Below the pieces are notes generated by a model. The model was not told where the DNA came from. It was given only the letters and a program-made list of their open reading frames with translations, and did not search any database. A DNA stretch of 63,500 bases from Kiritimatiellia bacterium. Its GTDB lineage: Bacteria; Verrucomicrobiota; Kiritimatiellia; UBA8416; JAWODU01. Positions 1 to 63,500 of the stretch are shown here, piece after piece. How positions within the stretch are numbered: the stretch's first letter is position 1; each line of letters opens with the position of its first letter. Position numbers and translations under genes: made by a program. The DNA lies in assembly GCA_046483125.1 (NCBI GenBank), contig JAWODU010000027.1, forward strand, positions 1-63,500, in the 5' to 3' direction.

Positions 1-119
1 GGTGGGACCCATGACAGTCCCCGCTCGATCCTCACCCTCTCCGGCAGAGGCTCCCGTACCCATCGAAGTCGTCGGCGCCGATGACCCCGTACCATGTATC
101 GACGGGGTCGAGCGGCCGA

Positions 120-156
120 CAAGTGGTCGTGGGTTCGAATCCCACCGCCCCGACCA
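120..156 (+). tRNA. 3' half of tRNA-Pro (variable loop, T-arm, acceptor 3' strand, CCA); att-site remnant or truncated tRNA
   Basis: CAAGTGGTC-GTGGG-TTCGAAT-CCCAC-CGCCCCG-A-CCA. The T-arm is perfect, and acceptor strand CGCCCCG with discriminator A is typical of tRNA-Pro. The expected 5' half (CGGGGCG...) is absent upstream. Confidence 0.8.
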
Positions 157-259
157 TTTCAGATTTTTCGGCGAATTCGCTGGTTTTCGCATCGGCGGAA
201 CCGGCGCGTGCGATGACTGCCCACGGCTCGGGAAACTCGACTGCGAGAACCGGAACCGG

Positions 260-296
260 CCTGCCTGCCAGGCCGTAGCCCTTGGGCGAAGGCTGG
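260..296. repeat. REP-like palindromic unit inside the recombinase remnant
   Basis: CCTGCCTGCCAGGCCGTAGCCCTTGGGCGAAGGCTGG, an imperfect hairpin containing GTAG. Confidence 0.4.
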
Positions 297-623
297 TCAG
301 CCCACCTTGAGGACGACCTCTCGGCGGACTTGTCGCGACAGGAGACAGCGCCTTGCCGTGCTCCATTCGGGCCAGCATGTCGTTGAAGATGGGCCGCCCC
401 GGAGTCTTGGCCGTACGCGACTCGACGAATTCACGTAGTACCGTAAGACCCTCATTGCCCGCGTACTCGCGTAGCTCGGCAAGCTGTGCCTCGATAGAGA
501 GCATCTGCCGTTCCTCATCGTCGGTCGACTTCCTCACATAGATAAAGAACTTCATGACTGCCTTCTGTAATGTACCTGTCTAGGGTGTAGACTATTATGC
601 ACCTATATGGTGTGCTTGCAGGC

Positions 624-869
624 ATGAAACGGCGAAACAGAGTTCCGAAGCATCGAAAGAGTTTCGGGGATGCAATACGGGCGGGGCGTACTGAGTTGGG
701 GCTTTCGCAAGAAGATCTGGCAGAGTGCGTCGGTTGCCATCGGAACTATCTGGGGCGCATCGAACGTGGAGAACAGAACATCACCCTGGACATGATGGTT
801 CGCGTGGCAAAGGCTCTTAACTGCGAGGTGCCTGATCTATTCACGAGAGGCGAGAAAGGGGAAAGTTGA
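624..869 (+). CDS. XRE/Cro-C1 helix-turn-helix transcriptional regulator
   Basis: FGDAIRAGRTELGLSQEDLAECVGCHRNYLGRIERGEQNITL is an HTH_3 pattern; divergent from the recombinase. Confidence 0.9.
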   Translation: MKRRNRVPKHRKSFGDAIRAGRTELGLSQEDLAECVGCHRNYLGRIERGEQNITLDMMVRVAKALNCEVPDLFTRGEKGES

Positions 870-1378
870 AGACGACAATTATATTTGCTCTTGCCTGTTT
901 CATGATCGCGACTGGAACGACCGCGCTCTATAGACAGTTCCGTCCCGAGTGGGTGGACTTCAGGAAAGGCGAAGAGAGCTTTATGAAAGGGGAATACACG
1001 GAAGCGTCGGTTCATTATCGACACGCCATCGAACGGGGGCTAACAGAACCTTCTGTGTTTCTGCGCTGCTCTCAAGCGCAATTGCTTGACGCCGACTATC
1101 CGGGCGCAGAGGAAACAGCATCTGAATATCTTCGCCACCCGGTATGGAGACCCGACCATGCCTATGAACTGGCCGAGATCTTTCTCTCCAAGGGCCGCTT
1201 CGGCACAACTTTGGAAATCCTTCAGAAAGTGGTTTCAGAGAATCCCGAAGACAGAAAGGCGCGTTTCAGGTTGGCACAGGTGCTGGCATGGACGCATGAA
1301 TTTGAGGCATCTATAGGCCACTATCACAAACTACTGGAGAGCAACCATGAAAAACACGGACAGGAAGAACGCGAGTAG
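866..1378 (+). CDS. Exported/membrane-anchored TPR protein
   Basis: N-terminal hydrophobic segment and TPR-like repeats (ARFRLAQVLAWTHEFEASIGHYHKLL); TTG start overlaps the XRE stop. Confidence 0.8.
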   Translation: MKTTIIFALACFMIATGTTALYRQFRPEWVDFRKGEESFMKGEYTEASVHYRHAIERGLTEPSVFLRCSQAQLLDADYPGAEETASEYLRHPVWRPDHAYELAEIFLSKGRFGTTLEILQKVVSENPEDRKARFRLAQVLAWTHEFEASIGHYHKLLESNHEKHGQEERE

Positions 1379-1982
1379 ATCACTTACAAGTATCGTCATT
1401 TTGCTGTTGGCAGTAACACAGACCCTTGCCGGCGAAGGCAAAACGAAGAAGGAGGAGGGTGAAATCCCGGATTGGAAAGCTCGCTGGGAACTGGCTCGCA
1501 CGCTGAGCTATGCCAAGAAACTGGACGAGTCCATTGCGCAATACGAGAAGCTTCTGGAGGAAAGACCGGAGATTGGGGAGGCGAAGGCTGAAATGGCCAC
1601 GGTAATGTTCTGGAAGGGTAAGCAGGAGGAAGCCCTCAAGATCCTTGAGGAAGTGCCGGAGAAAGAGCTCACATCGGAAGCCCAACTGGCTAGAGCGGAT
1701 ATCTACGCGTCCAAGGGTAAATACGCCATGGCAGAGAAACTGTATCGAGAGCACTTGAAGGATCACCCGAAGGCGGATCAGGTAAAGCTGAGGCTCGCCG
1801 AGACGCTAAGTTGGGCAAAGAAGTACGCTGAATCCGTTAAGGAATACGAGGCCATTCTCTTGAACCGGCCGAAGGACATTCAGGTAAGGCGTAAGTACGC
1901 GCTGGTGCTCAGTTGGATGGGCCGTCACGACAGGGCTGCGGCCGAACTCGAGAAGACGCTCGCGGAGGAGCATTCCAAATGA
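1347..1982 (+). CDS. Periplasmic TPR protein
   Basis: Signal peptide and repeated LARTLSYAKK / LAETLSWAKK / YALVLSWMGR TPR units. Confidence 0.85.
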   Translation: MKNTDRKNASRSLTSIVILLLAVTQTLAGEGKTKKEEGEIPDWKARWELARTLSYAKKLDESIAQYEKLLEERPEIGEAKAEMATVMFWKGKQEEALKILEEVPEKELTSEAQLARADIYASKGKYAMAEKLYREHLKDHPKADQVKLRLAETLSWAKKYAESVKEYEAILLNRPKDIQVRRKYALVLSWMGRHDRAAAELEKTLAEEHSK

Positions 1983-4612
1983 CGGGAATGGCCGGCAGTC
2001 AGCGATGGCTTGGGGCACAGCATAGCATTTCGCTAGCTGTAGCAGCCCTGGCAATACTGCGACTTGCCGGTCTATGCCATGCTTCGTCGGATACCATCGT
2101 GCCGCGTGATCAATGGGTGTCTGATGAACATGCCAGAGCCATTGTCGTTCTGTGCGAAGCAGAAGGCGGGAATGAAAAAGCAGCACGGGACTCATACTAC
2201 CATCTACTGAGCACATCCAATCTGACGTGGGGAATCCGGCTCCAACTCGCAGAGATACCCCTGTCCTGGGGGGACTATGCCAGTGCCGATCGGATATACA
2301 ATGAGTACTTGGAGACACATGCCGATGACTGCGACATCCTTGCGAGGCGGGCCGCCGTGTTGGCTGCAGCGCAGCAGTATGAACGCGCTGAAGGATTGAC
2401 CAGGCGTTGCATCCTGCACAAACCAGATAACGTTGCGCTACTGCTCCAGCTCGCCGACATTAAGCGCGCCGGCGGGGAGTTCTCCGCCGCTTTGAAGATT
2501 CTCGAAGACCTCCCATCTTCAAGGAACTCACACTACGTTGCCGCTGTTCTGGAGGCAAGGGGTAAGATACTGCTTAACTTGAAGGAATGGGTGGAGGCGA
2601 GAGCAACCTACAAAACACTAAGCGGATTGCCCGATCGCCTGAAAAACGGGCTGACCGGTTTGGGACTCTGTGATTTGGGCCAGGGCGAGAAGCAGACGGC
2701 ACTCGGACGCTTCGAAGCGATTCTACAGATCGATCCATCCGACATCTCCGCCCGGTTTTACAAACTTCTGTGCGCGGGCGATGAACCCGGCAGCGAGTCG
2801 TTTCTCAAGAGTGTGCATGAGGGGTGGTCCATACCGGATTTGATTGCATGGGCGGAGCTTTGCAGCAAAAACGGCGACCATCCCGGAGCCATTCGTACCC
2901 TGCGGCATGCTTTGACAAGACATCCCGCATCATATGTCGTACGCCTGAACCTTGCGCGCACATTAGCTTCACGCAGGGAGTTTGATGAAGCCCTGGATGT
3001 ATACCGAGAGCTGAATGCAGACTTTTCAAATAGTTATACCGCCCAACTGGAGTGGGCACGCACGCTTTCCTGGGCAAAGGAATATGATGTATCACTGGAC
3101 TTGTACGCCCGTCTGGTCGAGCAGGACCCGAAGAATGTCGTTCCCGGCAGGGAACGAGCTCGTGTCGCGGTCTGGGCCAAGAGAATGGATACGGCGTTGC
3201 AGTTCTACTCCGCGCTACTTGAACCTTCTGTCGACTCCCTGCTGGCGACCGAGCTGGCAGCGGCTGGGAGTGCAGAAACGCCGGCGATTCAAGATGTCCG
3301 CCATGAGGTGAAAGAGCGTTCAGGCGGTAGGCCTTATGATGCCTATGAATGGCTCTTTGTCGAGGGCAACACGAATGCCCTGGATGCCGTTGCCAAGGAG
3401 CGTTTGGGTGCCTTCCGCATGCGACATCTGGCGGCCTACAGGATACAGAAAGCCATTTACCTCGAAAAAGAAGAGAAGGATCTTGCCGAGAACAAGCGAT
3501 ACTGGCGCGCGGCGCAACTTGCGCGGCAACTTGTCGACTTCGCACCGGGTAACCAGGAGGCGGTGTACGATCTGAGCCAGCTCCAATTTGCCTTGGGGCT
3601 CGAACGCGAAGCTGTGCGGACTACGGAGAAGCTATACAGAACCAGTCCAAACCACAACATCGCACCTGAAATTCTCGAAACAGCCGCCAGGCGGCAACAG
3701 CCATATATTCTAGGTAACGGCTCTTACTGGCACGAGGAAGGGCGCGGGGATCTGATCGACATCACGAGGCTCCAATATGGCCTGGGCGTGGGTGTTCCCA
3801 TCTTGCAGCGTGGCCACCTGGAAGCCGCCGGCCGCTACTGGGACGAGCGTCCTCGCGTGAGTGATTCGTCCTATGAAGCAAGAGGTGTGTCTTTGCGCGG
3901 TCACGGCGTGCTTCTGCCCTGGCTGGTTGCAGACGGTTCGTTAGCGCTGAAAGACTATCTCAACGACGGTATTGACGATACGCGGACCGGCCACATCGAG
4001 TGCAGCGCCAATGTGCGTGACTGGGCAAAGTTGACCCTCAGACGTGAGCGAACTGATGAATTATACAACAAGTTTGGTTTAGAACAGAACACCCAAGCCG
4101 ATTCGTGGGTGTTGAAGGGCCATTCATTCCTGACGCGCGATCTCGAAATGACAGCCACTGGACAAATCATGGATTACTCCGACGGAAACCGTGGTGAGCA
4201 GGTTTATGCAAACCTGGCTTACAGCTTGACGGACCACCCTCGCATCCTCAAGGCGGCTGTTTTCGGCGAAACCAGAGACACGGATCATGAAACGGAATAT
4301 GTCGATGCAGACGGGACGTTGACGGATGTGGTCTATCCCTACTGGACTCCCGTTGACTACCAGGCGTGGGGTATCATGCTGGAGTGGCGTCACGACATCT
4401 CTCCCATATTCGCCCGAGGAACAGATCACCGTTACTACGATGTGCTCGTGACGCTGCGCGATGATTCGGAAGAAAATCCCACTGTAGAGATCAAAGGCCA
4501 ACTCCATGTTGAATTCCGAAAGCGGTGGTTGATCGGTTGTGAACTAGCGCTCATACGTTCCGAGCAGTGGGATGGCGAAGGACTCTGGCTCACAGTGAAA
4601 CGACATTTCTGA
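1979..4612 (+). CDS. TPR plus C-terminal outer-membrane beta-barrel protein (PgaA/BcsC/PelB-like polysaccharide export)
   Basis: ATG 1979 with GGAGGA RBS. About 580 aa of TPRs are followed by an alternating beta-strand region ending in terminal Phe (LWLTVKRHF); YWTP motif. Confidence 0.75.
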   Translation: MTGMAGSQRWLGAQHSISLAVAALAILRLAGLCHASSDTIVPRDQWVSDEHARAIVVLCEAEGGNEKAARDSYYHLLSTSNLTWGIRLQLAEIPLSWGDYASADRIYNEYLETHADDCDILARRAAVLAAAQQYERAEGLTRRCILHKPDNVALLLQLADIKRAGGEFSAALKILEDLPSSRNSHYVAAVLEARGKILLNLKEWVEARATYKTLSGLPDRLKNGLTGLGLCDLGQGEKQTALGRFEAILQIDPSDISARFYKLLCAGDEPGSESFLKSVHEGWSIPDLIAWAELCSKNGDHPGAIRTLRHALTRHPASYVVRLNLARTLASRREFDEALDVYRELNADFSNSYTAQLEWARTLSWAKEYDVSLDLYARLVEQDPKNVVPGRERARVAVWAKRMDTALQFYSALLEPSVDSLLATELAAAGSAETPAIQDVRHEVKERSGGRPYDAYEWLFVEGNTNALDAVAKERLGAFRMRHLAAYRIQKAIYLEKEEKDLAENKRYWRAAQLARQLVDFAPGNQEAVYDLSQLQFALGLEREAVRTTEKLYRTSPNHNIAPEILETAARRQQPYILGNGSYWHEEGRGDLIDITRLQYGLGVGVPILQRGHLEAAGRYWDERPRVSDSSYEARGVSLRGHGVLLPWLVADGSLALKDYLNDGIDDTRTGHIECSANVRDWAKLTLRRERTDELYNKFGLEQNTQADSWVLKGHSFLTRDLEMTATGQIMDYSDGNRGEQVYANLAYSLTDHPRILKAAVFGETRDTDHETEYVDADGTLTDVVYPYWTPVDYQAWGIMLEWRHDISPIFARGTDHRYYDVLVTLRDDSEENPTVEIKGQLHVEFRKRWLIGCELALIRSEQWDGEGLWLTVKRHF

Positions 4613-4613
4613 C

Positions 4614-6287
4614 ATGCAGAACGAAAAAGACAAGACACGATCGAAAAAGCATCATGGCAGAGCTTCGGTGCTGCTGCTGGCCATACCGGGGGCGGTGATC
4701 CTGGCGGCTGTTGCTTATCTCGTGGTTCGTACACTTCTCTTTCTGATTGCCGATTACGTTTGGTATGAGAAGGTCGTTGCTCTCGTGCTGCTGCTTGCGG
4801 AGGGCTTTCTGCTTCTGCACGGCGTGGGGTATTTCATGGAAATTGTGCGCGTTCTGGCCCGGCGGCGCGGGTGGAGGATCAGCGAGACGGAAATACCGGC
4901 GCTGGAATCGTTTCCGCCGGTTGCAGTGATCGTCTCATCATTCAAGGAACCTATCCCTGTGATTCGGGACACACTCACGGCATTCTACAATCTGGACTAC
5001 CCGAACAAGCAAATCTACCTGCTTGACGATACACGCTATGACATGCCGGGCAGCGACGTGCAGGAAATGACTGACTATCGCAATGCGGTCGGCAATCTTT
5101 GCCGGGACTTGAAAGTCGATCTTTTCCGGCGTTCCTGGCGCGGCGCGAAGGCAGGAATGATCAACGACTTCCTGGAGTTTGTGGACGGAAAGGCGAAAGA
5201 AGGGTTCTCGATTCAACGCTTCGCGCATTCGTTGCCTACTGACAAGCCGAAGTACATTGTTGTCTTTGATGCCGATATGAACCCGTTTCCAAGCTTTCTG
5301 GGCAAGCTGGTTCCCATCATGGAGAGCCAGCCACAGATGGCGTTCATCCAGACCCCGCAGTATTACACCAACTTCGAAGCCAACCGGATCGCCCGGGCCG
5401 CGGGTCTTCAGCAAGCGGTTTTCTACGAGTACATCTGCGAAGGTAAATCACTCCAGGATGCCATGTTCTGCTGCGGGACCAATGTCATCTTCCGCCGTGA
5501 GGCGCTGATGGATGTCGGTGGTTTCGACGAGACTTCGGTAACCGAAGACTTCGCCACGTCTTTGAAATTCCACTTACGGGGGTGGCATTCCGCATATCTG
5601 AACAGGGTCGGCGCTTTTGGAATGGGCCCAGAGGATCTGGTTTCTTATTTTAAACAGCAGTTCCGATGGGCGTTGGGCACCATAGGGTTGTTCAGGAAGA
5701 TAATTATCCTTTTCCTCCGAAATCCGAAAAGCCTGACGAAAGCCCGTTGGTGGGAATACGTTTTGTCCGGTTCATACTACTTTGTTGGTTTCGTTTTCTT
5801 TGTGTTGGCAGTATGCCCGATACTTTATCTCTTCTTCAATGTCCCGACGTTTTTCGCGAGGCCCGAGATCTACGTGCTCTTTTTTGTGCCGTACTTCGTT
5901 CTAACCCTATCCATATATGCGTTCACTCTCCGCGCCCGGCACTACACATTCAAAGAACTGGTTACTGGCCAATTGCTGATTGCTATCAGTTTCCCCGTTT
6001 ATCTGCGTGCTGCGCTTCTGGCGCTATTGGGTATTCGCGGCAAGTTCGCGGTTACCGGCAAAGACGGTTCCGCCATTGTGCCATGGCAGGCGATCTGGGC
6101 ACAACTTGCGTTGGCCGGCGCGTGCGTGGCTGCGATAGCTTGGGGAGCGAACAGGCTATACTACGAGAGAGCCGGCGTTCCGGCGATTGCCGTTAACATG
6201 GTCTGGTGCCTCTACCACACACTCATCCTATCGGCCGTACTGTATTTCCGGAATCCGGCTGAGACAAAGAAGGAAGCACAAGCGTGA
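4614..6287 (+). CDS. Processive GT2 polysaccharide synthase (cellulose synthase BcsA-like, no PilZ domain)
   Basis: Motifs YLLDD, GAKAG, FDAD, FIQTPQ, FCCGT, TED and QQFRW (QxxRW); 2 N-terminal and several C-terminal TM helices. Confidence 0.9.
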   Translation: MQNEKDKTRSKKHHGRASVLLLAIPGAVILAAVAYLVVRTLLFLIADYVWYEKVVALVLLLAEGFLLLHGVGYFMEIVRVLARRRGWRISETEIPALESFPPVAVIVSSFKEPIPVIRDTLTAFYNLDYPNKQIYLLDDTRYDMPGSDVQEMTDYRNAVGNLCRDLKVDLFRRSWRGAKAGMINDFLEFVDGKAKEGFSIQRFAHSLPTDKPKYIVVFDADMNPFPSFLGKLVPIMESQPQMAFIQTPQYYTNFEANRIARAAGLQQAVFYEYICEGKSLQDAMFCCGTNVIFRREALMDVGGFDETSVTEDFATSLKFHLRGWHSAYLNRVGAFGMGPEDLVSYFKQQFRWALGTIGLFRKIIILFLRNPKSLTKARWWEYVLSGSYYFVGFVFFVLAVCPILYLFFNVPTFFARPEIYVLFFVPYFVLTLSIYAFTLRARHYTFKELVTGQLLIAISFPVYLRAALLALLGIRGKFAVTGKDGSAIVPWQAIWAQLALAGACVAAIAWGANRLYYERAGVPAIAVNMVWCLYHTLILSAVLYFRNPAETKKEAQA

Positions 6288-7327
6288 AGCGCCACCAGAC
6301 AGTGGTCATGTTGCTGACCTGCACACTGCTTGCCGGGGGCGGATGTCGTGTAATGAGTGAGGGACATCCGGCGGCGGAAGCAACGTACGTAGGTTTCGCT
6401 CTGGATGGTTATCCCATAACGGAAGAGCGCTTACATGGGTTGGCCGGCCCTCAGGGACAGCGGCCGGACATGGTTATGTTCTATCTCCAATGGCCGTCCC
6501 CTGCGAACCTTGCTGGATCCGATTTTCCGACTGAAAGCGTCGAAGCAATTCATGATGCTGGATCGATGCCGTGCATAACATGGGAGCCAATGTACATTGA
6601 AGGCGGAGAAGAAAAGACCATTCAGGCTTCTGTTGTTACAAATGGGACCTACGATGCCTACATTCGGACCTTTGCGCGGCAAGCGGCCGATTGGGGGAAG
6701 CCGGTACTGGTTCGATTTGCTCATGAGATGAACATCAGCCGCTATCATTGGGGCACATCAGAAGCCGATTATGGTCCCGATAGCCCTCGCCTATACACTG
6801 CGCTGTTCCGTTATGTGGTAGAGCTCTGCCGAGACGCCGGCAATACAAACATACTCTGGGTGTTCTGCCCCAATGCGGAATCCGTGCCTGCCCCTTCACA
6901 AGAGGATGCAACAACTTGGAACAGGATGCTAAGCTACTATCCGGGCGATGCCTATGTCGATGTTCTGGGTGTGGACGGGTATAATTGGGGATTGAGCCGG
7001 AACACAAAAGAACACGGATGGACGAGTCGTCCCAAAACGTTCAGAGATATTTTCGAAAAACCGGTTCGCGAACTCACGATAGTCGCACCGCAGAAGCCAG
7101 TAATCGTTTTTGAGACCGCGAGCGTGGGCGACACTTCGGAAAAGTCCGAATGGCTTCGCAAAGCGTTCAACGCGTCCGCGGATCTCGACATACACGGAAT
7201 CATCTGGTTCCAGGTTGACAAAGAAACGTATTGGACACTGCCGGTTGAGGTGCTCTACGGACTGAAAAAGTCTACGGCCGCTCAGGGCCGCAACATTCAT
7301 CAGTGGATCAAAGGAATTCAGAAATGA
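6284..7327 (+). CDS. GH26 glycoside hydrolase (beta-mannanase-like), probable lipoprotein
   Basis: TWEP, RFAHEMN, YYPGDAYVDVLGVDGYN, nucleophile in VFET; lipobox-like LAGGGC. Confidence 0.85.
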   Translation: MKRHQTVVMLLTCTLLAGGGCRVMSEGHPAAEATYVGFALDGYPITEERLHGLAGPQGQRPDMVMFYLQWPSPANLAGSDFPTESVEAIHDAGSMPCITWEPMYIEGGEEKTIQASVVTNGTYDAYIRTFARQAADWGKPVLVRFAHEMNISRYHWGTSEADYGPDSPRLYTALFRYVVELCRDAGNTNILWVFCPNAESVPAPSQEDATTWNRMLSYYPGDAYVDVLGVDGYNWGLSRNTKEHGWTSRPKTFRDIFEKPVRELTIVAPQKPVIVFETASVGDTSEKSEWLRKAFNASADLDIHGIIWFQVDKETYWTLPVEVLYGLKKSTAAQGRNIHQWIKGIQK

Positions 7328-7560
7328 CCAAAGAGGAACTGCAGGAAAGCATATCAGAGGCGATCAGAACCGAGGAATCTGCTTCCGCTCTTTACCTGAA
7401 GCATCTTGACGCCATCGTCACGCGAAGCGGTTTGCCGGACAATACCGTTAACGAAGCGAGACAGATCGTATTCGCGCTGATAAATGCCAATAAGCGCCAT
7501 AAGGCGCTTCTGGAGGACTTGCGGGAACGAGTGCGGGGGGAGAAGATCGATGTTTACTGA
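7324..7560 (+). CDS. Small two-helix ferritin/rubrerythrin-like protein
   Basis: AIRTEESASALY...NANKRH helical-hairpin pattern; ATGA overlap with the GH26 stop. Confidence 0.55.
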   Translation: MTKEELQESISEAIRTEESASALYLKHLDAIVTRSGLPDNTVNEARQIVFALINANKRHKALLEDLRERVRGEKIDVY

Positions 7561-7768
7561 GAGTGATTTGCGCGAGTATTGTTCCGATCTCTTGAAGTTG
7601 GAAAACAAGATGAAGGCCGTATACAAAGACCTGTCGGCGCGGCTTTCACATGCTGAGCATAGCAAGTTATTTGCCCAGTTGGCCAAAGAAGAGCAACAAC
7701 ACGCATCACAGGTGAACCGCCTGTTGGAGATTCTTGTGGGAGGTACCAAGCCCGACCGTTCTGCATGA
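7550..7768 (+). CDS. Small two-helix ferritin/rubrerythrin-like protein
   Basis: LENKMKAVY...LFAQLAKEEQQH with an ExxH metal-ligand motif; overlaps the previous gene. Confidence 0.65.
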   Translation: MFTESDLREYCSDLLKLENKMKAVYKDLSARLSHAEHSKLFAQLAKEEQQHASQVNRLLEILVGGTKPDRSA

Positions 7769-7953
7769 ACGACCCGCTCCTGCGGGGGCGACCGCCGACG
7801 CGACCGTCGCGAAATGCGCCGGAAATCCCGCCGATGGCGGGACAAGTATGAAATGGTCGAAGCCCCTCATCGATTGTGCTTTTCAGGAGATAGCTCGCGG
7901 GGTGGTCTTGGGCCGCGATGCGGCAAGACAGGTCAAGGGTGCGGTGAAAAATG

Positions 7954-8937
7954 CTACCCGCCCCACGTTGAAGGGTCCTTTGCGAGCCGGACGAATTCGT
8001 CGCACATGGCCTCGATGGCTTCATCGGTGTGGCCTGCTCCGGCGGGATCCGGGTACCACTTGGGGATAAAGCCGCCCCGGGGGCGGCCGAGGCGGCGGAC
8101 CATATCGCGGCAGTAGGCGCGTATCTCATCCGGGTTGCCGCGCGCCATGGTGTTCTGGATATCCACGGGGGAATAGAAAGCGATCCGGCCGCCGAACCGT
8201 TCCCCGAGCTGTTCGAGCCCCATGTTTTCCTGTTGATCCATCTGAATCACTTCCAGTCCCGCGTCAATCATGTCGTCGAGGACATCGACGATATAGCCGC
8301 ACGAATGCAGAATGGTGTGGAGTCCCGCCTCGCGGGCGGCGCCCCACACGCGGGAATAGCGGGGTTTCCACAGAGCGCGCCATTTTTCCGGATCGATCAT
8401 AAGTCGATCCTGAAGTCCCCAGTCGTCCATACTGATAATGGCGTCCACGTCATACGCCGCGTAACGTTCGATCGCGTAGAGGTTGATATCGACCAGTATG
8501 TCTATGAGGCGGCACAGTTCATCCGGACCGGTGTGAATGTCCATCCACGCGTTCTGCAGGCCGCGGATGAAGTGGATGCGTTCAAAGAGACTGGTGGCTG
8601 TGGCAACGAGGAACCTGTCGCCGGCTTCCTCGCGTGCGCGCTTCACGCCTTCCCATCGGCGTTCTTCGCGGATGTCGGGCACATTCAGTTTGCCAAGATC
8701 GGCCCAGTGCTCCAGAGGGGATTCGACGACCTCGCCCAGCTTGCAAAGTCCGATGTTGCGCCAGAGACAACCCCACTCGTCGCGTTCTTCGGTGAAGTCG
8801 CCGTACGGCCGATGGTCCGGGTGGGGATCCGCGCATGTGGAGGCGAAGTCACTGCCCCAGCTATCGGGAAGATTAAACGGCAGTCGCGGAGGCGATTGGA
8901 ACGTAATCGCGGAATGGACGATTTCGCGCGGTGTCAT
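7954..8937 (-). CDS. Uroporphyrinogen decarboxylase-like (URO-D/MtaA-CmuA superfamily) protein
   Basis: DEWGCLW, MDDWGLQ, LHSCG, VDIQ motifs. Confidence 0.85.
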   Translation of the reverse strand: MTPREIVHSAITFQSPPRLPFNLPDSWGSDFASTCADPHPDHRPYGDFTEERDEWGCLWRNIGLCKLGEVVESPLEHWADLGKLNVPDIREERRWEGVKRAREEAGDRFLVATATSLFERIHFIRGLQNAWMDIHTGPDELCRLIDILVDINLYAIERYAAYDVDAIISMDDWGLQDRLMIDPEKWRALWKPRYSRVWGAAREAGLHTILHSCGYIVDVLDDMIDAGLEVIQMDQQENMGLEQLGERFGGRIAFYSPVDIQNTMARGNPDEIRAYCRDMVRRLGRPRGGFIPKWYPDPAGAGHTDEAIEAMCDEFVRLAKDPSTWGG

Positions 8938-9035
8938 GACGGGAAAGATAACGTGTCATGCGCCGTCTCGCAAGCGGGGGATCGCGTCCGGCGAGGCGGG
9001 GCTCCCGTGTTTTCCCGGTATAAAGCTCTGAACGC

Positions 9036-9064
9036 TTGACACAATCGGGGCGCGCCTCGACACT
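9036..9064 (+). promoter_or_regulatory. Putative sigma70 promoter
   Basis: TTGACA-17 bp-GACACT, ending 8 bp before ATG 9073 (possibly a near-leaderless mRNA). Confidence 0.4.
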
Positions 9065-9072
9065 CTGGGGCC

Positions 9073-10929
9073 ATGGCGAATACACTGTACGTAAGCGTGA
9101 ATGGGTCGGACGCTGAGACCGGCACGGATAAACCGCTGGCCAGTCTGTCGGCCGCACTGGAGCGATCGAGGCAAACGGGCATCAAGAGGATAGTTGTCGG
9201 CCCCGGCCGCTACTTCGACGTCGGTCTCGTGCTGAAACCGGAGGATTCCGGTCTGACCATCACGGGCAGTGGTGAAGGCCGGACCATTCTTTACGGCGGA
9301 TGCAAGGTCGAGAACTGGCAGAAGGATGGTCATTTCCTGTTCGCGGAACTGCCCGGAATAAGCGCGAGGGATTGGGATTTCCGGGCTTTTGTTGTAAATG
9401 ACAGGCTCTGTCCCCGCGCGCGCGTACCCGAAACCGGAACTTTTCAGCACCTGAGCGAGTTTGACGTCCGCTGGCTGAGCACCACCGATGGAGGATGGGA
9501 ACGCAGGCCCACGGAATACGAGCTGACACACATGCGATACGGACCGGAGGATCTGGATCCATGGCTCGACGTGAACAACGCCGAACTGACGATATTCCAT
9601 TGCTGGGATGAATCGCTCGTGGGCCTCTCTGAGGTGAACCGGGAAGAACACGAACTTGCTTTTCGCAACCCGTCCCATCATCCGCCGGGCGGCTTCGCGG
9701 GTTCGCACGAGCAGGCAAGGACCTATGTCGTCTGGAACGTGCGGGAGGGCATGAAAAAGCCCGGGCAGTGGTACCTTGACAGATCCGCCGGAAGGCTTGT
9801 CTACTGGCCGTTGCCGAGTGAGACGGCGGAAAATATATTGGCCGTTGCCCCGACAACGGGGTCCATCATCAGGCTCGCCGGGACGGAGAGTGAACCGATC
9901 ACAGATGTCACAATCAGCGGCCTGACGCTGTCGGCAACAACCACGCCCCTTCTGGCGGCCGGCTACGGAGGTAATGTTTATCCGGGAGCGATCGACGGCG
10001 GTCATTTACGCGGATGCACGTTTTCCGATCTGGATATCCGGGCGGTCGGCGGTCACGGCATTCGCATATTCCGGTTCACGGATCTGGATGTGTCCCGGTG
10101 TCACGTCCATCACACCGGCACGGGCGGGATCTACTGCCGGAGTCGAGGTGACGGTCTGACCGTGCGCGAAAACTACGTTCACGATGTGGGACTGCTATTT
10201 CCAAGCGGCATAGGAATCAGCTGTAGCGCGCGACATCTGGTGATTCAGCATAACCGCATTCACGATACTACTTATTCCGGTCTTGTATCCGGGGGTTCCC
10301 CGGAAGGCGACATTTCGTACAACCGGTTCGAGCGCGTGATGACAGCTCTGCGGGACGGAGCCGCGATATATATCTTTGCCGGCCGCAGAATGCGGATTCA
10401 CCGCAATGTGGTTCGTGATATCGACAGCCAGCTCGGGCACGGCTACTACCTTGATGAACGGAGTGAGGGCTGTATTGTTGAGAATAATCTTGCCGTGAAC
10501 TGTCCGTGGCCCTCTCACAATCATATGGCAAAGGACTGCACGATCAGGAACAACGTGTTCATCAGCAATGGGCCAATGAACGTCAGTCTTCTCAGGTGCC
10601 GGGACTTCACGTTCGAAAGAAATGTATTGAAGGCGCGGGAACAGGTCTCGTTTACGGGTCCGCCAAATGCCTTCGCGAAAATGCAGGACAACGTGATATT
10701 CAGCGGGGAAGGCAGGTACGTTCGAGCGGTTACCGGCATGGAGAATTACGTGAACGTGAAGGAGGAGGAATTTGAGGCCGTTGATGGAACGGTTCTGAGG
10801 GATCCGATGATAGAGGATTCGTCCTCGGAGCATATCAGCTACCTTCCCGAAAGCCCGGTGTCGGAGCTTGGAATCAAGCCCCACGACTTTTCAGGAGCAG
10901 GGCGGCTGAAAACGCGCCGCGTTAGCTGA
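9073..10929 (+). CDS. Right-handed parallel beta-helix protein (putative polysaccharide lyase/hydrolase)
   Basis: LYVSVNGSD start, repeated IxHNRIHD/ISYNRFE/IHRNVVRD coils, DGAAIY and YYLDE motifs. Confidence 0.85.
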   Translation: MANTLYVSVNGSDAETGTDKPLASLSAALERSRQTGIKRIVVGPGRYFDVGLVLKPEDSGLTITGSGEGRTILYGGCKVENWQKDGHFLFAELPGISARDWDFRAFVVNDRLCPRARVPETGTFQHLSEFDVRWLSTTDGGWERRPTEYELTHMRYGPEDLDPWLDVNNAELTIFHCWDESLVGLSEVNREEHELAFRNPSHHPPGGFAGSHEQARTYVVWNVREGMKKPGQWYLDRSAGRLVYWPLPSETAENILAVAPTTGSIIRLAGTESEPITDVTISGLTLSATTTPLLAAGYGGNVYPGAIDGGHLRGCTFSDLDIRAVGGHGIRIFRFTDLDVSRCHVHHTGTGGIYCRSRGDGLTVRENYVHDVGLLFPSGIGISCSARHLVIQHNRIHDTTYSGLVSGGSPEGDISYNRFERVMTALRDGAAIYIFAGRRMRIHRNVVRDIDSQLGHGYYLDERSEGCIVENNLAVNCPWPSHNHMAKDCTIRNNVFISNGPMNVSLLRCRDFTFERNVLKAREQVSFTGPPNAFAKMQDNVIFSGEGRYVRAVTGMENYVNVKEEEFEAVDGTVLRDPMIEDSSSEHISYLPESPVSELGIKPHDFSGAGRLKTRRVS

Positions 10930-10964
10930 GAAGAGCATTTCATCCGGAAGGGAGGAGTCCACTC

Positions 10965-13043
10965 ATGAAGAAGCTGAAATGCAGGATCAGTGTTGATGTA
11001 AAGCCTTTTGAATCCGTCGCCGGAGCGGCCGGGGCAGAGAAGAGGGTCGAGTGGCACAGGGGCGGACCGAAATCAACTGCCTGCACGCTGGGGTATGCCG
11101 CAAAGGAGCTGGCTTCACACTTGCGGCAGATCGGACGTCGACTCGATATTCCTGCGAGCGTCACGTGGAGCAGTAAGAAGACACCCGGAGTTCTCAGAAT
11201 CCAGCTTGGTGTTGTTTCCGCATCGGCCGGCTTCGTTCCCGCCGTTCCCGTTTCTCTGAGCAGGCGTCTTGCGGATCCGCAGTCTTTTGCCATTCGGGCC
11301 ATGGGCACAAGGTCCGACCCCGTGATTCAGATATGCGGCGGATCGCGGACGGGACTCCTCTACGGCGTTTACTCATACCTCGAGTGGCTCGGGTTCCGGT
11401 GGCTCGATTTCGATGACCGGGAGGCATCACTGAAGTTTCGCGGCTGTCTGTGGAGGAAGTCGCTCAAGGTCATTGATAAACCCGACTTTCCTCTGCGCGG
11501 ATTCCATACGGGACAGCGGCGTGCATCGAAGAAGTTGCTCGTGTGGTGCGCGAGGAACAGGGTCAATTACTACGGACGGCAGGATGATCTCTGGCCGCTC
11601 CAGCGCAAGCTGGGAATGTTTCTGTCCGCGGAAGGCCACATTTTTCACCGAATCTTCGATCCCGGTAAGAAGACGGGGCGGGGCAAGACATTGTTCGATA
11701 AACATCCGGACTGGTTTTGTCTGCGTGACGGGAAACGACAACCTCTTGTCGGCCGACCGTGTCTCGGTAACCGCGAAGCAGTGGCTTACCTGATTGAGGA
11801 ATGGATCAAGGCGTACCGCTCCTTCCTGCCCTGTGTGGATGCCGTCCGGCTATGGCCGCAGGACTTCTGGGACCAGTGGTGTGAATGCGATAAATGTCGA
11901 CGACTGGGTTCCCGAAGCGATCAGTTACTCCGTATAGCCCACGCGGTGCGCCGCAGGCTGGACAAGGAGAGAAGTTCGCCTGGCGACGGACGAGACACAA
12001 AGATTTTCATCTGCGCCTACGGCGGATCGGGGACCCTGGATCCTCCGGAATCAGCGCTTCCCCGCGGTTTCGATAAGAAGGGTGTGGTAGTCGAGTATTT
12101 CCCGATCAACCGATGCTATAACCACTCGCTGGAGGATCCGCGCTGTACCGAGATCAACAGGCGATACAGGAATACACTGTCCGGTTGGCGCCGCACGGGT
12201 CTTCCGCTGATCATGGGCGAGTACTACAACGTGAGTATGAATGTCAACCTGGCAATGGGGTTCAACCGCGTTATGGATGCCGATCTGAAGGCCTATGCTC
12301 GCATGAAGCTCGACGGCGTTCATTACATGCATGTTCCACAGCAGACATGGGGGCCGCGTGCATTGACGCAGTGGCAGTTTGCGCGACAGCTGTGGTGCGC
12401 CGCAGAACCGGGGAGAAGAATCAGGAACGCCTACCTGAAAAGACGGTACGGGGACCTGGCGGATCGGGCCAGGAAAGCTTACGACGATCTCGAACGGGCC
12501 ACGGGCAATATCAATCTTCTGACCAGTTGGATCGACGCCTCCGTGGTCATCAGGCTGAGGCGCCTTTTCTGTCATACGTATATGGGCGATCTCAGCACAC
12601 AGAATCTGTTCGTGCTCGATCACTTCGACCTGTTTGACCGTGAAGAAACAGTGCCCGGGTACGGGGTTGGGAGTCTTCAAGCCATGGTCCGGCTTCTTAA
12701 TCGTTCGAAGAAGCAATTTGTGTCGCTCCGGAAGCGTGCGGATACACCGGCATTGTGCAAGGTTCTTCGGGACGACGCCTTACTCCTTGGGTACACGTGC
12801 GAGTTTGTTCAGCTCAATTACCGGCTCGCGCTTTACTGGTTCTATGCTAAGGAACAAGGTGCGTCCTCCGGGCAGGCGCGCCTGCATCTCCGGAAGGCCC
12901 GCTCATCCTGCAGGAAGCTGGACAAGCTGGTAACTGACGGACTTGACATCGGTCATCGCGCTCTCGCGACGACCCACATCGACGATTTACTTTGCTCCAT
13001 CCAGCCGGAAAGCGGTCTGGACCGCGTCACACACTCCAAGTAG
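10965..13043 (+). CDS. DUF4838-like putative glycoside hydrolase with GH67/GH20-type N-terminal domain
   Basis: GLLYGVYSYLEWLGFRW, PDFPLRG, KHPDWF, WCECDKC motifs. Confidence 0.7.
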   Translation: MKKLKCRISVDVKPFESVAGAAGAEKRVEWHRGGPKSTACTLGYAAKELASHLRQIGRRLDIPASVTWSSKKTPGVLRIQLGVVSASAGFVPAVPVSLSRRLADPQSFAIRAMGTRSDPVIQICGGSRTGLLYGVYSYLEWLGFRWLDFDDREASLKFRGCLWRKSLKVIDKPDFPLRGFHTGQRRASKKLLVWCARNRVNYYGRQDDLWPLQRKLGMFLSAEGHIFHRIFDPGKKTGRGKTLFDKHPDWFCLRDGKRQPLVGRPCLGNREAVAYLIEEWIKAYRSFLPCVDAVRLWPQDFWDQWCECDKCRRLGSRSDQLLRIAHAVRRRLDKERSSPGDGRDTKIFICAYGGSGTLDPPESALPRGFDKKGVVVEYFPINRCYNHSLEDPRCTEINRRYRNTLSGWRRTGLPLIMGEYYNVSMNVNLAMGFNRVMDADLKAYARMKLDGVHYMHVPQQTWGPRALTQWQFARQLWCAAEPGRRIRNAYLKRRYGDLADRARKAYDDLERATGNINLLTSWIDASVVIRLRRLFCHTYMGDLSTQNLFVLDHFDLFDREETVPGYGVGSLQAMVRLLNRSKKQFVSLRKRADTPALCKVLRDDALLLGYTCEFVQLNYRLALYWFYAKEQGASSGQARLHLRKARSSCRKLDKLVTDGLDIGHRALATTHIDDLLCSIQPESGLDRVTHSK

Positions 13044-13055
13044 ACTTTTCAAACC

Positions 13056-14516
13056 ATGTTGAAGCAGAAGAGAACACTCTACGCTTTCGAATCCGACGCG
13101 TTGGAGGAAACCGCCAATCTCACCCTCTGTCTCAAGGAGCCTGCCCCCGACCCGGACAACCCCGTTGTGCCGCTGGGGGCGAACGGCGAGCCGGATGAAG
13201 ACAAACTCTGCTACACCGCATCCGTCGACCGTCGAGGCGAAGGCTACGGTATGTGGTACCAGGCACAGGACAGTCGGCGCCGTCTGACCCGATGCTTCGC
13301 CTCGAGCCTCGACGGCTTCGAATGGAAGAAGCACGGAGTTATCGGCGAAGGACTGTTCAACACCCTGGGCAACAGCTTCAATGTGTACAACGACGAAGAT
13401 CGTTTTCTTGCGCCTCTCACTTCGCTCGGGACCGATCCATCGATCGATCCCGCTTACGCGGCACTGCAGGCGGAAGATGTCCCCGACGAGCGGCGCAAGA
13501 CTGCAATCGAAAACTCACTGGCAAAAAGCGGACGATGCGGGGTAACCACGTTCGTGGGTATAGCGACGAGCGATGACGGACTTGACTGGAAACTTCCGCC
13601 GCGGACACCGCGTCTGCCCATGATGCTCGAAGCTCCGTGGATCTACCGGTTCCGGGGCCACTACATCATGAACGCCCAGACCCACGGCGCCTGGTTCGAT
13701 CCGCCGGTGTCCGGCGTACGGCGTGTGGCGTTTTTCACAAGCGATGACCTGGTCAACTGGAAACTCCAGCCCGGGTACATGAAGAACACGGCGCATGAAG
13801 CCATCAAGGGCATGACGCATGTAGGCGTCGTGCCGATCAAACGCATCGATGAACGACTGCTCATAGGACTGGGCGGACGATTCGACGACGAGCCCGAGTT
13901 GCCGCAACAGCATTTTGAGGTTACGCTTCTGTATTCGACCGACGGATTGGACTGGAAGCCCATGGTCCCCCAAGTCGAAAGAAGAAACTGGATCCGGCGC
14001 GGCCGGCCCGGTGAATGGGATTTCGGCGGGGTAACCGGCATGGGAATGACGGAGAAGGGGGACCGGGCCGCCGCATATTACAGCGGCACAACAATCGGGA
14101 ACGGCAGTCACGCCTTTCCTCCGTACGATCCGGGCCCGTGCCGGGTCGGCCGGGTATGTTTTACGCGTGATCGTTTCGCTGCGCTTCAACCGGCCGTCGG
14201 ATGGAACGCCATCTTCGAGCACGCGCAGGCCGGCGGCGCGTCGGGTTCATTAATGACGAAGCCGATCGAGCTCTCGACGGATCGACCTCTTACGCTGAAC
14301 CTGGAGATTCCTGACGGGGCGGGGGCGGAGGTGAAAGTCGAAGTGTTAAGCTCTGGGGGTACGGTATGTGACTCCGCGAAGGTGCAGGAGGGCGGTGTCG
14401 GAGTACCGGTGCCGCTGGAGAAACCGGCGCCGCGGGAGCCTGTGCGTCTCCGTCTCACGCTGAGCGGTGGTACTGCGCCAGACCGCGTGCCGCGCCTGTT
14501 TGCAATTGAATACTAA
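13056..14516 (+). CDS. Five-bladed beta-propeller glycoside hydrolase-like protein
   Basis: Repeated S-x-D-G-x-x-W Asp-box units (SLDGFEW, SDDGLDW, SDDLVNW, STDGLDW); C-terminal RDRFAAL / LTLN sandwich. Confidence 0.65.
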   Translation: MLKQKRTLYAFESDALEETANLTLCLKEPAPDPDNPVVPLGANGEPDEDKLCYTASVDRRGEGYGMWYQAQDSRRRLTRCFASSLDGFEWKKHGVIGEGLFNTLGNSFNVYNDEDRFLAPLTSLGTDPSIDPAYAALQAEDVPDERRKTAIENSLAKSGRCGVTTFVGIATSDDGLDWKLPPRTPRLPMMLEAPWIYRFRGHYIMNAQTHGAWFDPPVSGVRRVAFFTSDDLVNWKLQPGYMKNTAHEAIKGMTHVGVVPIKRIDERLLIGLGGRFDDEPELPQQHFEVTLLYSTDGLDWKPMVPQVERRNWIRRGRPGEWDFGGVTGMGMTEKGDRAAAYYSGTTIGNGSHAFPPYDPGPCRVGRVCFTRDRFAALQPAVGWNAIFEHAQAGGASGSLMTKPIELSTDRPLTLNLEIPDGAGAEVKVEVLSSGGTVCDSAKVQEGGVGVPVPLEKPAPREPVRLRLTLSGGTAPDRVPRLFAIEY

Positions 14517-14541
14517 TGGAATAACTCAGAAGGGAATTACC

Positions 14542-15406
14542 ATGGATTTATCGAAGCATTCGCTTTTCGCATCTCATACCGACCCCGGGTCCGGTGTTGT
14601 CAGCTAACTGCTCGACAAACGCGTCGCGCCGCACCAGCAGGGCTTCTACTTCGTCAACGACAGCATGTCGGCCGATGCCCGATACCTGTGGCTTTACTGC
14701 TTCTTCCCTCCTTCAGACGGAAAGACCCTTGCCGTCGCCGACCTCGAAAAGGGTACCGTCAACGAGTTCCGTGAAACCCAGTTCACGGGTGAGTCACCCT
14801 ATGTGACTCCCGAGACCGGCGAGGTGTACTGGGGGTGCGGGCCTGCGGTTTACCATCGCGGACCCGATCCCGACAGCTCGATCGAGATGATAAACCGTAT
14901 TCCCGAAGAAATAATTGCGGGACGCAGGATGGCAAGAATCGCGACACACCTGACGCGTTCGGCCGACGGCAAAGAGTTCTTTGTCGATGCCGCCATAGGC
15001 ATGGAGTCGGTCTTCGGTTCACTGCCGCTGGACGGAAGTGACTACCGGTTCTGGTACAGGTTCAACTTCAGTCACAACCACGCCCAGTTCAGTCCGACGG
15101 ATCCCGATATGGTTCTCTTCGCGATGGAACACCACAGGGACCAGCACCCTGTTTGCGGGCGACGCCAACAGGCGGTTCTATCGGGGATGTCCCAACACGG
15201 TGAACTTCCTCAACAGGAATACCGGCAAGTCGGTTCAAATAGCATCACATGAGGAAACGGGCGGCATTGTCGGCAGGAACTATCACATCGACCCGCATCC
15301 CCGGTTCTGCGCAAACGACACTTTCGTGGTCTACACCACAACCGTGAGGGGTCATGTCGACGTAGCCCTGGTTCCTGTCTCCGACCTGATTTCACGCACT
15401 CAGTAG
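14542..15406 (+). pseudogene. Oligogalacturonate-lyase-like beta-propeller pseudogene (paralog of 35608-36738)
   Basis: In-frame TAA at 14605-14607. After HHRD (~15142) there is a frameshifting deletion of roughly 85 codons relative to the intact paralog; the C-terminal HIDPHPRF motif is in another frame. Confidence 0.85.
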
Positions 15407-15450
15407 ACGGCTCTACGGCCCTTTTCCGTACGCTGGCTTGACGGCCACTT

Positions 15451-18400
15451 CTACGGGTCCGGAATCATGATGCGGTAGTAGGCTCCAGGCTCAGTACCGG
15501 TATCAGTATGTGTCCATTCCTGGATCGTTCCGGCCGTTCTCGGAACGATTTCCAGGTTGGTCCAGGAACCTTCCATAAGACTTGACCTGTATTGCACCCT
15601 GAAGGGTTCCACAACCCCGTAGTTCGTGCTGCCGTACCATTTCAGCAGAATCTGGTTGGTCTGTTGCTGGATCGTGGAGAACTGCAAACAGGATGCGGTA
15701 TTCGTAGGATCCGTTCCCGCCCGGTACTCCTCCCAGTTCGTCAGACCGTCGGCATCACCGTGGCCGTCCGGTTCCGCACTGGTCGCATCGCCGAAATATG
15801 CCGTTTCCCAGTCGTCCGGAAGACCGTCGCCGTCGGTATCCTCTATGGTATCGGTTACTGTCACAACCAGGTTTGTGGTATCGGTGTTGGAGCCGTCGTA
15901 GACCGTGAGCACAACCGTATATGTGCCCGGATTATCAAATGTGTGGCTCGGATTCTGTTCCGTGGAGTCCGTAACGGCATCGTTATTGAAATCCCAGGCG
16001 AAAGTGTAGCCTTCGCCAAGGCTGGCGTTCAGCTCCAGTTCGGCAAGCTGTACCGAGTTGGCGGAACCGGGATTGTACACACTGTCGATCTGTAAGCGGT
16101 AAATGTTCCAATCGCCGGGGTTGGAGCATGTGTAGCTGTTGGTCTGAAATCGCGAAGAAAACACTTCACCCAGTCGCTGATCCACGATCGACCAGTTGGT
16201 TCCGCCGTCGTTCGATCCCAGCAACTGCCAGTCCGACGGATCGCGTTCAGGAGCATCGTTTGCCGATGTAAGCGCATATTCGGTGACCCGCTGGCGGGCA
16301 TTCGTTGCGTACTGGTACTGTATCCAGCTCGATCGGTTGGTGGTATCCGGCGAGAAGTCAAGCCACTTGGTCGTGTGCGAGTTGTCAAAAGCCTTGGGCG
16401 CGCCTTCGCTGGTGCCGTTTGCGCCGCGGGCACTGATGGTGCCGGAGCCGTCGTCCGTGGTGTCGAACTTACCCGTAATCGGGTTGCCGCCGGAAGCACT
16501 GCCCGAGAAAGCCACCGTGAGCGGGGCTTCTCCGCTCAGGACATCGGCATCCGCATCCGCGGCCAGGGGCGAGCCGACGTTGATGGTAACCGTTGCCGGC
16601 GCACTGTCGGTCCAGCCGTCATTCGCGGTGAAGGTGAAACTGTCCTCGCCGGAGTAGCCGTTCGTCGGCGTATAGGTAACAGCGGGGGGCGTTCCGGTCA
16701 CACTGCCGCCCGAGGGCTGTGTCTCAATGGTAAACGTAAGCGGATCGTCATCAGCGTCACTGCCTGTAAGAACGATATCCACAGGCGTTTCGTAGGGCGT
16801 CTGCGCTGTCTTGTTGTCGGCGACGGGCACGCTGTTGGTTCTGACCGTAATCTCGGCAGTGCCGTCTTCGCCTCCTGCCGAAGCCGTAACGGTGTGAGGG
16901 CCGCCGGGAACGGAGCCCGCGGTGAACAGGCCTGAAGCATCGATCGTACCGCCGCCCGAAACAGCCCAGCCGGGGGTCAGGCCCATTGACGCGCCAAACT
17001 GATCAAGAACCACAGCGTCGAACTGCTGAGTCGCAAGCACTTGGATCGAGGCGGTTGCGGGCGATACGGAAACCGTGGTGATGGTCTGGGTAACGGTAAC
17101 TTCCGCGTAGGACGTTGCCGTCAGAAAGTCTTCGTCACGGGCCGTTACGCGCAGACTGTATTCTCCCGGGCCCGAGAACGTAACGGTGTTGCTCTTCGCG
17201 GCATTGCTGAAGTTCTCGCTGAATGTCGGATCGGAAATACCGGCGGGTTTGCTCTTTGTGGACCAGGTATATATAAGGTTCGTCTCGCCCCCGTCATCGG
17301 TCGCCGTAACGGACAGTGACGCCTGAGTGCCGGGTACCGGGTTAGGGCTGCAGGTAACATCCGCTATTTGAGGCGGTTGGTTTACACCCGTACCTACAGT
17401 GAGGAAAACGCCCTGGCTGTTGTTGACATAGGTTCCGGTGACGCCGGGATGAAGCCGGACGGCGCGAACCTGGTACAGCGCGGGGTCGATGGGGCTGGGG
17501 TCCGTCCAGCTTGTGTCGGTAATCGGATCGGTGGTCATGCGGACAAAGCTTCCGTACATATCGGAAGCGCGATAGACGTGATAACCGAGGAACCCGGAAA
17601 GTCCGGCATCTTCCGATGCTGTCCACGAAATCGTGCTGTTGGTACTCGACAGGTTCAAGGGCGGCGCCAGGACATGCATGCGCAGGGCGGGATCGCCGAG
17701 AAACGCCGAATGAACGGTGCCATAGTACCAGCTGTACCCGCTTCGCGAATAGAAATTCCTGAGCACGTCGTCTCCGATGGGATATCCCATGCCCATCAGT
17801 GTGAATTTCCAACTGGGACGGGCTCCCCACACACAGGTCAGGCCGGCGCCGGAACTGGCCAGGGAGGCCCGCATGAAATTGTTCGCCGAATCGTAATCAC
17901 CGAAGTAACTGCCGAAAAACTGCAGAAAGACGGCTTGGGGCGATTGACTCGCAAAATCCGACGTGTTTCCGATTCCGGAACAGCTTGAGTAAGAACCTCC
18001 GCCCGAACCGTAAGCCCACAGGTATGTTTGATTGGCCGTATCGGAAAAGAAATCTCCTTCATATACATTCGTGATTCCCACTAGTGTGCCAAGACGATAA
18101 CCCGACATACCGTAAGTGAAACGCCCGTTGAAGCCGTCCTTGATAAGGCACCGTTCATCGTAAGTCGTTTCCTTGTGCCGAAACGCATGATTCTTGTTGA
18201 GATAACGGCGCAGGAGTTCGGTTTCTGTTTCCGGAAACGTGCTCATCGCCGACATGTCCACGCGCCCCACGGAATAAGCGAGGTTATCCCGAGCACTGGA
18301 AATGACGTATTCCCCCCACAGCTTTCCGTCGCCCGGCTCCATCTTATTGCGGCCGTATCCTGTATAGTATGTCTGTGTATTCGCCAACCAGTTAGTCCGT

Positions 18401-19170
18401 GCAAGCGCATAAAGGGGATCTCCCGGCCACGCGTGTACGTGTGTATCGTGTCCGTCCGGTGCTTGGTCGCCGACAAAACAATAGGGTATGGCAACGCGTC
18501 CGAACAGGAGGACGGCCTTCAGGTCGTCAGGATGGGTGTTATATTCCGACCTGATGATTTCCCGAACATAGCTCCACTCGTTGGACGACGCGGCTTGCGC
18601 CGTGGTGGATTGCCGCGGCACGTTGTGCCGCGAAACCGTCCATCCGTCCCCGATGAGATCCTGTTCGAAACGGAAGAGTTCCGCTGCCAGTGCATTGGTC
18701 ATGGTTTCGTCGACAACAAGGAGAAAACGCCCGCGATCCTCAACCATGGAGATGTTTATCCCGACAGTGGCTCTGCCGTCGTAGGAGAGAGGGTCAGGGT
18801 AGTTATTATGATAATAGTGGATCTTGTAATCATACATCTGCCCCGGGACAACATTGGTATCCGTCAAGCTCGTGGTGGTTAGATCGAGGCTGTGTTCTTC
18901 TCCCCAGTCATAATATATATTCTGTATCTCGGTGTCGCTGACTTCCCGCCGGAAGTAGGAGAGGGTGGTCGTCTCATTGGTGTTGTTTCCAAGAGGGTCG
19001 TTCCAGTGAAGGGTTATCTGGGCCGGATCCTCCTGCATATCCGCCCATATCTTGACGGATGCCGTCTCGTTGTCGAGGGCAATGGCGGCGTTGGAAAGGG
19101 CCACGGTTAAAGTGAAGAATATGACAGTACGCTGAATCGTGTACAGAATGGCCCGGGGTCTTTCTTTCAT
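15451..19170 (-). CDS. Large secreted multidomain protein: gingipain/C25-like fold plus Ig/PKD, F5/8-like domains and Ca-binding C-terminal repeats
   Basis: Signal peptide; LLVVD...VLLFGRV...VGRV...FLGDPAL C25-like pattern; YTFAWDF PKD; AFDNSHTTKW / SANDAPERDP discoidin-like; DTDGDGLPDDWE and EYRAGTDP repeats. Confidence 0.75.
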   Translation of the reverse strand: MKERPRAILYTIQRTVIFFTLTVALSNAAIALDNETASVKIWADMQEDPAQITLHWNDPLGNNTNETTTLSYFRREVSDTEIQNIYYDWGEEHSLDLTTTSLTDTNVVPGQMYDYKIHYYHNNYPDPLSYDGRATVGINISMVEDRGRFLLVVDETMTNALAAELFRFEQDLIGDGWTVSRHNVPRQSTTAQAASSNEWSYVREIIRSEYNTHPDDLKAVLLFGRVAIPYCFVGDQAPDGHDTHVHAWPGDPLYALARTNWLANTQTYYTGYGRNKMEPGDGKLWGEYVISSARDNLAYSVGRVDMSAMSTFPETETELLRRYLNKNHAFRHKETTYDERCLIKDGFNGRFTYGMSGYRLGTLVGITNVYEGDFFSDTANQTYLWAYGSGGGSYSSCSGIGNTSDFASQSPQAVFLQFFGSYFGDYDSANNFMRASLASSGAGLTCVWGARPSWKFTLMGMGYPIGDDVLRNFYSRSGYSWYYGTVHSAFLGDPALRMHVLAPPLNLSSTNSTISWTASEDAGLSGFLGYHVYRASDMYGSFVRMTTDPITDTSWTDPSPIDPALYQVRAVRLHPGVTGTYVNNSQGVFLTVGTGVNQPPQIADVTCSPNPVPGTQASLSVTATDDGGETNLIYTWSTKSKPAGISDPTFSENFSNAAKSNTVTFSGPGEYSLRVTARDEDFLTATSYAEVTVTQTITTVSVSPATASIQVLATQQFDAVVLDQFGASMGLTPGWAVSGGGTIDASGLFTAGSVPGGPHTVTASAGGEDGTAEITVRTNSVPVADNKTAQTPYETPVDIVLTGSDADDDPLTFTIETQPSGGSVTGTPPAVTYTPTNGYSGEDSFTFTANDGWTDSAPATVTINVGSPLAADADADVLSGEAPLTVAFSGSASGGNPITGKFDTTDDGSGTISARGANGTSEGAPKAFDNSHTTKWLDFSPDTTNRSSWIQYQYATNARQRVTEYALTSANDAPERDPSDWQLLGSNDGGTNWSIVDQRLGEVFSSRFQTNSYTCSNPGDWNIYRLQIDSVYNPGSANSVQLAELELNASLGEGYTFAWDFNNDAVTDSTEQNPSHTFDNPGTYTVVLTVYDGSNTDTTNLVVTVTDTIEDTDGDGLPDDWETAYFGDATSAEPDGHGDADGLTNWEEYRAGTDPTNTASCLQFSTIQQQTNQILLKWYGSTNYGVVEPFRVQYRSSLMEGSWTNLEIVPRTAGTIQEWTHTDTGTEPGAYYRIMIPDP

Positions 19171-20747
19171 AGTCGCCTCCATGATTTAACGGCTGGCTTG
19201 CTCATGACATTCATCGGATCAGCAATGTCCCAGGGCATGGGACCCGCACGGAAGTTCTGCTCCACTTCTTCGTCCGTGAGCATACGGTTATAAACGGCAA
19301 TAAGACGGTATCGTATCGGAATTGCGGGTATGACAGGCCTTTCCGGTGTCTTGGCGGAAGCAAACACGGATTTAAGATCGCGTTTCGAACCGCAGGCTTC
19401 CAGCGCGAAGCGAATGCGCCTTGCGGTTGTTATGACCCTGTTGCGGGCGCGGATCATATCAGCCCTGCGGCTCTCCCTTGTGCCCGGCTCCCCAGCTTGA
19501 GCAGGAGTCTCCTTGTGCACATTGAAACGCTGGACCACGTGGACCCAGTAGGATTCGCGGCCTGCAGGAACCGGAAATGTTACAGGCGAGGTTTCTTTAC
19601 CCGCGCGCCGGTATATTCGTACAGCGAGGTTATTATTCCTATTGTTTCCGTAGATAAGAGCATGCCCGATATAGAAGTGCTTGCTTTCAAGTTCCCCGGG
19701 GACCTGGATCCAATACTCCATCGTTACTCCGTCGGGGGACAGAAACGCCTCAAAAAGACTTGAGCCTGGTTTCACGGAAGCGTAAACGGAATCTGCCCGT
19801 TTCAACTTCAGTCCAGCCGGGGTCCACTCGACGCTGTTCGGCCTGATTTTGAGATCACAACTGTAAGGAGCACTGCTGATATCAGGGACGGCAAATCCGC
19901 GCGACTCGCGGAAGTCATACATCGCCGCCAGTCCCCGGGTCACCCTTGAGGGGTTTTCCAGAATCAACCCTGTTCCCGAGACAGCCGCTATCCTGCCCGG
20001 GGACACCTCCCGCGATTCATTACTGGCAATGGAAGTGAGCAAGGCTTTCCCGGAAATGACCTCCAACTGCGAACGGTTTTCTTTGACTTTCAGATCTACC
20101 CGCGTTCCCGTTATCTCCACGATGGCGCTGGGAGTCGCAATCGAGAAACGACGCGCTTCAACGGAAACCATGTTCAGGGAAATATGTCCTCTGGCAAGGT
20201 AAAGATCTTCTTTTTCGGTGTGATCCAGGAATGCAACTTGCGATTCAGACCGCAATCGCATTACGGAACCGTTCTTCCAGCGGAATTCGGCAGAAGCATT
20301 CTGTTCCGTCTGTACAGTGTCCCCCGGATAAACTGACATATTGACGCCGGCTTGTCGTGAAAGCCTGCCGTCACTAACCGTGATTGCCCCGTTAATTTCC
20401 GTGAGCGTACCGATAGCAGTTGGCGCCCGCCCGGAACCGCTTCTCCAGAGGAAAAACCCCGCAAACGCAACGGTCAATGAAGCCGCCAGCGCGAACGCAA
20501 CAATGCGCTTGGGTTTCCCGGAGAACCAGCTCACCGGCGTTTCCTGACTGCTATACGCGGCGATTTCTTCTTCCGCAGGAGAGTATATGGCGCCGTTTCT
20601 GAGCTTTTCATCAAATTCTGCTTCTTTGAAAATGCGGCGCATTAATTCCGGGTTCGCATGGACACGCTTGCGTAGACACGAAAGATCCTTGCCGGTGGCT
20701 TCCCCGAACAAGTACCTCATAATAAGCCCTGATTCGGAATCATTCAT
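19167..20747 (-). CDS. FecR-like anti-sigma factor with C-terminal LamG-like domain
   Basis: Single TM, FecR motif (IATPSAIVEITGT), GLAAMYDF...VYNRMLTDEEV LamG pattern. Confidence 0.8.
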   Translation of the reverse strand: MNDSESGLIMRYLFGEATGKDLSCLRKRVHANPELMRRIFKEAEFDEKLRNGAIYSPAEEEIAAYSSQETPVSWFSGKPKRIVAFALAASLTVAFAGFFLWRSGSGRAPTAIGTLTEINGAITVSDGRLSRQAGVNMSVYPGDTVQTEQNASAEFRWKNGSVMRLRSESQVAFLDHTEKEDLYLARGHISLNMVSVEARRFSIATPSAIVEITGTRVDLKVKENRSQLEVISGKALLTSIASNESREVSPGRIAAVSGTGLILENPSRVTRGLAAMYDFRESRGFAVPDISSAPYSCDLKIRPNSVEWTPAGLKLKRADSVYASVKPGSSLFEAFLSPDGVTMEYWIQVPGELESKHFYIGHALIYGNNRNNNLAVRIYRRAGKETSPVTFPVPAGRESYWVHVVQRFNVHKETPAQAGEPGTRESRRADMIRARNRVITTARRIRFALEACGSKRDLKSVFASAKTPERPVIPAIPIRYRLIAVYNRMLTDEEVEQNFRAGPMPWDIADPMNVMSKPAVKSWRRL

Positions 20748-21276
20748 TATATGGCCGGGCCTTTCTTTCCACGCACTCCTGCAGCCTGCTTCTTGCACGG
20801 CTGAGAGCCATGTTCACGGCCATTTCCGTCATATTCATTTGTTCGGCAATGGCTTTGGATAATTTCCGTCCGAAATATTTCAATTTGATCATATTGCGAA
20901 GGCGTCTTGAGAGTTGTGATATACATTCCCTCAGCCATTCAACGCGCTTCTCCGTGTACTCCTGCTCACGATTACGAACCGCTGCCTCATCGGCCTCATG
21001 AGCGAGCACTTCGAGATGACTGTTTTCCAGTAACAGCGGGTTGTTCCCGGATTTCCTGTAATGGTTGACCAGCACATGCGACGCTATTCCCCGGAGCCAG
21101 GCGGCAAATGGGCGGGACGGGTCATAATTCTTCGCGCTTCGAACAGCTTGATGATAGGTCTCCTGGACCAGGTCCTTGGCCAGGGTATGATTTCCGGTAG
21201 CAGAAACAAAATACGCGGTCAACCAGCCGGTGTTTTGTTCCAGCGCTCCAAATGCCAGGTTTTCAAGCTGATTCAC
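20740..21276 (-). CDS. ECF sigma-70 factor
   Basis: AKDLVQET, FAAWLRGIA (region 2), IAEQMNMTEMAVNMALSRAR (region 4); GTG start inferred. Confidence 0.9.
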   Translation of the reverse strand: MNQLENLAFGALEQNTGWLTAYFVSATGNHTLAKDLVQETYHQAVRSAKNYDPSRPFAAWLRGIASHVLVNHYRKSGNNPLLLENSHLEVLAHEADEAAVRNREQEYTEKRVEWLRECISQLSRRLRNMIKLKYFGRKLSKAIAEQMNMTEMAVNMALSRARSRLQECVERKARPYNE

Positions 21277-21530
21277 TGGATTTTGCCCCTTCTGCCCTTC
21301 TGTGTATGTATTCGCGCTGAGAGCATAAATATAACACATTTTTTGAAAAAAATGCATCTTTTCACGCGCAGGCCGGTATTCGTCGGCGAATAGCGGCAAC
21401 CGATGCCGGTTTGCGAAATGAACCTTTGGCCGGTTTTATACGATTAAAGTAGCAACACAGCCGGGCTGGATTTTCATTATCAGGAACAGTCCGGCAGGCA
21501 AAACACTGCGTGTAAGCAAAAGAGAGAGGC

Positions 21531-22856
21531 ATGGAGACAAACGGATTTCCGGGACAGTCCAAAATCATTACGGCGCTTGCCTCGGCGCTGGTGTTGTGCG
21601 CCAATGCACGGGCGCAAGTTACAAACAGGGCTTCAGAGACGCGGGCTATCGTGGTAACAGGAACGCGGCTCAGCGAAAAGCCCATCGATCAACCATACGC
21701 TTTCTATCGTGTCACTGTAGACGAGATTGAACAGCGGATCGGGCGAACTGTCCTGGATCGGCTGAATTACGCCCCGGGCGCCTTTATTCAGCGAACAGCG
21801 CCGAACCAGGCCAGCCCGTTCATTCGCGGTCTCACGGGGGAGCAGACACTGCTGATGCTTGACGGTGTGCGTTTCAGCCACGCCATGATGCGGCCCGGCC
21901 CGAACCAATATGCCGCGCTCATTCCGGGTGTCAGTGTCAATGCCATGGACGTTATCCTCGGTTCATCCTCGTCTGTTACAGGCTCGGACGGCTTAACCGG
22001 CGCGCTGGACTACAGGCTGGCCCCGGCAGGTCGTGGTGCGGACACTGTTGCCGGGCCCTGGGTGAACTCGCGGGTGGACACCGGCAACGGAGGCACTCAC
22101 GAACTTGGCGTTGACGGCGTAGCGGGCAACCTTGCTTACTCTATCGAGTACTCGGCTGGAATGTTCCACGACCGCGCGGGAGGAGAAGATTTTCGTGAGC
22201 GTGTTTTTGCCGAAGACGAGGACACCTACGACGAAATCCCCAACACCGCTTACGATGAGCAGGCCGGCGGTCTTCGTCTCGCTTACCACGGAGGCAATAA
22301 CCATTTCCTGGAACTGGATACCGGGCACACGAGGCAGACCGACGCGCCGCGGCCCGGGGGCTATGCGGAGAACTCGCGGAAGCCCGATCGCGGCTATCGG
22401 TACTTCGACCCGCAGGAATTCATCTACATGCACCTGCGTGACTGGTGGGACGTCGGCTCTCCTCTTGTTGATCGTTTTCAGACTACGGTCTGGTGGCACC
22501 AGTTTGGTGAAAAACAGTTTCGGTCTTCGATTCGCGATATGGGTACCGACTCGGAACGGATCAGAGTCCGTGAATTCGACGACACGCTGGACGCCTAGGG
22601 GGCGGATATACAGGCCGCAACCCTTGCCAGCGATTCCGATGCCGACGACGTTCGCATGACCGTGGCCGGCAACTCGGACGGAAGCATGCCGGGCTATACC
22701 GTGGTTGACATTATATGCGGATGGAAGAGCGACGACGGCAGCCGTAACATCGGTTTTTTCGTCGAAAACATAGCGGACAAAACCTACCGCGAACCCGGAA
22801 GCGGCACCGACGGCACGGGCCGAAGCATCGGTATTACCGCCGGTCTCAGGCTGTGA
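21531..22856 (+). pseudogene. TonB-dependent receptor pseudogene
   Basis: TonB box IVVTGTR and plug motif PFIRG; in-frame TAG at 22596-22598. The C-terminal ENIADKTY...GLRL is in the same frame, but the total is only ~440 codons, so much of the barrel is deleted. Confidence 0.85.
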
Positions 22857-22860
22857 TCTC

Positions 22861-23169
22861 TCATCTTTTCGACGCCTGCAATCGTTCGTTCGTCTGTGCA
22901 GATGCCACAGCCTGCGCCTGCATTGGCAGATACCTGAAATATAGAGCAAGGTCTATTGCCACAAGGACCATATTGAGCGCATAAAGCACTATTACCCAAT
23001 CCAGCGAGTAAAGCACTTTATGAACAAGTCCGCAGGCATAGCCGAAACAGATGACTGTCATGAAGAGAGGGCTCTTTCCCAGAACCACTTTCGTCCGCAC
23101 GGATTTGGCTATTGATATAGGCCAGCTTACGCCGAAACAGATCAGCATTATGGCTTCAAAAATACTCAT
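22861..23169 (-). CDS. Small 3-TM PQ-loop/SemiSWEET-like membrane protein
   Basis: FEAIMLICFGVSWPISIAKS...GKS pattern with three hydrophobic helices. Confidence 0.7.
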   Translation of the reverse strand: MSIFEAIMLICFGVSWPISIAKSVRTKVVLGKSPLFMTVICFGYACGLVHKVLYSLDWVIVLYALNMVLVAIDLALYFRYLPMQAQAVASAQTNERLQASKR

Positions 23170-23280
23170 AACATTTTATCTACGGCAACACCCGGCAGGA
23201 AGCAGGACAGGATGGCCAATGCTGAAATTCGGGGTTTTTTCGACGTCATGACGAGAACTTAACAGCCCGAGGGCTCGAAA

Positions 23281-25044
23281 TCAATGCTGGTTCACCTTGA
23301 ACCGCAACTCCATGTCCTGCGCCAGTTTGTCCGGACTGAAAGTTATCCGCCAAAGCCGCCTGTCGGTTGTCCATGTCTCGGCTTCGGGTCCCCATTTCCT
23401 GACCTTGAATTTACCCGGCGTTTCCACGGAACTGAGTACTACAGCCTTCCTGCCGGTTCCGATGACGATCTCGGCGCCTTTCCTGCGTACGCGTGCAGAC
23501 TCATACGTGGCAAACCCTTCCTCGACGGAATGTGGCTTGCGTGTGAACGAGAAGGAATCGCACAAATTTAATTCACCATCCGGTTCGAGTGTAAACTCTC
23601 GGCGAAGGCGTCTAAGCGTCTTATCCGGATAAGCTTTCCCGATGTCCGCGGTCACGGTTTTTGCTCCTTTTTCATTCAGCCCGGTGGCTCTTAGAAAGCC
23701 GCGGTATCGCTTTCCGGCTTTTTGTTCGTGACCGTTAACTATGGGAAGGGAATGTCCCATGGTGCGTGTGTGGGGATGCTCGTAACGCCGCGGCCCGAAT
23801 ACCCACGAGTTGTATCTCGGGCTCCCGGGATCGGTTATCATCTCGGCGTCCATGGTGTGGTAGACAAAACTGCCTACATCGTTGTGGTTATGAGGACAAT
23901 TATTATGGCTCGCGAAAACTCCCAGTGCGGCCCTGGCCGGCATGTCTGCTGACCTCACCAGTGCGAGCCCAAGCTTCGGGTACAGATAATCCCTCGGAAC
24001 AAACTGCATGCGCTTCGCCTTCATCGGCACCTCCATTGCGGCGTTGCGCCAGGACCATCCTATGCATCCTTTTCTCTTCGCGGCTCCGCCTGTCTTTCGC
24101 CGCGTCAGCGCGAATAACTCCGGAATATCATAGAACCTGTTGATCATACAGGCGACATCTACACCGAGATATCCGTGCCCGCAATCGCAGATTGTGAGCC
24201 ATCTGCCCGGCTTGATTGTGGCCGCTAGCGGAAAGCGGCAGATACCCTCGATTTTATCTCCCTTCATGATCTTCAGTTTTCCGCCCGTGCGGTGCTCCAG
24301 CATGATTGCGCTCTTCAAATAATGCGAAAACCCGTATCCCCAGTAACCCGGGCCTTCGTAGCATCCTCCGTCCTCGGCAAAAGCATCCAGTCCGTAAGGA
24401 AGACGGTTGATTACAATAAACAGGTAATGCGCGAGATATGGGTTTTCCAGTTCGTACAAAGCCGTAGTAATCAAATTGCAGTTGCATACCAGGTTCCAGT
24501 TCATGGGTTCCGTGGTCCACCATGGCGTCTCCCTGTAATCCACCCCGGGGTCGAGAACACGCCGGCGAATTTCCTTTCGCACACGTTCGACGACCTCCGT
24601 TTCCATCCGGTGCTCAAGCATGTAAAGGATCTCCGCGTAGTTCGCGGCCATTGTCGTTGAGCCCAGGTCAAGCAATCCGCAGTATTCATGGGATGAACAC
24701 ACCCATGTGGTGGTCTCACATGCCGCCCAGAGCAGATCCTGCAGGCGGTCGATCGACGCATTGGGATGATCCAGCCACACTGTCGTGGCCGCCTCCTGGA
24801 TTCCCTGCATCATCCATGAGCGATTGTCGAGAGATTCCCCACTGCGCTTAAACGACCGGTAGTCAGAGTGTTTGATTACCTCTATGGCCCTGTTGGGATC
24901 ATAGCTTTCGGAAAGCGCCGACCAGACGCCGTTCCTCTTTGCCATCTTCCGTGCCCGATCGACAAGTGTTTTGTCCTCGAGCCCGGGCCACGCGGCTTTA
25001 CGCATATGTGGGTTAAGTGCTTTGTGTAACTCGGTGATATTCAT
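23281..25044 (-). CDS. Heparinase II/III family polysaccharide lyase
   Basis: NWNLVCN, DGGCYEGPGYWGYG, HNHNDVGSF, DPG motifs. Confidence 0.85.
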   Translation of the reverse strand: MNITELHKALNPHMRKAAWPGLEDKTLVDRARKMAKRNGVWSALSESYDPNRAIEVIKHSDYRSFKRSGESLDNRSWMMQGIQEAATTVWLDHPNASIDRLQDLLWAACETTTWVCSSHEYCGLLDLGSTTMAANYAEILYMLEHRMETEVVERVRKEIRRRVLDPGVDYRETPWWTTEPMNWNLVCNCNLITTALYELENPYLAHYLFIVINRLPYGLDAFAEDGGCYEGPGYWGYGFSHYLKSAIMLEHRTGGKLKIMKGDKIEGICRFPLAATIKPGRWLTICDCGHGYLGVDVACMINRFYDIPELFALTRRKTGGAAKRKGCIGWSWRNAAMEVPMKAKRMQFVPRDYLYPKLGLALVRSADMPARAALGVFASHNNCPHNHNDVGSFVYHTMDAEMITDPGSPRYNSWVFGPRRYEHPHTRTMGHSLPIVNGHEQKAGKRYRGFLRATGLNEKGAKTVTADIGKAYPDKTLRRLRREFTLEPDGELNLCDSFSFTRKPHSVEEGFATYESARVRRKGAEIVIGTGRKAVVLSSVETPGKFKVRKWGPEAETWTTDRRLWRITFSPDKLAQDMELRFKVNQH

Positions 25045-25235
25045 TCCGAGGCGCCACTATACACGGTTTGCCGCGAATGACAAGGACAGCTGGGCTGGGG
25101 GTGAATTTCCCGACGAGTCTTATCCTTACTCATGATCGTGAGTACGAATAATACTCGGGCTTTTGAATGCATGGAGCAGGTAAGGAGGATTTTTTATTCG
25201 TTATTCGCAGGTTTGACGGCACCGGGCTATGATCG

Positions 25236-25267
25236 GCAAAGGAAAGGCGCGCCGAAGCGCGCCTTTC
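25236..25267 (-). terminator. Intrinsic terminator of the RRM gene
   Basis: Minus strand GAAAGGCGCGC-TTCG-GCGCGCCTTTC followed by CTTTT. Confidence 0.75.
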
Positions 25268-25309
25268 GCCTGTATGCTTCAATGCGATTCTTCGCATTGA
25301 TCTGTCTGT

Positions 25310-25606
25310 CTACCAGCGGTTACGTCCGCCACCACCGCCGCCGCGCTTGCCGCCGCCGCCCCTCGGCTTCGGCTGGGACTCGTTGACGCGCAACGCGCGT
25401 CCCATGAAGTCCTGCTCATTGGTTGCTTTGATGGCTGACTCCGCCTCGCTCTTGTCCGGCATCTCAACGAAGCCGAAACCCTTGGAGTCGCCCGAGAACT
25501 TATCCACGATCACACGGGCCGAAGTAACGGTCCCATACTGCGCGAAAAGTTCCTGGAGTTGTTGATCGCCTGCCTCATACGGCAGATTCCCGACATAGAT
25601 ATCCAT
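25310..25606 (-). CDS. RRM RNA-binding protein with Gly-rich tail
   Basis: RNP2 IYVGNL, RNP1 KGFGFVEM; AAGGAGG RBS. Confidence 0.95.
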   Translation of the reverse strand: MDIYVGNLPYEAGDQQLQELFAQYGTVTSARVIVDKFSGDSKGFGFVEMPDKSEAESAIKATNEQDFMGRALRVNESQPKPRGGGGKRGGGGGGRNRW

Positions 25607-25783
25607 GAGGATACCTCCTTGTGCGTGTCATCCGTGTGTGTTGTCCAATACAGCACGATGACACGGTGTGCGGATCGGGATCGACCAAAAGCGGTCGAGT
25701 GGGGTTAACTATGAGGGTACGGGAAAGAGGATGCAAGCACGATATTCATGTTTTTTTATCCGTTTGTTTGACTCTCGTTCGCT

Positions 25784-25969
25784 CTATTCAAACACGTGTT
25801 GCACTGCCCACAGGGCCTGAGACGCCAGTGAAAGCCGCTCCACCTTTCGCGACAGGGACTTTACTTGTGACTGGAGCCGGTCAACCTTGCTTTTCGCGCT
25901 ATACGCGTCTGAACCCGCACGCGCGATATTCATCTGCTGTCTTGCCTCCCAGAACAATTCCACAGGCAT
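25784..25969 (-). pseudogene. Short, probably truncated coiled-coil hypothetical protein
   Basis: Strong AGGAGG RBS and a plausible N-terminus (LFWEARQQ...KVERLSLASQALW) that degenerates abruptly after QALW. Confidence 0.4.
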
Positions 25970-26149
25970 ATATCCCTCCTTGTTATACCTATCCAGGCTT
26001 CATTAACGTCAAGGCACCAACAAGCCGCCTCCAACGCGCCACTGCCGTGGGCAATCAACGGGCACAAAACCAATGCCGACCTTCAGACCCTCCGACGAAA
26101 GGGCAGTATAGAGCTTGGCTGATGAATGACAAGGCCAGGTTGAAGGACA

Positions 26150-28084
26150 CTAGCTCCGTTCGTAGGCGCCGTCGGTGTTCAGCTTGAAACGAACGTTCTC
26201 GCCTTCGACGGTTCCCTTGACCGTTTCGCCGGTGATAACGTGTTTCAGCGAAGTCTTCGGACAATCCGATGCCCTCAGCACAACTTCGCCTTCCGCCTTG
26301 TGGCCTACAAGGAGAAATTCATCGAGAAGCGCCATGCCGTCGGCCACTCCTACGGCCTGCCGACAGCCGCGTTCCCATACGGTGCGGCACAGCCACTGGT
26401 TCATGGGATCGGCGGCAATGCGCCGGTACGTGTCCAGGGTGGTATTCCCCGACACGTCGTTCTGCGGGGCGAGGAACGGAAACGCTCCCGATACATCCCG
26501 GTTCCACGCCGAGCGCCAGACAAGCCGCCGGGGACCTGCGTGAGCGATGCGGTGCATCAGCAGGTGGCCGCTGTTGGGGCCGTGGGTGCGGTTATCGACC
26601 GCAAAGCCGTTGGCGCGGCACTCCGTGGAAATGCCCTCTGTCCACATGAAGAAGTCCGGTGAGAGAGAGCGGCCGAAACGGTACGCCCTGTCGTACAGCA
26701 CGCCCATGCCGGCCATGGCCTCGTTGGGGCAGTCCATGTAGACATGATCCGGATCGCTGAAGTCGGGCGTGAGGGGCTGAAACCCGGAATCCCAGAACAC
26801 TCCGGTAATGCCCAGCTCGCTCACGTAGTATTCAATGCCTTCCAGCACGTAGTCCTGGTAACCCGGATGCAGGCTGTTGCACATCTGCGAGGACATGGCA
26901 TCAACGTAAACCGGACGGCCGTCGGTGCCCTTGAGCGCCCAGGCGTCGCGGAAGCCGCCGTTCCCTGCGGTCTCAGGCGCGGCGGCCGAACGCGTGTACC
27001 AGATATACGAATGCCCGCCCTTATCGTTGATAAGATCGGCCACGCGTCTCAGTCCTTCGTCGCTTCCCATGTACGGCGACGCCTTGTAGCTTCGCGGCTC
27101 CACATCGGCGCCGGCGAGGGGAAGATCGTGCGAGACGAGCCCGAACCCGTTTACGCCGCATTCGTCCATGAGGATTTTGACGGCGCGTTCTGTTTCGGCA
27201 AAGGTCGCGTTTGCCTGCCACATGTTGTGGAGCCAGAACCAGCTTGTATGGAAGAACCAGTCCGGCGGCTCTTCAAAGAGATCGAACTGTTCGGCAAACG
27301 TCTTCTCCGCCTCTTCGAGGCCCTGCCCGTACTGGATGGTGATATCGGGTGAAACGAGTTCCCGGTTGAGCTCCAGATCGGTAAAGAAACCGAAACGGTA
27401 TGTCTGCCGGTCCTCAGCGTACTCGATCTGACCCCCGACGTGCGGGTGCCTGCAGATAATCCAGAGCCAGCGTTCGTCTTTGGGATCGTAGTACATCGCG
27501 CCGGGAATGGTCTGTTGGCCCGGGAAACTGTTGCGGAACCCGGTTTTGAGCCACGGAACAACTTCCGCGACCGGCCCGTCCTCGTAACTCACGTGGTCGC
27601 GGGGTCCACTGCCTCCGATGGCGAGGGCGCGCATGCGAGTGCCGGGGCCGAAGAAATCCGTCGGCGCAGTGAGCAGGCTCATGGTCTCCAGCAGAAGCGG
27701 CGCTTCAATCGGGGGGCCCCATATCTGGTCCAGTTCGTTTTCCCAGTCTCCCCACGGCACGCGGCGGACGCGGTACCGAAGCGAAAGGGACTGCCTGCGC
27801 CCTATTCGCGACTTACTGCCGCCGGGCACGATATCGCGCGTGAGCCGCAGGCGGCGGCCTGCCTTGTACATCGGCTGGTCCTCGGCGTCGAATTCGCTTC
27901 TGAGCCGTCCCCAGTTTACGGCGTGCTCAACGGCTTTTGCCTTTAAAGGGCGCTGGTTGAGCTCAAACTCGTGGCCGGGTTTGAATGAAATGATTTCCCG
28001 ATTGAGTTCGGTATCCACGAGCCGCACAAGCTGGCCCGTCTCGTCGTCTACATGGATCTGAAGCTGGTCGATGGTCTTCTGCAT
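26150..28084 (-). CDS. Putative glycoside hydrolase (TIM-barrel, uncharacterised family)
   Basis: PPDWF, HPGYQDY, GITGVFWDS and WTEG motifs typical of GH13/27/36-like barrels. Confidence 0.6.
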   Translation of the reverse strand: MQKTIDQLQIHVDDETGQLVRLVDTELNREIISFKPGHEFELNQRPLKAKAVEHAVNWGRLRSEFDAEDQPMYKAGRRLRLTRDIVPGGSKSRIGRRQSLSLRYRVRRVPWGDWENELDQIWGPPIEAPLLLETMSLLTAPTDFFGPGTRMRALAIGGSGPRDHVSYEDGPVAEVVPWLKTGFRNSFPGQQTIPGAMYYDPKDERWLWIICRHPHVGGQIEYAEDRQTYRFGFFTDLELNRELVSPDITIQYGQGLEEAEKTFAEQFDLFEEPPDWFFHTSWFWLHNMWQANATFAETERAVKILMDECGVNGFGLVSHDLPLAGADVEPRSYKASPYMGSDEGLRRVADLINDKGGHSYIWYTRSAAAPETAGNGGFRDAWALKGTDGRPVYVDAMSSQMCNSLHPGYQDYVLEGIEYYVSELGITGVFWDSGFQPLTPDFSDPDHVYMDCPNEAMAGMGVLYDRAYRFGRSLSPDFFMWTEGISTECRANGFAVDNRTHGPNSGHLLMHRIAHAGPRRLVWRSAWNRDVSGAFPFLAPQNDVSGNTTLDTYRRIAADPMNQWLCRTVWERGCRQAVGVADGMALLDEFLLVGHKAEGEVVLRASDCPKTSLKHVITGETVKGTVEGENVRFKLNTDGAYERS

Positions 28085-28223
28085 TGCGTGCCTCGCTATC
28101 TGTTGCTGATGAACGGGCGCTACTATAGCGAACCGCCGTCCGAATGCAAACCCCGGTTGCAGTTAGAGGGCAGGCTCCACTCCGCACTCGACACCGGCTT
28201 CCCCGCTGGTAGACTCTGGCCTC

Positions 28224-30713
28224 ATGCGTTTTGCCTATTACAGGGACCTGAGCCCCGGCAAAAAAAGGATCTACCGCGCGAGTGACGCGATAGACCGCAT
28301 TCCGTTAAGACAAGGCGGCGAAATAGCTCCCCTGACGGTCAAACTGCACCGTGCGCTGGAAAAAAACAAGAAGGGCGCCGTGGCAAAACTGGCTTCGGGC
28401 ATTTGCAAAAGAATATGCCGTGAACTGGGAATAATATCGCCGATCGTGAAAATCAGGGCCTCGCGGCCGTCTTCTTCGGCCGAAGAGCTTCACGGTGTAT
28501 ACGAGCATACGGAAGGGGAGAAGCCGGTGATAACGGTCTGGATGAAGACCGCCGCAAAGAGACAGGTGGTGGCGTTCAAATCGTTCACAAGAACGGTACT
28601 GCACGAGCTTTGCCACCATATAGACTACGCGTATTTCAAGCTTTCCGATTCGTTCCACACGGAAGGGTTTTTCAAAAGGGAATCGCGTCTTTACAGGGAA
28701 ATAGTCCCGGAAAAACTGAGGCGCAAAAAGGCGGCGCGAAAACCGTCCCGGAAGAAGGCAAAAAAAACCAAGGCGGTACCGCGGCAGATGGAGATGTTCA
28801 CCCTTCTTACGTTGATTCTACTGCCGGTGGTTGCCTGCCCAGGGGCCGAAGGAGAATCGCCGGAAGAACAGGTATGGGGGCGTTTTTCACCGGTAGAGGT
28901 CGACGATAAAGAGGTCATCACCGCACGCCACCGTTTCCGGATCGGTCCCTCCGGCCTTCCGGCGCAGATATTCATAAAACCGGACAAGCGCGAATTGCCC
29001 GCCTCCTGCCGCAAGGACCCGGAAAAGGCAACCGATGAAATGCTGATTGCCCGCGGACGCGGACCGCAGTTGCGCAAGCAGATTGAGCTTATCGCCCGGC
29101 TAAACGGCAAAGGGATTGTACTGAGCCCGGAAGAGGAAGCCGGGCTGGTGGATCTAAAACCGGCAGAGGCAATTTACGAATCCGTTCTTGCCGGGGGAAC
29201 ACTGCGGGTGCGCTCGCGCGCCCGGTACACCTGCGACGGGGCGCTGGTACTTGAACTGCGTGCAAGTGCCGTCAAAAGAACACGACTGGAGGAATTGTCC
29301 CTGGTAATGGAGCCGCAGGGGGCGGTGGATACGGTATATACCGGACTGCCCGCCGATTTTGATGCGGCCCGGTATGAACACGGCGCGCTTGATCTGCGGC
29401 CGCGTAAAGGAACCGGTGAGATATGGAACAGTTCGGACGCCAGGGCATCTTCTCCGCATGGTATCCTTCGCTACGCGGGCTTCATGTTCGTCGGCAGTGG
29501 CGACCGGGGATTTACTTTCTACGGTCCAGCCGTCGGGAAAGACGGCACGCCGGTTGCACTCACCCGCGGCGAAACAGGCCGCCTGACATGGCGAATGCCT
29601 TTGCTCGGAGGACCCGGGGTAATTGACGCCGGGGAGGAACAGGAACTCCAAACGGCTGTTATCCAGGTCCATCCCGCGGTGTTCCGGGCGCCGGGTTTCC
29701 GGAGGGAACAATGGCTTTCATGGGGCAGTTGCAGTTTTACCAACGCTCCCGTATTCGGCCGTATGAATCTGCTTTCTCTACGTGAAGCGCGGATTGAGGC
29801 GGCTGAAGGAAAAGCGGAACTGCCGGTACTGCCTTCTCCGCTCGGCGTCACACTTGAAGCGTTCGGGCGCGGGCTCGTTCTCGGCGGAACTGCGGGCGCG
29901 CACGTGCCTTCGCGGGACCGGGACCTCACCGATCTTTATCCCCTTTCGCTTTTCCGGTATTTCTGCGGGACGCATACGGGGCTCCCCGCATGGGTCAGGC
30001 CGAACGTTCGGGATATCCTCACTCCCGGAGACGATCCGTCTCCCGGCCGGCAGGTGCTCGGGCGCGCACTGCTGAACGATATCGGGGTTCACCCCGCGGG
30101 TCTCGCTCAACCCGTGGACTTTCTGCGGGTTACCCGCATTATGGAAGCTTTCGGAGCATACAGCGGGGACGGCTGGACGGAAGTAATTCCTTACTGGCGA
30201 AGCGATGCACTCGCGCGTTACGGCGAGAAGTTCAGCGAAGACGACGGCTTTGAGCTGACCCGGGAAGACCCCTGCAAACGCGTCCATATAACGATCTACC
30301 GGCGTCCGGAGGATCCCGGGCGGCTCGCGAGAGGTTACAAGGCCGTACTCGTTGTGATGAACGAAACGGAAACACCTGTTCGCGAAAGAGTGTTTCTCCC
30401 GGACCCCGGGAAACTTTTGCGGGGCGGGAACCGGACCACCGGCATGGATATTCTGAAAAGGATGGATTTTTCCAAGGCGGGAGCTGTACGCGACGGGAAA
30501 GCATGGCATCCCCGCGCGTTCGCGAGTTTTCACGGTTACTACAGAAATCCGGCCCTGAAGGACCTGGAAGACAGCGGGATTATTCCACAGGCTTCCACGA
30601 AACTGCGGGATGAGGACATCTACGGCCCGGTATTTATCCGTTCGGGCGATTTCCGGCTTCTTTATGTCTCATCCCTCCGGCGTGATTGCGGACCGGAGGC
30701 CGGTATGAAATGA
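28224..30713 (+). CDS. Apparent fusion: SprT-like HExxH metalloprotein (aa 1-192) joined to a secreted short DUF6067-like protein
   Basis: HELCH motif and Lys-rich tail ending QMEMF, followed at once by signal-peptide-like TLLTLILLPVVACPG and a domain paralogous to 41268-43067. Confidence 0.65.
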   Translation: MRFAYYRDLSPGKKRIYRASDAIDRIPLRQGGEIAPLTVKLHRALEKNKKGAVAKLASGICKRICRELGIISPIVKIRASRPSSSAEELHGVYEHTEGEKPVITVWMKTAAKRQVVAFKSFTRTVLHELCHHIDYAYFKLSDSFHTEGFFKRESRLYREIVPEKLRRKKAARKPSRKKAKKTKAVPRQMEMFTLLTLILLPVVACPGAEGESPEEQVWGRFSPVEVDDKEVITARHRFRIGPSGLPAQIFIKPDKRELPASCRKDPEKATDEMLIARGRGPQLRKQIELIARLNGKGIVLSPEEEAGLVDLKPAEAIYESVLAGGTLRVRSRARYTCDGALVLELRASAVKRTRLEELSLVMEPQGAVDTVYTGLPADFDAARYEHGALDLRPRKGTGEIWNSSDARASSPHGILRYAGFMFVGSGDRGFTFYGPAVGKDGTPVALTRGETGRLTWRMPLLGGPGVIDAGEEQELQTAVIQVHPAVFRAPGFRREQWLSWGSCSFTNAPVFGRMNLLSLREARIEAAEGKAELPVLPSPLGVTLEAFGRGLVLGGTAGAHVPSRDRDLTDLYPLSLFRYFCGTHTGLPAWVRPNVRDILTPGDDPSPGRQVLGRALLNDIGVHPAGLAQPVDFLRVTRIMEAFGAYSGDGWTEVIPYWRSDALARYGEKFSEDDGFELTREDPCKRVHITIYRRPEDPGRLARGYKAVLVVMNETETPVRERVFLPDPGKLLRGGNRTTGMDILKRMDFSKAGAVRDGKAWHPRAFASFHGYYRNPALKDLEDSGIIPQASTKLRDEDIYGPVFIRSGDFRLLYVSSLRRDCGPEAGMK

Positions 30714-33700
30714 ATACGCCAAAGTTACTGTTAATAATTCTCTGCGCAGGCGCCTTAATTTCCTTTTCGCCGCGCGGCACCGGGGAAGCGAGGGCGGATG
30801 CCGAGACGCCGGCATCTTCCGGCCCGGCATCCATGGTTGACGAGCCGGTTTTCCGCATTCCCATGACACGGGAGGCGCCGCATATCGACGGTGTAATGGA
30901 ATCCGGGGAGTGGGCAGATTCGTCGGCTCTTTCGGGGTTCTGGTACGACCGGCACCACGGCAATTTTCTCTTCCTGGCCGCGCCCGAGACACAGCTGGAG
31001 GTGTACGGCGCGTACGACAGGGAAAACCTCTACATTGCCTATACTTCTCCCGTCTGGCCCGAGGGGGCCTGGCTGAAGGCGTGGGGTAAGTTTCCGGATG
31101 TCACGCATCACCCGCAGTACGGGTTGATATGGGACGACCATATCGAGTTCGATATCCGGCCTTATCCCGACAATACGCGCGGGTACGAACTCGGCATCTT
31201 CAAGTGGTTTGTGAATCCCCTGGGGCTGACGGCTGATCTTTACTGGTCGCCTGAGACCGGCGGACTGCACCGATGGCATTCCGGCGCCGCCATCGGCACG
31301 CGGGTAACCGACAAGAGGTGGGTGGTCGAGATGAAGGTCCCGCTCGAGTCATTCCGTTACGAATCATACTCGGGTACGGCGGGGGACGGCAAACCGCTGG
31401 TGCCGATTCCGCCGCACCCCGAATCCACGTACCGGATATGGTGCGCCCGGGGAATCGGAGGTACCCGCAGTTTTTTCAACGCTTACGACGCTCACCAGTG
31501 GAACATGACGAGAACCAGGATGATTCTCGACCCCGACACCGTCTCGTTCCAGATCAACAGACTGGGCCCCATCATGGAGGACGTCGTCGACCTGGATCTT
31601 ACAGTAAAAAACCACGGTACGAGGAGCAGGACGGTAAAGCTGGGATTCTTCGTCGAAAACCCGGAAGAAACTATTTATTCAAGTTACGAAGACGAGGAAC
31701 TGAAGGACGGATTTCTCGAACTCCGTCCCGGCGAGGAACGCCGGCTGAACCTTCGCAAGGAAATGCCCGGCGTGGACCTGAACGGCAACGTTCTGTGGTT
31801 CGACGTCCGCCAGGCCGGCGATCCCGCGAAACCGGTTTACCGGACCCGGCTGATTAATTTTCATCACATGAACGGCGGTCAGTTCGAGCATCGCGACGGC
31901 AGTGTTACAAGCTTCCGCTGGGAACGTGTGGACGTCCTGAAAAGAATGCGTCCCATGAAGAGGACTTTCGGTTTTGAGTACGCCTATTCGCGGTATAAAA
32001 ACCGCTTCCACGCCATTGTCGACAAGGCGGTCGAGGGAGCAGAAGAAAAAATACGGCGCGCGCGTACCGCCAGGCTCATCGTTTCCACGGCCACTGACGA
32101 GGAACAGGTGGTCAAATCCGTGACGGAACCCTTCCGCGGCGACTACGCGACATTTCTGGTTGGCCTTCCGGAACTCCAGCCCGGCAAGTACAGACTTGCG
32201 GTACTGCTGTTTGACGAAAACCTCCGGCTCCTCGGCGACCGCACCACGGACGCGTTTACGGTCAAAGACTACCCCTGGATGCGCAACGGCATGGGAAAAG
32301 ACGATGTCGTGTGGTGGCCTTTCGAGCCGATGGAAATTACGGACGGGGGTTTTAAAACACTCAAGCACAGTTTCACCGTAGGTGAAAACGGTCTTCCGGA
32401 GCAGATCCGCATAAAACCGGACAAGCGCGACCTTCCCCTGGAATTGCGCGAAAACGATGAAGATATCGACGAGCAACTGCTTGTGACCCTCGGCCGGGGA
32501 CCGCAGTTGTCCTCGCCGATGCGCATTGAGGCGGTTATCGACGGTAGGCGCGTCCGTGCGGAGGTCCTGAACGAAGCCGAGCTCGTCCGGAAATGGAAAA
32601 GCGAACTCGAATACCGGTCCCGACTGCGGCTCGGTCCGCTGGACGCAACTATCGAAGTTCGGTACGACGCCGACGGGGCGATGACCTGCGACATGGAATA
32701 CAATTCATGCGAAACCGCGTCGATAGACCGGCTCCAGCTCGTGGCTGAATTCCGGGGCGGGTTTCAATTTGCCGCATCATCGAAAGCGGGCAAAAACGCG
32801 ACCCTCTCCGGAGCGGTCATTCCGGAGGTAAAACTCGGGCCCGGACCGGGAGTTGTATGGGACAGCACCGGTCCCGACCGGTCTCCGCTGTACTACTCGA
32901 CCATGGTGCCCATTCTGACCTTCGGCAACGGCGACCGCGGCTTTACGTGGATATCCGACAGCGACCGCGGGTGGGTTCTGGACCGCGACGGTTCGACCCT
33001 GCAATTGATCCGCCGAAATAACGACAGCCTGCGCATGGAGGTTTCGTTTGTTAATCACACGTCGGTAGTGGACGACGAAAAACGGAGATTACGGTTTATG
33101 CTCCTGACTCATCCGGCCAAGCCGAAGCCCGCGCAATACCGGCGCATTGCGTATTTTCGCGAACACTTCTGCTTCGGCGAGGCACGGGCCATGCGTTTCA
33201 GGGGCCAGATGCCCGCGATCCCGGCCACCCTGGATAACGCGCTGACCGGTGACCTGACCGGCGTGACCGAACGGCCGCCCGAGAGAATCCGTCGAAAGGA
33301 AATCGTCAACGGCGAGGAGAAATGGGTAACCAGGGAAGCCGGGGGCATATTCGCCAACATGAACAGGGTGTGGGCGGACTGGGCCGTTTTGAATCTGTGG
33401 CAAGAGGCCAGGGAAGAAAACCTGACCGGGTGGTGGTGGAAGGAAACATGGCCTCCGGGATTCGTCAACAACATGGCGCTTGGAAACGGCTCTTTCAGGG
33501 ACCCGCAGGAAATTCGTGAAGGCGAACTTCCGTGACAGGGGGCGCACCTGACAATACAGATGAGGAATGCGTTCAAGCGGATGGCACGGATATTTACCGC
33601 AAACGGCAAACGGCTGGAAAGCGGCTACTGGGCAAATGCAGCGGCAACCGTGTTCGAGTCGTTTTCGAGCGATACTTCGATGGTTGAAGGAGCGGGTTCC

Positions 33701-34435
33701 ACGCATCTCAGTTCCGAGGTGGACAACGTAATGGTGTTTTCTCCGGAACTTTTTACCTATAATGCGCACCGTTTCACGGGCCTGCCCGCGCGCGTTGTTC
33801 CGCAGGGCCCGCAGAGGTCGGGCGACGACCCCGTGTTCGACCGCCAGCTTTTCGGCCGGGCACTGCTTAACGACGTCGGCGCCCATCCCGAGGGCGGGCA
33901 GGGCTCGTTTGCTCACGTGGACGAGGCACTGAGGTTCGTCAACGCCCTCATCGACTTCGGCTACTTCAAAGACGACAGGAAAACAGAGATGATTCCTTAC
34001 TGGCGCATTGAAGACATTGTTGATTTCATTGCCGTAGAAGGCGGCAATAAACAGGACGTTGACGATGTTTTCATAAGCGCGTACCGGCGTCCCGCGCGGA
34101 ACGGCGGTTTCAAGGCTATGCTTGTGATCATGAACGAAGAACAGCATGCAGTGAGGGGTATGGTGAATTTCCGCGATCTCGAGCGTCTGCTCCGGGGAAT
34201 GAACGTGCTTACGGTAAGCGACATTGCCGGAAATTTCCGTATACCGGCCGGGAGCGGGGACGCGATGGACAGCGCTCTTGCAGGATGGCGAAAGAGCACC
34301 GAAAATGCGCTTCTCAATATGGAAAGCGGCGCCTTTGTCACCCGTGCCGCGGACGGAGCGGGGAAACTGTACGGCCCGGTATATATTCCGCGCCATGATT
34401 ACATGCTTCTTTTCGCCCGCGGGCCGGACGCGTAG
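30710..34435 (+). pseudogene. Long CBM9-like plus DUF6067-like glycoside hydrolase, split by an in-frame TGA
   Basis: GELP-TGA(33533-33535)-QGAHLTIQMRNAFKR aligns with GELPWHRGFLETYMRTLQKR of 43064-46840; the frame continues to 34435. Confidence 0.85.
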
Positions 34436-34500
34436 AGGCACAGGGAATGCCCTCCGGCGTTTGAATGTAGAATGAACTCGCGATTATCGGGGACAGGAAG

Positions 34501-34537
34501 GAACCTGGACAAGGTTTAGAACCTGGACAAGGTTTAG
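34501..34537. repeat. Tandem 18-bp palindromic repeat downstream of RAYT
   Basis: GAACCTGGACAAGGTTTA x2, with internal AACCT/AGGTT arms. Confidence 0.85.
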
Positions 34538-34606
34538 CCTCGCTAACTTTCTCTGACCCAGTGTGTTACGTTGAACAATGCTTCCTGAAGGGCTCTTAGC
34601 GGACGG

Positions 34607-35347
34607 CTAGGAACTGTTTGGGGTTCCGTAAGAGGATCGTTCCTCATGAACGACCCATTCGCCGCCTTCCGGCGTCCTGTTCACGGAAAGTCTGACACGT
34701 TGAGGGTAGAGCCCCTTCAAACTGCTCACAAAATTCTCCGAGCCGACAGCCAGGGCAGTGGTCCAATGTTCTTCACGCCCAAGACCGCCGGCAGAGAGGC
34801 GCTGTTCGATTGACCCTTTGTACCATTCATGGAATTTATCAGCTGATCCGAAGCCCACACGTTCCGCGAGGCCATTGATGTCCAGAATACGATAGCGGCT
34901 TCGCTGTCCGGTGAGTTCGTCGTAGCCGCACCATCGCCACTCACGCGGGTGTGCCGCCTCGCCTGCGCGGACCATGTTAAGATCTATGTAGCGAATGCAG
35001 TTGAGGAGATGCCGTCCGTCCTGAATGATTGTGCAATGGTAAGGATGTTCCCACATTGACCCGTTTCGGTTGTTCCGGGGATTGTAGTGCATGGCAAGCG
35101 ATCCGGCTGCCAGCTGCATAAGTTTGCCCACAGCTTCCCTGTCCACGGCATGAACGACTACGTGGACGTGGTTACGAGTGATTGAATACGCGTAGACTGG
35201 AACGCGGAAACGGGCCACCCCCTCGCGGAGCCACTCCCGGTACCGTTGCCTGTCTTTTCGCGCCCTGAGAAGGAACTCCTTCCCATGACAGCGATGGGTG
35301 AGATGGTACGTGTAACCCTCAATAAGATAACGTGACGCTCTTGGCAT
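34607..35347 (-). mobile_element. REP-associated tyrosine transposase (RAYT, Y1/IS200-like HUH)
   Basis: YHLTHRC, HUH motif NHVH, catalytic YIDLNMVRAG, WRWCGY. Confidence 0.9.
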
Positions 35348-35471
35348 AGCCTGGATAATAGCATTACACCTACCGAGTTAGAGCACAAAAATGCACAATC
35401 TGCCGTTCGCTAAGGCACAAGTTTACGCTCAGCAGACTCATATGTACCTCTCCTACAGTAACTTACGGAGG

Positions 35472-35522
35472 CTAATCCTCAGGACTCCTCTAATCCTCAG
35501 GACTCCTAATCCTCAGGACTCC
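35472..35522. repeat. Tandem 16-bp repeat upstream of RAYT
   Basis: CTAATCCTCAGGACTC x3 with TCCT-C-AGGA core palindrome. Confidence 0.85.
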
Positions 35523-35607
35523 AGCACTTATGCCGCGTTCGGGATGCTCTCTTGCGTGCAAAGCCGTGATAAGGCTATGCTCTTTCGAAGCAAGACGGGA
35601 GGAAGAA

Positions 35608-36738
35608 ATGAAACCTGAAAAGTCGTCACTGTTCACACCGCACACGTGTAAGGAGTCCGGAGTAATTTCCCATATTCTTACCGAACGGGTCGCGCCCGTG
35701 CAGGAGGCGTTTTATTTTGTCAATGACGGCAGTTCGCGTGACGGTCGGTACCTCTGGTTCTACTGCGCGTATCCTCCGTCTGGAACGGCGCACCAGGGAC
35801 GAACCCTCGGTGTGGTGAATTTCGAGACGGAAACTGTACGGAATTATCCCGAGACACAGTTTTCGGAAGCGTCTCCATACGTAGTGCCGGAGACGGGCGA
35901 GGTTTTCTGGGGACTGAACGGCAAGTATTGGCGTCGGCGGCCGGAGCCGGAGGGAGAGGTAAAGAAAATCGGTGAACTGCCTGCCGACTGGACGGGAGAC
36001 CGAAGGGTCCTGCGTTCGGCGACACACCTGACCCGTTCGGCGGATGGGAAGGAAATCTTTATTGACTGCGGATTTGAACTGCAGTGGCGGTTTGGATCAT
36101 TGTCCATCGAAACCGGAGAAATGACTCCGTGGCGCCGGTTCGACCGGCTCCACAACCACGCGCAATTCAGCCCGACCGATCCGGACATGGCGCTTTTCGC
36201 GCAGGAAAACCATCGCGATCCGGTCACGGGACTGACGTTCCGGATAACGGACCGCATGCACCTGATAAGGCGGGGCGAAGCGCCGCGCCCCCTCTTTCCG
36301 AACCCCACGCGTGCAACGCACGAGTGGTGGGACAGTGACGGGCGGCACGTCTGGTACATTGCGTGGCAAAACGGTCATCACAGTGTATGGCGCGCTTCGA
36401 CTGAAACCGCCGAGACGGCGGAAGTCTGGCCGGGCACGGGGTGGCACGCACACGACAGCGGGGACGGCAGGGCAGTGGTGGCGGACCATGTCGACAATCC
36501 GGGGGGCTTCTACCGGGGCGCCGCTTCATCGGTTCATTTCCTCAATCGCGAGACAGGCGGGACCGTATGCGTTGCCAGGAACCCGGCCAGGACCGACTAC
36601 GCCGGAAAGTACTATCATATCGATCCCCATCCGCGTTTTCTCGGAGGCGGGCGTTATATCATCTTCACCACTACGGTACTGGGAAATGTCGATTTGGCAC
36701 TGGTTTCCGTTGACGAACTTTTCAAGAAGACGGCTTGA
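35608..36738 (+). CDS. Oligogalacturonate-lyase-like (TolB-like) beta-propeller protein
   Basis: FYFVN, NHAQFSPTDP, HEWW, HIDPHPRF motifs; GGAGG RBS. Confidence 0.8.
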   Translation: MKPEKSSLFTPHTCKESGVISHILTERVAPVQEAFYFVNDGSSRDGRYLWFYCAYPPSGTAHQGRTLGVVNFETETVRNYPETQFSEASPYVVPETGEVFWGLNGKYWRRRPEPEGEVKKIGELPADWTGDRRVLRSATHLTRSADGKEIFIDCGFELQWRFGSLSIETGEMTPWRRFDRLHNHAQFSPTDPDMALFAQENHRDPVTGLTFRITDRMHLIRRGEAPRPLFPNPTRATHEWWDSDGRHVWYIAWQNGHHSVWRASTETAETAEVWPGTGWHAHDSGDGRAVVADHVDNPGGFYRGAASSVHFLNRETGGTVCVARNPARTDYAGKYYHIDPHPRFLGGGRYIIFTTTVLGNVDLALVSVDELFKKTA

Positions 36739-36763
36739 ATTTCTAGCTAAGAAAGCGCGATTC

Positions 36764-39493
36764 ATGACCGACATTATTTGGATAGATACTTCTGAATTTC
36801 GCGACTACGGAGGATGGACGCTTGACACCCAGTTCACCCATCATATCGGATCGCCCTGCCTGATGGCTGTCGGGATAGGGGACCCGGTGGCGGACGCGCG
36901 CCACGAACTGGAGATACCCGCGGACGGCCGTTACCGCCTCTGGGTGCTGGCGCGCAACTGGCTGAAGGAATACACGCCTGGCACGTTCACGGTCGGTGTG
37001 CGTTTCTTCCGCACGCAGGTCGAACTTTCCTCCGGAAAGGTTTTCGGCGCCGCCGGAAGCGATGAGTGGGTGTGGGAGGACGCCGGTCTCTTCGATCTTT
37101 CACGAGGGCGTCTGCTCCTCAGCCTGCACGACCTGACGGGTTACTACGGACGTTGCGCAATTTTACTGCTTACCACGGACCTTGACTACAGGCCGCCGGC
37201 GGGCGCCGACGCCATACTGGCGGAGCGACTGCGTGTTAAGGGAATTCCGCCGGAACCTGCGCCTCAACCGCATCACGACCTTGTCGTGGCCGGAGCCGGA
37301 ATTGCCGGTGTATGCGCCGCCATAGCCGCCGCGCGGCACGGCCTGAGTGTCGCGCTCCTGCAGGATCGTCCCATGGTGGGCGGCAACGCCAGCAGTGAAT
37401 GCGGGGTGTCGGTAAACGGAGCGGCCATTCGTTTTGACAACGCGCGTGAAGGCGGAATTGTCGAAGAAATCGCCCGCGAACAGGCTGTTCTCAATACTAC
37501 GGAGTCCACAACGGCCTGCGAACGTCTGCTGGCCCGCGAACGGAATATTTCCGTATTCACCAATCAGCGCGTTATCGGCGTAAACATGCCCACGCCGAAG
37601 CGCATTGCCGCTCTCAGAACCATCAACCCCGTAACCGCACTCCCGGCCGTGTATCCGGCCGATCTTTTCGTAGACGCCACGGGTGACGGCTGGGTAGGAA
37701 GCTTTGCCGGGGCGGAGTACATGTTCGGCCGCGAAGCCAGGGGCGATTTCGGCGAGTCCGTAGCGGTGGAAAAGGCCGACCGCAGGACAATGTCCGGCTG
37801 TATCATGGGCAACACGACCAGCTTTCGCGCCGAGCCAACCGGCTGCGAAGTGCCTTACGCGCCGCCCCCATGGGCCCCGCGTTTTCCCGCGGAAGAGGAA
37901 TTCGGGCGTTACGTGGGCCGCGTAGAGCAGGGGGAATGGTGGATGGAACACGCGGGCACCATTGACGACATGGCCGAGCCCGAGCGCGCCCGTGACGAAC
38001 TGATTCGCATCAGCCACGGATACTGGGACTACGTGAAAAACGTATGGAGCGGGCGAGAGAGAGCGCGCAACTGGCGGCTCACCCGCATGCCTTATGTGAA
38101 CGCGAGGCGCGAAGGCCGCCGCCTCGTGGGAGATTATGTGCTCACGCAGAATGACGTCCAGTCTTCGTCCCGTTTCCCCGACCGGATATCCTACGGAGGA
38201 TGGCCCGTGGATCTGCATCACCCGGAAGGTATTTTCTCGGGCACCGCCGGGCCGTTTTATTACAACGGCAGGGCGGAGGATTACACTATCCCGTACCGCT
38301 GTCTTTACTCGAAAAACATAGAGAACCTGTTTCTTTCCGGACGAGCGGTAAGCGTAACGCACGTTGCCCTGGGCACGGTACGGGTAATGGGCACACTCGG
38401 CACCCTGGGACAGGCCGCCGGTGTTGCCGCGGCGCTGTGCAAACGTCACGGAGTCAGTCCGCGCGGCGTTTACACGGATTACATTGCCGAACTTCAGCAG
38501 TGTCTACTCAGGGACGACCAGTACATTCCGAACGTGGTAAATGAAGACCCCGGCGACCTCGCCCGCGCGGCGCGCGTTTCGGCCGCCTCGACCGCCTCCT
38601 CCGCGCGGCTGACCCGCGCGGAAGCCCTTCGGAGTCACAGGGATATGGCTCCGGGACGTTACGCAATTCTCCTGGGCACCCGGGCCGCCGGTAAGCGAGT
38701 TTCAAGCGTAAGTATTTTCTGCTCCAGCGCGGTTGAAACCGAGTTGGTCATTGACGCACATCCACTTGACGGAAAACCGGAAACACTGTCGGAACCGTCC
38801 GTGACCCGCCGTGTACCGGTTCCGGTCCGGCACGCCGGATTCGTAACCTGCCCCCTCGGCGTCGAACCGGGAAGGGCGGGACTGGCGCTGGTTGTACAGC
38901 CGGCAGAGGGCCTGGTCCTGGCGCATGGCGAGATCAACGTGCCGGGGGTACGTTACGCGGCGGTTGCCGACGACGGCGCTCTTTCCGGCGCGCGCGGCCG
39001 CCCGGCATTCTACCTGGACCCGCTTATCGAATGGCCGATGGACTACGCCCCCGAAAACGTCATCGACGGGGTGTCGCGCCAGGCCGGAGACAAAAGCCAC
39101 GCCTGGGTTTCGGATCCGGAGAGTTCCCTGCCGCAGGACCTCACGCTGGAATTCGACGGACCGGTTACTTTCAACACGGTGCAGTTCACGTTCGACACGG
39201 ACATGAATGCCCCGCGTCTGGGCCACGGCCATATCAGGGGCGGTCCGGACCGCTGTATTCGGGACTACGTTGTGGAGGCCCGCGTTAAAGGCACTTGGCA
39301 GGAACTGCTGAGTGAGCCGGGCAACTATCAGCGCCGGCGGGTGCACTGCTTCAGCCCCGTCACGGCGGACGCACTTCGCCTTGTCGCCATCGCGACCCAC
39401 GGGGGTGCCTGCGCGCGTGTATTCGAGGTGCGCGTGTATAACGAAGGAGATTCCGGTTACGCCGGCGGAACGGTAAGAGAGACCGGGCGCTAA
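36764..39493 (+). CDS. FAD-dependent oxidoreductase (PF12831-like) with N- and C-terminal carbohydrate-binding-like domains
   Basis: GAGIAG Rossmann motif, GGNASSE, DATGDG, REGRR, TVRVMGT; C-terminal discoidin-like domain. Confidence 0.85.
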   Translation: MTDIIWIDTSEFRDYGGWTLDTQFTHHIGSPCLMAVGIGDPVADARHELEIPADGRYRLWVLARNWLKEYTPGTFTVGVRFFRTQVELSSGKVFGAAGSDEWVWEDAGLFDLSRGRLLLSLHDLTGYYGRCAILLLTTDLDYRPPAGADAILAERLRVKGIPPEPAPQPHHDLVVAGAGIAGVCAAIAAARHGLSVALLQDRPMVGGNASSECGVSVNGAAIRFDNAREGGIVEEIAREQAVLNTTESTTACERLLARERNISVFTNQRVIGVNMPTPKRIAALRTINPVTALPAVYPADLFVDATGDGWVGSFAGAEYMFGREARGDFGESVAVEKADRRTMSGCIMGNTTSFRAEPTGCEVPYAPPPWAPRFPAEEEFGRYVGRVEQGEWWMEHAGTIDDMAEPERARDELIRISHGYWDYVKNVWSGRERARNWRLTRMPYVNARREGRRLVGDYVLTQNDVQSSSRFPDRISYGGWPVDLHHPEGIFSGTAGPFYYNGRAEDYTIPYRCLYSKNIENLFLSGRAVSVTHVALGTVRVMGTLGTLGQAAGVAAALCKRHGVSPRGVYTDYIAELQQCLLRDDQYIPNVVNEDPGDLARAARVSAASTASSARLTRAEALRSHRDMAPGRYAILLGTRAAGKRVSSVSIFCSSAVETELVIDAHPLDGKPETLSEPSVTRRVPVPVRHAGFVTCPLGVEPGRAGLALVVQPAEGLVLAHGEINVPGVRYAAVADDGALSGARGRPAFYLDPLIEWPMDYAPENVIDGVSRQAGDKSHAWVSDPESSLPQDLTLEFDGPVTFNTVQFTFDTDMNAPRLGHGHIRGGPDRCIRDYVVEARVKGTWQELLSEPGNYQRRRVHCFSPVTADALRLVAIATHGGACARVFEVRVYNEGDSGYAGGTVRETGR

Positions 39494-41271
39494 TCGACGT
39501 TACCGTCTATCCAGCGCCGTTTGCTTACCAGTTCCCCTTTTTCGTTGCAGCGTTCCTCCACACCGTGAAGAACGTCCTGCTTGAAAGGGCGTTTGCGTTT
39601 TATCCTGCCGTTTTTCCAGTAGTCGACAACGACGCCGTTAATAAGACCTTTCTCGTACGGCACCTCGCGTTTAACACGTTGAGGGGGACCGGGGTAGTAA
39701 TCCACGGACATTCCGTGCCGTAAACCATCCGCGTAGGGTGTAACACGTACCAGGCGGCCCTCGTCATCGTAACGCCTGGAAATACCGGAGGGGCGGCCGT
39801 CAACGTAAGTGGTCTCGGCCAGAACTTCCCCGTTGGGATGGAACACGCGTTGAACGCCGCGCACTTCGCCTTTTACCCACGGCACAACCTTCTGCGCATA
39901 CATCCTGCGGCCGTCCCGGGCATAAAATGTCTCCGGGCCGTGGCGTACGCCGTCTTTCCATGTAATGCTGTGCTCCAGCATGTACCCCACGCGATAGAAC
40001 GTCTGTACGCCGTTTTTCCTGCCGTCCGGACCGACCGGAGTTATATGCTGAACGGAGTCGACCATGTAGCCTTTGCCCGGAACAATTGTTCTTCTGGTTG
40101 TTATCTGCAGACGGTGGTCTTCCGGGAGATCCTTGTACTGTTTCATGAAACGCTGGAACGGCAAAGGCACCGGCTCGGAAGGATCGATCGTAACGACCCG
40201 TTCTTCGCCTTTCTGCCAACCTGGCAGTTTATCCCCCAGCCACGCCCGGTTCTCTGTCGGGTTCCAGGTGAAATGCGTGTGGAAAAGCTCGTTTTTCCCG
40301 GGTCCGGTTACATCGAGTTCCCAGCGGTACTCGTCTTCCGTTTCAGGGTCTATGGCCGGTTCACACTCGGCCGCTAAGGATACCGGCTGTCGGCCGTTCG
40401 GCGGCAGGGAAATCGTCTTATCGGCACTGCCGATTACCTCCTTACCCCGGTGTATCCGCAGAGATGCCTTCACGGCCGTTTCCCCGCCGGCCGGGTTGAC
40501 GAAACACAGACGGGCGAGGGGACGGCCGGCGTACAGAGCTTCCTGAACCCGATCAAGCTGTATAAAGGGAAGATCTTCGGCAAGGGTAAAAACCGGGACG
40601 CGGCCGCGCCGGCCGAGAAAACCGAGGTGAGCATAGGGAAGGGGAGCGGTGATGTTGGTGCCGGTCCGAAAATTGCGCGCGGGCAGGATACGCCAGCGCG
40701 TTCCCGGCCCCTCATGCCCCAACGCCTTGAAGGGAACGTGCGCCTCGAATTCCAGGACATCGTCCGTGAGCAGGGCCCGCGCCCTGATCCCGCCGTCACC
40801 GGCGGCATCACTGCCGTCGACGCGGCGATGAACCGCCCAGGTCCCTGCCGGATTGATTACAAGCCGTACTGAAGAACGCCTGTTGTCATCGTATACCAGC
40901 AACTCCATGGAATCATCCGCGGCCAGGTTTTTCATGGCTCCGTCCCTGGTCTCCGACCTGGGAGACTCGCCTTCCATGAGCCGGGTACTTGATCCGACGT
41001 AAAATCCGGCCTCCGTCCATCCGATCATCCATTTGACATTGCGGGGAAAGAGATTCAGTGTCTGCTCATAAAGCACGCCGTTATAGACAAACGCGTCGCG
41101 CCATTCCGCGTCCTGGATTTTGCCGTCGACAGCCGGAGCCTGTTTCAAACGAGGAATAACGCCGCGGGTATCGGCCTTTCGAGCGTCGCGCTCGTCCGTG
41201 TCCGGCGCGCCAGGGGACTGCCCCGCGAACACGGCCGCCCATGCCGTAATTATGAAAAGCAGATGTTTCAT
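39490..41271 (-). CDS. Secreted CBM9-like plus MORN-variant repeat protein
   Basis: Signal peptide, APAVDGKIQDAEW, C-terminal repeats WKDGVRHG / YVDGRPSG / YADGLRHG / FKQDVLHG. Confidence 0.75.
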   Translation of the reverse strand: MKHLLFIITAWAAVFAGQSPGAPDTDERDARKADTRGVIPRLKQAPAVDGKIQDAEWRDAFVYNGVLYEQTLNLFPRNVKWMIGWTEAGFYVGSSTRLMEGESPRSETRDGAMKNLAADDSMELLVYDDNRRSSVRLVINPAGTWAVHRRVDGSDAAGDGGIRARALLTDDVLEFEAHVPFKALGHEGPGTRWRILPARNFRTGTNITAPLPYAHLGFLGRRGRVPVFTLAEDLPFIQLDRVQEALYAGRPLARLCFVNPAGGETAVKASLRIHRGKEVIGSADKTISLPPNGRQPVSLAAECEPAIDPETEDEYRWELDVTGPGKNELFHTHFTWNPTENRAWLGDKLPGWQKGEERVVTIDPSEPVPLPFQRFMKQYKDLPEDHRLQITTRRTIVPGKGYMVDSVQHITPVGPDGRKNGVQTFYRVGYMLEHSITWKDGVRHGPETFYARDGRRMYAQKVVPWVKGEVRGVQRVFHPNGEVLAETTYVDGRPSGISRRYDDEGRLVRVTPYADGLRHGMSVDYYPGPPQRVKREVPYEKGLINGVVVDYWKNGRIKRKRPFKQDVLHGVEERCNEKGELVSKRRWIDGNVD

Positions 41272-43067
41272 CTCCGCCGCCTCCCGGGCATGCCCCGGGC
41301 CAACAGCAGGCGAAAGTCGTGACGCGGTACGTGTATGGGCCCGTATATTTCAGCCGCCTGACCCTTGTTGGAAGCGGAACGGACGAGGCCGCGCATTTCG
41401 AGGTCAAGCAGGCCTGTCTTGTGATAGGCCGGACGCCCGAGAACGGCTTTCATTCCCCAGTCGCTGTCCTCCGGAACCCTGCCGTAGTCGAGTTCGCGCA
41501 TTATTCCGGCGCCGTGGAGGCGCCCGGGCCCGTCGCCGAATATCCGTTCGACGTCAAGCACCGACAGCCTCTGGCGCACCGATTCGTTTTTCTCATTGAC
41601 AATAACAAAGAGAACCTGCACGCCCTTCTTCTTACCTTTCCCGTGGGGCCGACGGTAAAGGGAAACGTATGTCCCGGCTGACGGGTTGGAGGTTGTCAGA
41701 TTGAACGAGCTTGAGGGATCAAAACTCCCGCCGTAGCGCACGAACTCGCCGGCGCGCCAGTAGGGAATAAATTCAGTGAGACCGTCGTCTTCAAAGAAAC
41801 CGAATTCGCGCAGGGCCCTGGTTACACGGAGAAATTCCGCCGGCTGGTTCAGCCCCCGTATATCGACACCGATATCGTGAAGTAGCGCACGGCCCAGTAC
41901 CTGGCGGTCCATTCCCGGTTCATAGTCGTCAGCCAGTTCGCGGACATTGGGTTCCAGCCTGAGGGTAAGGCCCGTATGAAGTCCCGCCAGCGCCCGGAAC
42001 AAAGCGAGAGGATAAAGGCTTATGCAATCCTTCCGGTGCGACAGCATTTCAGCGCACGCGTTCCCGCGCAGTACGGCATGCGTGGCGTACGGGGCGCCGG
42101 CAAGATAGCCGGCAAAGCCCTCGCGGGGCGCGCCCTTCGGCCCGTCCCGCGTCCGGAACAGGGCCGGAGCGGCAAAGGGCAGCGCCTCAAGATCTTCCGG
42201 CCAGTCTAACCACGCCCGACGGCGCGCTTCCGCGGATCGGTGCCTGAACGGATGTACCAGAAAGGCAACGCTCGCTTTCCCCCGGGGACCGGTTATCAGT
42301 GTAACCCGCCATTGAATCCGGCGCAGTTCGTCGCGCTCAAGTACAATACGGCTTGCGCCTACAGCCAGTTCGGGCAGGTCGAGACCCAGCCAGGAGAATC
42401 CGGCGTCGGCGCTTCCGGCGTAGAGCTGGCGGATACCCCCGGGGGCCTCCTCGGCGCTGTCCCAGACTACTCCTTCATCGGCGGCCAGCAGGGGATTGAG
42501 AAGCTCGCGCGAGACGGTGCCGGGCGCCCCCGGGGGGAGATTGGTCCGGGCCATGTCGACAGGGCCGCGCGGCTCGATCATCAGGGATAAACGGTCTCCC
42601 GCGCCTCCGCCGTCCGCTTTTACATCGACCAGGATTTCCCCGCCGCCACGGTAGGCACAGGAAATGCGCACGTCGTAGGTTCCGGTTTTCAGCCGCGCTT
42701 CAGCCCGGACTGCGCCGTTACTGATCTCAGGTTCCGCCGGGGAAACAACGGTGCTTTCTACCCACTCGCCTTCCACCATGGCCTCAAGTCGCATTGGAGC
42801 AACCAGTCGCGGACCGCGTCCGAGCCACTGCAGAACCATCGCGTCGGGTTCCTGTCCTTCTCTCCTGAGTTCGAGGGGAAGTTCCCGGGGAGATGCCCGG
42901 AGAGTGATCTGTTCGGGCAGAGCGTTCGCGGCAAAATCCACCGTCTGAACCCCCGCGGCCGCCCGCCTGCCGTCGAGCCGCACCTCCAGTCCGTCCGCTT
43001 GCGCCGGGGCCCGCGCCAGCATCGCGGCTGTGCCGATTAAAAACATACATTCCGTCAGCCGTGTCAT
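41268..43067 (-). CDS. Secreted short DUF6067-like protein
   Basis: Signal peptide; shared motifs RELPLELR, GRGP, GRALLHDIG, FIPYWR, YGPIHVP; ATGA overlap with the upstream gene. Confidence 0.7.
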   Translation of the reverse strand: MTRLTECMFLIGTAAMLARAPAQADGLEVRLDGRRAAAGVQTVDFAANALPEQITLRASPRELPLELRREGQEPDAMVLQWLGRGPRLVAPMRLEAMVEGEWVESTVVSPAEPEISNGAVRAEARLKTGTYDVRISCAYRGGGEILVDVKADGGGAGDRLSLMIEPRGPVDMARTNLPPGAPGTVSRELLNPLLAADEGVVWDSAEEAPGGIRQLYAGSADAGFSWLGLDLPELAVGASRIVLERDELRRIQWRVTLITGPRGKASVAFLVHPFRHRSAEARRRAWLDWPEDLEALPFAAPALFRTRDGPKGAPREGFAGYLAGAPYATHAVLRGNACAEMLSHRKDCISLYPLALFRALAGLHTGLTLRLEPNVRELADDYEPGMDRQVLGRALLHDIGVDIRGLNQPAEFLRVTRALREFGFFEDDGLTEFIPYWRAGEFVRYGGSFDPSSSFNLTTSNPSAGTYVSLYRRPHGKGKKKGVQVLFVIVNEKNESVRQRLSVLDVERIFGDGPGRLHGAGIMRELDYGRVPEDSDWGMKAVLGRPAYHKTGLLDLEMRGLVRSASNKGQAAEIYGPIHVPRHDFRLLLARGMPGRRRR

Positions 43068-46000
43068 TCTCCGCCTCCCTTCGCTCCCGCGGGGACGGCA
43101 TAACGGCCCCACAAGACGCGGTATTCATGCGATGGTATGTACAGGGGGCCGTATGTTTCCTCCTGACCCGGCCGCCGCCGAACAAAGCGCCTGTTCTCCA
43201 GGTCGAGAAGCACCCTTCCGTCCTCACCGGAAGCCGACCGCCATTGTTTCAAGGCCGCGGCTTCGGTGTCGTTTTCCACAGTCAGTTCATCAAGGGCCTC
43301 GGTGAGCAACAGTTGATTGCGGCCGTCCGGACCGAAGAAGGGGGCGTTTTTCATGATGTGCAGGTCCCCGCGCACCGGCTCATCGGCCTCGTTCATTATG
43401 GCGAAGATAACCTGGAACCCCTTTTGCCCGTTTTTTTCGTAAGGACGTCTCCATGCGCTCACGTATGCCATGGTTTCCGACGGCCCGTTTATGACCGCAA
43501 ATTTCCTCTCGCCATAGTCCCTGCCGTAACAGACAACGTCCTCCAGCCGCCAGTAGGGTAGAAACTCGACATTCTCATCGTCGAAAAATCCGAAGTCCAT
43601 AAGCCGGTTGAGGAGGCGGATACCCTGTTCCGGCTGGTTCATACTTCCGTGGGGCCCGTCCAGACATACTCCTATATCGTGCGTGAGAGCGCGGCCGAGG
43701 TACTGCCGGTCGAATCTCGTATCGTCGCCCGAATACGGACGCGTGGTGCGTCCGCCGTAACCCGGGACCACCCGGGGTATTGTACCCGTCCACTTCTGGC
43801 AGAAGAAACGGAATTTGTCCTTTGGATAGGCCACAACGCTGTCAATTTCCACGCTGGGGTGGTGCGACCCCGCCATTTCGACAAGCTGAATGTCCCACGC
43901 GAATGATTCGTAAGCGCTTGCCGCGTCGTTAGCCCAGAAATAATTCCGCAGGGGAACATTGCTCTCCTTGAAAACGCGCGCGAGCCGTTTCTGCAGGGTA
44001 CGCATGTAAGTTTCAAGAAAGCCGCGGTGCCACGGCAGTTCTCCGGGTTTGACCGTTACAGGATCGCGAAGGCATGCGTCGCCGGTAGCCAGGTTGTCGG
44101 ACCAGTTGGCCTGGGAGAACATCGGCCAGGTTTCATCCCACCAGAACCCGCGCTTGCGCCCGTAGCGCACGTGTTTCGAGAGCCAGTAAAGAGCCCGCTC
44201 CATGTAATAGCTGTCGATCATATTGTGCACACTGACGTTACGGCACAGTCCGTAGCGCACCCAGGGTCCCCCGACATCGCCCGGATCGCTCACGCACTCT
44301 TCCCACGGCGTTCCGCGCTTGCGCCCTGTCGAGAACGGGGCGTGGTTCTTGAGAAACTCCTCCCAGCCGCTGTAGGGCTTTGCATTACGGTCGTGTTTCC
44401 GCCGTTGTTTGTTGAGCTTCCTGATGCGTTCTTCCGGCACGGGGACGTGCATCATATACTGGTGCGCCCAGGTCCGCCCGCGATAGAGCCACGCGTACCT
44501 CCGCCAGTTCTCCGGTCTCGGCTTCGCCGGATGGGTCAGGACTGTGAACTCGACACTGTCATGCCCGTCGAGCAGGACAGGGTGGTTAACAAAAAATACG
44601 CGCCAGCGGACCTCGCCTTTGCTGTTGCGCTCCAGTGTCATGGCGGACCCGTCCCTGTCCATGTTCCAGCCTTTCTCCGTCCGGCAGATCCACGAGAACC
44701 CGCGCTCGTTACTGCCGAAACGGAGCCAGGGTACGAAATGGCTGTAATACAGCTCGGGGTTGGTGTCGGCCGAATCCCACACTATGCCCGTCTCGCCCTG
44801 ACCGGGCGTCATATCCATCGGACCGGCGTAGTCGGCGATCATCGAGAAACGGTCTATATTAACCGGCTTCCCGCCGCCGTACGTCATCTCCGCGTGCATC
44901 GCGCCGTCGCAGTCGTACTGAACGGTGAGATCAACCGCCAGGTCCCCGGCCTTCAGTCGCGATCTGTATTCCAGTTCGGACTTCCATTGCCGGACAAGAC
45001 GGGCGCCTTCAACAACTTCAAGGGGCACGCTCCGGCCTTCGATTACAGCTTCCAGCCGGTACCCGCGCCTGAGCTGTGGTCCCCGCCCCAGAGCGAGGAG
45101 TGTCTCATCTTCCGTCCGCGAACCGTCCGTCCGGAGTTCAAGCGGCAGTTCCCGCGGATCGGGCCTGATGTAAATCTGCGAGGGCAAGCCGCTTTCATCG
45201 AGGGTGAAGACGTGATTCAGGGTTTCAAAACTCAAAACGCCGCCCTTTTCGCGCGGCCGCATGGGCGTGAAAGGCTCCCAGACGACGTCGTTCTGCCCTT
45301 CGTCCGTAAACATCCAGTCCTCCGTTTTTTTTGTGAACTCGGCTGTATCTTCTCCCATGATGCGCTTGTCTTCGTTAAACAGGAGAACCACGGCTTCGTA
45401 GGTTTTGCCATCCTGCAGGGGAGGCAGGTCCTTTACGACGCAGGCAAAGGGCCCGACGAAATCCGCCCTGGCATTCGCGATTTCGCGCCCCGTCCCGCCG
45501 CTCTCCCTGATCATCAGCTTGACCTCGGTCGCGGTACGGGCCTCCCTGCTGGCTCCCGAAATACCGGTGTCTATTACGGCGGCAACGCGGTTGTTTCTGT
45601 AGCTGTAATTAAAGCGGTAATCGAAGTCTTTTCGCGGCGGACGGTGTTTACCTATGCAGTCCACGTGTATTTCCCGGAACATCGGCTTGTCCTGAGAGTG
45701 AAAAGGAATAAGTTTCGTAATGAAAACCGGCTCGGCCGGCCGGCCCGCGGACCGAACATCGAACCAGAGAGCGTTGCCGTTGACGGTAATGCCAGGCAGT
45801 GGCTTGCGCAGGCGGAGTTTCACGCGCTGGCCGGGACGCAGTTCCAGTTCTCCGTTTTTGAGGCCGGGGTCCGTGTAACTGGAATAGATATTGCCTTCTG
45901 CCGATTCCACGAAGAAGCCGAGGCGAACGGTATGACTGCGGCTGTCGTGGTTCTTGAGGGTAACCCTCACGTCGATGATATCCTCCATTATCGGTCCCAG

Positions 46001-46840
46001 TTCATTGACCTGTACGCTGACGGCTTTTGAATCGAAGATTATTTTGCTTGCCGTATCGCTGAAGGTATTCTTGAAGCTCTGGTACCCGAGACGGCCCGAG
46101 GGTGTTCTGAACATACCCGCCCATTCACCTGCACAGCGGTACAGCGAGAATATCCATTCCGTGCCGTCCGGAGGAGGAACCTGCACAAGATCTCTTCCGT
46201 GTGCGTCGGTGCCGGCGTAGGGACCGAACTTCACCGAAGCCAGCGGCACGGCGAGTTCCTGCACCCAGCGGTCCTTGTCGACTCCTTCCTTCGTCACCGC
46301 ATTGGACTGCCACTCGCGTCCCACCTTCGGTCCGACGTCCCCGATCATGCTGATGGGATTAATCCAGAAGAAGTATCCGCCCATTCTGTAACTCTTGACG
46401 TTGTCATGAAACGGACGCAAACCGAACCCGCAGTAGTCGTCCCTGTAAATGCCGTAGAGCGGATGTTCGATAATATCGGGAAATCTTCCGCGCGAACGCA
46501 GCCAGCTTCCGCGGGGGTAGACGGGGGAGGTGAAAGCGATGTACAGGTTTTCCTTGTCGTAGGACATGTAGACCTGCAGTTGAGTCTCGTGTGGAGCCAT
46601 GAAGTAAAACTGCCCCGAAATCGCATACCAGAACGCCGTCAGAGCCGAGCTGTCTTCCCACTCGCCTTCGGACATCCGACCGTCGATGTCCGGCGGCGTG
46701 TCCGTACGCGGAATCCGGAACTGCGAGATTACCCTCTGCGAAACCGCACCCGACGAAGACGGCGTCTCCAGGTTGGCGCCGCTGGAAGAAAGAACGGCAA
46801 ATGCCAGGAATACCATGTATTTTGCAGTACCGCGCATCAT
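43064..46840 (-). CDS. Large secreted CBM9-like plus DUF6067/GH123-like putative glycoside hydrolase
   Basis: PDIDGRMSEGEW, GSNERGFSW, GFWWDETW, FLPYWR. Confidence 0.75.
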   Translation of the reverse strand: MMRGTAKYMVFLAFAVLSSSGANLETPSSSGAVSQRVISQFRIPRTDTPPDIDGRMSEGEWEDSSALTAFWYAISGQFYFMAPHETQLQVYMSYDKENLYIAFTSPVYPRGSWLRSRGRFPDIIEHPLYGIYRDDYCGFGLRPFHDNVKSYRMGGYFFWINPISMIGDVGPKVGREWQSNAVTKEGVDKDRWVQELAVPLASVKFGPYAGTDAHGRDLVQVPPPDGTEWIFSLYRCAGEWAGMFRTPSGRLGYQSFKNTFSDTASKIIFDSKAVSVQVNELGPIMEDIIDVRVTLKNHDSRSHTVRLGFFVESAEGNIYSSYTDPGLKNGELELRPGQRVKLRLRKPLPGITVNGNALWFDVRSAGRPAEPVFITKLIPFHSQDKPMFREIHVDCIGKHRPPRKDFDYRFNYSYRNNRVAAVIDTGISGASREARTATEVKLMIRESGGTGREIANARADFVGPFACVVKDLPPLQDGKTYEAVVLLFNEDKRIMGEDTAEFTKKTEDWMFTDEGQNDVVWEPFTPMRPREKGGVLSFETLNHVFTLDESGLPSQIYIRPDPRELPLELRTDGSRTEDETLLALGRGPQLRRGYRLEAVIEGRSVPLEVVEGARLVRQWKSELEYRSRLKAGDLAVDLTVQYDCDGAMHAEMTYGGGKPVNIDRFSMIADYAGPMDMTPGQGETGIVWDSADTNPELYYSHFVPWLRFGSNERGFSWICRTEKGWNMDRDGSAMTLERNSKGEVRWRVFFVNHPVLLDGHDSVEFTVLTHPAKPRPENWRRYAWLYRGRTWAHQYMMHVPVPEERIRKLNKQRRKHDRNAKPYSGWEEFLKNHAPFSTGRKRGTPWEECVSDPGDVGGPWVRYGLCRNVSVHNMIDSYYMERALYWLSKHVRYGRKRGFWWDETWPMFSQANWSDNLATGDACLRDPVTVKPGELPWHRGFLETYMRTLQKRLARVFKESNVPLRNYFWANDAASAYESFAWDIQLVEMAGSHHPSVEIDSVVAYPKDKFRFFCQKWTGTIPRVVPGYGGRTTRPYSGDDTRFDRQYLGRALTHDIGVCLDGPHGSMNQPEQGIRLLNRLMDFGFFDDENVEFLPYWRLEDVVCYGRDYGERKFAVINGPSETMAYVSAWRRPYEKNGQKGFQVIFAIMNEADEPVRGDLHIMKNAPFFGPDGRNQLLLTEALDELTVENDTEAAALKQWRSASGEDGRVLLDLENRRFVRRRPGQEETYGPLYIPSHEYRVLWGRYAVPAGAKGGGE

Positions 46841-47937
46841 TCCTCTTTCAGAACGTGAATCCCGTCAAGGACTCCTCCGGCCCACAGGGCGTCATCGAAC
46901 TCGGCCATGCTGGTCATCGGCAGGCGGTTATCGAGCGACCGCCGCCAGGTCCCTTTTTCGTAACACCGCAACCCTCCTCGGGACTGCGTGCTGACCCACA
47001 CGCGGCCGCGGCTGTCGGCAAACAGGAGGCTCACTGCGCCCTCGTTAACGAACTTCCTGTTCCATTCCCGGCCGTCAAACCGGTACAGCCCGCCGGAAGA
47101 GGTACCCGCCCAGATGTTACCGGCATCATCTTCGACCATGGCCAGAACCGCCGACTTTTCATCCTCGATATGAGTCTGCCAGGTACCGTCTTTGTCCATT
47201 GCCGCTGCGCCCCGTCCCCACAGCCCGCACCAGATGCGGCCCTGCGTATCGAGCATGACTGTCCGCACGTTGAACCCGGCAATATGGTGGACGGCCTTGT
47301 CCTCGCCCTCCCCGGGGTCAACTTCAAAGACTCCGTCGCCGTCTGCCAGAACCCAGAGCCTCCCGTCACGCGTGCGCACCACGTCGTAAAGGGCTGTATC
47401 CTCAAAGGCCTCAACAATTTTCCACTCCCCCGCGGTATTGCCATACAGCCTGCTGAGGCCCGTTCCGTCGTTTTTCGCCAGGGCCCACAGCCTGTCATCG
47501 TCAAAGGGAAGTACCGGCGCGACCGTCAGTCCTTTGAGGGCAACGTCGCCGAGCACGAGGTCCTGCATTCGGAACAGACCGCCTGCGGCCCCCACCAGAA
47601 AGGAGTCTTTGCCTGTTTCAAGTATACTGCAGATCCTGAGATCGGCCTTCTCAGTAGTCTCGACTGTCTTCCATTCACCGGTATTCGGATCGCGGCGCTT
47701 TTCCCCGGTAATCTTTGAAGCCGCGGCAAACGTTCCGTCGCGATACCGCGTGAGCCCCGAAAGAGTGCCGATCCACAGGTTCCTGCCCGTAACTTTCAGA
47801 AACTGGATCTCGTTAGCGGCCAGTTCGGGCTCGGACCCGGTAGTGACCGAACGCCAGGCGTCGAGAGCGTGCGCGCTCACACCGGGTAAAAGAATAGTCG
47901 AAAAGGCAAGCAGTACTGTAATCTGTAATTCTCTCAT
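46837..47937 (-). CDS. Secreted beta-propeller (two-component regulator propeller repeats)
   Basis: Repeated D-x-x-G-x-x-W-x-G units (DTQGRIWCG, DDAGNIWAG, DSRGRVWVS). Confidence 0.85.
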   Translation of the reverse strand: MRELQITVLLAFSTILLPGVSAHALDAWRSVTTGSEPELAANEIQFLKVTGRNLWIGTLSGLTRYRDGTFAAASKITGEKRRDPNTGEWKTVETTEKADLRICSILETGKDSFLVGAAGGLFRMQDLVLGDVALKGLTVAPVLPFDDDRLWALAKNDGTGLSRLYGNTAGEWKIVEAFEDTALYDVVRTRDGRLWVLADGDGVFEVDPGEGEDKAVHHIAGFNVRTVMLDTQGRIWCGLWGRGAAAMDKDGTWQTHIEDEKSAVLAMVEDDAGNIWAGTSSGGLYRFDGREWNRKFVNEGAVSLLFADSRGRVWVSTQSRGGLRCYEKGTWRRSLDNRLPMTSMAEFDDALWAGGVLDGIHVLKEE

Positions 47938-47946
47938 CCGTTCTCC

Positions 47947-49005
47947 TTACGGTTTCAAAGGGACAACACCCCAGCCGGATGATTCGGTAAGGTCCCGGGC
48001 GGCAAAACACCAGATAATGAGTTTCTTTCCGGCCAGGTAATTTCCATTCCGTGCGCGGCGGTAAAGGGAAACGCGGGCGGTCCTCGCGCCGGAACCCCGC
48101 ACGCCTATAACATCAACGCCGAACTTCAGCTCGCAGGCAAGCTGGTCTGCAAGCCCGGAGGCCCTGGCGTGCATGTCCCCTCCGGCGTGAAAAACAAGCG
48201 TATGGCTGTCTCCCATCAGGAGCACAGGGCTGTCCGGATCGTCCATAATCGGGAGGCCGTCGTGCTTTACCTTCCTCACTGTAACTGTTTCCCTCGGAAC
48301 TTTATCGTCTTCGAAAGCTTCGCGTAGATCCCCGTCGATTTCAATTGTTTCGGTTCCGGCGCTGATATGCTGTTTGGGCACCTTGGCGCACCAGGGCGCG
48401 GCCCGAACACGTTCCGCGAGCACTTTACCGAGCACAATACAGGCCTTTCCTGAAAAGTGGGAATCCTGCCTGCAGTACATCCTTTCGGAACCGCCGGCAC
48501 GCCTCTCGAGGAAAACGTCCGTCGGATCGAGAACCGTTACACCCCTGTCTTGGAGGAGCCGGTAGAACTGTTGATGCGCCGCGTCCAGCCTTACCGGGTT
48601 TGCGGCGAAACCGGCGGGAATAACTTCGCCGGCAATCGCCTCCGGATAGATCATCGCCTTCGGAGGGATGGGAAGCACAATAAGTTCGATATTGTTATCC
48701 CTGCATTGCTTATTGTATTCGACAATCGCCTCCAGCGGGTCGGCCTGGTCGGGTTTGGTCGAACGCGAGACCTCTATGGCGCGATCGCCCCAGAATGTTC
48801 CGACGGCGATGTGCCGGAGTTCCTTGCGCAGGAACAGCCACCCGTCTTCTCCGCGCACGGCAAGGCTGTCCGGGGAGGCTTTGTAAATACGCATGCAGTG
48901 CGCGCGGAATCCGGCGGCAAGCGCTTTATCTGCAGTTTCCCCGCCGGCGCCGCGCGGCACTATGCCGGCCGCGAGAACACAGAAAACATAAATCCATCGC
49001 TTCAT
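47947..49005 (-). CDS. AlgX/AlgJ-like SGNH O-acetyltransferase
   Basis: GEDGWLF, PPKA, DSH (DxH), GDS catalytic motifs, IWCFAAR. Confidence 0.85.
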   Translation of the reverse strand: MKRWIYVFCVLAAGIVPRGAGGETADKALAAGFRAHCMRIYKASPDSLAVRGEDGWLFLRKELRHIAVGTFWGDRAIEVSRSTKPDQADPLEAIVEYNKQCRDNNIELIVLPIPPKAMIYPEAIAGEVIPAGFAANPVRLDAAHQQFYRLLQDRGVTVLDPTDVFLERRAGGSERMYCRQDSHFSGKACIVLGKVLAERVRAAPWCAKVPKQHISAGTETIEIDGDLREAFEDDKVPRETVTVRKVKHDGLPIMDDPDSPVLLMGDSHTLVFHAGGDMHARASGLADQLACELKFGVDVIGVRGSGARTARVSLYRRARNGNYLAGKKLIIWCFAARDLTESSGWGVVPLKP

Positions 49006-50699
49006 TTTGTAATCTCTTGACCCCAGCAAGGGGTTTCGAATTCGTACCTCTCACTGCCGGGCAGTGATTTGTTGATGGCATCGTATTTTGCCCCCACGTC
49101 CTTCCAGTTACTGAGCCGCACGGTAATACGCCTGCCGCGCGGGTACCGCGATGCCGGAGTGCGCACCCTGTCGCGCATACTCCACATCTGCACATAGGCT
49201 GTCCCCTCCACCGGTGTGCCGTCAAGACGTTTCAAGTCAACGAGAATTACGGAAAAGATATGATCACGGTATGGAACACTCTCGGGGCGGGGAACGGGCG
49301 AGGTATCCAGTATCGTTCCGGAGAGAACTGCCGTTGTTCCCGATTCAGGCCGGAACAGGTCCGAAGAACCCGGTTCACCCGATTCCATGGGTATTATCTC
49401 CCAGTCACCGACAGTAAGTTCACGGGCGGCGAATTCCCATATTACAATGATCTTACCCTCCAGCCGGTCACGCCCTGCCGCCAGTTCCCGGCTCAGAATC
49501 CGCCGTGTCGCATGCGAGCCGGCGTCGTTCTGAACAATGCGGTCAAGCGGGAGCCGCAGATGATAACTGAGCTGTTCGGCAAAACCCGCGCTTTCTCCCC
49601 ATCCCATCGGCTCCAGCGAGTAGACGTTGCTGAAGCTGTCCCCCAGGAGAAGTATCTTCGAGTCCAACGACGGGCTCCAGAGCAGGTTTCCGCCGACCGG
49701 TTGTATATCGATTTCACGCTCCGGGTAAAGCGTCTGGCCATCCGGCAGATTGAGCATTGCAGCGATGTCGCCGATGTTGGAGACGGTCCGGATCCCTCGT
49801 TCGTAGATGCGGTTTCCCCGGCCGAGCCCGGCACGTTCACGCAGAAACGAAGCCAGGTCCTTCGCGACCGCGTCCATCGCCTGAGGCGTCCAGTGCGTAT
49901 CGGCGGGCAGGAACTGGTTTTCCCCGGTTCGCAGTTTGCGCTCTACCAGGAGAGGAGCCGGATCGTATGCCCACACTCCCGCCGTTTCAAGCCTGTTCGT
50001 GAACGATTCAAACGAGAGATTCCGCACGGGGTGGTCACAGCCGGCGAAACGGCGGGAGAATTTCCCGGGATGCACGGCGGCCTTCCCGGGGGCCGGAACA
50101 ACAACCAGTTGAATACCGTGTTTTGAGAGCCTCTCGTGAAAGTCCAGAACGGCGCGGACGGGATCCGGCTGTGGGGGCGGTGTGTATTCATTGCCCTCGG
50201 TCGCGCGCTTCGCCAGGTGAAACTCCCCGAGAAACGGGGGACCGCTTGCGTAATCGATTGAGGGACGGAAAAAGAGCCAGCCGTCCCGGCCGACATAGGC
50301 CTTTTCGTTTCCGTGGCCGAATACGCTTACCATTACATATTGCGCCGGCCCGAGCAGGGTCCTGCCCATAAGGGACCGTTCCTCGAGTGTGTCTTCGTAC
50401 CCGTTGATCGACTTTAGAAGTGCCGCGTTTGCCTTGAGCGTTTTCCTGAAAACGTTATCGCCGGTCTCCCTGAAGACTTTCAGGGCGCCCGGAACCTCCC
50501 GGAAAACGGCCAGGGCCTGAACGGGCGAGCCGGTTCGCAACTCGTAAACAACCTGGCCTACGGGCACCGAAAATACTGCCAGCAGAAAGAGCGCGACCAG
50601 TACGGCCGAAGCCGGACGCGAGATTTCGGTATGGCCGATCTCAAGTTTCGCGATGTCTTCACGTGTCAGTTTTGTTTTATTCTGTTTCATTTCGGACAT
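49002..50699 (-). CDS. Membrane-anchored AlgJ-like SGNH O-acetyltransferase with an extra C-terminal domain
   Basis: N-terminal TM, GRDGWLF, DTHWT, GDSFS, IWEFAARE. Confidence 0.85.
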   Translation of the reverse strand: MSEMKQNKTKLTREDIAKLEIGHTEISRPASAVLVALFLLAVFSVPVGQVVYELRTGSPVQALAVFREVPGALKVFRETGDNVFRKTLKANAALLKSINGYEDTLEERSLMGRTLLGPAQYVMVSVFGHGNEKAYVGRDGWLFFRPSIDYASGPPFLGEFHLAKRATEGNEYTPPPQPDPVRAVLDFHERLSKHGIQLVVVPAPGKAAVHPGKFSRRFAGCDHPVRNLSFESFTNRLETAGVWAYDPAPLLVERKLRTGENQFLPADTHWTPQAMDAVAKDLASFLRERAGLGRGNRIYERGIRTVSNIGDIAAMLNLPDGQTLYPEREIDIQPVGGNLLWSPSLDSKILLLGDSFSNVYSLEPMGWGESAGFAEQLSYHLRLPLDRIVQNDAGSHATRRILSRELAAGRDRLEGKIIVIWEFAARELTVGDWEIIPMESGEPGSSDLFRPESGTTAVLSGTILDTSPVPRPESVPYRDHIFSVILVDLKRLDGTPVEGTAYVQMWSMRDRVRTPASRYPRGRRITVRLSNWKDVGAKYDAINKSLPGSERYEFETPCWGQEITK

Positions 50700-52165
50700 C
50701 AGAAAATGAAGTAAATAAACGGGTTAAAAGCCTGCGTGGTGAGCACTACAACGGCGGTAACAAAGAGAAACAGAATCGCGGCCGCTTTGGGAAACGTAAG
50801 CCTCCGGGTGAAGTCCCAGGTCTGCGGGCACCCCCATGTGACTGCCGCGGCAACCACCAGCCAGAACAGATAGTATGGCTGGTAGATCAGTCCCGAAATA
50901 AGCAAGGACCCTTCCTGTACACCGCCCAGGCCCAGCATTGAGCCGCAGTAGGCGAGCGCCCGGTCAAGGGTCTCGGCGCGGAAGAAAACCCACGCGAAGC
51001 ACACGATAAGGAAAGTAATCAACACCTTCAGCGGCCGCGGGAAAGTGTGATACAGGCTCTTTTTCCCACGGGTTCTTTCAAAGGCAAGCATGGCGGCGTG
51101 TATACTCCCCCAGATCAGGAAATTCCACGAGGCGCCGTGCCAGAGTCCCCCCAGAACCATTACCGTGGCCAGGTTAACATAGGTGCGGGAAGTGCCTCTC
51201 CTGTTGCCGCCCAGCGGAATATAGAGATAATCCCGTAGCCACCTGGAGAGAGAAATGTGCCAGCGCTGCCAGAATTCCGTGATGGACTGCGATATATACG
51301 GCGAGTCGAAATTCTTCGGAAAAACGAATCCGAGCATCAGCCCAAGACCGATAGCCATGTCCGAATATCCGCTGAAATCGAAGTAAATCTGAAAAGCGTA
51401 GCTGATCGCGCCCGCCCAGGAGTCAACCAGGCCCGCGGCGCCCGCGTCAAATACCATGTCCGCGACCTTGCCGCACGAGTTCGCGAGAAGGACCTTCTTG
51501 GCCAGTCCGCAGGATACAAACGCAACTCCCCGCGCCATCTTCTGCAGGCTGTATGTGCGGCTCTGCAGTTGGTCGGCAAGCTCGTGAAAACGGATAATAG
51601 GACCGGCGACCAACTGCGGAAACATGGACACGTAGCAGGCAAAATCAACGGGGTTGCGAATTGCGCGGGCGTCTCCACGGTAAACATCGATGGAGTAGCT
51701 CATCGACTGGAACGTATAAAAACTGATCCCGAGGGGGAGGGTGATCCGAAACGCCGTCTCCAGCGAGAGGCCGGACAGGCCTATGGCGTTAACCAGTGCG
51801 TCGTAGTTTTCAACGGCAAAATTGAAGTATTTAAAGAAGCCGAGGAGCGAGAGATTGGAGCAGACTGATACGGCCAGCGCAATCTTCTGCCTGCGGGTGC
51901 GGGCGCCCCCGCGGGTCAACCCTCCAACCGGTTTCTTCCAGGAGCGGGCGAACTGTTGCGAGATTATCAGGCCGCAGACATAGTCAACAGCCGTTGAAGT
52001 GAACATCAGAACCATGAACAGGGGGTTCGCCCAGCCGTAGAAGAGATAGCTCAGGAGGGTGAGCAGGGCGTGCTTTCCACGCCGCGGCACAACGTAATAG
52101 AGAAGGAGGGCCGCCGGCAGGAAGTAAAAAAGAAACAGGTGTGAGCTGAAAACCATGGACGACAA
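50699..52165 (-). CDS. algI: MBOAT membrane O-acyltransferase, AlgI/DltB family
   Basis: LPLGISFYTFQ, FPQLVAGPI, DFSGYSD, FWQRWHISLS, GLWHGA, FIYF end. Confidence 0.9.
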   Translation of the reverse strand: MSSMVFSSHLFLFYFLPAALLLYYVVPRRGKHALLTLLSYLFYGWANPLFMVLMFTSTAVDYVCGLIISQQFARSWKKPVGGLTRGGARTRRQKIALAVSVCSNLSLLGFFKYFNFAVENYDALVNAIGLSGLSLETAFRITLPLGISFYTFQSMSYSIDVYRGDARAIRNPVDFACYVSMFPQLVAGPIIRFHELADQLQSRTYSLQKMARGVAFVSCGLAKKVLLANSCGKVADMVFDAGAAGLVDSWAGAISYAFQIYFDFSGYSDMAIGLGLMLGFVFPKNFDSPYISQSITEFWQRWHISLSRWLRDYLYIPLGGNRRGTSRTYVNLATVMVLGGLWHGASWNFLIWGSIHAAMLAFERTRGKKSLYHTFPRPLKVLITFLIVCFAWVFFRAETLDRALAYCGSMLGLGGVQEGSLLISGLIYQPYYLFWLVVAAAVTWGCPQTWDFTRRLTFPKAAAILFLFVTAVVVLTTQAFNPFIYFIF

Positions 52166-52237
52166 ATATCCTCTTCAGGGCGTAGAGCCGCCAGTGAACG
52201 CGAGCAAGCGGCCGGAAGCCGACTGTCGGGGCACAGT

Positions 52238-52266
52238 ATCATGCCGCCCGCGGAATGCAATGTCAA
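52238..52266 (-). promoter_or_regulatory. Putative sigma70 promoter of the algI operon
   Basis: TTGACA-17 bp-CATGAT on the minus strand. Confidence 0.45.
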
Positions 52267-52319
52267 TGTGCCCTCCAGCGCTCCGCCACGCAGGCCGACG
52301 GTGCGGGGGCCCTTAGTCC

Positions 52320-52488
52320 CTAATCTTAATCCTAATCTTCATCTATCCCCCTCCGTCGTCCGTCATCTGTCGTCCGTCATCCGTCCTCTGTTCCGACCTT
52401 CGGCGAACATGGTTCGCCTCCTACATGTACGCGTGAGGACACGCGTTACTACACCTTCCGACGTTGTAGCAACGGGTGTCTCACCCGC
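52320..52488. repeat. Composite element copy 1: (TAATCY)n + (CCGTCNT)n + triple GTAG-REP core
   Basis: Core 52392-52488 is nearly identical to 59717-59814 and 62841-62942. Confidence 0.9.
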
Positions 52489-52541
52489 GGCTCGCATCCC
52501 GAAACTTGCCCTTTGAAAGATATCCGGGTAGAGTCAAGATC

Positions 52542-53252
52542 ATGTCGAAATGGCTGAACTTTTTAGCCGGGTTAGTTGCTTTTTCCGTGTTCGCTTCGAC
52601 AACGGGTGAAAGCGTTGCCGAGAATCAGCGCGAACGGACGCGGGTTGCCTGCGTCGGCGACAGCATCACTTACGGACTGGGAATCCAAAACCGGGCCGAA
52701 AACTGCTACCCCGCGCAACTGGGTCACATGCTGGGCAAGAAGTGGCTTGCAGGGAATTTCGGGGTCAGCGGAGCAACCCTACTCGAAAAGGGACCCAAAC
52801 CGTACCGCGACCTGAAAGCCTTCGATATGGCCCTGAAATTTCAGCCCGATGTTGTTGTCATCATGCTGGGCACGAACGATACAAGTCCCCTGGTCTGGCC
52901 CGAACACAAGGAGGATTTCGTGCCGGATTACGTCAAACTGGTGAAGAGCTTTCAGGAACTGGAAAGCAAGCCGGCCGTCTGGATCTGCTACCCCGCGCCG
53001 ATCTACCCTGGTGAGTGGGGACCCCGTGACAGAATTATTAAAGATGAAATCATACCGCGAATCGACATGATCGCAGAGGAGACGGGGGCGCGCATTATCG
53101 ACCTTTACTCACCGATGAAAGACCGAAGAGAGTTCTTCCCCGACACGGTACACCCCAATGCGGCGGGCGCGAAACGGATCGCTGAAATCGTGGCCGATGT
53201 AATCTCTTCAGAATCCCACGAGAAGGCCGGAACCGGACAGGGAGGAAAATAG
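52542..53252 (+). CDS. GDSL/SGNH esterase (sialate O-acetylesterase-like), exported
   Basis: GDSIT, NFGVSG, LGTND, DTVHP blocks; signal peptide. Confidence 0.9.
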   Translation: MSKWLNFLAGLVAFSVFASTTGESVAENQRERTRVACVGDSITYGLGIQNRAENCYPAQLGHMLGKKWLAGNFGVSGATLLEKGPKPYRDLKAFDMALKFQPDVVVIMLGTNDTSPLVWPEHKEDFVPDYVKLVKSFQELESKPAVWICYPAPIYPGEWGPRDRIIKDEIIPRIDMIAEETGARIIDLYSPMKDRREFFPDTVHPNAAGAKRIAEIVADVISSESHEKAGTGQGGK

Positions 53253-53266
53253 CCGTCTGCAGAAGC

Positions 53267-55336
53267 TTATCCCATTACTTTCCCGGCAAACACGAAGTAG
53301 TAGTTGGCGTCCCGGTCCTCGATGCCGTCCGCAATGGGGTGGCTCATGTAATTGTTCTGCGTAGACCAGAGCCCGAGCTTGAGCCGTACCTTTGTACCTT
53401 TTTCGAGCCGGCCGGGCGGAAGGAGTTTGCCTTCCTGCATAACAAGATGAACGGCGACAAACCTCTTCGAATCAAGCTTGCCGGAGAGTACTTCTTCCGC
53501 GCGGTATTCGATCGTCATCAGCGCTTCCGTGTATGGAGCTATGTCGGCGGCCTTGAGGGGCGTGGAAGTGCGCACGACCACGGCATCCACGATTGCCGCG
53601 ACCTTCTGATCCGCCGGCACCGGTAACTCAACATGAATGTCGTACCGGTGGATGAGGGAGCGCGCCTCGAGTGTCGCGCGAGTCGACGGGTACCCGGCCT
53701 GAAGCCGTTGGAAAATACTGCGAATCCGCGAAATGGCATGGGCATTCGCACGCGCAAAGGCCTGGTCATTCGCCGATTGTTTCGCGCCGCTCGGCCATTT
53801 GAAATCTTTGGCAAGGTCGCGAATCGTCACGTAACCGCCCCAGGCTTCGGCTTCCTTCCGGAACTCGGGATCGTCGCGTAACTCGGCAAATCTCTTCCCG
53901 GCCCTTTTGCCGGGGCTCCGCTCCCTGAAAGCGCCCGCGATCCACTTGTACAGCCTGACTGCTTCGCCGGGGGCCGTTTTTTCCTTGTCCCGCGCGTCTT
54001 TCAGTACCAGTTCAGCCCATTCCTGCAGGGCTTCAAGTTCCCGCCTGGCTTTGCCCGCCCGATCCGGCCTGCTTCTGTCGGCGGCAAGCTGTGCCAGCCG
54101 GCGGACAGCCTGGTCAAGTAACGACTTTTCTTCCAGGACACGCGTATTTGTGTCCAGTACTTCCAGCGTCAGTTTCGGATAGGTTTCTTCGGCTTCTCCG
54201 CCGTCGCCTTCGCCGGAGAACTCCGGGTTATACACCCAGACGTCGGGCCAGCGGTCAAGGGCGTGTCCGCCTTTCTTGTCGACGCCGGGATACCGTCCGC
54301 GATCGTTGAAGGAATAGCGGACGGGGTTCCCCGACGGTCTGCAAGTTTCCGGGTCCCAGGGGAAAAGAAAAATTTCATAGTCCCCGTAGGCGTGGCTGTG
54401 CATGTCCGAGCCGCCGATCGCCAGAAGCGTCATATCCCGGCTGAGCGCCGGAAAGTAGATGTAGTTGTGCCCACGGGGAAGCCTCCTTTTCACCTCGCCC
54501 AGGTCGTGACGCTTCCCGGTCTTCAGGTTAAGCGCCGACAACTGGGAAGCCTTCTCCATCCACACGAGCCAGTCGCCGCGCGAAGAGATGCTTACCTGAC
54601 AGCCTCCAAGCTTGTTGACCCCGTTTACCGTGGGCGTTTCCCCCTCCCGGGCCTCGACCTTCCGGTATCCGGCGCCGCCTCCCTGCGCACAGATAACGTA
54701 CTTGCCGCCGGGAGACAGAATCAGGTTGTTCCTGCCGCAATGCACCAGCTCCCGGCCGATTTTCTCCGAGGCTATATCAAATGCGTAGATTCCTCCCTCG
54801 TCAGGGAGGTTGACATGCACAGTCCGATTGTCACGCCATTCGAAAACATGGTCCTCGCCGGCGCCCCCCACGCGCCCATGCAGTGCCTTGATTTCGCGCG
54901 GCTCACCCGCTTCCAGCGTTCGCGGGTGGATTCCGACAATCCAGGCGTCGAAAGGCGGCGCGGCGTATTCCCCGTTGAAGAGCGTGCGGGTGTTCTCGTC
55001 AAACGTTGAGTTCCACTCCTTGCCCGCAAAAATAACATGACGTCCGTCCGGGGAAATGCGCGGCGCAAAGTGAGCGTAGTTGTCTGCCCCGGGCATGCCG
55101 CTGATCATTGCCAGACCGGTCCCGTCGAGATTACGCTTCCATATACGGTACTTTCTGGCCTTGGTGCCGGTGGGGCGGCGGGACTCCCACACAACAAACC
55201 CCTTCCGCCCGGCGGCGAACTGCTTCATCGCCTCCAGGTGGTTCTTTCCGGCATGATCGGTCGGGCTGAAGGGACCGGCCGATGCAGGCGCTGCTGTCGC
55301 GAGACTGAAAAGGAGAAATGCGGCTGTCTTCTTCAT
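53267..55336 (-). CDS. Secreted TolB-like propeller plus helical domain plus C-terminal domain shared with the AlgJ-like protein
   Basis: VVWESRR, PRISPDG, YFPALS, DYEIF, WPDVW motifs. Confidence 0.7.
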   Translation of the reverse strand: MKKTAAFLLFSLATAAPASAGPFSPTDHAGKNHLEAMKQFAAGRKGFVVWESRRPTGTKARKYRIWKRNLDGTGLAMISGMPGADNYAHFAPRISPDGRHVIFAGKEWNSTFDENTRTLFNGEYAAPPFDAWIVGIHPRTLEAGEPREIKALHGRVGGAGEDHVFEWRDNRTVHVNLPDEGGIYAFDIASEKIGRELVHCGRNNLILSPGGKYVICAQGGGAGYRKVEAREGETPTVNGVNKLGGCQVSISSRGDWLVWMEKASQLSALNLKTGKRHDLGEVKRRLPRGHNYIYFPALSRDMTLLAIGGSDMHSHAYGDYEIFLFPWDPETCRPSGNPVRYSFNDRGRYPGVDKKGGHALDRWPDVWVYNPEFSGEGDGGEAEETYPKLTLEVLDTNTRVLEEKSLLDQAVRRLAQLAADRSRPDRAGKARRELEALQEWAELVLKDARDKEKTAPGEAVRLYKWIAGAFRERSPGKRAGKRFAELRDDPEFRKEAEAWGGYVTIRDLAKDFKWPSGAKQSANDQAFARANAHAISRIRSIFQRLQAGYPSTRATLEARSLIHRYDIHVELPVPADQKVAAIVDAVVVRTSTPLKAADIAPYTEALMTIEYRAEEVLSGKLDSKRFVAVHLVMQEGKLLPPGRLEKGTKVRLKLGLWSTQNNYMSHPIADGIEDRDANYYFVFAGKVMG

Positions 55337-55469
55337 TTGTATTCACCCAAAGAACAATAGCAGGATCGACAGGAACACTTCAAGGGGGGCACAAAACGGC
55401 TTTTTCGCGATTTTTCTGGTGGACAGAGTGAGTGAGGATTAGTAATAGGGCCACTAAATAGTGGCTTTG

Positions 55470-55580
55470 TGGTCATCGTTGTTGTGATCGTCGTCCCGAT
55501 CACTGTCCATTTCTTATCCTTGTCGCGTTCGTCGTCCCGGTCATCGTCGGATCGATATAGACAAGGATCGGGACAAGGAT
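55470..55580. repeat. Degenerate hexamer inverted-repeat tract
   Basis: GTCATC/GTCGTC/CTTGTC units facing GACAAG/GATCGG units. Confidence 0.5.
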
Positions 55581-55658
55581 GGTATTGCCACACGTGCTAC
55601 TGTTTAATGGCCGGAATAATAGTAGTTGTCTGCGCATAGTCAAGCAGGGGGAAAGGAA

Positions 55659-56060
55659 ATGACTGAAAAAGAAAAGCTTTCGGATATGTGCGCTTCGTGT
55701 GACGCGATGTGCTGTAGATACGTGGCGCTTGAATTCGATAAACCCACCTCGAAGTTTGAATACGACCAGGTTCGCTGGTTCCTGATGCACAAGAACGTTT
55801 ACGTCTTCATAGACCACGATGGAAGCTGGTACGTCGAGTTCGCGACCGACTGCGAGAACCTTCAGCCCGACAACAGGTGCGGGGCCTATCAAAAGCGGCC
55901 GGCAATCTGCCGGGAGCACGGTCACGCCGAAAGCGACGCGGACTGCGAGTTTCACGGGGAAGGGGATCCCCACAGGATACGTTTCGGCACAGCGAAGGAA
56001 TTTGAAAACTACCTGGACTCGAAGGGCATAGACTGGCGCTGGAAGCGAATGCCGTGGTGA
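55659..56060 (+). CDS. YkgJ-family CxxCxxCC cysteine-cluster protein
   Basis: CASCDAMCC ... CENL ... CGAYQKRPAICR. Confidence 0.9.
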   Translation: MTEKEKLSDMCASCDAMCCRYVALEFDKPTSKFEYDQVRWFLMHKNVYVFIDHDGSWYVEFATDCENLQPDNRCGAYQKRPAICREHGHAESDADCEFHGEGDPHRIRFGTAKEFENYLDSKGIDWRWKRMPW

Positions 56061-56085
56061 GGGGGTGGACGGAGGACAGATGACG

Positions 56086-56165
56086 GAGGACGGAGGACAG
56101 AGGGAGAGATTAAGATTGGGATTAAGATCGATGTTTAGACAAGATCTACGGGATTTACAGGATCC
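56086..56165. repeat. Heptamer plus hexamer microsatellite (reverse orientation of the composite element flank) and a 9-mer CAGGATTTA-like tract
   Basis: GACGGAG/GACAGAT units, then GATTAAGATTGGGATTAAGAT, then ACGGGATTTACAGGAT. Confidence 0.7.
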
Positions 56166-56217
56166 TAAGAGCACTGCCCGCAACGTCTCTACTGCTCTGC
56201 TCCCCTTGCATCGCGGA

Positions 56218-57090
56218 TCAGATAGCCCCGCCCAGAAACGCGAGCCAGGCATCCCATAGAAACGGTCCCCATAGCACCCATACTATCGCCGCCAACGCAA
56301 GGTAGGGCCCGTAGGGCATCCTGCTCTGCATCCTCTTTGCTCGCAACGCCACCAGCACCATGCCCACAACGGAACCGGCCAGCGATGACAGCATCACCGT
56401 AAAGAGCACCGCGCGCCACCCCAGGAACGCGCCGATGGCTCCCAGGAGCTTTACGTCGCCGAACCCCATGGCCTCCTTCTTGAACGCCAGCCTGCCGAAT
56501 ACGGCTACGAGCCATAGCAGTCCCCATCCGACTCCGGCACCTACCGCGGAAAGGTAAAGGGCGTAAAACCTGTGGCCGGTATTATGAAGCGAGGGCACTG
56601 CAGTGCTCAAAACAAGTCCGGCTATTATGCCGCCGAGGGTGATTCTGTCCGGAATAATCAGGTGTTCGAAATCTATGAAGGTGCCCGCTATCAGCCCTGA
56701 AACGACAAGCCAGTAAACCGGCAGAAGAAGAAAATCCCGCGCCGGTTCAAGGCCCAGGGCCGGTTCAGAAGCCGGGGGCACAAGGGGGAGGAATTTAAGA
56801 TATACCAGCCAGAAAAGAAGCGCCGTGAGCGCTTCAACCACAAAGTAACGCGCGGATATTCTGGCTCCGCAGTATCTGCAGTGCCCGCCGAGAACTACAA
56901 AACTCACAAGCGGTATGTTCCAGTACCATGGTATCTTGCTTTTACAGGCCGGACAGAAGGAGCGGGGGGCTGCCAGTGAAATATCCCGGGGTATCCGGTA
57001 GACACACACGTTCAGAAAACTTCCAATGCACGCGCCGAAGGCAATAGAAACGGCCCCGAAAAAAGAGTGCAGGGGAAAGCCGACGGGCAT
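56218..57090 (-). CDS. pilD: Prepilin peptidase / N-methyltransferase (A24)
   Basis: GSFLNVCVYR, two CxxC pairs, FIDFEH, MGFGDVKL, PYGPYL. Confidence 0.95.
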   Translation of the reverse strand: MPVGFPLHSFFGAVSIAFGACIGSFLNVCVYRIPRDISLAAPRSFCPACKSKIPWYWNIPLVSFVVLGGHCRYCGARISARYFVVEALTALLFWLVYLKFLPLVPPASEPALGLEPARDFLLLPVYWLVVSGLIAGTFIDFEHLIIPDRITLGGIIAGLVLSTAVPSLHNTGHRFYALYLSAVGAGVGWGLLWLVAVFGRLAFKKEAMGFGDVKLLGAIGAFLGWRAVLFTVMLSSLAGSVVGMVLVALRAKRMQSRMPYGPYLALAAIVWVLWGPFLWDAWLAFLGGAI

Positions 57091-57106
57091 ATATAAACCT
57101 CCTGTT

Positions 57107-57967
57107 CTAGTTACGGTTTCCGTAAACTTCGTTTTCCAGGGCCCGGCGCATTTCCTCTACCGGCGGCTCAACGTCTGTCCATATTTGAAAGGCCCTGGCG
57201 CCCTGATGCAGAAGCATGCCCAGACCGTTCGAGACCCGGGCTCCCGAGGCGTCGGCCTCCTTCATGAAACGCGTCATCGGATAAATGTAGATAAGGTCAA
57301 ATGCCAACTGGCCTTCGTGAAATCCGTCCCGGGGAACCAGAACGGGGTCGTCCGGTTTCATGCCGACAGGCGTGGCCTGGATTACCACGTCGCTCCGGCG
57401 GCAGGCTTTACACAGCTTTTCGGGTTCCGATGGGCAGAGAATTACGTCCCGCCGCCCGGTTTCGGAAGCAACCTTGCGGGCGCGTTCGGGGTCCGCGTCG
57501 GAAAGGGTCATTTTCCCGCATTCTGCCGACGCGCAGGTCAACGCCACGGTTCTTCCCGCGCCGCCGGTACCGATAACGAGCACGGATTTACCCTCTACGC
57601 TTCTTTGGAAAGCTTCGTCAAAGGCCTGGAGAAATCCGTAACTGTCGGTGTTGTGCGCCTTCAGATTCCCGCCCCCGAGAAACTGCACGGTGTTGACCGC
57701 CCGGAACATTTTCGAAGAAGCGTCATGATCTCTGAGCCCTTCAAACGCCGTCTGCTTGAGAGGTACGGTAAGATTAACGCCCCCGAAGCCCATGTCGGCC
57801 ATGCTCGGGAGAACACTAATCAGACGATCCGGCGCCACGTCAAAAGCCATGTATACCGCGTCCATGCCGAGAGCCTGAAAGGCCGCGTTATGCATCACCG
57901 GCGAAAGGGTGTGGCCGATAGGATGCCCCAGTACTGCATAAGGCTTTGTGTGACCGGACAAGTTCAT
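57107..57967 (-). CDS. aroE: Shikimate dehydrogenase
   Basis: HTLSPVMHN, NLTVPLK, AVNT, NTD, GTGGAG, GMLLHQG. Confidence 0.95.
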   Translation of the reverse strand: MNLSGHTKPYAVLGHPIGHTLSPVMHNAAFQALGMDAVYMAFDVAPDRLISVLPSMADMGFGGVNLTVPLKQTAFEGLRDHDASSKMFRAVNTVQFLGGGNLKAHNTDSYGFLQAFDEAFQRSVEGKSVLVIGTGGAGRTVALTCASAECGKMTLSDADPERARKVASETGRRDVILCPSEPEKLCKACRRSDVVIQATPVGMKPDDPVLVPRDGFHEGQLAFDLIYIYPMTRFMKEADASGARVSNGLGMLLHQGARAFQIWTDVEPPVEEMRRALENEVYGNRN

Positions 57968-58114
57968 AAACATGTGAAATACTGTCAAACACAGGCGAAC
58001 AGGTCAAAAACTATTGTTGCGCAGATGAACAACACAAGACCGGTAGGCGCCGGTCTCCGGGATACGCCACAACGGCGTACTTTGCCCCGCCGTCAGGTTA
58101 ACCCAAAAGATCCT

Positions 58115-59698
58115 TTATTTCCTCTTTTTCCGCGTTCTTTTCCGTCCGGACGGCAATTGCCCGGCAGATGAATCCTCACTGAGCGCCACGGCGCGATTAA
58201 CACACGAGAGGTACGCCTTGACGCTCGCTTCTATGATGTCCGTGCTGGCCGCTTTTCCGGCAAACACGTCGGAGCCTATCAACATTCGAAGGCTTACTTC
58301 TCCCATCGCGTCTTTACCTACAGTTACTGCCTGTATGGAATAATCCACCAGTTTGCCCTGTTGACCGCTTATCCTGTCTATGGTCTTGAAGGCCGCGTCC
58401 ACGGGGCCGTCACCTGCGGCCGCTTCCTGAAAGATATCCTTGCCTTTCTTCAAGCGGACCGTTGCGGTAGGAATGGTGCCCGTTCCGGCCGAAACGTGAA
58501 GGTAATCCAGTACGTACGTCTCCGACGGCTCAAACATCTCTTCATGCGCAATCGTCAAGAGATCGCTGTCGTAGACGTGTTTCTTCTTGTCGGCTACTTC
58601 CTTGAACCTGCAGTACAGCCGTTCCATTTCGGCAGAGTTCGGTTTAATGCCGAGTTCAGTGAGCCGGTGCCGTACGGCGTGGCGGCCTGAATGCTTTCCC
58701 AGAACAATGTCCGTGCCCGGTATGCCTATATCCTCGGCACGCATGATTTCGTACGTCCTGCGCTCCTTGAGCATACCGTCCTGGTGAACACCCGCCTCGT
58801 GCGCGAAAGCGTTTGCTCCGACAATCGCCTTGTTGCGCTGTACGGTCAGCCCCGTAATGCGGCTTACCATCCTGCTTATCTTGTATATGCGATCGGTTTT
58901 GACCGCCGTTTCGACGCCGGCAAAATGGTCGGATCTCGTCTTGACGGCCATCACTATTTCTTCCAGCGCCGCGTTTCCGGCACGCTCGCCTATGCCGTTT
59001 ACAGTGCACTCGATTCCCCGCGCGCCGTTTTCGACGGCGGCAAGGGAGTTGGCCACTGCCAGCCCCAGGTCATTGTGACAGTGAACACTGATTACCGCCT
59101 CATTGATGTTGGATACGTGTTCATACAAATAGGCGATCAGGTTCCCGAACTCACTGGGAATGGCGTACCCCACGGTGTCGGGGATATTCACCGTTCCCGC
59201 CCCGGCGCCTATCACGGCCTTTACGACCTCGGCCAGGAAATCCGGTTCTGTGCGCGAAGCATCCTCGGGGCTGAACTCAACATCGTCACAGAAAGTACGG
59301 GCGTATTTAACGGACGATACTGCCTGTTTCAGGATCTCGGCCCTGGCTTTTCTGAGTTTGTACTTCCGATGTATGCGGGAAGTTGCCAGGAAAACGTGTA
59401 TTCTGGACTTCCGCGCGGGCCCCACGGCCTCCGCACAGCGTTCAATGTCCCTGTTCACGCACCGGGCCAGTCCGGCCACGGCCGGTCCTTTCACTGTCGC
59501 GGCAACGTCCCGCACGGCCTGAAAATCCCCTTCCGAAGCGATCGGGAAACCTGCTTCAATGATATCCACTCCGAGTTTAGCGAGCTCCCTGGCCAGTTCG
59601 ACTTTTTCCCTGTGTGTCATGCTGGCGCCCGGGGACTGCTCGCCGTCCCTCAACGTGGTATCAAATATAATAATTCGTTCTTTCTTCTTCGCGTTCAT
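58115..59698 (-). CDS. leuA: 2-isopropylmalate synthase
   Basis: DTTLRDGEQSPG, HCHNDLG, GERAGN, C-terminal regulatory domain GDGPVDA. Confidence 0.97.
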   Translation of the reverse strand: MNAKKKERIIIFDTTLRDGEQSPGASMTHREKVELARELAKLGVDIIEAGFPIASEGDFQAVRDVAATVKGPAVAGLARCVNRDIERCAEAVGPARKSRIHVFLATSRIHRKYKLRKARAEILKQAVSSVKYARTFCDDVEFSPEDASRTEPDFLAEVVKAVIGAGAGTVNIPDTVGYAIPSEFGNLIAYLYEHVSNINEAVISVHCHNDLGLAVANSLAAVENGARGIECTVNGIGERAGNAALEEIVMAVKTRSDHFAGVETAVKTDRIYKISRMVSRITGLTVQRNKAIVGANAFAHEAGVHQDGMLKERRTYEIMRAEDIGIPGTDIVLGKHSGRHAVRHRLTELGIKPNSAEMERLYCRFKEVADKKKHVYDSDLLTIAHEEMFEPSETYVLDYLHVSAGTGTIPTATVRLKKGKDIFQEAAAGDGPVDAAFKTIDRISGQQGKLVDYSIQAVTVGKDAMGEVSLRMLIGSDVFAGKAASTDIIEASVKAYLSCVNRAVALSEDSSAGQLPSGRKRTRKKRK

Positions 59699-59716
59699 TT
59701 ACTTCTTCCTTATGTC

Positions 59717-59882
59717 CCGACCTTCGGCGAACATGGTTCGCCTCCTGCATGTACGCGTGAGGACACGCGTTACTACACCTTCCGGCGTTGTAGTAGCGGG
59801 TGTCCTCACCCGCATCCTGTATCTCCCATCTTAATCCCAATCTTAATCATAATCTTAATCTATCTCCCTCCGTCCTCCGTCA
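59717..59882. repeat. Composite element copy 2: REP core followed by hexamer and heptamer tracts, between ilvN and leuA
   Basis: CCGACCTTCGGCGAACATGGTTCGCC...GTAGTAGCGGGTGTCCTCACCCGC, then (TAATCY)n and CCGTCCT. Confidence 0.9.
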
Positions 59883-60368
59883 TCCCTCTTCTCTTCCCTG
59901 CGCCAGGGCAATTACTCCGGTCCGCGATATTTCCAGTATCCGGTAGGGTTTGAGGAGGTTTATAAAGTCCTCGATCTTGTCCTGTTCTCCGGCTATCTGA
60001 ATGCTGACCGATTTCTGTTTGACCGCGACAACCTTGGCCTCGAAAAGACCCGCCAGTTCAACAATCTGGGGCCTGTTTTTCGATGAAGCCGCAACTTCAA
60101 CCAGCACAAGTTCCCTGTTAAGGTGCCGTTTCCTGGTGAGATCGGTTACCTTCACCACATCCAGCAGTTTGTTAAGCTGTTTTGTAACCTGGTCCAGAAC
60201 CCGGTCGTCACCCGGAACCTTGATCGTCATCCTTGAAAGCGTGGCGTCGTGAGTCGGCGCGACATTCAGGCTTTCTATATTATACCCGCGCCCGGAAATT
60301 ATGCTGACTATCCGGGCCAGAACACCGGGCTTGTTTTCCACAAGCATTGTTATTACGTGTTTCATCAA
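59880..60368 (-). CDS. ilvN: Acetolactate synthase small (regulatory) subunit
   Basis: VENKPGVLAR, RGYNIESL, KQLNKL, ISRTG. Confidence 0.95.
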   Translation of the reverse strand: MMKHVITMLVENKPGVLARIVSIISGRGYNIESLNVAPTHDATLSRMTIKVPGDDRVLDQVTKQLNKLLDVVKVTDLTRKRHLNRELVLVEVAASSKNRPQIVELAGLFEAKVVAVKQKSVSIQIAGEQDKIEDFINLLKPYRILEISRTGVIALAQGREEG

Positions 60369-60415
60369 TAACTCCGATCTCTCGTTTCACCGCTTTAACG
60401 GTTTTTAACGATTCC

Positions 60416-62143
60416 CTACGCCATGCTCTGTATCATTTCCATTAACGAAGCACCCGGAGGAACCATTGGATACACATTTTCATTCTCCCTTACCATGCAT
60501 TCAACCACAACGGGGCCATTCGTATTTATGGCTTCCGTAAGGGCATCGTTGAGCTTCTCCTTTTCGGTCACTCTTACGCCCGCGGCGCCGTGCGCTTCGG
60601 CCAGTTTTACAAAATCCGGCAGATAGCCGCCGGATTTAGCAGTCAGCTTCTCCATTTTCGACCGCATCGACTGCCCGAGCCGCGTGGCCGAACATTCATT
60701 ATTGTAAAACATCTCCTGCCACTGGCGCACCATGCCCAGGTAGCCGTTGTTCAGTATAACAATGTTTATCGGGAGACAATGCTCCACGGCCACGACCAGT
60801 TCCTGGAAATTCATCTGTATGCTTCCATCGCCCGCAATCGCTATAACGGTAGCGTCGGGAACCGCCGTCTGCGCGCCTATCGCCGCCGGCAGGCCGTACC
60901 CCATGGTTCCCAGTCCGCCCGAAGACAGAAAGGTGCGCGGCCTGGTATACTTGTAAAACTGGGCCGCCCACATCTGGTGCTGGCCGACATCCGTCACTAC
61001 AACTGCATTACCGTCTGTAACATTGTAGAGTTCTTCCACAACGTGCTGGGGAACCATGTCGGTTGTCGAGCGGTCGTAGTCAAAAGGATAATCCTTCTGC
61101 CACGCGCCTGTTTCTTCCAGCCATTCCGACCGGTCGGTTTGCTCAACCTGTCCGGCCAGCTTGCTCAGAACATGCTTTACATCGCCCACGACCGGAATAT
61201 CGGTCTTGACGCTCTTGTCGATGGCTGACGGATCTATGTCTATATGAGCTTTTACCGCGTGCGGCGCGAATTCCGAGATCTTTCCCGTGACCCGGTCGTC
61301 AAATCTGGCGCCTGCCGATATGAGCAGGTCGCACCCGCTCACAGCGCGGTTTGCCGCCACACTGCCGTGCATCCCCAGCATCCTCAGGGCCAGGGGGTCG
61401 GTTTCGGGGAAAGCTCCCAGGCCCAGCAGGGTAGTGGTTACCGGGATGCGCGCCGTACGCGCAAGCGCCGTGAGTTCTTCGGACGCTCCAGACGAAATTA
61501 TGCCGCCGCCCGCGTAAATCAGCGGTTTACGCGACTTGTTTATGGCCTGGGCCAGTCGTGATATCTGCCTGGGATGGCCCGTGGCCGACGGTTTGTATCC
61601 GCGTATGTCGATTTCCGAAAGAGCCGGAGGTACGACATCCGTATCCGCCTGCTGAATATCCTTGGGAATATCAACAACCACTGGCCCGGGTTTGCCGCTG
61701 GCCGCAACATGAAAGGCCTCTACGATCGTACGCGGCAGGTCGCGGACGTCCTTAACCAGGTAATTGTGCTTGGTAACCGTACGGGTAATTCCCGTAGTGT
61801 CCGCTTCCTGGAAAGCGTCATTGCCTATCATTCCCGAAGGTACCTGTCCGGTCAGACAGACCAGCGGTATTCCGTCCATGTTCGCGGTTGCCAGTCCCGT
61901 AACCGTGTTGGTGGCGCCCGGTCCCGAGGTGGCGATACAACAACCGACTTTACCCGACGCGCGGGCGTAGCCGTCGGCCATGTGCGTGGCGCCCTGTTCG
62001 TGGCGCGCGAGCACGAAACGAAACGGCGCGTGGTACAGGCGGGCAAATATGTCCAGTACGGACCCGCCGGGTATCCCGAATATCGTGTCTACTCCCGCCT
62101 TCTCCAGGGCTTCTATAACACTGTCTGCGCCCTTTTTCTTCAT
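60416..62143 (-). CDS. ilvB: Acetolactate synthase large subunit
   Basis: RHEQGA, TSGPGATN, GDGSIQMN ThDP motif; GGAGG RBS before ATG 62143. Confidence 0.97.
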   Translation of the reverse strand: MKKKGADSVIEALEKAGVDTIFGIPGGSVLDIFARLYHAPFRFVLARHEQGATHMADGYARASGKVGCCIATSGPGATNTVTGLATANMDGIPLVCLTGQVPSGMIGNDAFQEADTTGITRTVTKHNYLVKDVRDLPRTIVEAFHVAASGKPGPVVVDIPKDIQQADTDVVPPALSEIDIRGYKPSATGHPRQISRLAQAINKSRKPLIYAGGGIISSGASEELTALARTARIPVTTTLLGLGAFPETDPLALRMLGMHGSVAANRAVSGCDLLISAGARFDDRVTGKISEFAPHAVKAHIDIDPSAIDKSVKTDIPVVGDVKHVLSKLAGQVEQTDRSEWLEETGAWQKDYPFDYDRSTTDMVPQHVVEELYNVTDGNAVVVTDVGQHQMWAAQFYKYTRPRTFLSSGGLGTMGYGLPAAIGAQTAVPDATVIAIAGDGSIQMNFQELVVAVEHCLPINIVILNNGYLGMVRQWQEMFYNNECSATRLGQSMRSKMEKLTAKSGGYLPDFVKLAEAHGAAGVRVTEKEKLNDALTEAINTNGPVVVECMVRENENVYPMVPPGASLMEMIQSMA

Positions 62144-62162
62144 GTCAACGTCCTCCATTAAC

Positions 62163-62194
62163 AAAAAACCCATCGCATTATGGCGCGATGGGTT
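62163..62194 (-). terminator. Attenuator terminator upstream of ilvB
   Basis: Minus strand AACCCATCGC-GCCATAAT-GCGATGGGTT-TTTT. Confidence 0.9.
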
Positions 62195-62221
62195 GATTCA
62201 TTAAAGCGTCTGAAAGGGGTC

Positions 62222-62335
62222 TTATGACCCGATTCCCATCGCGACGCGTGCCGGCCGCACAAGGCGCACCACGAGCACCCGCAGTACCACGGATACTACG
62301 ACAGCCGCCGTCACGATGGAAAGACTCGTATTCAT
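62222..62335 (-). CDS. ilv/leu operon leader peptide (37 aa)
   Basis: MNTSLSIVTAAVVVSVVLRVLVVRLVRPARVAMGIGS*: 11 Val, 4 Leu, 2 Ile; its 3' end carries CGCGATGGG, complementary to the terminator 5' arm. Confidence 0.9.
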   Translation of the reverse strand: MNTSLSIVTAAVVVSVVLRVLVVRLVRPARVAMGIGS

Positions 62336-62345
62336 TACGGGCGGA

Positions 62346-62375
62346 ATCCTAATGCATGCACCTCCCGGCCGTCAA
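62346..62375 (-). promoter_or_regulatory. Putative sigma70 promoter of the ilv leader
   Basis: TTGACG-18 bp-TAGGAT, ending ~10 bp before the leader ATG. Confidence 0.55.
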
Positions 62376-62753
62376 CCCCCTTTTTGAAGGTTTGGGGCAG
62401 GGGGGCGTGCGCCCGCGCCACGCGGGTCGGAGCGCGGAGTCCGGAGCGCGGGCGAGGTTCGGGTTTTCTGGGTTCTGCTTGTTCCCTTCCCCCCGCGTCG
62501 CTGGCGGCGACTGGAGGTAGCACTGCGCCGCCGGACGCGATGCAAGGGGAGCAGAGCAGGAGAGACGTTGTCGGTAGTCGCTGGACGATTACGGGCGATC
62601 CCGTGACCACGTTGTCACGTGGAACGGGACTCACGTGGCGATTACGGACCACGAGGACAATCGTCCTAATCGTCAATCGTAATCGTCGCCCGTAATCGTC
62701 ATCCGAAATGGAAAAGTAGGCCAGGTGTGGGGACTAAGTGTCCCTTCTCCCCG

Positions 62754-63010
62754 AATCTTAATCCCAATCTTAATCCCAATCTTAATCTCTCGCTCCGTCG
62801 TCTGTCCTCCGTCCTCCGTCCTCTGTCATCTGTCGTCCGTCCGACCTTCGGCGAACATGGTTCGCCTCCTACATGTACGCGTGAGGACACGCGTTACTAC
62901 ACCTTCCGATCGTTGTAGTAGTAGCGGGTGTCCTCACCCGCAGGGCTTCCGTAGGAGCCGATCCCCCGATCGGCGAAGGTCCAGTTGTAGTAGTGGGTGT
63001 CTCACCCGCA
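62754..63010. repeat. Composite element copy 3 with two additional GTAG-REP units
   Basis: Hexamer tract, heptamer tract, core 62841-62942, then GTAGGAGCCGATCCCCCGATCGGC and GTAGTAGTGGGTGTCTCACCCGC. Confidence 0.9.
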
Positions 63011-63096
63011 TCTCCCATCCTGCATAGATATTTCCCTGTCTCAGGACTTGTTTTTTCCCGACCGGAATGGTATAAATACAAAAGTGTGAGGTTATT

Positions 63097-63441
63097 ATGA
63101 CTTGTCACCGTAAAACACTATATCTCCTGGCCGCCTGCGCAACGGCTTGGGCCGTTGAGGCACGAGGACTGGCGCCAGTCCAGAAACCTGATTTTTCGCG
63201 GTACCAGGAAATTCTGACAAAAATGCCTTTCGGAAAACCGCCGCCCCCGAAACCGGATCCCAGGCCCCAGCCAACAAGGCGTCCCGAACATTCTTTCGTG
63301 GAACAGCTCCGAATGTGCGCTATTACCCAGGATGCAAGGGGTACGCGGGTGGGATTTGAAAAGAAGGGCAAAGGCGGCAAGGCCTATTTTCTGTATGTGG
63401 GCCAGAGCAAGGACGGCTACGAGGTGCTTGAGGCGGATTTT
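63097..63441 (+). CDS. Secreted hypothetical protein, 5' part (possibly GspC-like)
   Basis: Manual translation MTCHRKTLYLLAACATAWAVEA...FSRYQEILTKMPFGKPPPP...YFLYVGQSKDGYEVLEADF; signal peptide; no stop before the window end. Confidence 0.6.
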
Positions 63442-63500
63442 GCGCTCGCGCACTCGTCGGGCTACCGCTGCATGATGAGCCACCGCTCGGGTGAGACCGA
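63442..63500 (+). other. eno: Enolase C-terminal fragment joined in frame
   Basis: ALAHSSGYRCMMSHRSGET contains the enolase signature SHRSGET. Confidence 0.8.

What the first reader, a model, noticed from the sequence alone, without database searches (positions are those of the whole stretch)
866..7768. Candidate undescribed synthase-dependent exopolysaccharide system: TPR-TPR-TPR/barrel-GT2-GH26-ferritin-like pair
Seen in sequence: seven genes with overlapping or abutting start/stop codons; a GT2 with the full D,D,D,QxxRW set but no PilZ; a GH26 lipoprotein; a TPR plus beta-barrel protein. Established: synthase-dependent systems (Bcs, Pga, Pel, Alg) pair a processive GT with a TPR-porin and a periplasmic glycanase whose specificity matches the polymer (GH8 for cellulose, GH153 for PNAG, PL5 for alginate). 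Inference: a GH26 partner points to a beta-mannan, mixed-linkage glucan or beta-1,3-xylan rather than cellulose. No BcsB co-polymerase or c-di-GMP receptor is visible, and two stand-alone TPR proteins may extend the periplasmic conduit.
Basis: partly seen in the sequence, partly recalled or inferred. Interest (0 to 1): 0.85.

Follow-up and report, generated by a model that had tools for sequence, protein, structure and literature searches.

The report
New glucan-export system with half-ferritin pair
This is a conserved gene cassette, found in many uncultured anaerobes, that most likely makes a sugar polymer and pushes it out through both cell membranes, and it appears to use an unusual pair of tiny metal-binding-type proteins where related systems use a c-di-GMP sensor.

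Summary
Seven co-directional, overlapping or abutting genes lie at 866-7768: a membrane-anchored TPR protein, a secreted TPR protein, a TPR plus beta-barrel porin, a BcsA-like GT2 without PilZ, a GH26, and two small helical proteins. GT2 and GH26 are adjacent in 45 of 52 related loci, across Thermodesulfobacteriota, Verrucomicrobiota, Chlamydiota, Lentisphaerota and Planctomycetota. The C-terminus folds as a porin whose best matches are PelB, BcsC and PgaA (Z 24.8-25.2). The cassette is not a canonical Bcs system: no BcsB, no PilZ, GH26 instead of GH8, and the GT2 scores 229 bits against a 699-bit BcsA cut-off.

New here:
- The GH26 belongs to the lichenase (CtLic26A) branch, which points to a beta-glucan rather than mannan or xylan.
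- The two small proteins are paralogous half-ferritins predicted to form a heterodimer.
- They are mutually exclusive with a stand-alone PilZ protein: 22 loci have the pair, 15 the PilZ protein, 0 both. That protein's helical tail resembles them.
- In two loci the three TPR genes are fused into one PelB-like protein.

My searches found no paper describing this system. The product and the regulation are inferred, not shown.

The parts
1..555 (-). Flank: resolvase-type recombinase, running off the contig end. Not part of the system.
   Evidence: PF00239 Resolvase at 4.4e-9.
597..869 (+). XRE-type HTH regulator whose stop overlaps the TPR1 start. It is local to this genome.
   Evidence: PF01381 at 3.3e-15. 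No tblastn match in any of the 52 related loci.
866..1378 (+). TPR1: a 170-aa TPR protein with a conserved N-terminal membrane helix, read as an inner-membrane anchor.
   Evidence: TPR_19 at 3.4e-7. The hydrophobic N-terminus with a TT-x-x-Y motif is also visible in 19 related loci. It is fused to TPR2 and the porin in L040 and L043.
1347..1982 (+). TPR2: a 211-aa secreted (periplasmic) TPR protein.
   Evidence: TPR_19 at 5e-16. Signal-peptide-like N-terminus. 38-61% identical in most loci.
1979..4612 (+). Outer-membrane exporter, 877 aa: signal peptide, about 530 residues of TPR solenoid, then a C-terminal 16-18-strand beta-barrel ending in Phe.
   Evidence: AlphaFold2 pLDDT 89.2 and pTM 0.87, with helices to residue 572 and strands 576-876. 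VIA-align matches: PelB 9h80_M Z 25.2, BcsC 6tzk Z 25.0, PgaA 4y25 Z 24.8 with rmsd 3.0 over 275 residues. Foldseek agrees.
4614..6287 (+). Processive BcsA-like family-2 glycosyltransferase (synthase), 557 aa, with no PilZ domain.
   Evidence: Pfam and NCBIfam hits. BcsA 4hg6 at E 2e-38, with the catalytic and gating-loop motifs aligned. The 120 listed homologues are 508-627 aa and none carries PilZ.
6284..7327 (+). Secreted GH26 glycoside hydrolase of the lichenase (CtLic26A) branch. It may be a lipoprotein.
   Evidence: PF02156 at 54.6 bits. PDB 2bv9 at 1.5e-30; profile 2e-50. The catalytic Glu148 and Glu277 are invariant in 37 of 37 sequences.
7324..7560 (+). s85: a 78-aa cytoplasmic two-helix half-ferritin-like protein.
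   Evidence: Alignment A2 has invariant E17, E18, H27 and H59. The profile hits EncC 7s8t at 5.1e-4 over residues 1-74. There are 320 representative homologues, and all 150 listed are 60-116 aa.
7550..7768 (+). s94: a 72-aa cytoplasmic two-helix half-ferritin-like protein, a paralogue and predicted partner of s85.
   Evidence: Alignment A3 has invariant E18, Y25, E48 and H51, i.e. an E plus ExxH motif. The profile hits 2fzf at 2.9e-7, symerythrin at 4.8e-6 and EncB at 1.1e-4. Predicted heterodimer ipSAE 0.69 against a best control of 0.01.

Best explanation
The cassette encodes a distinct family of synthase-dependent exopolysaccharide secretion systems.

**Proposed mechanism.**
- The inner-membrane BcsA-like GT2 polymerises a sugar from a UDP-sugar, most likely UDP-glucose, and threads the chain across the inner membrane.
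- The chain is guided across the periplasm by a TPR scaffold built from three proteins: the membrane-anchored TPR1, the soluble TPR2 and the TPR domain of the porin.
- It leaves the cell through the C-terminal 16-18-strand barrel.
- The periplasmic GH26, a lichenase-type beta-glucanase, trims or releases the polymer, as BcsZ, PgaB and AlgL do in their systems. This points to a beta-glucan, possibly with mixed 1,3/1,4 linkages.
- The synthase has neither a fused PilZ domain nor a BcsB partner. Instead, two cytoplasmic half-ferritin paralogues form a four-helix-bundle heterodimer with a conserved Glu/His cluster at the interface.
- This heterodimer acts as the regulatory subunit. In sister cassettes the same slot is filled by a PilZ protein with a related helical tail.

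**What is shown:** gene order and its conservation, folds, family placement, the catalytic residues, and the mutual exclusivity of the two modules.

**What is inferred:** the polymer, the direction of transport, metal binding, and the regulatory role of the pair.
For: **Anatomy and conservation.**
- GT2 and GH26 are adjacent in 45 of 52 loci found with the GH26.
- A TPR-barrel gene is present in 35 of the 35 loci that have sequence upstream of the GT2. In 33 it lies directly upstream; in two Chlamydiota loci it is relocated.
- L040 and L043 encode TPR1, TPR2 and the porin as single ORFs of 1268 and 1108 aa.

**Porin.**
- The model has pLDDT 89.2.
- The five best VIA-align rows are PelB, BcsC (three entries) and PgaA at Z 24.4-25.2. 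The next rows, TPR proteins and other barrels, score 19.1 or lower.

**Synthase.**
- BcsA 4hg6 matches at 2e-38, with the FDAD, TED, QxxRW and FxVTxK motifs aligned.
- Within the cassette family identity is 49-56%. The window GT2 is 28% identical to BcsA (154 bits) and 30% to BgsA (125 bits). BcsA against BgsA is 33% (256 bits).

**Hydrolase.**
- The profile matches CtLic26A at 2e-50 over its full length. The best mannanase reaches 4.1e-12 over part of the length, and the xylanase AlXyn26A 1.3e-4.
- Both catalytic glutamates are invariant in 37 of 37 sequences.
- Passages read in PMC7157769 say the only two published GH26 lichenases are the Lic26A enzymes.

**Sugar donor.** UDP-glucose pyrophosphorylase and GalT-like genes sit in the PilZ-type loci. 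They were annotated in L004. By BLAST clustering their families occur in 5 and 6 loci.

**Small proteins.**
- s94 follows s85 in the window and in 22 of the 24 loci that hold s85. The exceptions are one degenerate copy and one contig end.
- The two are paralogues (hhalign E 6.6e-5).
- Both profiles hit ferritin-like proteins.
- The predicted complex scores 0.69 against a best control of 0.01. That mark was reached by 58 of 80 solved complexes and 2 of 110 mismatched pairs. The runs agree in at least 83% of contacts and the partner pLDDT is at least 80.
- The invariant residues lie in the predicted interface.

**Regulatory slot.**
- Of the 45 loci, 22 have s85, 15 have the PilZ protein, 8 have neither and 0 have both.
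- The two states switch at least 4 times on the GT2 tree.
- s85 aligns to residues 147-202 of the PilZ protein (hhalign E 6.9e-5; the s85 HMM hits it at 1.2e-4).
- The window's own genome has one GGDEF gene and no PilZ or BcsB match.
Against: - There is no experimental datum for any member, so the polymer is inferred only from the hydrolase and a few neighbouring genes.
- By the passages read in PMC7157769, the second Lic26A also cleaves xyloglucan, which has a beta-1,4-glucan backbone. The GH26 therefore cannot separate mixed-linkage glucan from cellulose.
- In L023 a UDP-GlcNAc 2-epimerase gene lies just downstream on the other strand. This would fit a different sugar.
- The link between s85/s94 and the PilZ protein's tail is modest. 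hhalign gives 63% probability for s85 and only 39% for s94, which aligns to a single helix.
- Eight of 45 loci have neither module. Four of them (L015, L022, L023, L035) have 3 kb or more of downstream sequence.
- Four of the 13 aligned PilZ proteins lack the RxxxR and DxSxxG motifs.
- s85 lacks the Glu of an ExxH motif, so a canonical diiron site is not present.
- The heterodimer is a model prediction made with my own alignments.
- The tree was built with the quick method. Seven GT2 rows were dropped as short or interrupted, and loci with neither module were not counted in the switches.
- The loci come from MAGs, and kinship inflates the exclusivity count.
Confidence: 0.7

Rival explanations
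1. It is simply a streamlined cellulose (beta-1,4-glucan) system. The GT2 is a divergent BcsA, the porin a BcsC equivalent and the GH26 a functional replacement for the GH8 BcsZ. The product is ordinary cellulose.
For: BcsA is the best solved relative of the GT2, with all motifs present. The best NCBIfam hit is the CelA model. BcsC is among the top fold matches. One source labels homologues as cellulose synthase. A Lic26A-type enzyme also cuts a beta-1,4-glucan backbone (PMC7157769, passages read).
Against: The score is 229 bits against a 699-bit cut-off for the BcsA equivalog. Identity to BcsA is 28%, lower than the 33% between BcsA and BgsA. There is no BcsB and no PilZ. The hydrolase belongs to the only GH26 branch known for lichenase activity. 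None of this excludes cellulose.
Confidence: 0.25
2. The polymer is not a glucan. It could be a mannan, xylan or amino-sugar polymer, and the GH26 similarity to lichenase is misleading.
For: Most characterised GH26 enzymes are mannanases and some are xylanases (PMC6556568 and PMC7157769, passages read). A UDP-GlcNAc 2-epimerase gene lies next to the cassette in L023. BcsA-like GT2 enzymes make several different polymers (from general knowledge).
Against: The profile E-value is 2e-50 to CtLic26A, against 4e-12 for the best mannanase and 1.3e-4 for the xylanase. UDP-glucose pyrophosphorylase and GalT-like genes occur in several loci, and a UGP3-like gene in L040.
Confidence: 0.1
3. The two small ferritin-like proteins are passengers, for example small iron or oxidative-stress proteins. 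They are co-transcribed with the exopolysaccharide machinery but do not regulate it.
For: Their closest solved relatives are iron-handling proteins such as rubrerythrin-like proteins, symerythrin and encapsulated ferritins. There is no direct evidence that they contact the synthase. Eight of 45 cassettes do without either module.
Against: In the window and all 22 s85-type GT2-containing loci they lie directly downstream of the GH26. In the window their starts overlap the preceding stop. Two remnant loci, L044 and L047, keep a GH26 fragment plus the pair. They never co-occur with the PilZ protein (0 of 45), and the states switch at least 4 times on the tree. There is sequence similarity to the PilZ protein's helical domain.
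Confidence: 0.2

Closest known systems
Bcs cellulose secretion system (BcsA-BcsB-BcsC-BcsZ)
   Same: It has an inner-membrane BcsA-type GT2 with the D, D, D, QxxRW and FxVTxK gating-loop motifs. It has a TPR plus beta-barrel outer-membrane exporter (BcsC 6tzk, Z 25.0). It has a periplasmic endoglucanase gene next to the synthase gene.
   Different: - No BcsB was found in the cassette or the genome.
- No PilZ is fused to the synthase.
- The hydrolase is GH26 instead of GH8.
- The TPR scaffold is split over three genes, one of them membrane-anchored.
- The GT2 is only 28% identical to BcsA and falls far below the equivalog cut-off.
- Two half-ferritin genes are added.
Pel system exporter PelB (PelBC)
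   Same: PelB is the best structural match of the barrel plus last TPRs (9h80_M: Z 25.2, rmsd 4.7, 351 residues aligned). The fused forms in L040 and L043 have an N-terminal membrane helix, then TPRs, then the barrel. From memory, that is PelB's topology.
   Different: No relatives of PelA, C, D, E, F or G are present. The synthase here is BcsA-like, not PelF-like (from memory). In the window the scaffold is split into three proteins.
PNAG system (PgaA-PgaB-PgaC-PgaD)
   Same: The PgaA barrel matches with the lowest rmsd (4y25: Z 24.8, rmsd 3.0, 275 residues). Both systems combine a GT2 synthase with a periplasmic polymer-processing hydrolase.
   Different: The PgaC model scores only 74 bits against a 422-bit cut-off. 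There is no deacetylase and no PgaD-like small membrane protein.
Rhizobial mixed-linkage beta-glucan system BgsBA with TolC
   Same: BgsA is a BcsA-like GT2 lacking a PilZ domain that makes a non-cellulosic beta-glucan. The possible product is the same. The window GT2 is 30% identical to BgsA, identified on pSymB by its upstream HlyD gene.
   Different: BgsA carries a C-terminal c-di-GMP-binding domain and exports through an HlyD-type adaptor and TolC (PMC13438883, abstract and passages read). This cassette has a TPR-barrel porin, no HlyD protein and a GH26.
Clostridium thermocellum lichenase CtLic26A (GH26 module of CelH)
   Same: It is the closest solved relative of the hydrolase (2bv9: E 1.5e-30 alone, 2e-50 with the family profile, full length). 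Both catalytic glutamates are aligned.
   Different: CtLic26A is a secreted cellulosomal enzyme that degrades plant glucan. Here the enzyme is a periplasmic or lipid-anchored partner of a synthase. Its activity is untested.
Encapsulated ferritins (EncFtn: EncB, EncC) and rubrerythrin-like diiron proteins
   Same: These are two-helix subunits with an E plus ExxH motif that pair into a four-helix bundle. The profile hits are EncC at 5.1e-4 (s85), and 2fzf at 2.9e-7, symerythrin at 4.8e-6 and EncB at 1.1e-4 (s94). The heterodimer is predicted.
   Different: They form a heterodimer of two paralogues rather than a homo-oligomer. s85 lacks the ExxH glutamate. No encapsulin shell gene lies in the cassette. 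They are encoded inside an exopolysaccharide operon.

Membership tests
Bcs cellulose synthase system | BcsA-type GT2 catalytic core with the D, D, D, QxxRW and gating-loop motifs | tested here: met
   Alignment to 4hg6_A residues 137-511 at E 2e-38, with the motifs in register.
Bcs cellulose synthase system | Scores above the curated equivalog cut-off for BcsA | tested here: not met
   TIGR03030 scores 229.4 bits against 699.1. NF008558 scores 136.8 against 992.
Bcs cellulose synthase system | C-terminal PilZ domain on the synthase | tested here: not met
   There is no PilZ hit in Pfam or NCBIfam and the protein ends at residue 557. The 120 listed homologues are 508-627 aa without PF07238.
Bcs cellulose synthase system | BcsB co-subunit | tested here: not met
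   There is no PF03170 match in the 91%-complete genome, while the control rings in E. coli. None is present in the cassette.
Bcs cellulose synthase system | GH8 endoglucanase BcsZ | tested here: not met
   The adjacent hydrolase is GH26.
Synthase-dependent exopolysaccharide secretion systems (general class) | Outer-membrane TPR plus beta-barrel exporter | tested here: met
   AlphaFold2 model. PelB, BcsC and PgaA are the top matches at Z 24.4-25.2.
Synthase-dependent exopolysaccharide secretion systems (general class) | Membrane-embedded processive synthase encoded with a periplasmic polymer-cleaving enzyme | tested here: met
   GT2 and GH26 are adjacent in 45 of 52 loci. The GH26 has a signal peptide.
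Synthase-dependent exopolysaccharide secretion systems (general class) | c-di-GMP receptor in the system | tested here: not met
   None was found in the window or its genome. Fifteen sister loci have a stand-alone PilZ protein, and 9 of the 13 aligned carry the RxxxR and DxSxxG motifs.
Glycoside hydrolase family 26, lichenase branch | GH26 domain above the Pfam cut-off, with both catalytic glutamates | tested here: met
   PF02156 scores 54.6 bits against 20.2. E148 and E277 are invariant in 37 of 37 sequences.
Glycoside hydrolase family 26, lichenase branch | Closer to CtLic26A than to mannanases or xylanases | tested here: met
   The profile gives 2e-50 for CtLic26A, 4.1e-12 for the best mannanase and 1.3e-4 for the xylanase.
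Glycoside hydrolase family 26, lichenase branch | Hydrolysis of 1,3;1,4-beta-glucan | not testable with these tools
   This needs an enzyme assay.
BgsBA-TolC mixed-linkage glucan system | HlyD-type adaptor BgsB next to the synthase, and a C-terminal c-di-GMP domain on the synthase | tested here: not met
   There is no HlyD hit in the cassette. The GT2 is 557 aa against 669 aa for BgsA, and the local alignment to BgsA spans only 349 columns.
Ferritin-like / encapsulated-ferritin half-ferritins | Two-helix subunit with E on helix 1 and ExxH on helix 2 | tested here: inconclusive
   s94 has invariant E18, E48 and H51. s85 has E17, E18, H27 and H59, but the position three residues before H59 is variable.
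Ferritin-like / encapsulated-ferritin half-ferritins | Subunits pair into a four-helix bundle | tested here: met
   Prediction only: ipSAE 0.69 against a best control of 0.01. The mark was reached by 58 of 80 solved complexes and 2 of 110 mismatched pairs.
Ferritin-like / encapsulated-ferritin half-ferritins | Binds iron or another metal | not testable with these tools
   This needs metal analysis of the purified pair.

The most novel reading that the evidence does not exclude
The s85/s94 heterodimer is a metal-centre sensor, for example of O2, redox state or iron. It docks on the cytosolic face of the synthase and gates polymer synthesis. It would take the place that c-di-GMP/PilZ holds in every characterised synthase-dependent system. 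The PilZ-type sister cassettes would keep a metal-free copy of the same helical module as the docking adaptor. The exported product would be a bacterial mixed-linkage beta-glucan that leaves through a TPR porin rather than through TolC.
Probability: 0.25. Interest if true: 0.85.

Novelty: new variant of a known kind. Interest (0 to 1): 0.72.

Why it matters
From general knowledge, the well-characterised synthase-dependent polysaccharide secretion systems of Gram-negative bacteria are few (cellulose, PNAG, alginate, Pel), and each is switched by c-di-GMP. This cassette would add another family.

**Distribution.** It is widespread. At least 1370 GT2 homologues reach E 1e-20 among the 8000 candidates scored. 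It was found in at least five named phyla, mostly uncultured anaerobes and PVC bacteria, including environmental chlamydiae.

**What it would offer:**
- a new synthase lineage;
- a GH26 partner that predicts the polymer and could be used to detect it;
- natural split and fused versions of the periplasmic scaffold;
- two interchangeable regulatory modules, one of which does not look nucleotide-based.

The last point makes testable whether a processive glycan synthase can be gated by something other than c-di-GMP. It may also bear on how anaerobic consortia and granules build their matrix.

Tried and rejected
- **Promoter and terminator scan**. It found 1 promoter-like site against 4.9 expected and 10 terminator-like sites against 7.9 expected. 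Nothing usable came of it.
- **Expression**. No RNA holder was listed. The three DNA runs come from one freshwater-sediment study, and the best holds 0.44 of the sampled words. I did not lay reads.
- **Curdlan synthase CrdS comparison.** The accession I recalled for the Agrobacterium linear chromosome is not in the collection, so CrdS is missing from the comparison.
- **Full phylogeny against named synthases.** I replaced it with pairwise BLAST against one BcsA, one BgsA, one BgsA-like protein and a second pSymB GT2. An unrooted tree with so few references would show nothing more.
- **Profile search of the s85 family against 1.84 billion representatives**. All 150 listed hits are small stand-alone proteins. 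The list does not reach the weak region where the PilZ fusion would appear, so it neither supports nor refutes the fusion link.
- **Foldseek on the PilZ-protein model**. It matched only the PilZ half (best E 1.5e-3, YcgR, Alg44 and BcsA PilZ domains) and found nothing for the helical half.
- **A third regulatory module in the four loci with neither module**. Only unrelated enzymes were found.
- **Conservation of the flanks.** The HTH gene and the downstream beta-helix, DUF4838 and heparinase-like genes have no counterpart in the related loci.
- **The pair as encapsulin cargo.** I considered this and dropped it, because no shell gene lies in the cassette.

Full report
**What is in the window.**

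The window is one whole contig of a 2.59-Mb, 122-contig genome that is 91% complete. One search lists a run of + strand ORFs between 597 and 7768. I corrected three starts from the translations and from the homologue alignments.

| Gene | Coordinates | Length |
|---|---|---|
| XRE-type HTH | 597-869 | 90 aa |
| TPR1 | 866-1378 | 170 aa |
| TPR2 | 1347-1982 | 211 aa |
| TPR-barrel protein | 1979-4612 | 877 aa |
| GT2 | 4614-6287 | 557 aa |
| GH26 | 6284-7327 | 347 aa |
| s85 | 7324-7560 | 78 aa |
| s94 | 7550-7768 | 72 aa |

- Every junction is an overlap of 4 to 32 nt or a 1-nt gap.
- The next gene, a URO-D-like ORF at 7954-8937, is on the other strand. The unit therefore ends at 7768.
- A resolvase gene lies at 1-555 on the minus strand.
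- G+C in the sliding windows is 0.51-0.57 over the cassette and 0.58-0.61 in those starting between 7.5 and 9.5 kb.

**The parts.**

*TPR1, TPR2 and the porin.*
- TPR1 has a hydrophobic N-terminal helix with a TT-x-x-Y motif. The motif is also visible in 19 related loci. I read this as a conserved membrane anchor rather than a cleaved signal.
- TPR2 and the porin start with signal-peptide-like sequences.
- I modelled the 877-aa protein with an alignment of 30 homologues. The model has mean pLDDT 89.2 and pTM 0.87, with helices up to residue 572 and then 17 strand segments from 576 to 876.
- VIA-align ranks five exopolysaccharide porin entries first:

| Entry | Protein | Z | rmsd | Residues aligned |
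|---|---|---|---|---|
| 9h80_M | PelB | 25.2 | 4.7 | 351 |
| 6tzk | BcsC | 25.0 | 4.4 | 330 |
| 4y25 | PgaA | 24.8 | 3.0 | 275 |
| 9b8a | BcsC | 24.8 | 11.1 | 416 |
| 9b8h_A | BcsC | 24.4 | 16.6 | 453 |

- The next rows are generic TPR proteins (Z 19.1 or lower) and other barrels such as CymA, BamA and OmpG (Z about 16). Foldseek had already listed the same porins.

*GT2.*
- The GT2 aligns to R. sphaeroides BcsA residues 137-511 at E 2e-38.
- FDADM, GAKAGM, FCCGT, TED, QQFRW and the gating-loop sequence FAVTGKDG stand opposite their BcsA counterparts.
- It stops after two further hydrophobic helices and has no PilZ hit.

*GH26.*
- It passes the Pfam cut-off (54.6 bits against 20.2).
- It has no NCBIfam model.

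**Is the gene set conserved?**

A scan of species-representative genomes with the GH26 returned 52 loci. I mapped all window proteins onto them with tblastn.

- The GT2 lies directly upstream of the GH26 in 45 loci.
- Of the other seven, five are lone GH26 genes in Fibrobacterota (L048-L052). Two (L044, L047) are remnants with a GH26 fragment plus s85 and s94.
- In ten of the 45, the contig ends inside or just before the GT2.
- In all 35 others a TPR-barrel gene is present. In 33 it lies directly upstream. In the two Chlamydiota loci L039 and L046 it is moved downstream on the other strand.
- By record title or the origin labels of the tree, the carriers are Thermodesulfobacteriota (including Syntrophales, Syntrophorhabdaceae, Desulfatiglandales and Desulfobacterales), Verrucomicrobiota, Lentisphaerota, Chlamydiota, a Brocadiaceae planctomycete and a Neomarinimicrobiota MAG.
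- A protein search with the GT2 gave 1370 hits at E 1e-20 or better among 8000 scored candidates. The 120 listed are 57-76% identical and 508-627 aa, and none carries a PilZ domain.
- In the window's own phylum the cassette is rare. Three of 401 sampled genomes, the window's included, have a strong GH26 match, and one of them (L057) shows GT2-GH26-s85-s94.
- Together with the neighbouring resolvase and the G+C dip, this suggests horizontal acquisition. That is an inference.

**Split and fused scaffold.**

In L040 (a Parachlamydiales MAG) and L043 (a Verrucomicrobiota MAG), one uninterrupted ORF of 1268 or 1108 aa begins with the TPR1-type membrane helix and ends with the barrel. It is followed by GT2, GH26, s85 and s94. 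These natural fusions argue that TPR1, TPR2 and the porin work as one continuous scaffold from inner to outer membrane. From memory, that is the topology of PelB.

**Which polymer?**

- Alone, the GH26 matches the C. thermocellum lichenase CtLic26A (2bv9) at 1.5e-30 over residues 47-320. Mannanases match only at 1.3e-8 or worse, over about 100 residues.
- With a profile of 37 cassette GH26 sequences the gap widens: 2e-50 (174.7 bits, full length) against 4.1e-12 (48.7 bits) for the best mannanase and 1.3e-4 for the xylanase AlXyn26A.
- Glu148 (in the HEMN motif) and Glu277 (in the FET motif) align with the corresponding glutamates of the lichenase. They are invariant in 37 of 37 sequences.
- Passages read in PMC7157769 state that CtLic26A was the single reported GH26 lichenase and that the C. 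saccharoperbutylacetonicum enzyme is the second. The latter is also active on xyloglucan. Passages read in PMC6556568 place the lichenases on their own branch of the GH26 tree.
- In L004 the cassette is flanked by a UDP-glucose pyrophosphorylase gene and a GalT-like gene. By BLAST clustering these families occur in 5 and 6 loci.
- L040 has a gene with a UGP3-like C-terminal domain, the only Pfam hit on that protein.

These points favour a beta-glucan made from UDP-glucose. They do not separate mixed-linkage glucan from cellulose. In one locus (L023) a UDP-GlcNAc 2-epimerase gene lies next door.

**Where the synthase stands.**

- The BcsA equivalog model scores 229 bits against a 699-bit cut-off. 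The PgaC model scores 74 bits against 422.
- All 492 plasmid records matched by tblastn are below 60% identity. The 40 listed are at 26-30%, and most of these lie over genes annotated bcsA.
- I took a canonical bcsA from an Enterobacter kobei plasmid, where it sits in a bcsOQABC operon.
- I identified S. meliloti bgsA on pSymB by its upstream HlyD gene. This agrees with the description of bgsBA in PMC13438883 (abstract and passages read).
- Pairwise BLAST gave the following:

| Pair | Identity | Bits |
|---|---|---|
| window GT2 vs BcsA | 28% | 154 |
| window GT2 vs BgsA | 30% | 125 |
| BcsA vs BgsA | 33% | 256 |
| within the cassette family | 49-56% | 542-646 |

The family is therefore a separate lineage of BcsA-like synthases, at least as far from BcsA and BgsA as they are from each other. 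CrdS could not be fetched.

**The two small proteins.**

- s85 and s94 have no signal peptide or hydrophobic segment.
- s94 follows s85 in the window and in 22 of the 24 loci that hold s85. The exceptions are L017, where the copy is degenerate, and L029, where the contig ends.
- The alignments show invariant E17, E18, H27 and H59 in s85 (24 sequences) and invariant E18, Y25, E48 and H51 in s94 (23 sequences).
- hhalign aligns the two families end to end at E 6.6e-5 and 64% probability, putting the Glu and His positions in register.
- The s94 profile hits ferritin-like diiron proteins: 2fzf at 2.9e-7, symerythrin at 4.8e-6, designed due-ferri bundles, TM1526, and the encapsulated ferritin EncB at 1.1e-4.
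- The s85 profile hits the encapsulated ferritin EncC at 5.1e-4 over residues 1-74.
- Pfam alone gave only a sub-threshold Rubrerythrin hit for s94 and nothing for s85.
- The ESM Atlas lists only clusters named hypothetical protein, some with a minority of Rubrerythrin annotations.
- A profile search of 1.84 billion representatives found 320 s85 relatives at E 1e-3 or better. All 150 listed are 60-116 aa.
- The complex predictor scored s85 with s94 at 0.69, against a best control of 0.01:
  - the mark was reached by 58 of 80 solved complexes and 2 of 110 mismatched pairs;
  - the runs agree in at least 83% of contacts, and the partner pLDDT is at least 80;
  - I used my own alignments, so these counts hold only roughly.
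- The predicted interface includes s85 residues 17, 27 and 59 and s94 residues 18, 47 and 51.
- I conclude that the pair forms a heterodimeric four-helix bundle of the half-ferritin kind, with a Glu/His cluster in its core.
- s85 lacks the glutamate of an ExxH motif. Any metal site is therefore non-canonical, and metal binding remains an inference.

**A second, mutually exclusive module.**

Clustering all ORFs of the loci showed that many cassettes lack s85/s94. They carry instead a gene of about 270 aa on the opposite strand, close to the GH26.

- In L004 this protein has an N-terminal PilZ domain (Pfam 23.4 bits against a 22.5-bit cut-off).
- The model (pLDDT 80.9) shows a beta-barrel over residues 1-123 and a helical domain over 133-268.
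- Foldseek matches the barrel to the PilZ domains of YcgR, Alg44 and BcsA (E about 1e-3, probability 1.0).
- Nine of the 13 aligned members keep the RxxxR and DxSxxG motifs. Four do not (L033, L034, L041, L046).
- In 11 of these loci the BLAST family of the L004 STAS protein is present, and in 10 that of its RsbW-like kinase. In L004 both lie in a signalling block with a REC-PP2C phosphatase and a hybrid histidine kinase, the four annotated by Pfam.
- Counting with HMMs over the 45 cassettes: 22 have s85, 15 have the PilZ protein, 8 have neither and none has both.
- Four of the eight without either module have 3 kb or more of downstream sequence, and they show no obvious third module.
- On a tree of 39 GT2 sequences, the two states need at least 4 changes. 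The tree used the quick method. Seven rows were dropped as short or interrupted, and loci with neither module were left out of the count.
- The s85 HMM hits the PilZ protein of L004 at 1.2e-4.
- hhalign aligns s85 residues 20-73 to its residues 147-202 at E 6.9e-5 and 63% probability. The shared motif Y-L-x-H-L and the Arg seven residues after its His are invariant or nearly invariant in both families.
- The s94 match is weaker (E 3.1e-4, 39% probability, one helix only).
- In the PilZ protein, the two glutamates of s85 are replaced by Lys and Gly.
- The window's own genome has a single GGDEF gene and no match to PilZ or BcsB. At 91% completeness, absence is not proven.

My reading is that one regulatory slot is filled in two ways. 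In one, a c-di-GMP-sensing PilZ domain is fused to a helical adaptor. In the other, a stand-alone pair of related helices keeps a Glu/His centre.

**Comparison with what is known, and novelty.**

The architecture works like the Bcs, Pga and Pel systems: synthase, TPR-barrel exporter and periplasmic hydrolase.

It fails the membership tests for Bcs:
- no BcsB;
- no PilZ on the synthase;
- no GH8;
- a score far below the equivalog cut-off.

It also fails those for the BgsBA-TolC mixed-linkage glucan system:
- no HlyD adaptor;
- a GT2 more than 100 residues shorter than BgsA (557 against 669 aa).

The paper searches found no description of the system:

| Search terms | Papers found | Relevance |
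|---|---|---|
| GH26, cellulose synthase, synthase-dependent, TPR (at least 3 of 4) | 30 | the 20 listed all have zero occurrences of GH26 |
| family 26, cellulose synthase, exopolysaccharide, operon, tetratricopeptide (all five) | 0 | none |
| GH26 plus synthase-dependent | 1 | a Wzx/Wzy cluster in an actinomycete (passages read) |
| GH26 plus BcsA | 1 | an unrelated microbiome preprint (listing only) |

The library lacks most subscription journals, and supplements were closed. I therefore call the system undescribed only as far as these searches reach.

I rate it a new variant of a known kind.

Noticed in passing
L040:4473-8279 and L043:2581-5907: Single ORFs of 1268 and 1108 aa fuse the membrane-anchored TPR1, TPR2 and the TPR-barrel porin. 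This gives a PelB-like protein that spans the periplasm.
   Followed up: partly
L004:11006-19097, and similar blocks in L003, L005-L007, L009, L021, L038, L039 and L046: PilZ-type cassettes carry a full signalling block: a hybrid histidine kinase (dCache-PAS-HisKA-REC), a REC-PP2C phosphatase, a STAS protein and an RsbW-like kinase. A UDP-glucose pyrophosphorylase gene lies next to the block, and a GalT-like gene lies upstream at L004:2661-3740. Only the L004 members were annotated, plus the REC-PP2C of L046.
   Followed up: partly
L044:1048-2028 and L047:10001-10843: These are remnant loci. A GH26 fragment followed by intact s85 and s94 is present, with no GT2 upstream. In L047, 10 kb of upstream sequence is available.
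   Followed up: no
L017:11230-11600: The s94 homologue starts normally and then diverges after about 20 residues. It is a degenerate copy in an otherwise intact cassette.
   Followed up: partly
L063 (G254:C108:1889-5653): A genome of the window's own order has a distant GT2 (30% identity) directly next to a distant Lic26A-like GH26 (32%). GT2-GH26 pairing may therefore reach beyond this family.
   Followed up: no
window 1-869, and the G+C profile over 1-10000: A resolvase gene and an XRE HTH gene, neither of which is conserved in the other loci, flank the cassette. The cassette's G+C in the sliding windows is 0.51-0.57, against 0.58-0.61 in those starting between 7.5 and 9.5 kb. Strong GH26 matches occur in only 3 of 401 genomes sampled from the same phylum. 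Horizontal acquisition is likely.
   Followed up: partly
window 9073-25044: Downstream genes look like a glycan-degradation and surface set: a beta-helix protein with a GH141-type insertion, DUF4838, a 1243-aa PKD/Big_9 protein, FecR, a TonB-plug protein and a heparinase II/III-like protein. None is conserved with the cassette.
   Followed up: no
L023:7475-8686 (minus strand): A UDP-GlcNAc 2-epimerase gene lies just downstream of the GH26 in a cassette that has neither regulatory module.
   Followed up: no
L033, L034, L041 and L046 (PilZ-protein genes): Four of the 13 aligned PilZ proteins lack the RxxxR and DxSxxG c-di-GMP-binding motifs. They may have lost nucleotide binding while keeping the helical domain.
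   Followed up: no
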